From: Telmatocola sphagniphila
Lineage (GTDB): Bacteria; Planctomycetota; Planctomycetia; Gemmatales; Gemmataceae
DNA length: 32,000 bases
Direction of reading: 5' to 3'
Assembly (NCBI RefSeq): GCF_018398935.1
Contig: NZ_CP074694.1
Location: 3,990,001 to 4,022,000, forward strand
Shown: in pieces, positions 1 to 32,000 of the stretch
Layout: every line of letters begins with the position of its first letter
Numbering within the stretch: the first letter of the stretch is position 1
The notes under the pieces: generated by a model
Database searches by the model: none
What the model saw: only the letters and a program-made list of their open reading frames with translations
What the model was told of the DNA's origin: nothing
Made by a program: the position numbers and the translations under genes

Positions 1-1295
1 GTGCATTCTCCAAAAAAATTACATCAACCGATTGGTCAGCGAACGGAAGTTTCTCTCCTTTACCAGGAACGCGATTTGGAATCGGACGTCCCCAGCCGCC
101 AGTCGTCGTAGTAGTTTCGCTAGGATTCACATTGATCGCGCCAGGATTGCGACCCTCGCCACCAATATCTATCTTTACAATTTTCTCGCCAGGTAATGGC
201 GATTTGATTTTTCGATTATGTACCCAGACTGCAAAATTCCAATCCGAGCCGCCAACAAAGTAAGTATGGTATTGATCAACCATTATATTGTATACTTTTT
301 CAATTCGATTTATATCTTGAACCAAATTGACTGATAAATAATCTCCATTCATCGAGAGCAGTTCATCATTTACTTTTAGTTCGCTTGCAGGCACCCAGCC
401 TCTAACAGGTACATAAAATGGGTGCTCTCCGGTAGTCAATATCTCTCGCCCTTCAACAATTAGCTTTAATATTCGTGACTCATGAATCAAAGTTTTAAGG
501 ACCATTTTCGGTGCAATCATTCCCGTGCAGTTAAATTCGTCGCGTGAAAGAACAAAATCGCCAACTTTAATGTTTTCTATATATTTATAGCCTTCTTTTG
601 TTAAAACTGGTGTTCTTTCCGCAAAACAAGCTTTTGTGCCCCATTTTAAGACATACTCTGCCGCTTTACCAAGATATTTCAGAACTTTTGCTGGAGTCAA
701 TTCCACTATGGTTTGGGCTGTTTTTCCGACTCCGCGCCAATAATTGTGATTCCAGAAGGCATCTATTGCCTCGCCTGCGGTTCCAATCGGGGTCAGACCA
801 ATAATAAATTTTCCAACGTCTTCGCTAGTCACTTCATCCTTTGGTCGAGGATATTCATATCCTCTTTTAACATCCTGAGGATTCACAACACGAATTGTTG
901 GAGGTGTTTGAGGCGTACGTGCATCATTATGAATAATATTCTGCTGGCGTGGAACTTCTACTCCTTCAGGTTTTAGACTCTCGATGACTTCTGGATCATA
1001 AATAGTTCCTCGACGATTTGGCAGAATTCGTACTGAATCTTTATAAGGGCCGTCTAAAATCAAGCCTGGTGTTCCACCTGGTAGCGTAAATGGTTGCTTC
1101 TGCCCTGGGGGTGGAGGGTCCGCCCAAAGACCACTTGGATCAATAGTATTGGTGACATCATTCCCCACATACCTCCTAATATTAGCATCCCCACCGGCAA
1201 ACCCGATCGGATCTTCGGACATCCACTGTCCGAGTTGGGGGTTGTAAGTTCGCCATTCCGCAAAATCCAAACCGTTCGATTGATCACTTCTTAAA
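1..1295 (-). pseudogene. 5'-truncated (orphan) polymorphic-toxin module: RHS-core tail, Hint (intein-like) domain and a C-terminal effector domain; the 3' end runs off the window
   Basis: The minus-strand frame is open from 1295 to base 1. It is absent from the ORF track because it has no start codon. The translation reads NGLDFAEWRTYNPQLGQWMSEDPIGFAGGDANIRRYVGNDVTNTIDPSGL (canonical end of the RHS-repeat-associated core). It continues CFAERTPVLTKEGYKYIENIKVGDFV...GEHPFYVPVRGWVPASEL...VYNIMVDQYHTYFVGGSDWNFAVWVHN (Hint domain), then ...KIDIGGEGRNPGAINVNP...LPFADQSVDVIFLENA. No RHS repeats lie upstream. Coding similarity stops exactly where the repeat element begins at 1296. Confidence 0.8.
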
Positions 1296-1432
1296 CCGGC
1301 GGGGTGGCACTGGTAAGCAAACCAAATCGACGCAAGTCGTTATTGAGTAACAGTTTGTGTGGCACTGGTTACTTGCTGTTTTTTTTATTGATCTTTGCGA
1401 ATTGTAGGACTCAATCCTCGTCCAATTTCCGG
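1296..1432. repeat. Left arm (137 bp) of copy A of the 475-bp hairpin-rich element, separated from its right arm by the group II intron
   Basis: Near-identical to 10618-10754 of the intact copy. It starts CCGGCGGGGTGGCACTGGTAA and contains a second GTGGCACTGG at 1359-1368. Confidence 0.85.
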
Positions 1433-1471
1433 ATAGGGCTAGGAGGAGTATAGGGCTCCCCCTTCCCTCCA

Positions 1472-1503
1472 AACCGGACGGGCGGATCTCCCGCATCCGG
1501 CTT
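1472..1503 (-). ncRNA. Group II intron domain V (catalytic hairpin)
   Basis: The minus strand reads AAGCCGGAUGCGGGAGAUCCGCCCGUCCGGUUU. It has an AGC triad at the 5' base of the stem, a GAGA (GNRA) tetraloop, and a 2-nt bulge on the 3' strand. It is followed by a domain VI-like stem AGGGGGAG/CUCCUCCU and the 3' end. Confidence 0.75.
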
Positions 1504-1517
1504 TCCGGTCAGTGGTC

Positions 1518-2885
1518 TTACCCTTTGAGGGATTGAGCTTCCAGACAGTGCGCCTGTTCCAGGGAGAACAGTCCCGCCTCGGCAAAGTAAGCTTTGGGCC
1601 ACTTGAAGTTGTCCATCATTCGGCTTCGACAATCGTGACCCAGACGACGACGCAGTATGCACCGCAGCCGCATTCGAGTCCATTTATCCACGTCCCGAAA
1701 GATCCCCTTTTTGCTGTGCTTGAAGTATCCGTACCAGCCTCGTAGCGTTACGCTCACGTCGCGGACGATCTGCGACAGGCTATCGCCTCTTTTCCGCTTC
1801 GTTTTCGCGCGAATCGCATCCCGAAGTTTCTCCAGACTTCGCTTCCGAGGATATATCAGACGTTGTCCTTTATAAACTCCAAAGCAATAGCCTAGAAATT
1901 CGAAACTCTCGATCTGCGTGTCCACCACTCTCGTCTTTTCCGGATGCAGTTGTAGCTTGGCCGATTCGCACCAGCGGCTCAACGTCGCCAGGGCTTCTTC
2001 CGCTTCCGCTCGACTGCGGCAGACGATCACCATGTCATCCGCGTATCGCACCATCCGAAAACCTAGGGATTCCATCAAATGGTCCAAAGGATCCAGATAG
2101 GCGTTACTCAACAACGGACTCAAAACCGCTCCTTGCGGCGCTCCCGAATCTGGCTCCCAACTCCCCATCGGCGAGAATATCTCGGCTTTCAGAAATTGTT
2201 CCACCAGACCTAGTAGCGTTCCGTCCGCGATCTTCCGCTTCAGCACATCCATCAACTGATCGTGATCGATCGCGTCGAAGTAGCCCTTGATGTCGACATC
2301 CACCAGATGCGTGCCTCCTTCTTTCAGAAGTCTGTCCACCTCTCGCAAGGCATTTTTGCAGCCCCGGCCCGGACGAAAGCCGTAACTATTCGAGGCGAAA
2401 TCCTTCTCGAAAATCGGTTCCAGCACCTGACGAATCGCGCCTTGAACCACCCGGTCTCGAACCGTCGGAATTCCTAGAGGACGGCCTTCTTCACTCCCCG
2501 GCTTCGGAATTACCGCTCGCCGGATCGCCGAAGGACGGTAGGTTCCGTCCCGTAAAGTCCGCTCCAAAGCTTCCAGGTTCTCGTCCAAATGATTGGCAAA
2601 CGCTTCGACACTCACATGATCCACGCCCGCTGAGCCCCCATTCGCCACGACTTTCGCCGATGACGACTTCAGGTTACTCTTCTTGCACACCTTGTCCATC
2701 AAGCTAAACCAGACGCCTCCTTTAACGCCCTCTTCGAGCGCGCTCAACATCCGATCGGTCCATACCGCAGGTTCCGTCCACGACCATTGCTCTCGGACCC
2801 TACTAACGGTACCCGAGAGTGGGTCGGTTTCTTCTCCGCCTTGTTTAGCCACTGGCACTGACGGCGGTTTCTCTTTCCTGCCCAT
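1518..2885 (-). CDS. Group II intron reverse transcriptase/maturase (about 455 aa from the ATG at 2885; the ORF track extends it to 3113)
   Basis: RT motifs are present: GGVWFSLMDKV...NGGSAGVDHVS, RRAVIPKPGSEEGRPLGIPTVRDRVVQ, GFRPGRGCKNA, DVDIKGYFD, GAPQGAVLSPLLSNAYL, and the catalytic VRYADDMVIV (YADD). The maturase/X region RGWYGYFKHS follows. There is no HNH/zinc-finger tail. I prefer the ATG at 2885 because GAGGAG lies 3 nt upstream. A start at 3113 would fall only 240 nt from the intron 5' end, inside ribozyme domain I. Confidence 0.9.
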   Translation of the reverse strand: MGRKEKPPSVPVAKQGGEETDPLSGTVSRVREQWSWTEPAVWTDRMLSALEEGVKGGVWFSLMDKVCKKSNLKSSSAKVVANGGSAGVDHVSVEAFANHLDENLEALERTLRDGTYRPSAIRRAVIPKPGSEEGRPLGIPTVRDRVVQGAIRQVLEPIFEKDFASNSYGFRPGRGCKNALREVDRLLKEGGTHLVDVDIKGYFDAIDHDQLMDVLKRKIADGTLLGLVEQFLKAEIFSPMGSWEPDSGAPQGAVLSPLLSNAYLDPLDHLMESLGFRMVRYADDMVIVCRSRAEAEEALATLSRWCESAKLQLHPEKTRVVDTQIESFEFLGYCFGVYKGQRLIYPRKRSLEKLRDAIRAKTKRKRGDSLSQIVRDVSVTLRGWYGYFKHSKKGIFRDVDKWTRMRLRCILRRRLGHDCRSRMMDNFKWPKAYFAEAGLFSLEQAHCLEAQSLKG

Positions 2886-3353
2886 AAACTCCTCGAAATC
2901 CACCTTCCTACGTCCCTTCGCTCCGTCGGCATTACCCGATTTCCACGCTACTATGGACGCTCTGACTTCCGACGCACAAGGCAATCGCCTTCCCCGGTGC
3001 CTCGGATATCCCCGCTTACATTCGATACCTTTCGCACTCCTTCCGCCTCCAACCACATCGGATACCTCCCTCGACTCGCTTGGGGCTTTATCTCGGGATA
3101 ATGCCGTCACCATAAGTTCTCCAACCGCTGGCGGACCTCTCGGTCAGTCCGGCTTTGCTAGCTTCGCCCTTAGCCACGCAGGCTCGCCGGTATCCGCTGC
3201 CGAAACGAGTTCACTTTATTGCGGACGAGATGCTCCCCTCGGGTTGCTCCCCACCCCGCCTCGCAGCGACGCAGTTACCTTCGGGTACAAAAGGCCAAGC
3301 CTCCTTTCGACAGGGAATCTCACCCTGCTAGTATCGAATAGTCACGGGCGCAC

Positions 3354-3691
3354 GTGGCACTGGCTATCTGCCAATGCGTGGGAGAAAAAAGTGCCAGAGA
3401 ATTGTCACCCTCTCAGGCACAAATTCGAGCAGAAAGAACGCTTTATTGCAGAAACGCACTCGCAGATGGCCAGTGCCACTCAAACCGTTACTGGATAACG
3501 ATATGCGCTGATTAAGAATGCTTGCCAGTGCCCCCCGCCGGGGCATGAATTCCTTCTGGGTTGAAATAGGGTGATTTGTTGTTGTAGGATGGGTGAGTTC
3601 TAAATGGCACTGTCAGATAGACAGTGCCACCCAAGTCTAGATTTTACATCGACTTGCGTTTATTGAGATGGGGTGCCAGTGTCACCCGTCG
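3354..3691. repeat. Right arm (338 bp) of copy A of the 475-bp element
   Basis: Near-identical to 10755-11092 and 5920-6257. It contains the hairpins CACTGGC-N5-GCCA(A/G)TG and GGCACTGTC-agata-GACAGTGCC. It ends GGGGTGCCAGTGTCACCCGTCG at 3691, about 90 bp upstream of the next gene. Confidence 0.85.
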
Positions 3692-3780
3692 CTTACTGAC
3701 GTGAAAGCACAGACAGACTTTGTCTTCCAGATCCATAACTTTATCCTATCTAATTTTCCACTCCCATTGGGACTCCTCCC

Positions 3781-4782
3781 ATGCGTGCTGCTTCTCTCTC
3801 GTTTCTGTTGCTGGCCGCGTTTCCGCTCTACTCTCAAGAGATTGTTGTCGGCGAGGGCAAACTCGAATTCAAATCGGGCGGCGAACTGGTCACCAGCTAT
3901 TACCATGGTAAGGAAGTCGCCAAACCTTACTGGTGGCCGTTGAATGCGCCGGGGGAAATTATGGTGACGCGAGGCTATCCCATCGTGAAGGATCTTCCCA
4001 AGGAAACCAGCAAGGATCACCCACACCACAAGTCGGGCTGGTTCTGCCACGGTGATGTCATTCCGGAAGGTTTGACGATCAAAACTAAAACGGCCGATCC
4101 GCACGTCAAAGGGGTCGACTTCTGGAGCGAGCTGCCCGGCCACGGCGTGATCCGCTGCACCAAAGTCGGTGAGATCACCAAGAAGCCGCACGAAGCAAGC
4201 GTGGTGACTTATAACGATTGGAACTCGGCCGACGGCGTCAAAGTTCTCGAAGAAGTTCGGACGATTACCCTCGTCGATTTGAATATGACCGGCCGGCTGA
4301 TCATTATGGATTCGGAACTGATCGCCAGCCAGTGCCCGATCACTTTCGGCGATACCAAGGAAGGTTCCTTCGGGGTGAGGATCAGCGATCAGATACGGGA
4401 AGTGATCGATGAGAAGAAAAAGATTCATGGCGGCACTCTGACTCAGGCGGACGGCAAAACGCTGGAGAAAAATGTCTGGGGTCAAGTCTCCCACTGGTGC
4501 GACTACTCGGGCAAGCAGGACGGGAAAGAGGCCGGGCTGACGATCTTTGCAAGTCCCAAGAACACGATTCCGACGGCCTGGCACTCTCGGGCTTACGGTT
4601 TAATGGCGGCCAATCCTTTCGGTCGCGAGGTGTCCGGCTTCCCATCGCAGAAGGGGAAGAAGGATCTGGTGAAGATTGCCCGGGGCGACAAATTGAAACT
4701 CACTTATGCGATCTACCTGCATACGGGAGATGTGAAGTCGGGTCAGGTGGCCGAGGCCTACGAGAAATTTGTCGGGCGTTAG
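3781..4782 (+). CDS. Secreted PmoA-like / DUF6807 family protein
   Basis: 333-aa ORF with an N-terminal signal peptide (MRAASLSFLLLAAFPLYSQE). Motifs typical of the PmoA (PF14100/DUF6807) family, from memory: KPYWWPL, DHPHHKSGWFCHGDV, VDFW, GDTKEGSFGVRISD, WHSRAYGLMAANPFG. Confidence 0.65.
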   Translation: MRAASLSFLLLAAFPLYSQEIVVGEGKLEFKSGGELVTSYYHGKEVAKPYWWPLNAPGEIMVTRGYPIVKDLPKETSKDHPHHKSGWFCHGDVIPEGLTIKTKTADPHVKGVDFWSELPGHGVIRCTKVGEITKKPHEASVVTYNDWNSADGVKVLEEVRTITLVDLNMTGRLIIMDSELIASQCPITFGDTKEGSFGVRISDQIREVIDEKKKIHGGTLTQADGKTLEKNVWGQVSHWCDYSGKQDGKEAGLTIFASPKNTIPTAWHSRAYGLMAANPFGREVSGFPSQKGKKDLVKIARGDKLKLTYAIYLHTGDVKSGQVAEAYEKFVGR

Positions 4783-5026
4783 CCGCTCGCTTGTCCGGGA
4801 CTTCCCTAGAGAGGTCATCAGATCATCATTTTTCACATGGTGGGAAACGCAATTTTGATGACCTTAGACTATTTCTCGGGAAATATCGCGTTTTTACCAT
4901 TGGTGTGATGAGACCGCCGAGAGTCTCATTCAACCACTCCATAGTACCAAATTTAAGCGGGAAACGCAATAAAAGTTGAGGGTGGACGTAGGATGCGATA
5001 CTGTAGTGCGGGCACTTATTTTGAAT

Positions 5027-5342
5027 ACGCACTGGCAGGTAGCCAGTGCCACACAGAACATTACCTGACAATGACTTACGGTGATTCTAAAGGGTTACCA
5101 GTGCCACCCGCCGCAGATGGGCAGTGCCACTCAAACCGTTACTGGATAACGACATGCGCTGATTAAGAATGCTTGCCAGTGCCACCCGCCGGGGCATGAA
5201 TTCCTTCTGGGTTGAAATAGGGTGATTTGTTGTTGTAGGATGGGTGAGTTCTAAATGGCACTGTCAGATAGACAGTGCCACCCAAGTCTAGATTTTACAT
5301 CGACTTGCGTTTATTGAGATGGGGTGCCAGTGTCACCCGTCG
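5027..5342. repeat. Copy B: mosaic part-copy of the element (a diverged, inverted left-arm unit fused to the last 231 bp of the right arm)
   Basis: 5027-5113 is a diverged reverse-complement version of the left arm (ACGCACTGGCAGGTAGCCAGTGCCACACAGAAC...TTACCAGTGCCACCCGCCG). 5112-5342 matches 3461-3691 and 10862-11092 and ends with the same ...GTCACCCGTCG terminus. Confidence 0.75.
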
Positions 5343-5919
5343 TCCACGACCATTGCTCTCGGACCCTACTAACGGTACCCGAGAGTGGGTCGGTTTCTTC
5401 TCCGCCTTGTTTAGCCACTGGCACTGACGGCGGTTTCTCTTTCCTGCCCATAAACTCCTCGAAATCCACCTTCCTACGTCCCTTCGCTCCGTCGGCATTA
5501 CCCGATTTCCACGCTACTATGGACGCTCTGACTTCCGACGCACAAGGCAATCGCCTTCCCCGGTGCCTCGGATATCCCCGCTTACATTCGATACCTTTCG
5601 CACTCCTTCCGCCTCCAACCACATCGGATACCTCCCTCGACTCGCTTGGGGCTTTATCTCGGGATAATGCCGTCACCATAAGTTCTCCAACCGCTGGCGG
5701 ACCTCTCGGTCAGTCCGGCTTTGCTAGCTTCGCCCTTAGCCACGCAGGCTCGCCGGTATCCGCTGCCGAAACGAGTTCACTTTATTGCGGACGAGATGCT
5801 CCCCTCGGGTTGCTCCCCACCCCGCCTCGCAGCGACGCAGTTACCTTCGGGTACAAAAGGCCAAGCCTCCTTTCGACAGGGAATCTCACCCTGCTAGTAT
5901 CGAATAGTCACGGGCGCAC
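5343..5919 (-). pseudogene. 3'-truncated group II intron copy (the 5' 577 nt only: ribozyme domains I-III and the first 37 RT codons)
   Basis: Appears identical to 2777-3353 (offset 2566). The 5' GTGCG end at 5919 abuts GTGGCACTGG exactly as at 3353/3354. At 5341-5343 it is joined to the right terminus of element copy B, and 2 nt (CG) are ambiguous at the junction. Confidence 0.9.
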
Positions 5920-6257
5920 GTGGCACTGGCTAACTGCCAGTGCGTGGGAGAAAAAAGTGCCAGAGAATTGTCACCCTCTCAGGCACAAATTCGAGCAGAA
6001 AGAACGCTTTATTGCAGAAACGCACTCGCAGATGGCCAGTGCCACTCAAACCGTTACTGGATAACGACATGCGCTGATTAAGAATGCTTGCCATTGCCAC
6101 CCGCCGGGGCATGAATTCCTTCTGGGTTGAAATAGGGTGATTTGTTGTTGTAGGATGGGTGAGTTCTAAATGGCACTGTCAGATAGACAGTGCCACCCAA
6201 GTCTAGATTTTACATCGACTTGCGTTTATTGAGATGGGGTGCCAGTGTCACCCGTCG
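5920..6257. repeat. Copy C: right arm (338 bp) of the element, attached to the truncated intron
   Basis: Same length and near-identical sequence as 3354-3691. It ends ...GTCACCCGTCG at 6257 and is followed by an unrelated flank (ACCTCGAGTTG). Confidence 0.85.
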
Positions 6258-6689
6258 ACCTCGAGTTGTAACTTTTGACATATCTTCGTAATAGCGATCT
6301 TTACAAGCCTCCTCAGGTGGGAAATCTTTCAGAAGGAAGAAATCATCACAGAACCAGAGGAATTCTTCGTCCATCCCAGGTATTATTGATCCAAGAAATG
6401 TTATAAGAAACGTATTTGTGACTGGTGATTTAAAACCCAAAGGACTTGCCATATACTCATGAGGCACATGCTCGATGATCGATTTGTTGCACGAAAGAAA
6501 TGTTGGCTTATCTCCGAAGACCCAAACCTTACGAATGAAAGGAATATGAGTTTGGAGGCTTCGGAGGGAGTACTGAATCTCAAAGTTATCAAAAGTAGAG
6601 TTTTTGAGAATGTAGAGTGCATCCGTATCGCTAATATCCCAAGAACTGGTTATGAAGGAATACTCCGAATTCTTTTCGATCTTTAAATT
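6258..6689 (-). pseudogene. AT-rich hypothetical ORF, 3'-truncated by element copy C (possible second immunity-type gene of the upstream toxin cassette)
   Basis: One minus-strand frame is open from 6689 to the element boundary: NLKIEKNSEYSFITSSWDISDTDALYILKNSTFDNFEIQYSLRSLQTHIPFIRKVWVFGDKPTFLSCNKSIIEHVPHEYMASPLGF...YYEDMSKVTTRG. The reading frame then runs into repeat sequence. There is no ATG near the 5' end, and the track starts at a GTG at 6467. I recognise no family. Confidence 0.4.
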
Positions 6690-6977
6690 TCACATATCAA
6701 CTCGCAAGAAGAATTGACAAGAGATTAACGACCAAATCCGTTTGCAATGTGATCGATTGTCTGTAAGCTCTAATAGAACCCTCGTTTTTGGCGTTATTCG
6801 ATCGGCAATTTAAGGCATCGATAGAGTCTCTTAGATAGAATTCAAGGCACATGTGTGAGTGTGTGTGCGTTGACGATGAAGAGACAAAGCCTTAGAGGCC
6901 CTAACAAAACCACAATTTGTCCATTGAATACTGCTATAAAAAGAGATTTTGTTAGGGCTTCTTAGAAACAATTTCTG

Positions 6978-7451
6978 CTAATTTAGTTTGGCTAATATTT
7001 CCACCAATTTACTTTGAACGAGATCTTTCATTTGAGGTGATGATGCAACTTTCATGAAGGCTGATTCGAAGGAGCCATCTGAGAAGCCGTCTTGATATGA
7101 TGCCACGTCCTCTGATGAAATTACGCCATCTTTTTCATATTTGTACGATAGAACGAGAGAAGGGTATAAATCATTATTGTTATCAGATTCAAATGAATTA
7201 TAATGCTCAACAAATCCAGCAGTAGCATAACAAGAATATTCAGCCACTGCTACTAATCCTGAAATCAGCAAAGATTTATCTTCGGGATCAAATTTATTTA
7301 AATTTTGAAGCAATTTTTTCAAGTCATTGTAACGTGGATTGCGCGAATCGCCCAAATTCAAATCCCGAATTCGCCCGAGCATTCTTATAACTCCAATAAC
7401 AACGGAGTTATAATAATGGAGGGCGACATTTTCTATCATCTCCGAGTGCAT
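6978..7451 (-). CDS. Hypothetical protein; candidate immunity protein for the toxin fragment immediately upstream
   Basis: 157-aa AT-rich ORF that starts 46 bp downstream of the toxin ORF on the same strand. This is the typical toxin-then-immunity order of Rhs/polymorphic toxin loci. I recognise no motif. Confidence 0.5.
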   Translation of the reverse strand: MHSEMIENVALHYYNSVVIGVIRMLGRIRDLNLGDSRNPRYNDLKKLLQNLNKFDPEDKSLLISGLVAVAEYSCYATAGFVEHYNSFESDNNNDLYPSLVLSYKYEKDGVISSEDVASYQDGFSDGSFESAFMKVASSPQMKDLVQSKLVEILAKLN

Positions 7452-7497
7452 AATGTCACCAATACCTCATAAAATAAGAAATATTTTTCAGTTCAAT

Positions 7498-8017
7498 TTA
7501 TCCGAATTCCCACCACTTTATAAGTTGTTTCAATTCTTGCAAATATTGTTTAGGCACACCCATGTTACTCAATTGCTGCAAATGACTTTTAATATGCTGT
7601 GAAATGTTTCCAGCTTCTTTAGCAAAAAAACCACTCTCAGTTAAGTGAATAATCTCCTTATGCATCCATTCTGGTATACGAATAGCAGGCCCGTTTGCTC
7701 GCACAAAATCGGTGGCTCCGTGAGCCAATGCGACCACTGTTTGTGGAACGTGATGCCTCGCCCAGCCCGTTATCTGCTTTAATTCATTAAACGCGCCAAC
7801 CTCAAAATAATGATTATGCGCCCAAATGCACCAGCTCCAAAAATCTTCTCCAACAAAATAAGTGTGATAGTCAGCGATTCTTAAGTTATAGACCGGTTCT
7901 ACTTCTTTGTCTTCGAATAAATCTGTGATCGATAACCACTCTTTTTCGTTGCCTTGTATTCGGTCTCCGATTTTCAAATATTTAGCAGGGAGCCAACCTC
8001 TTGTGCTATCAAAAAAA
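7498..8017 (-). pseudogene. 5'-truncated polymorphic-toxin C-terminal cassette (C-terminal half of a Hint domain plus an uncharacterised effector domain)
   Basis: The frame is open up to 8017. The translation ...FFDSTRGWLPAKYLKIGDRIQGNEKEWLSITD...VYNLRIADYHTYFVGEDFWSWCIWAHN parallels the Hint segment HPFYVPVRGWVPASELKVND...VYNIMVDQYHTYFVG...VWVHN of the gene at 1-1295. About 95 aa of unknown domain follow. It is cut inside the Hint domain by the IS end TGTACCCC at 8018. Confidence 0.75.
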
Positions 8018-8697
8018 TGTACCCCTCACGTAATATTTGCCGTTTTTTGCGATTTAATTCCTAGAGGAATTGGCCCTCTCTTGAACAAAAGATCGCCGTG
8101 ATCGACGAGAGCACGGCGTAAAGCAATTCGATCCATACGGCGAGATTCCTGCTCGAGCAACACTCCCGAAGGAGATATTCCTTCCTCCTTCATAGCTCGG
8201 TTCCGATGGATTTCAACAAGCTCTCGGAACTGATCGCGAGATTCTGTCGCGACTCTCTCCCGACTTTTCCAAAGCGTCTCGGGAGTAGGACCCAGACCTC
8301 CTCTCGGTCGAGCCAAGGCATTGGCTTCCCGTCGAGCCGCCTCCACATCCTCAGCGTTCCACACTTCCGGATGGCCTTCCCAGGCAGCTCTACGTTCGAT
8401 TCGACTTTTCAAAGATCCTATGCCCGCTTCGATCGCACCGTTATATTGTGGCCTCCTCGGCGGAGAGTACAAGCCGAACACGCCTTCTCGCTGCAAATAT
8501 TCTTGGACCACTTCGGCAATAAACGGCGAACGGCAGCGCCTCGTGCCGGACTACGCCGGCCCATCGCAACACCCCGGTCTCGGTCATCAGACCGCTCCAA
8601 AATTCCCCGGTATTCGGCAAAACACCCTTCAAAATGCCAAAATCCCTACAGCTTTAATTCGGCTACAAATGCGACCAGAATTCGGTTCGGGACAACT
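8018..8697 (-). mobile_element. 680-bp internally deleted remnant of an rve (DDE integrase-core) IS, copy 1
   Basis: About 96-97% identical by eye to 12653-13332. The termini are TGTACCCCTCACG... and ...CGGTTCGGGACA (TG...CA ends). It encodes only the C-terminal part of a transposase. Confidence 0.7.
8026..8511 (-). pseudogene. C-terminal fragment of an rve-domain transposase
   Basis: FIAEVVQEYLQREGVFGLYSPPRRPQYNGAIEAGIGSLKSRIERR matches the end of the integrase core (..P..PqtNGk.Er...lK), which contains the third acidic residue. The N-terminal HTH and the first two catalytic D residues are absent. Confidence 0.7.
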
Positions 8698-8983
8698 ACG
8701 CCGCATTCGCAACGATTTGCCCATGCCCGTCACCATCGCCACGCTGGGAACCGATGGGCCACCTTCGAAAATGAGCGAAGGTTACTTCCGCTTCCTCTGC
8801 CCCAACTGCGGCGAAATGCGGGCTACCGTCAACCCACGCAACAACCTCGCCCACTGCTTCGACTGCCAAAAAAACTTCAACAACATCGACCTCTTGCTCT
8901 CCCTCGATTACGACTTCCTCACCGCCGTCGATTTACTCGAACGCTGGCTCAACGAATATCAAACCCGACAAGCCAAAAAGTAA
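8669..8983 (+). CDS. Small (104 aa) CHC2/primase-like zinc-ribbon protein
   Basis: MRPEFGSGQLRRIRNDLPMPVTIATLG...GYFRFLCPNCGEMRATVNPRNNLAHCFDCQKNFNNIDLLLSLDYDFLTAVDLLERW. The CxxC...CxxC pattern with (F/A)xVNP...CFxC...IDL resembles the DnaG-type zf-CHC2 fold. The first 9 codons lie inside the IS-remnant end module. Confidence 0.5.
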   Translation: MRPEFGSGQLRRIRNDLPMPVTIATLGTDGPPSKMSEGYFRFLCPNCGEMRATVNPRNNLAHCFDCQKNFNNIDLLLSLDYDFLTAVDLLERWLNEYQTRQAKK

Positions 8984-9026
8984 TCAGTCGCAGGAAGCCC
9001 GTTACTCTACGAACCTCTGCTGCTCG

Positions 9027-9197
9027 CGGCGAACGGCAGCACCTCGCGCCGGACTACGCCGGCCCATCGCAACACCCCGGTCTCGGTCATCAGACCGCTC
9101 CAATATTCCCCGGTATTCGGCAAAACACCCTTCAAAATGCCAAAATCCCTACAGCTTTAATTCGGCTACAAATGCGACCAGAATTCGGTTCGGGACA
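9027..9197. repeat. Solo third copy of the 171-bp end module of the rve IS remnant
   Basis: Matches 8524-8694 and about 13158-13329 (CGGCGAACGGCAGC...AATGCGACCAGAATTCGGTTCGGGACA). It forms a 503-bp direct repeat with 8524-8694, bracketing the zinc-ribbon ORF. Confidence 0.8.
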
Positions 9198-9792
9198 TCT
9201 ATTGAAAGCTTATCGGACTACTTTCTCGAATACGGATGATGTCTGCCTCGTAGTGAAGGATGTCGGCGCTGAATCTTTCTACAGGAATGAATCGTTCGCA
9301 CCATTGATTGAAGAGCTGAAATTTGACACGAGAGCTCCAGAGATTCTTTACTTGAATGAGGAGCTATCGCAATCGGAACTTGCACGACTTTACTCCGCCT
9401 GCGATATACTCGTGCATCCCTATCGAGCGGAAGGTTTTGCTTTGCCCGTACTGGAAGCCATGGCATGCGGCAGACCTGTAATCGTCACCGCAGGTGGTCC
9501 AACGGATGATTTCGTGCCCAACTCCGCAGGTTGGAAGATACCTGCGAAAATTAAGTACTTTGGAAGTGATCGAGTGCATAGCGATGCAACCATCTCCCGT
9601 CCCTGGTGGCTGGAACCTGACGTTGATGAATTAAGCAAACTTTTGAGACAAAGTTTTTCTGAAGTTACATCCCACATTCCACAAGGAAACGCATCAGGTC
9701 GTATCGCTCATTCATTAACTTGGGATAGATCTGCGGTGATAATTGAAGATCGAGTTCGACAGCTTCGAACACGGTTCCCGATCCGATTTTAA
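9172..9792 (+). pseudogene. C-terminal half of a GT1/GT4-family glycosyltransferase, 5'-truncated at 9198 and fused in frame to an ATG from the IS end module
   Basis: From 9198 the translation reads LLKAYRTTFSNTDDVCLVVKDVG...LYLNEELSQSELARLYSACDILVHPYRAEGFALPVLEAMACGRPVIVTAGGPTDDFV (Glycos_transf_1 E-x7-E region). The N-terminal Rossmann half is missing. Codons 1-9 (MRPEFGSGH) come from the repeat. Confidence 0.75.
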
Positions 9793-10052
9793 AGCATTTC
9801 TTGAGAATAAAAACCGACTGCTATCGCCGAGCGGCAGAAAGTCAAAATCGTCCCAAGTTCCCATGGCGATTCAACGCGCCGAATCGCATGAATCCAATCA
9901 TAGTGTCAGTCGACTGTGAATTCGAACCACTATTTTGGGACGATACCAATCAGCCTTGATCTGATTTGACCCATGAAAATTCCACTCCAATGTTCGGACA
10001 TGTTTTTGACCAGGAAAATACACAATAAAAATATTTTCCATTATTCAAACGA

Positions 10053-10577
10053 TTATATATATTTTGAAATACTGTTAAAAAAGCCCCATGAAGTAATTTG
10101 ATATTGTCCGTAATTCACGTATTCACCTGTTTCTGTATATGGATTCTCTTCCAAGCAAATTCCATGCTCAACATCTTCAGTTGTCATTGCAAAGTCTTCA
10201 TTCACTAACTGCCAAACAGGCAATAAGTTGCGCAAAATTAATCCTGCGGGAACACGTATTCCCCCGACAAATTGATCAATGCTACTAAAGAGAATAACTT
10301 CAGTAGACATCAAAGTTTTGCTTAATCCGAACAATCCTGATAAAATTTTTGCGATTTCTGATTTACTCCAGTGATTCGACGATTGGGCATTTTCATTCTT
10401 GACTTTTTTGAAGAATGCTATTTTCAATTCTTCCGTGTGCTCAAGCGTGAGGAACAATTTTTCTGAAAACTCAAAGCCACATGCTTTATTCAATGATTTC
10501 AGCCAGTCTGCCTTTAGCAATCTTCCCCGTTGTCTTCTAATGCGAAGCTCAATATTTTTCAATCTTTCAGTAGACAT
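10053..10577 (-). CDS. Hypothetical protein (AT-rich, accessory)
   Basis: 174-aa ORF with an ATG start and coding-like composition. I recognise no motif. Its upstream region is replaced by element copy D, 40 bp from the start codon. Confidence 0.45.
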   Translation of the reverse strand: MSTERLKNIELRIRRQRGRLLKADWLKSLNKACGFEFSEKLFLTLEHTEELKIAFFKKVKNENAQSSNHWSKSEIAKILSGLFGLSKTLMSTEVILFSSIDQFVGGIRVPAGLILRNLLPVWQLVNEDFAMTTEDVEHGICLEENPYTETGEYVNYGQYQITSWGFFNSISKYI

Positions 10578-10617
10578 ATATTATGTTCTCCCACACATAT
10601 GCAATGATTAGTCATCC

Positions 10618-11092
10618 CCGGCGGAGTGGCACTGGTAACCTAACTAAATCAACTCAAGTCGTTATTGAGTAACAGTTTGGGTGGCACTGGTTACTTGCTG
10701 TTTTTTTTATTGATCTTTGCGAATTGTAGGACTCAATCCTCGTCCAATTTCCGTGTGGCACTGGCTAACTGCCAGTGCGTGGGAGAAAAAAGTGCCAAAG
10801 AATTGTCACCCTCTCAGGCACAAATTCGAGCAGAAAGAACGCTTTATTGCAGAAACGCACTCGCAGATGGCCAGTGCCACTCAAACCGTTACTGGATAAC
10901 GACATGCGCTGATTAAGAATGCTTGCCAGTGCCACCCGCCGGGGCATGAATTCCTTCTGGGTTGAAATAGGGTGTTTTGTTGTTGTAGGATGGGTGAGTT
11001 CTAAATGGCACTGTCGGATAGACAGTGCCACTCAAGTCTAGATTTTACATCGACTTGCGTTTATTGAGATGGGGTGCCAGTGTCACCCGTCG
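10618..11092. mobile_element. Copy D: intact, intron-less 475-bp non-coding hairpin-rich element (MITE/REP-cluster-like)
   Basis: Left end CCGGCGGAGTGGCACTGG. Right end CCAGTGTCACCCGTCG (imperfect inverted repeat, about 15 of 18 positions with one indel). An internal perfect inverse copy of the left end lies at 10926-10942 (CCAGTGCCACCCGCCGG). Five exact GTGGCACTGG/CCAGTGCCAC 10-mers and two strong hairpins are present. The empty intron homing site is at 10754/10755. There is no credible ORF. Confidence 0.8.
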
Positions 11093-11587
11093 CCGCCAGA
11101 ATTGCTCGCGTTGGAGGTTGCGTTCGTGTCGAGGCATGGAAAGTCTCCGTTAAAGAAACTCTCCAGACTAGCAAAGTACGCAAGGACGCATTTCACAGCA
11201 CGGTTACGGAAACCGTGGCCAGCCGCAATGCCATCGAGCAGGTCTTCAAGGACGTCAAGGAAGTTTGGAGAGCCGGTCAGCAGCAATTGCGAAACCTGCA
11301 CGCCAACATCGGCGCGTTTCACATGAACCTGTGGATGATGACTTTGACCGAACTGTGGGCTTGGAATCAACCGCAAAGGAAGTTAGTGGATCGTGCCGAT
11401 CGTCCCTGGGATAATCAGCCGCGACGGCCTTCTCATAACGATCGACGCAAGTCGTTGCTAAAGCTGATTTTGCAAGAAGAATTTCGAGCACTTCCGCAAA
11501 ACGGGCCCGGAACACGAAAATACAAAAAAGCCGTCAAACGCTTGTTCCTAATGGCCTGCTCCGCTTAGATTATCTGGGAAAGTGCAG
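11093..11587 (+). pseudogene. 3' fragment of an IS701-like DDE transposase element
   Basis: 11209-11587 is homologous to 14765-15139 of the full element. This includes ETVASRNAIEQVFKDVKEVWRAGQQQLRNLHANIGAFHMNLWMMTLTELWAW and the terminal TTAGATTATCTGGGAAAGTGCAG. The 5' side is cut by element copy D at 11092. Confidence 0.8.
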
Positions 11588-11753
11588 CCAGAGAATTAAT
11601 CGAGCGTAAATTTATACCAAACTGCCAACACGTTATATTTAAACTATTCTACAGCCAATAAAAACAAAAGGCCAATTCAAGAAATAGCTATTTGGCGTTT
11701 TTTTGATCTAAATCAATGCCTAATGTTTAGTTGCCTCCTAGCGAGTTGTTGAA

Positions 11754-12290
11754 TTATTTTTTTATTAATTCAATTGGGCGATATAGTTCAAAACAGGATG
11801 ATCGAGAATCAACAATGTCGGTTACAGTAGTATACAAATTATCTTTTTTGTCTGATTTTTTTAAATATAGTAGATACAGAGGAGCTTCAGTTCTTAAATA
11901 AATTGACTTAGAATCTGAAATGTATATCGGATCATACTTGAAAGTCAGGATGTTGGGCAGGTTTCCCTGTATGACTACTTCGTTTTCTTGATGTATCTCA
12001 TAGTGATGTAGTTTTATCTCTTTAAGATTAGGCCCTTTAAATACCTGCTTCACTTCAAGATCGGTTATATATAATTTTAATATAGTGTCAAACCCATATT
12101 TTTTCTTTAAATTCACCAACTCTCCTCCATCCGACTTTTTCAGTGGCTTGCAAATAGCAACCAAATCAGCATCCTGAAATACTTCATTTATCAAATTCTT
12201 TTTTGTGATATCTGCCTCAAAATGAGAATTCGAATTATGCAAATATAAGCCAATTAAAAGCAGAATAAATACTACAAAGATTTTGCACAT
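11754..12290 (-). CDS. Hypothetical exported or membrane-anchored protein; candidate immunity protein
   Basis: 178-aa AT-rich ORF with a hydrophobic N-terminus (MCKIFVVFILLLIGLYL). It lies 14 bp downstream of a toxin-tail fragment on the same strand. Confidence 0.5.
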   Translation of the reverse strand: MCKIFVVFILLLIGLYLHNSNSHFEADITKKNLINEVFQDADLVAICKPLKKSDGGELVNLKKKYGFDTILKLYITDLEVKQVFKGPNLKEIKLHHYEIHQENEVVIQGNLPNILTFKYDPIYISDSKSIYLRTEAPLYLLYLKKSDKKDNLYTTVTDIVDSRSSCFELYRPIELIKK

Positions 12291-12304
12291 ATGGAACCCT
12301 CTCT

Positions 12305-12652
12305 TTACTTAAATGGAAAAAAATAAGGCTTACTGAGTCCTGGGGTAAAATTCAGATATTCAAATCCCTTTTCCCCCAACTCTAATTTCGAATCAGTCAG
12401 CACCTTGGATATCGAATTTTTAAAACCCCCAATGGCATTGTTGATTTTGTCTATCGCGTCTTTGCATATAGGGTTATAATAAATTTGTTTTTGTTTTATA
12501 AAATTTAATACCATTCGCCACGTAATTATAATCTTCGAGGCTGGCATCTGAGTTGTCTCTAATTTCCCCTTTGTCATCGTAAAGCGGCATATATGCAGCA
12601 TCATTATTCTTCTCTATTATCAATGTTTTTGAAATATTTGAGAAACCAGCCA
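12305..12652 (-). pseudogene. Frameshifted, 5'-truncated C-terminal toxin-domain fragment
   Basis: Two overlapping minus-strand frames (12474-12665 and 12305-12604) together read ...GTVAGFSNISKTLIIEKNNDAAYMPLYDDKGEIRDNSDASLEDYNYVANGIKFYKTKTN / YYNPICKDAIDKINNAIGGFKNSISKVL...FFPFK. The upstream part is cut by the IS end at 12653. The function is unknown. The toxin assignment is by context only. Confidence 0.4.
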
Positions 12653-13332
12653 CTGTACCCCTCACGTAATATTTGCCGTTTTTTGCGATTTAATTACTAG
12701 AGGAATTGGCCCTCTCTTGAACAAAAGATCGCCGTGATCGACGAGAGCACGGCGTAAAGCATTTCGATCGATACGGCGAGCTTCCTGCTCGAGCAACACT
12801 CCCGAAGGAGATTTTCCTTCCTCCTCCATAGCTCGGTTCCGATCGATTTCAACAAGCTCTCGGAACTGATCGCGAGATTCTGTCGCGACTCTCTCCCGAC
12901 TTTTCCAAAGCGTCTCGGGAGTAGGACCCAGACCTCCTCTCGGTCGAGCCAAGGCATTGGCTTCCCGTCGAGCCGCCTCCACATCCTCAGCGTTCCACAC
13001 TTCCGGATGGCCTTCCCAGGCAGCTCTACGTTCGATTCGACTTTTCAAAGATCCTATGCCCGCTTCGATCGCACCGTTATATTGTGGCCTCCTCGGCGGA
13101 GAGTACAAGCCGAACACGCCTTCTCGCTGCAAAATTCTTGGACCACTTCGGCAATAAACGGTGACCGGCAGCGCCTCGTGCCGGACTACGCCGGCCCATC
13201 GCAGCACCCCGGTCTCAGTCATCAGACCGCTCCAAAATTCCCCGGAATTCGGCAAAACACCTTTCAAAATACCAAAATCCCTACAGCTTTAATTCGGCTA
13301 CAAATGCGACCAGAATTCGGTTCGGGACAACT
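12653..13332 (-). mobile_element. 680-bp internally deleted remnant of the rve IS, copy 2
   Basis: Same termini and length as 8018-8697. It carries the same transposase C-terminal fragment (ORF 12662-13267) with a 1-nt difference that fuses frames. The end module at about 13158-13329 has an outward ATG at 13304. Confidence 0.7.
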
Positions 13333-13662
13333 CCCTCACTCAAACCAGATAACCATCGAATTCCTAAGTTAACATAGCCTCTGGAGAAGGATTGAAGCCT
13401 TTTCAGAGGCTCGATCTTTCGCGCGCGGGCAGATAGCCACCCAGCCGGAGGGCGAAGACTACCCGTCCTATCTCTGAAGTCTTAGGTTGCTCCATGGCCG
13501 CTATTGAGATCTGTAGATTTGTACTCACGGGCTTCTGCTAGCATTTTCACTGGAAAAATCATAACCTGTTTTCACATAAACAAAGACGTATAAGGGTTCA
13601 ATCTGAGCTAGTTCCGCAGGTGTCTCATAAATTTGGATCTTAGCTCCGTTCCCTTGGGTATC

Positions 13663-15139
13663 CTGCACTTTCCCAGAAAGTCTTAACAATTTAGGGGTAT
13701 TGGGAATTTGAATTGCTCTTGAAAAAGCCGGTGCTTCCGTCAGCATGGTGGTGCTTAAAAAACATCAAGCCAGGAAGGCACCGGCCATGGAAGTATCTCG
13801 TTTTCCCTCCTTTCTGTCCAGCGCTTTTTCCGCCCTGGTCTTCTTTTTGGATGCTCGAATCCAGTCGCTAACCGTGCGTATCTTCCGCGGCATGTTCCTC
13901 GCTCAGGACCAGCGACGCACCGCCTCCCGATGGTTCCGAGCCGCCGCTATCCGTCGAAAGTACAAGTCGGCCTACCGGCACCTTGCAGCGGTCGGTCGAG
14001 AATCCCTTTCGATGAGTACCGCCGTGGGACGACTGGTTCTCAAACACCCGGCGGCCCAATCCGAGAAGATCGTGATTGCTCTGGATGACACCCTCACCAA
14101 ACGTTACGGTCCGAAGGTCGAAGGGGCCGGAATTCACCACAATCCGACTCCGGGTCCGATCGGACAGTTGCTCGAATACGGGCAGAACTTCGTCGTGGCG
14201 GCTTTATTGGCCTGGCATCCTCTCCACGGCATTATCGGCTTGCCTTGGCGAGCCCAGTTATACGTCCGCCAGAAAGAGGTCGCGACGCTTCCCCGCAAGT
14301 ACCAGTGGAAGTTTCGGACCAAGCTGCAACTGGCGGTGGAGATCCTGCAATGGCTCTCGAAGTCTTTGTTTTCTCCGGGGAAAGCAGTCTGGATCGTGGC
14401 GGATGGCGGCTATGCGAAGAAACCGATTCTGCGGGCGTGTCGGCAGTTGAACTTCACATTGATCAGTCGGCTCCGCAAGGATGCCGCCCTATACGAGTTG
14501 CCCTCTCCCTCCCAAGGTCGGGGGCGTCCCCGCAAGTACGGAGAGAAGCGAATCGACTTGGCCAAGCGAGCGGCTCATGCCCGGGGATGGTCGTCGGCCT
14601 CCCTGCAGTTGTACGGTCGCCCAGAAGTCAAAACGTACAAGAGTTTTCTGGCGACCTGGAAGTCGGCGGAGGGAGTCATCCGCGTGGTTCTGGTTAAAGA
14701 GAAAAAAGGGTGGATCGCTTTCTTCTCGACGAATCCGGAGGCGACGGTGGCCCAGATCCTGGAAACCGTGGCCAGCCGCAATGCCATTGAGCAGGTCTTC
14801 AAGGACGTCAAGGAAGTTTGGAGAGCCGGTCAGCAGCAATTGCGAAACCTGCACGCCAACATCGGCGCGTTTCACATGAACCTGTGGATGATGACGCTCA
14901 CCGAATTGTGGGCCTGGGATCAGCCGCAAAAGAAGTTGGTGGATCGTTCGGATCGACCTTGGGACAATCGGCCGAACGGCCTTCTCATAACGATCGACGC
15001 AAGTCCTTGCTGAAATTGATTTTGCACGAGGAATATCGAACGCTTCCGCTCAACGGACCCGGAAACCGAAAATACCGAAAGGCCATGAAACGCTTGTTCC
15101 AAATTGCCCGTGCCACTTAGATTATCCGGGAAAGTGCAG
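13663..15139 (+). mobile_element. IS701-like (IS4-superfamily DDE) insertion sequence, 1477 bp
   Basis: Terminal inverted repeats are CTGCACTTTCCCAGAAAGTCTTAAC (13663-13687) and the reverse complement of 15115-15139, CTGCACTTTCCCGGATAATCTAAGT. The first 12 nt match perfectly. A single transposase ORF lies inside. I could not see a target-site duplication. Confidence 0.8.
13745..15013 (+). CDS. DDE transposase (IS701-like), C-terminus probably frameshifted
   Basis: 422-aa ORF with VIALDDTLTKRYGPKVEGAG, VWIVADGGYAK and GRGRPRKYG motifs typical of IS701/IS4-like DDE transposases. Relative to the fragment at 11093-11587, it has a 1-nt deletion near 14975. This switches frame: the expected tail ...RPSHNDRRKSLLKLILHEEYRTLP...QIARAT continues in ORF 14818-15120. 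Confidence 0.75.
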   Translation: MVVLKKHQARKAPAMEVSRFPSFLSSAFSALVFFLDARIQSLTVRIFRGMFLAQDQRRTASRWFRAAAIRRKYKSAYRHLAAVGRESLSMSTAVGRLVLKHPAAQSEKIVIALDDTLTKRYGPKVEGAGIHHNPTPGPIGQLLEYGQNFVVAALLAWHPLHGIIGLPWRAQLYVRQKEVATLPRKYQWKFRTKLQLAVEILQWLSKSLFSPGKAVWIVADGGYAKKPILRACRQLNFTLISRLRKDAALYELPSPSQGRGRPRKYGEKRIDLAKRAAHARGWSSASLQLYGRPEVKTYKSFLATWKSAEGVIRVVLVKEKKGWIAFFSTNPEATVAQILETVASRNAIEQVFKDVKEVWRAGQQQLRNLHANIGAFHMNLWMMTLTELWAWDQPQKKLVDRSDRPWDNRPNGLLITIDASPC

Positions 15140-15204
15140 ATAACAGTCAAAAATAGCCTAAATTTCAAGCAAAAACGCGTCATAATATGTAGTAGGAAGA
15201 TTAG

Positions 15205-15531
15205 CTATCTCCCATCAATGCGCCCATATAGATTTTCCTTCAATCTCACACCATCGCGCTGCGGCGAGACCTCAACCGTCAGATGCCTGTTGTTTAGTAG
15301 ACTCTTCCTTTCGAAGCGTTCGGTAAAGAACGGTAAGTGCAATTCCGCCGCGATCAGACTAAACGCCAGATATCCCATTTCGTCGATGATCAGCAAATCG
15401 ACTCTATTCAAGGGCTGCAGGAACCGGTCGAATTGATGATACTTTTTGGCTTGTTCCAGATTTTTGGCTACGTCGGTGGCTGTAAAGAAGTGGACGCGTC
15501 GTCCGTATCGGCAATCCCGCAGCGACGGCAA
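15205..15531 (-). pseudogene. IstB-like (IS21 helper ATPase) remnant
   Basis: RRVHFFTATDVAKNLEQAK...LNRVDLLIIDEMGYLAFSLIAAELHLPFFTERFERKSLL matches the Walker B/sensor region of IstB (dLLiiDElGy...a.llf.li..RyE..S). The Walker A region is missing and the C-terminus is frameshifted. Confidence 0.7.
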
Positions 15532-15882
15532 CGCTCTATGCGTTTACGGCGGTTTCAGCTTATCCTGAACCTGAGGGACCTTCCTCGGGAATGATGAAAT
15601 GTACGGGCCAATTTCCGGATGCCCAACGTATCTATTCGATTGGCTTGACGTATTCTCACGTATTCGGCCACCTTGCAAATCTTAGCCTCCTGCGGACTGG
15701 AATCTCTTCAAGGGAAACAAACTTATAGGGAGTCGTAGAGGGCTGGCCACATTTTGGACAAGGATCATCACTCGATTATCTGACTTGGTTCGAGATCGGA
15801 AAACAGGATCCTCAGTTTCCTAATTTGCTTTTCTGGACGCACTAAATTTTTATCGAGAAGCGTATCGATTCAGGGAGGACTT

Positions 15883-16257
15883 TTGAGAAAGCTCCTCCAG
15901 GAAAGTTTAGAACGTCTTATTCCGCAGGATGTTGGGATAAGAGTTACATGCCGAAACGGAATCGTGGTCATGGAAGTACCCTTGGGTGCAAGAAAATATG
16001 TTTCGCCCGCTGAATTTGCTCGGATAACGGGTCTATCGTTAGCCACGATCCATCGGCGAATCAAGGAAGGTTCCATCCAAGTCTCACAGCCTGGCGGCAA
16101 ACGTTGTCGGATTTTGATTTCGTTAGAGCATTTTTTCACTGAGGCCCAAGAACAAGCTCCATCGGCAAACATGTCCACAACTACCCCTGTTGTGTCAAGT
16201 CATAGCTTTCAGCAAGTTCCTCCACGGCGAAAAACGCAACCCCAATGGAGGAAGTAA
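15883..16257 (+). CDS. Excisionase-type helix-turn-helix DNA-binding protein (probable start ATG 15970)
   Basis: KYVSPAEFARITGLSLATIHRRIKEGSIQVSQPGGKRCRILIS is a typical MerR/excisionase-family HTH (HTH_17-like). It lies immediately upstream of the integrase and overlaps it by 13 nt. Confidence 0.7.
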   Translation: MRKLLQESLERLIPQDVGIRVTCRNGIVVMEVPLGARKYVSPAEFARITGLSLATIHRRIKEGSIQVSQPGGKRCRILISLEHFFTEAQEQAPSANMSTTTPVVSSHSFQQVPPRRKTQPQWRK

Positions 16258-17501
16258 CTCAACATAAGAAAGGACGAACCATGCCAGCTCGAAGACAGCA
16301 AGAGGTTCTGAAACGCCAATTCTATACATGGATAATCTACCAGCGTGACGGTATCTGGTACGCGGATGGCCGATCCGGAAATCCCTTCAACCTGGGTCGT
16401 AAATCACTTGGAAGCGCCGATAAAAATGAAGCCTTAGTAGCACTTGATGAACTCGATCGTCGAAAGGCAGTAGAGCATAATTTGGCCGATCGCTCAATCC
16501 TTGAACCGCAAAACTCAGGGCTCAGTATCAAGGATGGTAGGAAAGAGTATGAATCATTCATTGGGCGAGCTCCTGTGGCGGGTGGGACGCGATTTAGCAC
16601 GAAAAAGCGATATCGGACCGTCCTGGATAAGTTCGAAAAATTTTGTTTTAAACGAGGTATCTCCTACTGGAACCAGGTTAATTCTCGCGTGCTGGAACAG
16701 TACGTCACGCAGTTGGCGGCCGATGATTATGCGCAGGCATCACAGTATTTGGAAGTCACGACCCTGAAACAAGTAGTTTGCTTCCTGATTGATCGCGGCC
16801 ATCTGCCCTCAACTGCAAGAATAAAACTGAAATTGCGCAAGCCCCAAGGAACAACTACGTATTGCTATTCGGGAACCGAAGTACAGGCGATGATCGAGCG
16901 TTGCGAAAGTATTCCCGGATTACACTGGCTTCGCGATGTAATCGTGTTCCTGGCGTTTACTGGGCTGCGAATCTCGGAACTTGCCTCGTTGCGATGGGCG
17001 GATTTAAATTTTGAGGCGGGCCTGATCCACCTCAACGACGAAATGAACTTGGCGCGAAACCATCGGCAACGGGAAGTGCGGAGGACGAAGAGTGGACGGT
17101 CTCGAATGTTGCCCATCCACTCGCAACTGTCAGCAGTAATCCAGGAATTACCCCGTAATCGAGACGGCTATCTCCTCCATGGCCCGCTCGGTGGGCGATT
17201 GAAGCCGGATACCGTTCGCAACATCCTCGTCCGCGACGTTCTTGAACCTTTGGCCCCACGCTTTCCTGCAACCGAATATGGGAAGGGCTTTTGCGATGGC
17301 CGCCTGCATTCCTTCCGCCACTACTTTTGTTCGCGGTGCGTAGCGAACGGGATCCCCGAGCTGACAATTAAAGAGTGGCTGGGCCATCGCGATAGCAAGA
17401 TGGTTCAGCACTATTATCACTTATCGAATACGGAATCACGAAGGCAGATAGAGAAACTGTCTTTCGAAGATACCTCCCGGGAGGTCCGGGAGGTAGGTTG
17501 A
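16245..17501 (+). CDS. Tyrosine recombinase / phage-type integrase
   Basis: 418 aa. FLAFTGLRISELASLRWADLNF carries the catalytic R. HSFRHYFCSRCVANGIPELTIKEWLGHRDSKMVQHYYH carries H-x-x-R ... H ... Y. It ends 160 bp from the 3' end of tRNA-Ser. Confidence 0.9.
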   Translation: MEEVTQHKKGRTMPARRQQEVLKRQFYTWIIYQRDGIWYADGRSGNPFNLGRKSLGSADKNEALVALDELDRRKAVEHNLADRSILEPQNSGLSIKDGRKEYESFIGRAPVAGGTRFSTKKRYRTVLDKFEKFCFKRGISYWNQVNSRVLEQYVTQLAADDYAQASQYLEVTTLKQVVCFLIDRGHLPSTARIKLKLRKPQGTTTYCYSGTEVQAMIERCESIPGLHWLRDVIVFLAFTGLRISELASLRWADLNFEAGLIHLNDEMNLARNHRQREVRRTKSGRSRMLPIHSQLSAVIQELPRNRDGYLLHGPLGGRLKPDTVRNILVRDVLEPLAPRFPATEYGKGFCDGRLHSFRHYFCSRCVANGIPELTIKEWLGHRDSKMVQHYYHLSNTESRRQIEKLSFEDTSREVREVG

Positions 17502-17660
17502 ACGTTATAGGTCTGGAGGTCGCTGCGGAGAAGAAGGAGAAATCTGAGAGTTACTGGGACATCGATTGACACAGTATTGGCACAGGCGACTGTGCCAATC
17601 AGATGGGATAAGCGTAAATCCAATAATTACAGGGGTTTACGGAAAGGCTCGAAAATGATA

Positions 17661-17747
17661 CGGAGAGGGGGGGATTCGAACCCCCGATAGGGTTTCCCCT
17701 ATATCGGTTTTCGAAACCGACGCATTCAACCGCTCTGCCACCTCTCC
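17661..17747 (-). tRNA. tRNA-Ser (anticodon CGA)
   Basis: The minus strand reads GGAGAGGTGGCAGAGCGGTTGAATGCGTCGGTTTCGAAAACCGATATAGGGGAAACCCTATCGGGGGTTCGAATCCCCCCCTCTCCG. It has a 7-bp acceptor stem, the anticodon loop TTCGAAA, a long variable arm (class II tRNA), and a GTTCGAATC T-loop. CCA is not encoded. Confidence 0.9.
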
Positions 17748-17807
17748 AATAATGCGGGAGGGACATTCTACAAGGCAAACATGTTCGGGGAAAGACGTTT
17801 CTCCCAC

Positions 17808-18611
17808 TCATTCCGACACAAATCCATTCAAATACTTCGTTACAATCCGCGCGGCACGCTCCGTCACCGGCACCGGCACCCGAATCGACAAGGAATAAAC
17901 CGCCTCACCCACCGGGTCGACGCAATAGAAAACTCTTCCCTTGGTTACCGCAGTGGCCGTGGACTGTTCCCATTCCACCCCCTCATACCGGCGATTTCTC
18001 TGCTGAAACTGTAACGGATTCTTCACCAAGGCCTGCGCCCCCTCCGTGACCCGCATTAACTCCGCCGACAAAAAATCCTCGGCCGGGTGGTCGATGATCG
18101 CCCGAGTATCGACCTTTCTCCAGTCGGCCCTCAATTCGATCTCCGTTCCCGATAATGTCGTCCGATAGCCCTGCCCTTTCTGAAAAAACCGTTCTCCCGG
18201 TATCTCCTGCGGTACGCGAAGCTTCGCCGGCCAGAGAGCCGTGTTTTCCGGCTTATCCAATGCGAGCGTTTCCCAAGCGACACTATCCTGAGTTGCTAGC
18301 TCCGGGGCCTTACCCTGGTAATACCGCCAGACGGCATACATGCTCCCCGCCGTGAGCAACAGACTTAGCACGGCCAGCATCCAGGTCGGCAACATCGGCT
18401 GCTTCGGCTGTCGGGGTGCGACCGGTTTCGGAACAGTTTCAACTGGGATAATCGGTTTATCGTCGACAAACGGCTTCGCACGCGGCAATTGCACATCGAA
18501 CGCCTGATTGCAAAGCGGACAGAGAATGGTCTTACCCAGGGTATCGGAATCAGCCTGGATCGTACGGCGACAGTGCGGACAATCGAGCGTAATCATGCGA
18601 TTTTCGACCAA
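17808..18611 (-). CDS. Membrane protein with an N-terminal zinc ribbon
   Basis: 267 aa. It has CPHCRRTIQ...CPLCNQAF (CxxC-x17-CxxC) and one hydrophobic helix (MLPTWMLAVLSLLLTAGSMYAVW). The C-terminal domain has no motif I recognise. Confidence 0.6.
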   Translation of the reverse strand: MVENRMITLDCPHCRRTIQADSDTLGKTILCPLCNQAFDVQLPRAKPFVDDKPIIPVETVPKPVAPRQPKQPMLPTWMLAVLSLLLTAGSMYAVWRYYQGKAPELATQDSVAWETLALDKPENTALWPAKLRVPQEIPGERFFQKGQGYRTTLSGTEIELRADWRKVDTRAIIDHPAEDFLSAELMRVTEGAQALVKNPLQFQQRNRRYEGVEWEQSTATAVTKGRVFYCVDPVGEAVYSLSIRVPVPVTERAARIVTKYLNGFVSE

Positions 18612-18747
18612 AGTACGGATTCGGTTCTTCCCCGGTTTTGTAGTGAATGTTCACTAATTCAGTTAAGTTAGCTCTTCACCCATCGTACGTCTTGATCTAT
18701 GTTAAGGGAAACGTTTCGCAAACTCATACTGCGACTGGAGATTTCGG

Positions 18748-19821
18748 ATGCGGAAATTATTCGGCGTCACACTGGCGATGCTACTCATCGGCCTGCCGTT
18801 GACGGCTCAAGACAAAAAGCCGGAAGGCGAAGAGAAAAAACCTCTGACCGCCAAGCAGCTCAATAAAGAGGTCCTGGACGAAATTCAAAAATTCCAGAAG
18901 GAAAACAAATCGGGCGATCGCGCCGAGTTGTTGAAAGTTGTCGATCAGGGTTTCGAACGCTTCCTTCGCGCTATCGAAGATAATCCCAAAGCCAGCGACA
19001 TCAACGATATGGTCTCTTTCGCTGCTCGCTACGTTACGAGCGAAAAGAGTATGAACAAGCTTGGCGAAACGGTCGTTTTGAAGACCAATATTCTGCAAGG
19101 CGAAAAGCCCTTTCAAGTGATCATGATGCTCGGTGGTCGAAATCCCAAGTTCCTGGACAAGGCCATGGAACTCAACAAGTCGAAGGAAGTGACGGCTCTG
19201 GTCTCTTTCCTTAAAGCTCAAGCTGCAATGAGCGAATTCTCGGAATCGGGCAAAAAAGAAGACAAGGAAAAAGTGTTGAAGCTAGTGGCCGCAGTTCCAG
19301 CTGATATGGCTCTGGATATCGGCAGCCCCCGCAAGTATGAAATCGGTAAGATGGCCGCTAAACTCCCCAAGAAGCTCGAAGCCATTGAAAACCTGGCGGT
19401 TGGCAAACCGATGCCGGAAATCATCTCCAAAGATCTCGATGGCAAGTCTGTCAAGTTGACCGACTATAAGAACAAGGTTGTCGTTCTCGACATCTGGGCA
19501 ACCTGGTGTGGCCCCTGCCGAGCGATGATTCCGCACGAACGGGAGATGGTCGAAAAACTGAAAGACAAACCTTTCAACCTGATCAGCCTGAGCGCGGATG
19601 GCGAGGTGAAGACTCTGAAAGACTTCCTGGAAAAAGAAAAGATGCCTTGGACCCACTGGCACATCGGGGCTTCGGGCGAAGTTCACGACATTCTTAACAT
19701 CGAACACTACCCGACCATATTCGTGGTCGATCACAAGGGCGTGATTCGCTATAAGGAAATTCGCGGTGAACAGTTGGAAGAAGCCGTCGAAAAGCTTCTG
19801 AAAGAAATGGAAACCAAGTAG
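18748..19821 (+). CDS. Secreted TlpA/ResA-like thiol:disulfide oxidoreductase (thioredoxin fold)
   Basis: Signal peptide MRKLFGVTLAMLLIGLPLTAQ. The C-terminal redoxin domain reads VVVLDIWATWCGPCRAMIPHE (WCxxC active site) ...YPTIFVVDHKGVIRY. Confidence 0.8.
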   Translation: MRKLFGVTLAMLLIGLPLTAQDKKPEGEEKKPLTAKQLNKEVLDEIQKFQKENKSGDRAELLKVVDQGFERFLRAIEDNPKASDINDMVSFAARYVTSEKSMNKLGETVVLKTNILQGEKPFQVIMMLGGRNPKFLDKAMELNKSKEVTALVSFLKAQAAMSEFSESGKKEDKEKVLKLVAAVPADMALDIGSPRKYEIGKMAAKLPKKLEAIENLAVGKPMPEIISKDLDGKSVKLTDYKNKVVVLDIWATWCGPCRAMIPHEREMVEKLKDKPFNLISLSADGEVKTLKDFLEKEKMPWTHWHIGASGEVHDILNIEHYPTIFVVDHKGVIRYKEIRGEQLEEAVEKLLKEMETK

Positions 19822-19840
19822 ATTCTGGCGGATCGAAACA

Positions 19841-19875
19841 GAAGAGGCGGGAAAATTCCCGCCTCTTCTCGTTTT
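19841..19875. terminator. Intrinsic-terminator-like hairpin between two convergent genes
   Basis: GAAGAGGCGGG-aaaatt-CCCGCCTCTTC is a perfect 11-bp stem followed by TCGTTTT. It lies between the stop codon of the TlpA-like gene and the stop codon of rho. Confidence 0.7.
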
Positions 19876-21389
19876 CAGGTTAGATTCATTTTGCCCAGGA
19901 ACTCGCTGTTCGATTTGCTCCGTCCCATACGACTAGTGAGCAATTCCATCGCCTCCACCGGGTGCATATCACTCAGCACCTTGTGAAGAATATCGACCCA
20001 TTTCGATTCATCGACTTCCCGAAGCAGGTCTTCGCGGCGGGTGCCGCTGGCATTGACGTCGATGGCGGGCCAGACACGCTTGTCGACCAGCCGACGATCC
20101 AGATGCAACTCCATGTTCCCGGTGCCCTTGAACTCTTCGAAAATTACATCGTCCATCTTGGAGCCGGTGTCGACGAGCGCGGTTCCGATGATAGTGAGAG
20201 AGCCCCCTTCTTCCAGATTGCGAGCCGCTCCGAAGAACTTCTTGGGCTTGAATAAAGCCGCCGCATCCAGACCACCCGAGAGAATTTTACCGCTGTTGGG
20301 CACCTCGGCATTGTAAGCCCGGGCCAGGCGGGTGATGGAATCGAGTAGGATCACCACGTCGGTGCCATATTCGACCAGACGCTTGGCTTTTTCCATTACC
20401 ATCTCGCTGACCTGCACGTGGCGGCTGGTCGGCTCATCGAAAGTACTACTGATAACCTCGGCGCGGGGACCTTTGACGGTCCGTGACATATCAGTCACTT
20501 CTTCGGGTCGTTCATCGATGAGCAGAACGATGATGTAGCATTCCGGGTGGTTCTTCAAAATTGCCTGGGCGAGCTTCTGCAGTAACACCGTCTTACCGGT
20601 TCGCGGCGGAGCCACAATCATGGCCCGTTGCCCCTTCCCGATCGGAGTAATCAGATCGATCACCCGGGTATTCAGTTCGGCCGCTTCGGTTTCCAGTTTG
20701 AATCGCCTGTTCGGAAACAACGGCGTCAGATCCTCGAACACGGCTTTCTGCGTCAGAAGTTCCGGATCGCGGTAATTGATGGCCTCGACACGCAACAAGG
20801 CGAAGTAGCGCTCGTTTTCTTTAGGTGGCCGAATCTGTCCGGCAACCACAGCTCCGTTACGTAAGCCGAAACGGCGGATCTGGCTGGGGGAGATGTAGAT
20901 ATCATCCGGGCCCGGCAGGTAGTTAAAATCGGGGCTGCGCAAAAAGCCGAAACCGTCGGGAAGGATTTCCAGAGTTCCTTCGCCGAACATCAGGCCGTTC
21001 TGTTTCACCCGTTCCTTGAGAATGGTGAATATCAGATCCTGCTTCTTCAGGCTGGCCCAGTTTTCGCGCGGCAGATTTTCGTCGCGGGCCAGCTGCTGCA
21101 GCTGAATCATGTTCATCTGCTGCAGTTCGGTGATGTATGTGCTGCCGCGCTTCACTTCTTCGTAGCGTTTGTTGGTATCGCGATCATAACCGACAAACGT
21201 ACTCTCGCCGTGAGAATGGGAATTTTTCCCATGCGGCGAGACATTGTCGCTGACCGGAGCGCGCGCAGGTGGTGCCGGGGGGGACTCGACAACATCCAAA
21301 CCTTCACCGAACTCCGCCGGTGAGGTTGGGGGAGCATCCGCCTTGGCCCGTATGCGGGCCGGCTTGGGCTCATGCATAACTTCCGACAT
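19875..21389 (-). CDS. rho: Transcription termination factor Rho (with an N-terminal extension)
   Basis: 504 aa. The RNA-binding region reads [37 protein letters not shown]. Walker A is APPRTGKT. Also present: [26 protein letters not shown] and [13 protein letters not shown]. Confidence 0.95.
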
Positions 21390-21533
21390 GTGAACTCCCT
21401 TTCAGGAGGAGAGGCACCGCGCGATTTGGGAGGATGTGCGAACGACATCCGTGAATGGGCATCGCGGCAGGTGATCAGGCTGAAAAAATCTCTCTGTTTA
21501 TCATACACAACATAAGACGACGGCGATTGTCCT

Positions 21534-22139
21534 TTAACGCCTCCAACCCCAATTTTTAAGCAAAGAAACTAGCTGAGTACTGATTTCCGGTGAATCCGGG
21601 TCGTTTGCAAGGACTGCGTCAGCCCGGGCCTTTTTCACTTCCAGGGGGAGTTGCGAAGATTCTCTGTCTCTCAAATCCTCCGCGGACCAACCTCGAGCTT
21701 TCACACGCTTTTCGCGAGTTGACAAAGAAGCCTCGACAAACAAAATTTTGTCGCAAACTCCGTTCCAACCGGTCTCCAGCATGATGGCCGCGTCTAGTAT
21801 GACCATCTGGCATACCGGGTTAGCTGAGAAATCTTTCATCCTTAACCGAATCTCATCGGAGATCCAAGGAATGACAATAGATTCCAGCTTTTCCCTCTCA
21901 AGGGGATCTTTGAAAACAATGCTGCCTAACTTTCGACGATCCACACTGCCATCTTCTTTCAATATTTTTGGCCCAAATGCTTCGATTATTTTTTGAAGAT
22001 TCTCCGCATCTCGCAAAGCGGCGTGTCCGATCTGATCGGCATCAATCAGACAGCCCCCCAGTTTCACGAGTGCCTGACTAACGGTGGACTTACCGGCCCC
22101 AATGCCGCCGACAATTCCAATGACGGGTTTGTGGTTCAT
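21534..22139 (-). CDS. coaE: Dephospho-CoA kinase
   Basis: 201 aa. It has the P-loop IGIVGGIGAGKSTV and DADQIGH, with the typical CoaE length and layout. Confidence 0.85.
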   Translation of the reverse strand: MNHKPVIGIVGGIGAGKSTVSQALVKLGGCLIDADQIGHAALRDAENLQKIIEAFGPKILKEDGSVDRRKLGSIVFKDPLEREKLESIVIPWISDEIRLRMKDFSANPVCQMVILDAAIMLETGWNGVCDKILFVEASLSTREKRVKARGWSAEDLRDRESSQLPLEVKKARADAVLANDPDSPEISTQLVSLLKNWGWRR

Positions 22140-22187
22140 CCTGTTAGTTTAGAGAGGTCGTTCGTCCGGGAAGGTTCGAACCATGCC

Positions 22188-23027
22188 TCAGCGACGTTCA
22201 GATCGCAAATCGGTGGAGCGTCGTTGCACTCTTGCCCAGAAGCTCTCATCCATTTGAGGGCAGAAATCCTGGACGAGTTCCTTGATCCGAACCGTTTTCG
22301 CCTTCAGAACCGGATCTTTCTTCGCTCTTTCCGATACATACGACGGCTTCATGACCATCCAGGCGAAAACCTCCGCCTTATCTTCCTCGAGGCCACTGGT
22401 GCTGTAGCGGGTCAGGAAGCCCGGAAGGTCCTCCGTTAACAGGGAAGAGTTGCGATCCCCTTGCATCGCCGGCCCACCATAGCCGTATTTAAAGCTGCGC
22501 GGATTCAGTTTCAGCCAGCGCTCGTCCTGATAGACCTGACCGTCGTCTTTCCAGTCCACCACATGAAAGAACTCGTGATGCAGAATCTGTCGAGTATAGA
22601 CCGAATTTTCCCGCCCCCGGATAATGTCCACCAGGAGATCATCATGGTAATAATCGGGGAGCGCGGTCCGAAGCTGACCGTTGAAAGCCAATCCTTTGCA
22701 CAGGATCACCCGGCGAAGATTCGTTTTCCGGATCATCTCGACGGGGTAAAGACTCCATTCTTCAATGAAAAGTGCGGCGTAATTCTCAACATCACTCGGC
22801 TCGGCAATTTGACCGGTGATCAAATCTTTGCCATAGGGAATGGGAAACGCTGGCTGGGTCACTACCTGTATGCAGTACTTTTTTGCCAGCTCTTCAAGTG
22901 CGACCAATCGGGGCTGAGTATCGGCGCTCACGTCCACACCGGGTTGCACTGTAGGCAGCTCTGCTTCGCGCCGACATCCGGTGAGAAACAGAGCCAATAA
23001 TCCGAGTGCTTGGAGAGTACTTCGCAT
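22188..23027 (-). CDS. Lipoprotein with an HExxH motif (putative zinc metallopeptidase-like)
   Basis: Lipobox LALFLTGC at the N-terminus. The motif HHEFFHVVDW is an HExxH. I recognise no further family. Confidence 0.5.
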   Translation of the reverse strand: MRSTLQALGLLALFLTGCRREAELPTVQPGVDVSADTQPRLVALEELAKKYCIQVVTQPAFPIPYGKDLITGQIAEPSDVENYAALFIEEWSLYPVEMIRKTNLRRVILCKGLAFNGQLRTALPDYYHDDLLVDIIRGRENSVYTRQILHHEFFHVVDWKDDGQVYQDERWLKLNPRSFKYGYGGPAMQGDRNSSLLTEDLPGFLTRYSTSGLEEDKAEVFAWMVMKPSYVSERAKKDPVLKAKTVRIKELVQDFCPQMDESFWARVQRRSTDLRSERR

Positions 23028-23089
23028 CGGCCGATTCTATATTTTGTGGGCATTCATCCCGAGCTGGTAATTACTGATAAGTAATATAC

Positions 23090-24064
23090 CTACTCGAAGT
23101 CATCTTTCATAGACGATTTGTGTCGATCCGTCAAAGGAACTGCAATTTCTGAGATTAATTCGTTCAAAATCGATTGAGCCGTCTTACGACGTAGGCGAGC
23201 TTCCGGACGTAATATCAACCGATGGCACATCACTGGGCCTGCCATCTTCTTGATATCGTCGGGCAAAACAAAGTCTCGACCGTTTAAGGCCGCCATCGCT
23301 TGTGACGTTCGGAACAAAGCGATTGAGGCTCGCGGCGAACCCCCCAGTTGAATTTCTTCATGTTCACGTGTGGCATGAACTATCTCAAGAATGTACTTCC
23401 GAATCTTGTCATCGACATGGATATCCCGCGTGGCCTCCTGACAAGCCAACCAATCTTCGGTCTTCACCACCGGGTTCAATTCATCGATCGGGTGCCCCTT
23501 CTGAAGTTTCAGGAGCATCTTGCTCTCTTCTTCCATCGTGGGATAACCGAGACTGAGCCGGACCAGAAAGCGGTCCAGCTGAGCTTCGGGAAGCGGGAAG
23601 GTACCTTCCTGATCGATGGGATTCTGGGTGGCGATGACCAGGAACGGGGCTTTCAAATCATAGGTCTTGCCATCGGCTGTCACTCGACGCTCGGCCATCG
23701 CCTCGAGCAAAGCCGCTTGAGTACGAGGTGTGGCCCGGTTGATTTCGTCGGCCAGCAATGTTTGAGTAAAAATCGGCCCAGGTCGAAATTCGAAGTCGAT
23801 AGTCTTCTGATTGAAGATCGATACGCCGGTAATGTCGGTGGGCAAAAGGTCGGGCGTGCACTGCAGCCGTTTGAAGGAGGATTGTACGCTTCGAGCCAGA
23901 GCCCGGGCCAGCATGGTCTTGGCAACCCCGGGAACATCCTCAAGCAGAATATGTCCTTCGCACAGGTAGGCCGCGAGGCAGAGGGTCAGTTGCGGCCGTT
24001 TGCCGATGATGACCTTCTCGATATTGGAAATAACTTTCTGCCCAACCGCAGCGATATCGACCAT
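23090..24064 (-). CDS. moxR: MoxR-family AAA+ ATPase
   Basis: 324 aa. GHILLEDVPGVAKT (Walker A variant typical of MoxR), LLADEINRATPRTQAALLEAM (Walker B), ATQNPIDQEGTFPLPEAQLDRF. Confidence 0.9.
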   Translation of the reverse strand: MVDIAAVGQKVISNIEKVIIGKRPQLTLCLAAYLCEGHILLEDVPGVAKTMLARALARSVQSSFKRLQCTPDLLPTDITGVSIFNQKTIDFEFRPGPIFTQTLLADEINRATPRTQAALLEAMAERRVTADGKTYDLKAPFLVIATQNPIDQEGTFPLPEAQLDRFLVRLSLGYPTMEEESKMLLKLQKGHPIDELNPVVKTEDWLACQEATRDIHVDDKIRKYILEIVHATREHEEIQLGGSPRASIALFRTSQAMAALNGRDFVLPDDIKKMAGPVMCHRLILRPEARLRRKTAQSILNELISEIAVPLTDRHKSSMKDDFE

Positions 24065-24189
24065 AGCCTTTTCCTGGGAAGAATTACCTTCCTCCTATAG
24101 TATTTGTTCGGGCTCGAAGCCGTAGTACAAATCGTCGGTTCATGCGTTCAATCGATTGTCATGCTCCCGGTACCCTTCATGGTCTTGTG

Positions 24190-24668
24190 GGGCGAAATTT
24201 TTACCTTTCTTCCCAGATTCACTCCGCCCTCCGCAATCCCCGCGGTTCAATTTTCAGAACTTTAACCGCAGAGAGCGCCGAGTACACAGAGAAATACACA
24301 ACAACACTCAACGAATAGGCTTCCTTCCCGTTGAAAATGCTTTGCATTTTCAACACTCACAGTACTGAGCACTGGCCCCACAGACTTAAACCTCTCTGTG
24401 CTCTCTGTGTGCTCTGTGGTGAAATTCTCTTTCCTCCTCCGCGGCGGTTCAATTTTCAGAACTTTAACCGCAGAGAGCGCCGAGTACACAGAGAAATACA
24501 CAACAACACTCAACGAATAGGCTTCCTTCCCGTTGAAAATGCTTTGCATTTTCAACACTCACAGTACTGAGCACTGGCCCCACAGACTTAAACCTCTCTG
24601 TGCTCTCTGTGTGCTCTGTGGTGAAATTCTCTTTCCACCTCCGCGGCGGTTTCCTCCCACAGAGAGCT
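24190..24668. repeat. About 2.3 tandem copies of a 202-bp structured repeat in the divergent moxR / PQQ-propeller intergenic region
   Basis: 24244-24445 and 24446-24647 are essentially identical, with partial units on both sides. Each unit holds a perfect palindrome GTTGAAAATGC-tt-GCATTTTCAAC (24330-24354 and 24532-24556). That palindrome is flanked by mutually inverted CACAGAG-rich arms: AACCGCAGAGAGCGCCGAGTACACAGAGAAA and CCTCTCTGTGCTCTCTGTGTGCTCTGTGGTG. Confidence 0.9.
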
Positions 24669-24750
24669 AATTCGTTGCAAGCCACGACGCCATGCGGTAT
24701 ATTCAGATCAACCTTCCTATGACTTAACAACTTCCGCACTCGAGACTCCT

Positions 24751-26007
24751 ATGTTAAGACGCCGATTTCTCACTTTATTTCTTGCCTCCACTCTTTTCGG
24801 ATTCACCAGGGAAATCCAAGCGCAAGATTGGCCCCAATTTCGCGGCCCCCATCGCGACGGCGTCTCCCCCGATAAGGGACTCCTGAAGGAATGGCCTAAA
24901 GACGGCCCCGAAGTCGTCTGGAAGTGTAGCGACCTCGGTGTCGGCTTCTCCTCAGTAGCGATTCAAGGCGACCGTATCTACACCATGGGGGATTTGAAAG
25001 ACGGCTGCTACGTCTTTGGGATTGATCGAGCCAAAGGAACACTTCTCTGGAAGAAACTGATCGGTAAAGCGGGTGGCAACTACGTCGGACCACGTTGCAC
25101 GCCGACGGCGGATGGCGATTCTGTCTATGCCCTGGGTCAGTTCGGCGATTTCGTCTGTCTGGATTCCAAAACCGGAGAAGAACGTTGGAAGAAAAATATC
25201 GGCAAGGACTTCAAAGGCCGATCGGGAGGGTGGAACTTTGCCGAATCTCCGCTGATCGATGGAGACAAACTCGTCGTTACCCCCGGCGGGGCCGATTTCA
25301 CCATGGTTGCCCTGAACAAAAAGACGGGTGATCTGATTTGGAAGGGCCTGGTCCCGGGCGGCGACACGGCGGGGTACTCTTCCATCGTGGTGGCCGATAT
25401 CGACGGCGTGAAACAGTACATTCAGCTGATGGCCAACGGTCTAGTGAGCTTCTCCGCTGATAAAGGGGAACTGCTCTGGCGTTACGGCACCGGTAATGAT
25501 CGGTTTGGTCATAATACCGCCAATATTCCGACGGCCATCGTTCAGGGCAATCAGATTTTCGCTTCCGCTGGATATGGTCGCGGAGCCGCATTGTTGACGG
25601 TCAGCAGCAGTGGTGGCAAATTCGATGTGCATGAGGAGTACTGGGTAAACGCTCTTACCAACAAGCATGGCGGTGTCATTCACGTCGGCGACTCTGTCTA
25701 TGGGGATCGCGATGATAGCGGCCGGCCCTGGAGTGCCGATTTCAAAACGGGGAAAGTAAAATGGTCCAAGTCGGATCGGTCCAAAGGAAACGGCTCGGCC
25801 TCCCCGACGTTTGCCGATGGGCTACTTTACATTCGCTACGCCAATGGTTGGGTTTCTCTGGTAAATCCAGAGGATGGCAAGGAAATCAGCACGTTCAAAA
25901 TTCCCAACGGTAGCAGTAATTGCTGGGCGCACCCGGTGGTGATTGGCGGAAAGATGTACATCCGGGAAAACGACACGCTGTGGTGTTACGATGTGAAGGG
26001 GAAATAG
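24751..26007 (+). CDS. Secreted PQQ-like beta-propeller repeat protein
   Basis: 418 aa with a signal peptide (MLRRRFLTLFLASTLFGFTREIQA). The opening DWPQFRGPHRDG and repeated ...G..lW+... blades are typical of PQQ_2/BamB-like propellers. Confidence 0.8.
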   Translation: MLRRRFLTLFLASTLFGFTREIQAQDWPQFRGPHRDGVSPDKGLLKEWPKDGPEVVWKCSDLGVGFSSVAIQGDRIYTMGDLKDGCYVFGIDRAKGTLLWKKLIGKAGGNYVGPRCTPTADGDSVYALGQFGDFVCLDSKTGEERWKKNIGKDFKGRSGGWNFAESPLIDGDKLVVTPGGADFTMVALNKKTGDLIWKGLVPGGDTAGYSSIVVADIDGVKQYIQLMANGLVSFSADKGELLWRYGTGNDRFGHNTANIPTAIVQGNQIFASAGYGRGAALLTVSSSGGKFDVHEEYWVNALTNKHGGVIHVGDSVYGDRDDSGRPWSADFKTGKVKWSKSDRSKGNGSASPTFADGLLYIRYANGWVSLVNPEDGKEISTFKIPNGSSNCWAHPVVIGGKMYIRENDTLWCYDVKGK

Positions 26008-26149
26008 GATTCCGTGGGCGAGCAAAAAGCCTCAAACGAAATGCTAATGAAAATTGTTATTGATTGAGAGGTTATTACAGGAGTAATATCTCCAATACAG
26101 ATCAATTGAATGAGGCCTCCCCGGTTCGTTAGCTTCCGAAGAGGAATCC

Positions 26150-26572
26150 ATGCTCGCCAATATATTTGCTTTACGATATGGGCTACACTTTTGCATTTTT
26201 CTGCTACTGAATGAAAATGGACCGGATACATTTCTATCCGGTACTGTCGAGGAAATGACCACCGATTATCGCTCCTGGAAAATCAGTAATCAGCTTCCCA
26301 ATTTCAAATTTCCAGACCGCTCCGATCCAGATAAACTACCATTTACACTTCCCCGGCTTGCCATTCTTCGAGTTACAGAGGTGCATACTGGGAATAAGCT
26401 TTATCTTGGCAAGCGAGTGGTTGTCCCTTTTTTTGAAATGCCCAAATATCAGTTGGGTTTTGGTGGCATCAGCGTTCATCATATTTGTTTCACTCCTCCA
26501 CTAAAAAAAGGGGATGAGTTGCTCCTATGGGCAAACGTAAAGAGGAACTATCTAGTCCCTGCACTGAAATAG
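26150..26572 (+). CDS. Hypothetical protein (AT-rich)
   Basis: 140-aa ORF with no recognisable motif. Its composition is visibly AT-richer than the flanking core genes. Confidence 0.35.
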   Translation: MLANIFALRYGLHFCIFLLLNENGPDTFLSGTVEEMTTDYRSWKISNQLPNFKFPDRSDPDKLPFTLPRLAILRVTEVHTGNKLYLGKRVVVPFFEMPKYQLGFGGISVHHICFTPPLKKGDELLLWANVKRNYLVPALK

Positions 26573-27249
26573 ACGAGATGAAAGCGAAAAGCCCGCTCTG
26601 GTATTTGATCCCTCTAAAAAAAGATCAACTTATCAAGTACGAAGATAAATTTAATGGAAAGTATTCCGACCAGGGGGAGTGGGTAAAAGCCATGCAACTG
26701 GCGGAAGACAACTCGTTTCGCGATAGGACCTTCAACGAACTAAAAGATGCCAAATCCTCCGCCATGTCCTGGCTACTTTATCGGTATTGCAAACGCATGG
26801 GCGTTGAATCCAAGAGCCTCTTAAGAAAACATATTGCAGAGGATGAACTGACCTTTTTCAATTTCCTTCATTGCGACCGCGCCCTATGTGCGTTGGATTC
26901 CGATTGGTACTTCGATTCGCTGCGAATCAAAAAATATTCAAACTTCATCCGGAATGCTCCCAATGATGATACCATGAATCTTCTTTATGGGGAAACTTTG
27001 GAAATTAAGAATTATGAGATTTTGGAAGAGATATGTCGGAGATTTTTATTAGATGACAAAGTAAATGTCTCGCCAGAAACTTGGAATCGTAGCACTGTTA
27101 TTCTGGACTTAAAGAGATTATCCGAGGAAAAACACTCCAAGCGATTTGATAATTTTGCTGAAGAGCTTGCGACAGTAAAGAGCAGATATGTGAATGATGC
27201 CGTAAAATTTCAATTTGCAGTGTTAGAGTCGCAAAAAAAGCGAAAGTAA
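26527..27249 (+). CDS. Hypothetical protein (AT-rich); alternative start ATG 26578
   Basis: 240-aa ORF (223 aa from 26578) with no recognisable motif. It overlaps or abuts the previous ORF in a different frame. Confidence 0.4.
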   Translation: MGKRKEELSSPCTEIDEMKAKSPLWYLIPLKKDQLIKYEDKFNGKYSDQGEWVKAMQLAEDNSFRDRTFNELKDAKSSAMSWLLYRYCKRMGVESKSLLRKHIAEDELTFFNFLHCDRALCALDSDWYFDSLRIKKYSNFIRNAPNDDTMNLLYGETLEIKNYEILEEICRRFLLDDKVNVSPETWNRSTVILDLKRLSEEKHSKRFDNFAEELATVKSRYVNDAVKFQFAVLESQKKRK

Positions 27250-27306
27250 TGCTTTTAGAGTTAGAGCAATCTATTTATTAATTCACAAGATTTACAACTA
27301 CTAATT

Positions 27307-28067
27307 ATGTGCTTCTACAAAATTTGTTTGCTCCTCGCTTTTACCTTCTCGAATGCGAGTGTAATCGCGCAAGACCGAAGCAAGCATGGAATCGATCAGC
27401 TTGCTAAAAAAGCATTCAAGCAAGGTTTCTGGCTGGCAAAATATCCTGTCACCCAGCGAGAATGGACAGCATTAATGGATTCTACACCTTTTGCACATCA
27501 CAAAAATGGAAGAAAAAAAACCTATTTGAAAGCTGTCGATGGACTGGATACCAGCCGCTTTCCCGCCGAGCAAATATCGCGGGAAGGGACAAAAGCCTTT
27601 CTTGAAAAAATGAATTCCAGTGCCAATCGTGAAAAGATAGACCAAGTATTTGGAAAGAATTTCAACTTCTGTCTACCTTACGAAGATGAATGGGAATACG
27701 CCTGTCGAGGAGGGCTCGGTAATAATAGAGCTTTTTACTGGGGTAGCGTATTGAATGGGGACAAAGCGAATTGCAATGGCCAAACGCCCTACGGAACTAA
27801 AACTCAAGGACCTTTCGTTGGGCATCCCACACTGGTCGGTGCATATAAAAAAAGGCGCCGCATCCTTGGGGCTTGTGCGATATGAGTGGGAATGTCTGGC
27901 AGCGCTGTGAAGAAATTCACCCAGAAGATCCGAGTAAATGCGTTATTCGTGGTGGTTGTTTTACTTTTGAAGCTTCCGCCAGCCGCTCGGCCTCCCGACA
28001 AATGATCGATAACTGGTATCGTAGCCCCACTATCGGGTTTAGAATAGCGGTTGCCGTAAGAGATTAA
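27307..28067 (+). pseudogene. FGE-sulfatase (SUMF1/formylglycine-generating-enzyme-like) family gene, split by a frameshift in an A7 tract
   Basis: The N-terminal frame reads WLAKYPVTQREWTALMD...FCLPYEDEWEYACRGG. The C-terminal frame (27873-28067) reads MSGNVWQRCEE...VIRGGCFTFEASASRSASRQ...IGFRIAV. Adding one A to the run at 27847-27853 gives a continuous GAYKKKAPHPWGLCDMSGNVWQ. Confidence 0.8.
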
Positions 28068-28160
28068 TGAAAGCTCAAGAAGTTTGTTTGGATTGTTAGA
28101 TCCGATTGAAAACTCCCATCGGACGTTAAACTACCCTCCGTACACGATCGAGTTTCCCTC

Positions 28161-29642
28161 TCACGCCAAAATTCCCTTCAACACCTCGCCATGCACATCG
28201 GTCAGCCGCCGTTCGATCCCATTGTGATAAAAACTCAGCCGTTCGTGGTTCAAACCCAACAGATGCAGAATCGTGGCGTGCAGATCGTAAATCGACGACT
28301 TCTTTTCCACGGCCGCGTAGCCAAACTCATCGGTCGCCCCGTAGCTGAATCCTTTTTTCACTCCGGCCCCGGCCATCCAGACCGTAAACCCCTTCGGGTT
28401 ATGATCGCGACCGGTAGCCCCCGCCTTCTGAAACGTGGGCATCCGGCCAAACTCGGTCACCCAGACCACCAATGTGTCTTTCAACATTCCGCGTTGCTTC
28501 AGGTCCTTAATCAATGCCGCGCAAGGCTGATCGAGGATCGGGCCATGCGTGTCGTAAAATTTCTTTAGGGTTTTATGGCCGTCCCAGTTTCCAACGCCCT
28601 CGCCCATTGCATAAGCGCCGTTGAACAATTGCACGAAACGGACATTGCGTTCCAACAGCCGCCGGGCGAGCAAACAGTTACGAGCGAATCCCGCTTTGAT
28701 CGGGTTTTTATCATTCACGCCATAACTCTCTTTAATCGCGTGGGTTTCCTTGCTGAAATCTGTCACTTCCGGAGCTCGTAGCTGCATCTTCGCGGCCAGC
28801 TCCATGCTGGCAATGCGGGCACTTAGTTCGGTATCTCCCGGATGGCGTTCGAGATGCTTCTCATTTAACTGCTTCACAAAATCGCGCACGGCCGATTCGG
28901 TATCGGCCGAGATATCCGATGGCCGGTTCAGATGTGGAATCGGCTTATCGGTATTAAACGCAGTCCCCTGGAAGACCGCCGGTAGAAAGGCGTTGTTCCA
29001 ATTGTTCGGCCCGACCTGGGGCACGCCGCGCGGATCCGGAATCGCAACGAACGCCGGAAGATCCCGACACTCGCTTCCAAGCGCGTAACTCACCCAGGAG
29101 CCGATGCTCGGGAAGCCATCGATGGTGTAGCCGGTGCTCATCTGATTCTCGGCCGGGCCGTGCGTATTAGTCTTGGCCGTCATCGAGTGAATGAAACAGA
29201 GATCGTCGGCCAACTCGGCGATGTTTGGCATGAGATCGGAGATCATTTTGCCCGACTGGCCGCGCGGTTTGAAGTTCCACAGCGGCTTGGTCAGATTGCC
29301 GTGTCCACCTTGAAAAGCCGTCTCTTTCTCCGCACCCGGCAACGGCTTACCGTCCCACTTGTAGAGCTCCGGTTTATAATCGAAGGTGTCTAAATGGCTG
29401 ACGGCTCCCGAACAGAAAATCATCAATACCCGCTTGGCCTTGGCTTCGAAATGGGGAGCTCGCGGCGCGAGCGGCGCTTCCGGCCTGATGACCGGTCGAA
29501 TCGGATCGGCCGCCAACAACCTGCGCTCGGCCAAGAGACTGATCAGGGCGATACCACCCAGACCGGTACCGCCATCGCGGAGAAACGATCGGCGATCCAA
29601 CAGATGCCGACCGGCATGCGAAAGAAAATGGCTGGGTGTCAT
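28161..29642 (-). CDS. DUF1501 family protein (sulfatase-like fold, Tat signal)
   Basis: 493 aa. It has the twin-arginine leader [25 protein letters not shown], and also TEFGRMP and [21 protein letters not shown]. This is the typical partner of DUF1549/DUF1553 genes in Planctomycetota. Confidence 0.85.
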
Positions 29643-29666
29643 ATCGGCTCGCCCCAGGAAGGGGAA

Positions 29667-32000
29667 TTAGAATACAAACAGGAATTCATTAGTGTTGAAC
29701 AGCGCGAGACAGAACGCTTTCAAACCATGCTTCTCGATCAATTTTTTCGCTTCCCCAATCTCGGCTTCCTGCGGTTCCCTTTGATAGGCCAGCCAGAAAG
29801 CTCGTTGGATCTGCGCCCGACTTTCCTTCCCGGCTTCTTTCTGAATCCGTTCCGCGAAGAAACCGGCCTGCTGCAACATGAACGGACTGTTGAACAAATT
29901 CAACACCTGAAAGGCCGTGGTGGAATTGGTTCGCTTCGGGGCGGTCTGCCCGGCATCGGGACAATCGAACGCTCCGAAGGTATCATCGACGCGCATTCTC
30001 TGTTTGGTCATGTAGATCATGCGCCGCCATTCGGGCGGACCGAATTTGGTCTTGGGAATATAGACTTTCACATAATTGGAATTCGGCTCGAAGAGATCGA
30101 AGCCCGGTCCCCCCGCTGTCAAATCGAGTTTGCCCGAAATGAATAGAATCGTATCGCGCAGCGGCTCCGCTTCGAGTCGAGCGGGCGGATACCGCCAGAG
30201 CAGTCGAGCATCCGTATCGGCCGCCAATCCCTGTGAATTTGGCGTGCTGGCCTGACGATAAGCAGCGGACATCACGATCAGCTTGTGTATCCGCTTCATT
30301 TTCCAGCCGCCAATCACGAACTCATCGGCCAGCCAATCCAGCAACTCCGGATGAACCGGCTTCGCGCCGTTGATGCCAAAATCGCTGGGCGTGGCCACGA
30401 TTCCCGCCCCGAAATGATGCTGCCAGAGGCGATTGACCATCACCCGCGCGGTGAGCGGATTTTTGGGGTCGACAATCCAATCTGCCAAGGCCAGCCGGCG
30501 TTTTTCTTCCGGGGCATTCATCGGTAACTGCAGCTTGGCTCCCAGGCTCACCGGTGCGGCCGCAGCCATCTCTTCCTTGGGCGCGGTGATTTCGCCGCGC
30601 AACAATCGATGCGTCTTTTCCGGAGCCGTGAATCGCCCCGCATAAATCTGATACGGAAGTTTACTTGAGCCATCCGAGACCGTGTAATCTTTCTTCACCA
30701 CCGTCTGCCAATGATCGGGCTCCCTGGCGACTTCAATTCGATAAGCGACCGCCAGCCGGTCTGCAAATTGCCCCAGCCGATCCCGACTCCAGACAACTCG
30801 ATCGATCTTCTCGACTTTGGGGAGTTCGAACTGCACCCAGCCCTGCCCAGTCTGGTGGGAAATCCAGCTATGGGAATTGCCCGGCTGCCCATCATTGATG
30901 AATTCCAGCTTGTGGATGGCATAACCAGGTAGTGTGCCGGAGGCCGTGACTTTGGTGCCGTTTTTAGCCAGAGCTACGTTGCGAGATGCGGGGCCGCTGG
31001 TGAAGATTTCCAGTTCATCTATGCAGGGTTCGGCGTTGCCCTCGGTCTTCAATAGGGTCATTCGGACATAGCGAGCTTCCACGGCCGGAAATCGCTCTTC
31101 GTTAAGAAGAGGGTTCACAGTCGTCTGGCCGGTCTTCACGGGCCGCTCGCCATGTTGTACACCCGCAAAGACGGCCTTCAGCCCATAGTAATCGGCTTGC
31201 GAGACGGGATCAAACTTGTGATCGTGACAGCGGGCACAACCGAGCGTAACTCCCAAAAAGGTCGTGCCGGTCGTGCCGATGATATCGTGCAATTCATCGG
31301 CCCGCTGCTGAGCATTCAAAAGCGGATCGCCCTTCACCATGTCGTACGCCCCGGCCACCAGATAGCCGGTCGCTTCCCCCTGCCCCAGTTGATCGCCGGC
31401 CAGTTGTTCCTTGACGAAACGATCATAAGGCTTGTCTTCATTGAGAGAGCGAATGACATAGTCGCGATAGGGCCAGGCATTCGGGCGGAACAGATTCATC
31501 TCGAAGCCTTGAGTTTCCGCAAAGCGAACGACATCCAGCCAGTGTCGAGCCCAGCGTTCGCCAAATTGCGGAGCCGCTAAGAATTTATCGACGCATTTCT
31601 CGTAGGCGTTGGGATCGTTATCCTTCAGGAATGCCTGCACTTCCTCGGGCGTCGGCGGCAGCCCGAGCAGATCGAATTTCAATCGCCGTAGAAGTGTGAC
31701 TTTGTCGGCTTCCGGATTCATCTTCAGATGGGATTGAGCCAACTTTTGGATGAGAAAATTATCAATCGGATTCTTGGCCGTGCTGTCTTTAGGCAGAGAA
31801 GGCACGTCCGGCCGTTTAACCGGTTGATAAGCCCAGTGCGTCAGTCGAGCGTCCACATCTGAGGTCTTGGGCCAATCGGCCCCGCGATCAATCCAGTTTT
31901 TAATGCTCCGAATCTCCGCCGAGCTCAGCCGATCTCCCTGTGGCGGCATTTGCTCCTCTGGATTTTTGCTCTGAATGCGAGCCATCAGGAGACTGGCCTC
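29667..32000 (-). CDS. DUF1549/DUF1553 (PSD1-type) protein with a central F5/8-type-C-like domain; the 5' end lies outside the window
   Basis: The frame stays open to base 32000. The first residues (MPPQGDRLSSAEIRSIKNWIDRGADWP) look like the end of a planctomycete cytochrome-c (PSCyt) domain. DUF1549 is seen as NPIDNFLIQKL...RRLKFDLLGLPPTPEEV...YEKCVDKLL. CARCHDHKFDP is present. DUF1553 is seen as NPLTARVMVNRLWQHHFG...FG..G..PVHPELLDWLA. Confidence 0.85.
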   Translation of the reverse strand, partial: EASLLMARIQSKNPEEQMPPQGDRLSSAEIRSIKNWIDRGADWPKTSDVDARLTHWAYQPVKRPDVPSLPKDSTAKNPIDNFLIQKLAQSHLKMNPEADKVTLLRRLKFDLLGLPPTPEEVQAFLKDNDPNAYEKCVDKFLAAPQFGERWARHWLDVVRFAETQGFEMNLFRPNAWPYRDYVIRSLNEDKPYDRFVKEQLAGDQLGQGEATGYLVAGAYDMVKGDPLLNAQQRADELHDIIGTTGTTFLGVTLGCARCHDHKFDPVSQADYYGLKAVFAGVQHGERPVKTGQTTVNPLLNEERFPAVEARYVRMTLLKTEGNAEPCIDELEIFTSGPASRNVALAKNGTKVTASGTLPGYAIHKLEFINDGQPGNSHSWISHQTGQGWVQFELPKVEKIDRVVWSRDRLGQFADRLAVAYRIEVAREPDHWQTVVKKDYTVSDGSSKLPYQIYAGRFTAPEKTHRLLRGEITAPKEEMAAAAPVSLGAKLQLPMNAPEEKRRLALADWIVDPKNPLTARVMVNRLWQHHFGAGIVATPSDFGINGAKPVHPELLDWLADEFVIGGWKMKRIHKLIVMSAAYRQASTPNSQGLAADTDARLLWRYPPARLEAEPLRDTILFISGKLDLTAGGPGFDLFEPNSNYVKVYIPKTKFGPPEWRRMIYMTKQRMRVDDTFGAFDCPDAGQTAPKRTNSTTAFQVLNLFNSPFMLQQAGFFAERIQKEAGKESRAQIQRAFWLAYQREPQEAEIGEAKKLIEKHGLKAFCLALFNTNEFLFVF

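Follow-up and report, generated by a model that had tools for sequence, protein, structure and literature searches.

The window, the whole 32,000-nucleotide stretch of Telmatocola sphagniphila DNA analysed here, contains a full-length group II intron within a 475-bp repeat, accompanied by a second, truncated copy of the intron and by further copies of the repeat (Table 1). The intron divides repeat copy A into parts of 137 bp and 338 bp, the sum of which is exactly the length of the uninterrupted copy D. In a self-BLAST of the window, positions 1296-1431 align with 10618-10753 (95%, E 6e-56) and positions 3354-3692 with 10755-11093 (97.6%, E 4e-167), the two halves meeting at 10754|10755 of copy D with no gap and no overlap; this colinearity bears out the exact split around a 1921-nt intron that a sequence-only reading of this DNA had proposed. 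The one mismatch which that reading had described between filled and empty site is real as well, a C at 1432 corresponding to an A at 10754, the +1 position, and comparison of copy A with copy D gave no target-site duplication at the intron insertion. The placement of the insertion point beside a hairpin also held, the distance of 4 nt did not: the stem of this hairpin, H1, is longer by one G-C pair than first described (GCACTGGC/GCCAGTGC), which puts the insertion 3 nt past the stem. The intron ends conform to the rule for mobile group II introns (5' GUGYG, 3' AY). Placing the intron 3' end one base further on (..UAUC) was ruled out, as the C stays exonic at empty sites of the hairpin type H3 and the shorter intron has the canonical AU terminus.

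Table 1. Features of the intron, its exons and the repeat family, numbered from the first letter of the window.
Feature	Position	Strand	Basis or remark
3' exon, 137-bp part of repeat copy A	1296..1432	-	95% identity to 10618-10754
IBS3 C, first nt of 3' exon	1432..1432	-	C in filled site vs A in empty copy D
Full-length group II intron, 1921 nt, GTGCG...CCTAT	1433..3353	-	boundaries from colinearity with empty copy D
Domains V and VI	1433..1505	-	cmscan alignment; comparison with relatives and canonical IIC domain V
Intron-encoded protein, RT and maturase (X), 455 aa from MGRKEK	1518..2885	-	profile matches
Candidate EBS3 G (intron nt 301, GUG[G]UUGG)	3053..3053	-	column covariation
EBS1 5'-GUGGC-3' (intron nt 177-181), terminal loop GAGCC-UGC[GUGGC]UAA-GGC	3173..3177	-	covariation
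IBS1 GCCAC, final 5 nt of 5' exon	3354..3358	-	Watson-Crick pairing with EBS1 at every position
5' exon, 338-bp part of repeat copy A	3354..3691	-	97.6% identity to 10755-11092
Hairpin H1 of copy A, GCAUUGGC-AGAUA-GCCAGUGC	3357..3377	-	-13.2 kcal/mol; ends 3 nt before insertion point
Degenerate hairpin H2, GCACTCGCAGATGGCCAGTGCCAC, +1 T, empty	3456..3479	+	sequence
Hairpin H3, GGCACTGTC-AGATA-GACAGTGCC-AC, +1 C, empty	3606..3630	+	sequence
Repeat copy B, variant module order	5023..5342	+	empty H1-type hairpin 5029-5052, +1 A
Second intron copy, 3'-truncated, first 579 nt	5341..5919	-	100% identity to 2775-3353; H1 site of copy C
Repeat copy C, 338-bp part only, 5' exon of truncated intron	5920..6257	-	colinearity
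Repeat copy D, uninterrupted, 475 bp	10618..11092	-	empty H1 at 10754|10755, hairpin 10758-10778, +1 A

Membership in the mobile group II introns is indicated by the boundaries, by domains V and VI, by a domain I-III fold and by a reverse transcriptase (RT) with maturase encoded in domain IV. Domains V and VI match Rfam RF00029 in cmscan with 46 bits at a threshold of 40; domain V carries an AGC triad, a distal stem of 4 bp and a loop of 5 nt, features common to all close relatives, the loop reading GAGAU in this intron, and domain VI has a bulged A located 8 nt from the intron 3' end. The domain I-III fold computed by RNAalifold with 18 relatives comprises 77 pairs, of which 56 show compensatory changes, and the ribozyme measures about 550 nt without the ORF. 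The RT ORF is intact (RVT_1 1e-38, GIIM 1.5e-12, YADD present) and scores 369 bits on TIGR04416, where the cut-off is 300. Its 410-aa form (1518-2750) is identical to T. sphagniphila QVL30339.1, with zero mismatches to P0125, and the T. sphagniphila genome encodes at least four variants of the intron RT. An endonuclease domain is absent from the protein, which gave no HNH match and stops 36 aa past the maturase domain.

The four copies of the repeat seen in the window are clustered, and repeat-like flanks were found on four metagenome contigs. The repeat is modular and resembles REP/REPIN-like or MITE-like families in its short palindromic units, conserved head, inverted pairs and strong folding: copy D folded as single-stranded DNA gives z = -10.1, with arms of about 75 nt pairing, GGCACTGG occurs 17 times where 0.58 are expected, and the core GTGGCACTGG is conserved and often palindromic. 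Hairpins composed of GTGG and a palindrome are present in the repeat and begin in the manner of a REP head, which consists of GTGG followed by a palindrome. The right end common to all four copies (..CACCCGTCG) is sharp, which hints at a defined terminus. No clear duplication was found flanking copies A or D, and none of the genes in the window was recognised as a REP-associated transposase, the sole transposase present having ends unlike those of the repeat. The IS at 13663-15139, whose 21-bp inverted ends bear no relation to those of the repeat, was for that reason rejected as the element that mobilises it.

The second intron copy, situated at H1 of copy C, is not mentioned in the earlier reading of this insertion. 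Counting the flank, the two intron copies are 99.5% identical over 917 bp, as might be expected if the link to the repeat were accidental and one chance insertion had been followed by segmental duplication together with its flanks. Such a history is very improbable: there are no mismatches over the 579 intron positions and five over the 338 positions of the adjoining repeat part, a split with a chance of 0.007 under segmental duplication, and relatives on other contigs are inserted beside different hairpins of this repeat family, the core of which EBS1 fits. The right end of copy B, in turn, is fused to intron nt 579 with a 2-bp microhomology (CG), demonstrating that a repeat end can abut the intron and raising the possibility that the repeat is the invader, pieces of it having been inserted beside or into a pre-existing intron. 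This is scarcely credible, given that joining the two flanks of the full intron restores a perfect 475-bp copy, the intron boundaries being the canonical GUGCG/AU, and that the rest of the intron is missing from the other side of the copy B junction, which indicates deletion or rearrangement and not insertion.

Target modules occur several times per repeat and on both strands, and the target hairpin of the window intron folds at -13 to -15 kcal/mol. H1 of the filled copy A differs by one G>A change in the stem (a G-T mispair in DNA) and by one change in the loop; either perfect stems are thus not required, or the stem change came later. The empty H1 sites of copies D and B both have A at +1. 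H3 is also empty at 5257-5281 and 6172-6196, and a further empty copy at 11007-11031 has T at +1; a site homologous to H3 is occupied on metagenome contig L164. The degenerate H2 is likewise empty at 6022-6045 and 10857-10880, its homologous position being occupied on contigs L001/L163. Three H3 sites in the window combine GCCAC with +1 C yet are unoccupied, and the module is therefore permissive, not sufficient. No T-run follows H1 on either strand. An integron/attC reading was rejected: attC cores are absent, and the tyrosine recombinase at 16245-17501 is no integron integrase, scoring 37 bits on TIGR02249, far from the cut-off of 265, and adjoins a tRNA.

Exon recognition was analysed by covariation over 45-58 related introns, EBS1 being found independently of the exon match in the window. 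It was located by mutual information (MI) for each position. In 93-100% of 58 introns, among which many different IBS1 sequences are represented, the EBS1 columns complement the exon from -1 to -5 (MI 0.6-1.4), and the EBS1 loop is closed by covarying pairs. At +1, C is found in 54 of 57 relatives; the candidate EBS3 column has G in the 55 sequences with +1 C (the window intron included) and A in the three with +1 U, so that the call, based on only three changes, is kept as a candidate. The three variant introns may be related to one another. Pairing of the intron with this flank, which the proposal of homing into the repeat presupposes, is borne out in that GUGGC matches GCCAC at all five positions and the candidate EBS3 G pairs with the +1 C. 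For EBS2, no column of the related-intron alignment shows complementarity to the exon between -6 and -15.

Hairpin-associated insertion extends to the relatives of the intron. Four independent contigs carry RTs 71-95% identical to that of the window, and the relatives recovered in RT scans of genome and metagenome collections are all at or below 58% identity. Three of the four contigs have the same hairpin type, then (G/C)CAC and a +1 C, with repeat-family sequence around; on the fourth the sequence before the intron breaks off after 7 nt, and the exon ends in GTGCCAC. On those contigs whose RTs are 95%, 74% and 71% identical, a hairpin of this same type is followed by a 5' exon end of GCCAC or GGCAC; +1 is C wherever the 3' junction is reached, two of the 3' exons contain the repeat core, and these close relatives use three further hairpin positions of the repeat family. 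A terminal hairpin is present in 40 of 45 distinct 5' exons of relatives versus 56 of 137 control windows (p = 1e-8). Intron copies in unrelated sites lacking a hairpin, which the sequence-only reading had named as a sign of accidental association, were not what these contigs and relatives displayed. On a Limisphaerales chromosome, five of six copies of a related intron occupy the centre of a palindromic repeat of about 150 bp, in both orientations, with EBS1 GAGUG facing IBS1 CACTC and an empty repeat copy nearby; on contigs of another verrucomicrobial MAG and of a Luteolibacter MAG, introns are found within paired inverted hairpins. These comparisons bear on the idea that the element contains a long sequence-specific homing site of 20-35 bp, of the sort recognised by most group II introns, and that the hairpin is incidental. 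Two insertions at the identical position of the 475-bp element would fit such a site, as would an EBS1 of 5 bp, longer than in class C. It is nonetheless improbable, as EBS2 covariation is missing, the sites of close relatives differ on both sides, before the hairpin and after +1, and the stems of the Limisphaerales sites differ by compensatory changes with ACTC kept.

Judged from these sequences, the T. sphagniphila intron is very probably an endonuclease-less group II retroelement that retrohomes to a module of hairpin, GCCAC and C within a structured multicopy repeat. The intron appears to be active, and its target would be a DNA hairpin of 7-10 bp with the insertion point 2-3 nt later. The final five exon bases pair with EBS1 in its domain I loop, and the first downstream base would be recognised by the single EBS3 G, the hairpin presumably standing in for the missing EBS2. 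The module seems to be part of the conserved repeat core, and each repeat copy should accordingly offer several potential sites, on both strands and in non-coding DNA. The earlier suggestion that the repeat serves as a homing site thus holds in that the site has been used repeatedly, and has to be amended in that the target is the module and not one fixed position of the element. By analogy with the literature on endonuclease-less, class-C-type introns, the intron may reverse-splice into DNA, with cDNA priming by nascent strands at replication forks, and the +1 A may be the reason why copies D and B stay empty.

The sequence-only reading had likened this targeting to that of class C introns, and the likeness is sound as regards behaviour: the intron lacks an endonuclease domain, has a 5'-exon stem-loop before IBS1, dispenses with EBS2-IBS2, and uses a single EBS3-IBS3 pair with a 100% complementary column, resting on three changes. 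The best four matches of the RT among solved structures are all IIC (GsI-IIC with 226 bits, E. rectale with 214, and 185 twice); TeI4h scores 144 bits and LtrA 139 bits. Group IIC introns, moreover, lie after terminators 'or other inverted repeats' (Toor 2006, PMC1702495), and the T. sphagniphila intron could be an ordinary member of class C inserted in its usual place. In IIC introns, however, EBS1-IBS1 comprises 3-4 bp and domain V bears a CGC triad, its distal stem being shortened by 2 bp (PMC1702495), whereas here five consecutive pairs covary and domain V has the AGC triad, 4-bp distal stem and 5-nt loop described above. The IIC domain I model RF02001 gave no match in the window intron even at E <= 10 and scores 120-142 bits on the introns of contigs L072 and L078, the former of which is canonical IIC by sequence (CGC triad, 3-bp distal stem); among the Rfam domain I models only a sub-threshold match to D1D4-1 (23 bits) was obtained. 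[quoted passage not shown] A rough neighbour-joining tree of RTs sets the lineage apart from L072/L078 and closer to introns whose domain I is of other types, RT identity being 34-35% to the former and 38-43% to the latter. Ordinary class C membership is on these grounds unlikely. The ribozyme fails the defining RNA features of group IIC and its RT does not fall with canonical IIC in the rough tree; the intron has class-C-like behaviour, probably without class C membership.

Insertion guided by a hairpin and a short match is a known strategy, which is realised here by an unusual intron lineage on a new kind of target. The window supplies a natural pair of filled and empty sites in which the recognition code of hairpin, 5-bp EBS1-IBS1 and +1 C can be read, and hairpin-guided insertion is not confined to ribozymes of canonical IIC architecture. 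A tentative extension, which may well prove too broad, is that these introns form a distinct lineage outside canonical class C, dominated by Planctomycetota and Verrucomicrobiota, guided by hairpins and specialised on host-specific REP/REPIN- or MITE-like repeats, the 5-nt EBS1 being adapted, genome by genome, to the repeat core. If so, the retroelement would live on another repeat family, adding a further target type to homing sites, terminators and attC. The pattern suggests that short palindromic repeats are renewable and harmless landing pads that let introns multiply in the large genomes of Planctomycetota and Verrucomicrobiota. Matching of EBS1 to repeats could predict intron targets, and a 5-bp guide combined with a structural cue is a possible start for targetable endonuclease-independent introns.

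Among known systems, the terminator-targeting IIC introns (B.h.I1, GsI-IIC and the O. iheyensis intron) likewise combine an endonuclease-less RT/maturase with a 5'-exon hairpin in place of IBS2, a short EBS1-IBS1 and a single EBS3-IBS3 pairing, and are intergenic and multicopy (PMC1702495, PMC4424553). In contrast to these, the hairpins used by the window intron lack a T-run and belong to a repeat family, and the intron itself departs from them in its 5-bp EBS1, its AGC domain V and its off-model domain I. The IIC-attC introns (S.ma.I2 lineage), which insert into the bottom strands of integron attC sites, are also hairpin-targeting and specialised on a structured, non-coding recombination or repeat site that recurs many times in a genome, and their IBS1/IBS3 consensus is set by the site, TTGT/T there and GCCAC/C here (PMC3001079, PMC7923331). 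Unlike in these introns, the target is a modular repeat of 475 bp devoid of attC cores, and the intron 5' end differs from that lineage (GTGCGCCCAGCATGGG type). With the small, IIB-like IIE/IIF introns the window intron shares a ribozyme of about 550 nt without ORF, the AGC triad, the lack of an endonuclease and a 5-nt domain V loop, an idiosyncrasy listed for IIE/IIF (PMC3753933); those introns, by description, have a covarying EBS2-IBS2 and home to sequence-defined sites, whereas the present intron has no EBS2 and inserts after hairpins. Extragenic palindromic repeats serve as abundant harmless landing sites for other elements too, REP/BIME palindromes being targeted by ISPpu9, ISPpu10 and IS1397, and two of nine copies (22%) of the P. 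putida KT2440 group II intron lying near REPs (PMC1525189). Those elements are mostly DNA transposons and the association of the P. putida intron is weak, whereas in T. sphagniphila the recognition logic is explicit, EBS1 matching the repeat core.

The 1921-nt group II intron divides copy A of the repeat cleanly. In a self-comparison of the window, 1296-1431 matches 10618-10753 at 95% and 3354-3692 matches 10755-11093 at 97.6%, so that the halves of copy A, 137 and 338 bp, are contiguous in copy D (475 bp), and their comparison with D showed no gap, overlap or target duplication at the junction; the exact 137 + 338 = 475 split of the sequence-only reading is thus borne out. The intervening sequence, with ends GTGCG...CCTAT on the minus strand, carries domains V/VI at its 3' end, which score above the Rfam cut-off (RF00029, 46 bits vs 40), and encodes an intact RT and maturase lacking an endonuclease domain. 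Its target, hairpin H1 of the repeat family, has the stem GCACTGGC/GCCAGTGC, one pair longer than first read, and the insertion point therefore lies 3 nt after the stem; the hairpin upstream of the insertion stands, the proposed 4-nt distance does not. The mismatch reported at the first 3'-exon base (+1) holds up, the filled site having C and the empty one A; A stands at this base in each of the window's two empty H1-type sites (copies D and B). Within the intron, where the RT ORF begins, GCCACTGGCACTGAC is similar to the repeat core (GTGGCACTGG), perhaps by chance.

Coordinates of features in the window
Feature	Position	Strand	Remarks
Repeat copy A	1296-1432 and 3354-3691		
Intron	1433-3353	-	
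Core-like sequence	2848-2862		
EBS3 candidate	3053		G
EBS1	3177-3173		GUGGC
Repeat copy B	5023-5342		empty site 5052/5053
Short intron copy	5341-5919		first 579 nt
Repeat copy C	5920-6257		
Pretoxin-HINT fragment; YxiF-like small protein	7498-7977; 10053-10577	-	among short minus-strand ORFs
Repeated segment	8018-8697 = 12654-13332		680 bp
Repeated segment	8524-8698 = 9027-9201		175 bp
Repeat copy D	10618-11092		empty site 10754/10755
Partial IS copy	11208-11587		88% identical to IS right 380 bp; directly after copy D
IS	13663-15139		DDE transposase 13745-15013; 21-bp inverted ends
Tyrosine recombinase	16245-17501	+	adjoins tRNA gene
Long-arm tRNA gene	17661-17747	-	
Tandem duplication	24242-24651		near-perfect, 202-bp unit (99.5%)

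Exon recognition was examined in relatives from about 160 loci, found in two collection scans (RTs 31-58% identical, chiefly Verrucomicrobiota and Planctomycetota), with intron ends placed by profile searches and EBS1, an intron site pairing with the exon (IBS), sought by per-position mutual information between 5'-exon bases and aligned ribozymes. Five adjacent ribozyme columns, in a loop whose closing pairs covary, complement exon positions -1 to -5; they do so in 93-100% of 58 introns, and the exon sequences of these introns are many and different. The window EBS1 matches the exon end GCCAC perfectly, and with this covariation the EBS-IBS complementarity proposed earlier as a check has been found. 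No column in the alignment pairs with positions -6 to -15, and hence there is no EBS2. Of 57 relatives, 54 have C as the +1 base, and a single domain I column is always complementary to it (G, but A where +1 is U, in three introns); the window G in this column is graded a candidate EBS3 because only three changes support the column. A 5'-exon hairpin ending at most 5 nt from the junction occurs in 40 of 45 distinct exons of relatives vs 56 of 137 nearby control windows (p = 1e-8), and on a Limisphaerales chromosome the stems of different copies show compensatory changes, with the ACTC after the stem kept. Beside what is observed (the anatomy of the site, its pairings and their covariation, the use of hairpins more than once and at alternative positions), analogy with endonuclease-less, hairpin-targeting introns (PMC4424553) suggests reverse splicing into DNA able to extrude the hairpin, with cDNA primed by replication-fork strands; the A at +1 in copies D and B would block insertion.

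The intron matches the behaviour described for class C, being endonuclease-less, with a hairpin instead of IBS2, a short EBS1 and a candidate EBS3 (PMC1702495, PMC4424553), and the best matches of its RT with solved structures are IIC (bacterial class C) RTs. It nonetheless fails the defining RNA features of IIC, among them through its 5-bp EBS1. In its domain V the triad is AGC, the distal stem 4 bp and the loop 5 nt long, against CGC and 3 bp for triad and stem in the canonical IIC intron L072, and the IIC domain I model, which scores 120-142 bits on L072 and a second comparison intron, L078, finds no match on the window intron. In a rough RT tree the lineage lies closer to introns whose domain I is of other types. 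The 5-nt loop is a listed peculiarity of class E/F (PMC3753933), but those classes have their own covarying EBS2, which the window lineage lacks. Judged by these features the intron works like class C, as suggested from its hairpin, while canonical IIC membership failed; with such refinements the earlier interpretation is supported overall. The target is no terminator, having no T-run, and attC was likewise rejected; the nearby tyrosine recombinase is not an integron integrase. A classical terminator (GGCGCCGGA..TCCGGCGCTTTTATT) precedes an Ignavibacteriales intron (L056:700-740; its RT is 41% identical) that combines an AGC domain V and 5-nt loop with a marginal IIC domain I match and may be intermediate between canonical IIC and this lineage.

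The RT, taken in its 410-aa form, is identical to QVL30339.1 (Telmatocola sphagniphila, Gemmataceae, Planctomycetota), and its 90% cluster holds three more RT variants, 5-26 residues apart, on the 6.59-Mb T. sphagniphila chromosome, so that the intron belongs to a multicopy family already established there. Introns with RTs 95% identical follow ...GGCACTGGCAATAGCCAGAGCCAC, the position of the degenerate hairpin H2 (L001 and L163, two contigs with one site), and GGCACTGTCAGATAGACAGTGCCAC, which is hairpin H3 (L164) and has four empty instances in the window; another (L162, 74%) follows CCACTGGCATATCCAGTGGCAC, and the contig of L161 (71%) begins 7 nt upstream of the intron with GTGCCAC. The +1 base is C in all of these except L161, which stops short of the 3' junction, and the repeat core ..GTGCCACCC(C/A)GCCG is present in two of the 3' exons. 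The sites of these close relatives thus indicate that the lineage follows a module of hairpin, (G)CCAC and C, of which each copy in the repeat family has several, on both strands; two of eight strong modules in the window are occupied. The second of the window's intron copies, truncated, lies at copy A's insertion position in repeat copy C and shows no mismatch to the full intron over 579 nt, against five in the adjoining 338-bp repeat parts, a split with a 0.7% chance under simple co-duplication, which suggests that the insertions were separate or that the intron was homogenised later. It keeps the 5' part, whereas abortive reverse transcription would leave the opposite. Its end joins repeat copy B precisely at the latter's right terminus (..CACCCGTCG), with 2-bp microhomology (CG) at 5340-5343; this resembles a deletion that is anchored at the repeat end, which would fit cutting of repeat ends by some enzyme.

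Its sequence shows the repeat to be built of modules, not a fixed unit of 475 bp. There are 17 occurrences of the 8-mer GGCACTGG vs 0.58 expected, units of core, 45 nt, core and CCGCCGG are found in both orientations, and the module order of copy B differs; a sharp right end is common to all four copies, and copy D as single-stranded DNA folds with z = -10.1 and arms of about 75 nt. The window hairpins (GTGG plus palindrome) resemble REP units. Neither a target duplication nor a cognate transposase was found in the window, and the repeat may plausibly be mobile; the window IS was rejected as mobiliser, its ends being unrelated to those of the repeat. IS, toxin-fragment, repeat and intron sequences lie to the left of the recombinase and tRNA genes and housekeeping genes (rho, coaE, MoxR ATPase) to the right, and the intron and repeat cluster is probably within a tRNA-adjacent genomic island. 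The pretoxin-HINT fragment, the YxiF-like small protein and the repeated 680-bp and 175-bp segments resemble an array of orphan polymorphic-toxin/immunity cassettes. The tandem duplication lies just upstream of a PQQ/BamB-like beta-propeller gene.

Insertion in the host's own repeats recurs elsewhere in the lineage, with different repeats. A related intron of 1877 nt with EBS1 GAGUG occurs six times on the Limisphaerales chromosome OZ245740 (L035, L036, L037, L039, L061, L068), and five of these copies lie in the centre (CACTC, then CATGGAGTG) of a palindromic repeat of about 150 bp (GTGATTGGAAAAGGG...CCCTTTTCTAATCAC), in both orientations; an empty copy (about L068:9500-9665) lies 4 kb from one intron. 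In L040 (two copies) and L066, both from a verrucomicrobial MAG, and in L041, from a Luteolibacter MAG, the intron sits between ..GGCGAnnCGGAGnnCGCC(G/A)CTC and CTTG, with an inverted partner, CAAGGAGCGGCG..CCGCCG, about 90 nt upstream and this second site empty, an inverted hairpin pair similar to a REPIN with the intron at one hairpin. Class C insertion after inverted repeats is already known, as is the targeting of REP-type repeats by insertion sequences (PMC1525189); the present case is a variation on these, its ribozyme/RT lineage being non-canonical and its guide matched to a repeat core.

Follow-up and report, generated by a model that had tools for sequence, protein, structure and literature searches.

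A Probable MITE-like Foldback Transposon of 474 bp in a Rearranged Genomic Island of Telmatocola sphagniphila

Gene Content of the Island and Copies of the Repeat

The window, which is the whole 32,000-nt stretch of Telmatocola sphagniphila DNA that was analysed, contains an island beside a tRNA-Ser gene with an integrase gene and fragments of Rhs/HINT toxins, the toxin call beside the left end of copy A being based on a Rhs_assc_core match. Pieces of a group II intron, an IS701-family transposase gene and four copies (A to D) of a non-coding repeat were also found (Table 1). All four copies share one orientation, and all known high-identity copies of this genome lie within 10 kb. Copy D is the intact unit. 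A single copy (A, 1297-3691), interrupted by the group II intron, accounts for both the left end at 1296 and the right end at 3691. A fifth full copy was present on a contig from a peat metagenome (L023), with identical termini and with flanks that match nothing in the window. The three full-length copies (A, D and L023) were about 97% identical, and identity was 96.8-99.1% among all copies and 96.8-98.5% between copy D and the others.

Table 1. Coordinates of the element copies, their internal features and the associated intron sequences in the window.
Feature	Position	Strand	Description
Copy A, left 135 bp	1297..1431	+	upstream of the intron; borders a truncated minus-strand Rhs-core/HINT toxin ORF
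Group II intron in copy A	1432..3353	-	1.9 kb; reverse transcriptase and maturase, without endonuclease domain; follows CCAGTGCCAC
Copy A, right 338 bp	3354..3691	+	97.6% identical to 10755-11093
Extra right arm, diverged (77%)	5023..5110	-	ends CCAGTGCCACCCGCCG; common CG joins the interior of the next copy
Copy C, right 231 bp	5112..5342	+	terminus joins the intron interior through a common CG
Group II intron, 5' fragment	5343..5919	-	equivalent to 2777-3353
Copy B, right 338 bp	5920..6257	+	terminus cuts the minus-strand AT-rich ORF 6213-6689
Copy D, intact unit	10619..11092	+	474 bp; 5'-CGGCGG...CCCGTCG-3'; intron site empty
Left arm	10619..10690	+	terminal repeat CGGCGGAGTGGCACTGG and inner GGGTGGCACTGG motif 55 nt further in
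Internal hairpin	10755..10780		GTGGCACTGGC-taac-tGCCAGTGC; minus strand ends ...CCAGTGCCAC
Right arm 1	10871..10941	-	ends in terminal-type repeat CCAGTGCCACCCGCCG; with the left arm closes the 323-bp foldback core
Second internal hairpin	11007..11031		TGGCACTGTC-ggata-GACAGTGCCA
Right arm 2, right terminus of the element	11022..11092	-	...GGGTGCCAGTGTCACCCGTCG; 71 nt; homologous to right arm 1

Boundaries and Arms of the Element

The 27-mer right terminus GAGATGGGGTGCCAGTGTCACCCGTCG occurred four times without a mismatch, ending at 3691, 5342, 6257 and 11092 as the original prediction had stated, where no occurrence is expected by chance, and both reported occurrences of the left end CCGGCGGRGTGGCACTGG in the window, at 1296 and 10618, were recovered. 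The proposal of a 475-bp element starting at 10618 was right in describing a discrete non-coding unit, but the left boundary CGGCGG fixed by L023 gives 10619-11092 and 474 bp. The same boundaries are common to copies A, D and L023, and every copy begins and finishes with CG.

The termini form an inverted repeat of 16-19 nt, CGGCGG(N)GTGGCACTGG opposite CCAGTG(C/T)CACCCG(C/T)CG, also written CGGCGGNGTGGCACTGG for the 474-bp unit, which extends to a 79-nt inverted repeat (10612-10690 versus 10871-10949, 77% complementary). At 10926-10942, the reported inverse copy of the left end was confirmed and is part of this longer repeat, but it had been described as perfect and carries a 1-nt indel. The unit was found to be built of three homologous arms of about 71 nt, one left and two right, with two GTGGCACTGG motifs in each arm at a spacing of 55 nt. 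The homology of right arms 1 and 2 was derived from reading of the sequence and from alignment of the copies. This arrangement, seen in three full-length copies that are 97% identical, replaces the earlier description of a 325-bp core with a 150-bp tail. Of 17 occurrences of the 8-mer GGCACTGG, where 0.6 were expected, 15 fell within element copies. The two GTGGCACTGG motifs per arm provide each end with two likely protein-binding sites. The terminal hairpin GGGTG-ccagtgt-CACCC, 4 nt from the right tip, was read directly in the sequence as described.

No conserved ORF was found across the copies or in a shorter relative (L003); the ORFs were short and differed between copies, in agreement with the original prediction. 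A six-frame protein search of the element returned nothing, and an 88-aa ORF matched only a spurious ORF of another copy. The Rfam search that had been suggested as a check gave no match to the element at gathering or permissive thresholds, and only the intron, a tRNA and noise were reported.

Junctions with the Flanking Sequences

The sequences beyond the four right ends were compared and were mutually unrelated, and the gene contexts were those claimed before: the region upstream of a DUF6807 / 'PmoA family' gene at 3691, a site within the group II intron (corresponding to position 2775) at 5342, the interior of the minus-strand AT-rich ORF at 6257, and the interior of the IS701-family transposase gene at 11092. 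With L023 included, different flanks were observed at five right junctions (CTTA, ACCT, TCCA, CCGC, ACCC) and three left junctions (AAAC, TCCC, CAAG). The right ends abut truncated genes, namely the ORF, the intron, the IS701 gene and, at locus L009, an aldehyde dehydrogenase gene, and the missing halves of the genes cut in this way were absent from the left sides. The left and right flanks fit together in no copy, so that secondary rearrangements or a one-ended mechanism are needed, and all copies may be recombinant.

The interpretation of the sharp right boundary as a sign of transposition or site-specific insertion, not of duplication, is supported by the termini of L023 with their new flanks, but its exclusion of duplication goes too far. 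The 917-bp block 5341-6257, made up of an intron piece and an element piece, is a 99.5% identical duplicate of 2775-3691, and the four right ends are thus not four clean, independent insertions. Duplicates of the genes flanking this block exist at other places in the genome (QVL30270.1 and QVL30341.1 are identical proteins), and QVL30270.1 is two accession numbers from QVL30272.1, which belongs to another intron copy. The PmoA protein has a paralogue, QVL30055.

For the target-site duplications, which the original prediction had proposed to tabulate, none of 3 bp or more was found at copies A, D and L023. At the two junctions whose target is known, element and target have exactly CG in common (intron ggttcCG|tccacg and element interior cactCG|cagatgg), a coincidence with a chance of about 1 in 250 over n=2 junctions; the junction of the extra right arm was read against 10852-10882. 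The terminal CG could be a 2-bp duplication or a part of the element. The full-length copies yielded no empty site, and the IS701 paralogue considered as an 'empty site' for the right junction of copy D was too diverged there to locate the site.

Relatives and Copies Outside the Window

The element of L024, about 270 bp long, was not alignable by BLAST to the 474-bp unit, and the intron of this locus was 76% identical. L024 nevertheless retains the terminal repeat ...GGCGGGTGGCAC.../...GTGCCACCCCGCCG (left TGGCGGGTGGCACTGTC, right GACTGTGCCACCCCGCCG). The element of L003 was shorter, about 210 bp, and about 85% identical, and begins with CGACCGCGAGTGACACTGG. Together, these two patterns indicate that the ends are preserved and that the interior can vary freely, and a terminal repeat that outlives the divergence of the interior, as in L024, is the behaviour expected of ends recognised by a transposase.

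In a short-read contig of the same strain (L027), one end stops exactly 30 nt into a known repeat and the other end stops 37 nt into copy D. These stops imply a further genomic copy with a D-specific 30-mer that copy A lacks, and from this assembly-graph argument we infer further copies in the same genome.

Wider searches were negative. Distant BLAST of the 474-bp unit against plasmids and phages gave no match. A scan of a genome collection with the 19-nt right terminus gave one chance match in a Bacillota MAG, the source genome being evidently absent from this collection or masked, so that the scan has no bearing on copy number. A metagenome scan with a 20-nt internal anchor gave five matches, all by chance, and IMG/VR gave 0 matches to the right terminus and 12 chance matches to the inner terminal repeat. 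A literature search for the motif strings returned primers only.

Interpretation as a MITE-like Foldback Transposon

By definition, prokaryotic MITEs measure 50-800 bp, carry inverted repeats no shorter than 10-15 bp and produce duplications of 2-10 bp (PMC11602168). The present element is non-coding and at 474 bp lies within the size range of about 50-800 bp, its inverted repeats exceed 10-15 bp with ends that are conserved in L024, and multiple copies have the same ends and unrelated flanks, with one copy on an independent contig. The element is therefore probably a non-autonomous DNA transposon of the MITE or foldback type moved in trans, and we infer that the 474-bp unit has transposed. 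It apparently constitutes a new MITE family, seen so far only in Telmatocola sphagniphila and close peat-bog relatives.

Under this interpretation, a transposase encoded elsewhere in the genome would bind the arm motifs, the outer ends would be paired, and the whole 474-bp unit would move. Insertion might occur at CG dinucleotides with a duplication of 2 bp or less. The mismatched flanks would have arisen by recombination or adjacent deletion between copies of the same orientation, together with segmental duplication.

The absence of a cognate transposase from the window was confirmed, as none with matching ends was present. No autonomous IS with the same inverted repeats was seen in the window, and the genome and metagenome scans gave chance matches only. 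The IS701-family element was rejected as the mobiliser, its ends (CTGCACTTTCCC...) being unrelated inverted repeats. The suggested check for a longer, transposase-bearing copy did yield a longer copy, L023, but the 1.57-kb insert in it is bounded by separate inverted repeats (CAACGCCGTTACCC) and a 9-bp duplication and encodes an IS4-family transposase; L023 was therefore rejected as an autonomous parent because this is an independent IS4-family insertion, and a longer copy that itself encodes a transposase was not found.

The element resembles other bacterial MITEs (Correia/CREE of Neisseria, ERIC/IRU, RUP of Streptococcus and Nezha of cyanobacteria) in its small size, lack of coding capacity and terminal inverted repeats, and also in its near-identical copies, long hairpin, positions at gene starts or within genes and presumed dependence on a transposase in trans. 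It differs from them in that no duplication above 2 bp, no partner IS and no sequence match in the plasmid, phage, IMG/VR and metagenome collections searched were found. In addition, its arms are long (about 71 nt) with two motif copies each, and the right arm is duplicated.

Multiple terminal repeats are a feature of IS21-family ends, and Tc1-type transposons such as Sleeping Beauty have IR/DR ends; in both, each end carries several transposase-binding repeats. The present element is similar in having an outer and an inner motif copy per end, tens of bases apart, within an extended inverted repeat. Its termini, however, are CG...CG and not TG...CA, a TA target is lacking, and no transposase of a related kind was found. 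An IstB fragment in the window (15205-15531) has no motif nearby.

A likeness to IS26/IS6-type copies was also noted, since the copies are clustered in one orientation with mismatched flanks and often with truncated neighbouring genes. The element motif GGCACTG is similar to the opening 7 nt of the inverted repeat of IS26, GGCACTGTTGCAAA. The motif, however, lies 9 nt in from the terminus, the remainder of the repeat is different, and no IS6-family transposase was seen. Because the 8-nt stretches beside the motif are inverted and not direct, the idea of an IS6/IS26 end with an 8-bp duplication was rejected.

The element explains much of the disorder of the 17-kb island, including a split copy, a truncated intron, a cut transposase gene and an orphaned toxin fragment. 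For annotators of Gemmataceae genomes it provides a defined repeat unit to mask or track. Planctomycete mobile elements are poorly catalogued, and the 474-bp unit matched nothing in the collections searched. The current picture of how MITEs work is unchanged by it.

Alternative Explanations

Conservative site-specific recombination by a serine (IS607-like) or tyrosine recombinase, in place of DDE transposition, is an unlikely alternative. The subterminal motifs would be bound, the unit circularised and the strands exchanged at a common CG, leaving no true duplication. This accords with the absence of a duplication above 2 bp, with CG at both termini of all copies and at both known-target junctions, and with the multiple subterminal repeats per end; IS607-family transposases bind several subterminal repeats and produce no target duplications. 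Elements of the IS607 type, however, have no terminal inverted repeats, whereas those of the present element are clear and are kept in a distant relative. The sole recombinase of the window is the island integrase beside tRNA-Ser, which has no motif copies nearby, and the terminal CG is just as compatible with a DDE enzyme that leaves a 2-bp duplication.

It is quite improbable that there is no mobility unit at all and that the sharp ends are breakpoints used repeatedly in an island of toxin cassettes, IS and intron that is prone to rearrangement. In that case, the palindromic motifs would trigger breaks or template switches, and the pieces would be dispersed by segmental duplication. The confinement of the high-identity copies of this genome to 10 kb, the duplication of the 917-bp block and of flank genes elsewhere in the genome, flanks that never match up, and the setting itself (tRNA-Ser, integrase and Rhs/HINT toxin fragments) are in line with such a process. 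Both termini, however, recur to the nucleotide in L023 between unrelated flanks, and breakpoints would not keep a terminal inverted repeat in a relative with an unalignable interior (L024). With these two observations, the possibility that the boundaries are only breakpoints of local duplication, raised in the original prediction as an objection to its own reading, was not borne out. The assembly-graph argument also indicates a copy beyond the window.

Single-strand mobilisation by an HUH (Y1) enzyme, as an IS200/IS605-derived palindrome-associated element or a RAYT-served REPIN-like cluster with the GTGG-CACTGG hairpins as recognition structures, is very unlikely. The element is rich in hairpins, one of them 4 nt from its right tip, no target duplication of 3 bp or more was seen, and the motif looks like a REP foot in that GTGG precedes a stem. 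Since an IIC-like intron uses them, the hairpins are evidently available in single-stranded form. The ends, however, are true inverted repeats over 70 nt, no conserved 4-5-nt target lies beside either end, and the flanks share no tetranucleotide, which sets the element apart from IS200/IS605 derivatives. Four of the motifs are half-sites that pair only across about 240 nt, and the 474-bp unit far exceeds the size of a REPIN (palindromes of 20-40 nt, doublets of about 100 nt). Assignment to the IS110/IS1111 type is likewise opposed by the inverted repeats, the unrelated flanks and the lack of Rfam or covariation support for an RNA.

A functional cis-element or structured RNA, acting as a mobile promoter, an invertible switch between inverted repeats or a repeated small RNA, is the least credible of these possibilities. 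The ends often lie just upstream of outward-reading genes, namely the DUF6807 gene (89 nt from the right end of copy A), a YxiF-like gene (40 nt from the left end of copy D) and an ankyrin gene (67 nt from the right end of L023), and a promoter-like site at 10962-10991 faces outward. The predicted structure of copy D is very stable, with a minimum free energy of -197 kcal/mol on the plus strand and -184 on the minus strand (z about -11 for both), the core being predicted to fold as a long hairpin. The two strands, however, fold equally, as for a DNA palindrome, and other copies cut genes. Compensatory changes were found in 0 of 44 predicted pairs, substitutions in L003 break pairs, and Rfam gave no match; a structured RNA under selection was rejected for this absence of covariation. 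The predicted promoters (2 in the element versus 0.7 in shuffled sequence) barely exceed the background, and a sigma-54 promoter (TGGCAC-N5-TTGC) was rejected for its wrong spacing.

An integron attC site or a cluster of integrase arm sites was dismissed, since the size of the unit is too great, the surroundings of the integrase contain no motif and the boundary does not fall within a core spacer.

Insertion of a Group II Intron and IS Elements into the Hairpins

Comparison of copy D with copy A placed the insertion point of the intron between 10754 and 10755 of the copy D numbering, and the repeated 10-mer CCAGTGCCAC of the element is the insertion site. The intron splitting copy A and the identity of this 10-mer as its insertion site had been overlooked in the original prediction. 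RVT_1 and GIIM were the sole protein domains of the intron, with a TIGR04416 match, and domain V was located at 1433-1505 (Rfam Intron_gpII). The intron-encoded protein is identical to QVL30339.1. The genome contains three other intron copies, and the paralogues include QVL30272.1 and QVL31436.1, with a further copy at QVL32482.

The copy A intron is best compared with group IIC introns, which target terminator hairpins or integron attC sites. Group IIC introns sit downstream of terminator motifs or other inverted repeats (PMC1702495). The protein domains (reverse transcriptase and maturase without an endonuclease domain), the domain V core and the insertion after an inverted repeat agree with this class, and on its sequence the copy A intron appears IIC-like. 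In contrast to terminator-targeting IIC introns, its lineage (protein identity of 71% or more) targets hairpins that belong to a single repeat family, ...CCAGTG(C/G)CAC|, whereas a 60%-identical relative at L026 lies after an ordinary terminator-like hairpin. The intron was found at six sites, each directly after an inverted repeat or hairpin. At least five intron insertions were counted at three different hairpins in three element lineages, in addition to two insertions of IS4-family IS. In metagenome relatives, the equivalent of the second internal hairpin is occupied by the intron (L010) and by the IS4-family IS (L023).

For the MITE-like element, these insertions suggest that its hairpins became landing sites for other mobile DNA, the IIC-like intron here and, in relatives, IS4-family IS. 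A more specific proposal is offered tentatively, namely that the element represents an undescribed transposon family, whose enzyme would recognise two GTGGCACTGG sites per arm of about 71 nt and insert at CG without conventional duplication, together with an IIC intron lineage specialised on its hairpin motif as a homing site. Such an intron would spread as a parasite's parasite, carried along with the element. If CG-specific, duplication-free insertion is true, it would point to an unrecognised transposase family. The repeated capture of one hairpin motif by the IIC-like intron offers a compact natural case of mobile elements targeting each other. The IS4-family IS appears to share the hairpin preference of the intron.

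Boundaries and anatomy of the element

The 27-nt right terminus was found four times in the window with zero mismatches, ending at 3691, 5342, 6257 and 11092, and shuffled sequences never yielded one match; the left end was likewise present at 1296 and 10618, as had been predicted. In the window self-comparison and the copy alignment, homology between copies broke off every time at most one base from ...CACCCGTCG. The common boundaries, 5'-CGGCGG...CCCGTCG-3', were set by a fifth copy, on the peat-metagenome contig L023, which fixes both ends and thereby the unit at 10619-11092 (474 bp), so that the predicted 475-bp extent (10618-11092) keeps its right end and loses one base on the left. All window copies have the same orientation and are 96.8-99.1% identical in pairs, with most differences in the first 62 nt (10619-10680 vs 1297-1358 and L023), and the whole of block 5341-6257 matches 2775-3691 at 99.5% identity. 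The density of differences is about ten-fold higher in the stretch between the two left-arm motifs, and the right arms are nearly invariant.

The organising motif of the element is the 10-mer GTGGCACTGG, present also as its complement. Of the 17 occurrences of its 8-mer core GGCACTGG in the window (0.6 expected), 15 lie within element copies. The left arm and right arm 1 form a 79-nt inverted repeat (77% complementary), and both strands fold well beyond shuffled sequence (z about -11). ORFs in the element are short and none is conserved, and the Rfam search gave no match for the element. The tip hairpin was not accepted as evidence of an IS200-type mechanism. An outward-reading ATG within the right terminus ...GAGATGGGGTGCC (11069, 3668 and 5319) opens ORFs running into the flank (3668-3943 and 11069-11326), and a promoter-like site at 10962-10991 has the same outward direction; together they may let downstream genes be expressed by read-out.

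Coordinates of the element copies, their parts and associated features
Feature	Position	Strand	Description
Copy D	10619-11092		intact unit
Copy A	1297-1431 + 3354-3691		full unit, interrupted by the intron
Group II intron	1432-3353	-	1,922 bp
Copy B	5920-6257		right 338 bp; preceded by 5' 577 bp of intron
Copy C	5112-5342		right 231 bp; preceded by diverged (77%) extra arm, 5023-5110
Left arm	10619-10690		terminal motif CGGCGGAGTGGCACTGG; inner motif 55 nt further in
Right arm 1	10871-10941		inverted recurrence of ~71-nt arm, ends CCAGTGCCACCCGCCG
Right arm 2	11022-11092		inverted recurrence of ~71-nt arm, ends CCAGTGTCACCCGTCG
Local hairpin 1	10755-10780		same motif
Local hairpin 2	11007-11031		same motif
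IS701-family element	13663-15139		complete; 21-nt inverted repeats CTGCACTTTCCC...
IS701-family, second copy	11093-11587		cut by right end of copy D
IstB (IS21-family) fragment	15205-15531	-	adjoins complete IS701-family copy
tRNA-Ser (CGA)	17660-17748		tyrosine integrase (418 aa) and HTH_17 protein alongside, region 15883-17748

Copies and relatives outside the window

Scans of large DNA collections (genomes, metagenomes, plasmids/phages, IMG/VR) gave chance matches only. L023 was reached through a spurious ORF in the element, which led to a 60-aa "hypothetical protein" and from there to its contig. This contig carries a complete copy, 97-99% identical and with the same termini, in flanks that match nowhere in the window. 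An IS4-family IS breaks this copy at hairpin 11007-11031; it was rejected as the element's parent because its own inverted repeats and 9-bp duplication (GGTGGCACT) mark it as a secondary insertion. This IS (L023 608-2178; inverted repeats CAACGCCGTTACCC) was found in two independent insertions into the element motif, the first at GGTGGCACT and the second at ...AGTGCCACT, the latter judged from the C-terminus QRRYPYLLGT of protein P0129 (from a JGI contig), which corresponds to the IS end; the IS may prefer GTGSCACT.

Further relatives were reached through homologues of the intron-encoded protein, and the intron again lay within this repeat family. Of these, contig L024 tells the most: its ~270-bp element gave no BLAST alignment to the window, but opens with ...TGGCGGGTGGCACTGTC and closes with GACTGTGCCACCCCGCCG; the terminal inverted repeat has been kept and the interior has not, as expected of enzyme-recognised sequences. 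Within the same T. sphagniphila strain, the short-read contig L027 is 100% identical to 9172-10655. Its first end lies exactly 30 nt inside a known repeat, the length that the k-1 rule gives for a 31-mer assembly graph, and its other end lies 37 nt inside copy D. Since copies A and D differ at element positions 21-36, we infer from this assembly behaviour a further genomic copy with the 30-mer of D at 10626-10655.

The group II intron and its hairpin sites

The intron in copy A has an Rfam domain V at 1433-1505 and an RT/maturase ORF, whose product is identical to QVL30339.1 of Telmatocola sphagniphila. The intron lineage inserts directly 3' of a hairpin ending ...CCAGTG(C/G)CAC, and in the window and four metagenome contigs three different hairpins of this repeat family are used. 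On L003/L009 the intron follows ...GCCAGAGCCAC inside a ~210-bp element about 85% identical, on L010 it follows the other hairpin, on L024 a 76% identical intron lies in the element relative, and L025 begins just 7 nt (GTGCCAC) ahead of the intron 5' end. The intron of L026, a 60% identical relative, follows an ordinary terminator-like hairpin. As in IIC introns, the encoded protein is without an endonuclease domain and the intron always directly follows an inverted repeat, a siting described as a IIC trait (PMC1702495). The intron thus behaves like a IIC intron with the element's repeat motif as its homing site.

Probable mode of movement and junctions

The element recurs in several contexts as a delimited non-coding unit whose inverted termini are conserved, and a mobile non-autonomous element with inverted ends, in line with the transposition originally predicted, is the best explanation and probably the correct one. 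On indirect evidence, we infer transposition of the 474-bp unit by a trans-acting transposase, which would bind two motif copies per arm, a layout that recalls the multiple terminal repeats of the IS21 family and IR/DR Tc1-type ends. By its size, non-coding nature, inverted repeats and multiple copies, the element would work like a MITE as defined in PMC11602168.

No direct repeats of at least 3 bp were found beside copies A, D and the L023 copy. At both junctions with a known uninterrupted target (2/2), CG is exactly common to element and target, in the intron (ggttcCG|tccacg) and in the interior of another element copy (cactCG|cagatgg), and CG stands at the start and end of every copy. Either a 2-bp duplication or strand exchange, in both cases at CG, could account for this; the shared-CG pattern, with two cases and a chance of roughly 1 in 250, is only a lead. 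It is conceivable but doubtful that a new transposase family, whose insertion is CG-specific and duplication-free, is at work here and is coupled to an intron lineage homing to the element's own motif. Site-specific recombination at CG of the IS607 type would agree with the duplication-free flanks and the subterminal repeats, but is unlikely given the conserved inverted termini.

Beyond the four right ends lie sequence upstream of a DUF6807 gene (annotation "PmoA family") and the interiors of the group II intron, of an AT-rich ORF on the minus strand and of an IS701-family transposase gene. These sequences are unrelated, as had been claimed, but the pattern is partly due to duplication and recombination. 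Left and right flanks never fit each other in any copy, and right ends adjoin truncated genes whose missing halves are absent from the left side; L009 has the same mismatch for an aldehyde dehydrogenase gene. Most simply, the element would have inserted in the ordinary way and same-orientation copies would then have undergone homologous recombination, which deletes the DNA between two copies and leaves the left flank of the one joined to the right flank of the other; adjacent deletions caused by the transposition machinery would give an identical picture.

The flank pattern is also due in part to segmental duplication. The genome annotation lists the 134-aa protein encoded within ORF 6978-7451, to the right of copy B, under two accessions (QVL30270.1 = QVL30341.1). 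QVL30270.1 differs by two in its number from QVL30272.1, another intron copy, and the PmoA-family gene between copies A and C (3781-4782) has a 98%-identical genomic paralogue, QVL30055.1. It seems that duplication has affected blocks delimited by element ends. That the sharp ends are rearrangement breakpoints only would fit this duplication and the clustering of the copies, but L023 and L024 make it quite improbable.

HUH single-strand transposition or REPIN-like behaviour, to which the hairpins might point, is very improbable, as the flanks are without a conserved motif, the ends are long inverted repeats and the motifs are mostly half-sites. A functional RNA or switch, despite the position beside gene starts, is scarcely credible: both strands fold symmetrically, and the alignment with the 85%-identical relative revealed no covariation (compensatory change at 0 of 44 predicted pairs, several pairs broken). 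There is no sign of a protein or of a selected RNA in the element.

The probable island and neighbouring genes

Neighbouring proteins match QVL30340.1 to QVL30346.1 (KIH39_15935 to 15965), and the DUF1501 and DUF1549/1553 genes in the window fit a planctomycete. The first 17,600 or so positions resemble an integrated island, and the tRNA-Ser/integrase region is probably one border of this genomic island spanning the left half of the window. Besides this region, the complete IS701-family element and the IstB fragment, the presumed island holds Rhs/pretoxin-HINT toxin fragments with small companion genes.

Orphan polymorphic-toxin pieces, including a pretoxin-HINT fragment, form an array at 2-1294 (-), 7498-7977 (-), 8018-8697, 8524-8698, 9027-9201, 10053-10577 (-) and 12654-13332, with repeats of 680 bp (8018-8697 = 12654-13332) and 175 bp (8524-8698 = 9027-9201). 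The left end of copy A is exactly where an Rhs-associated core C-terminus, which has a HINT domain, is cut, and a weak YxiF-like (immunity-type) gene lies 40 nt from copy D. At 24242-24651 a 202-bp unit forms a perfect tandem duplication (99.5-100% identity), with genes for a MoxR-type ATPase and a PQQ/BamB-like beta-propeller on either side.
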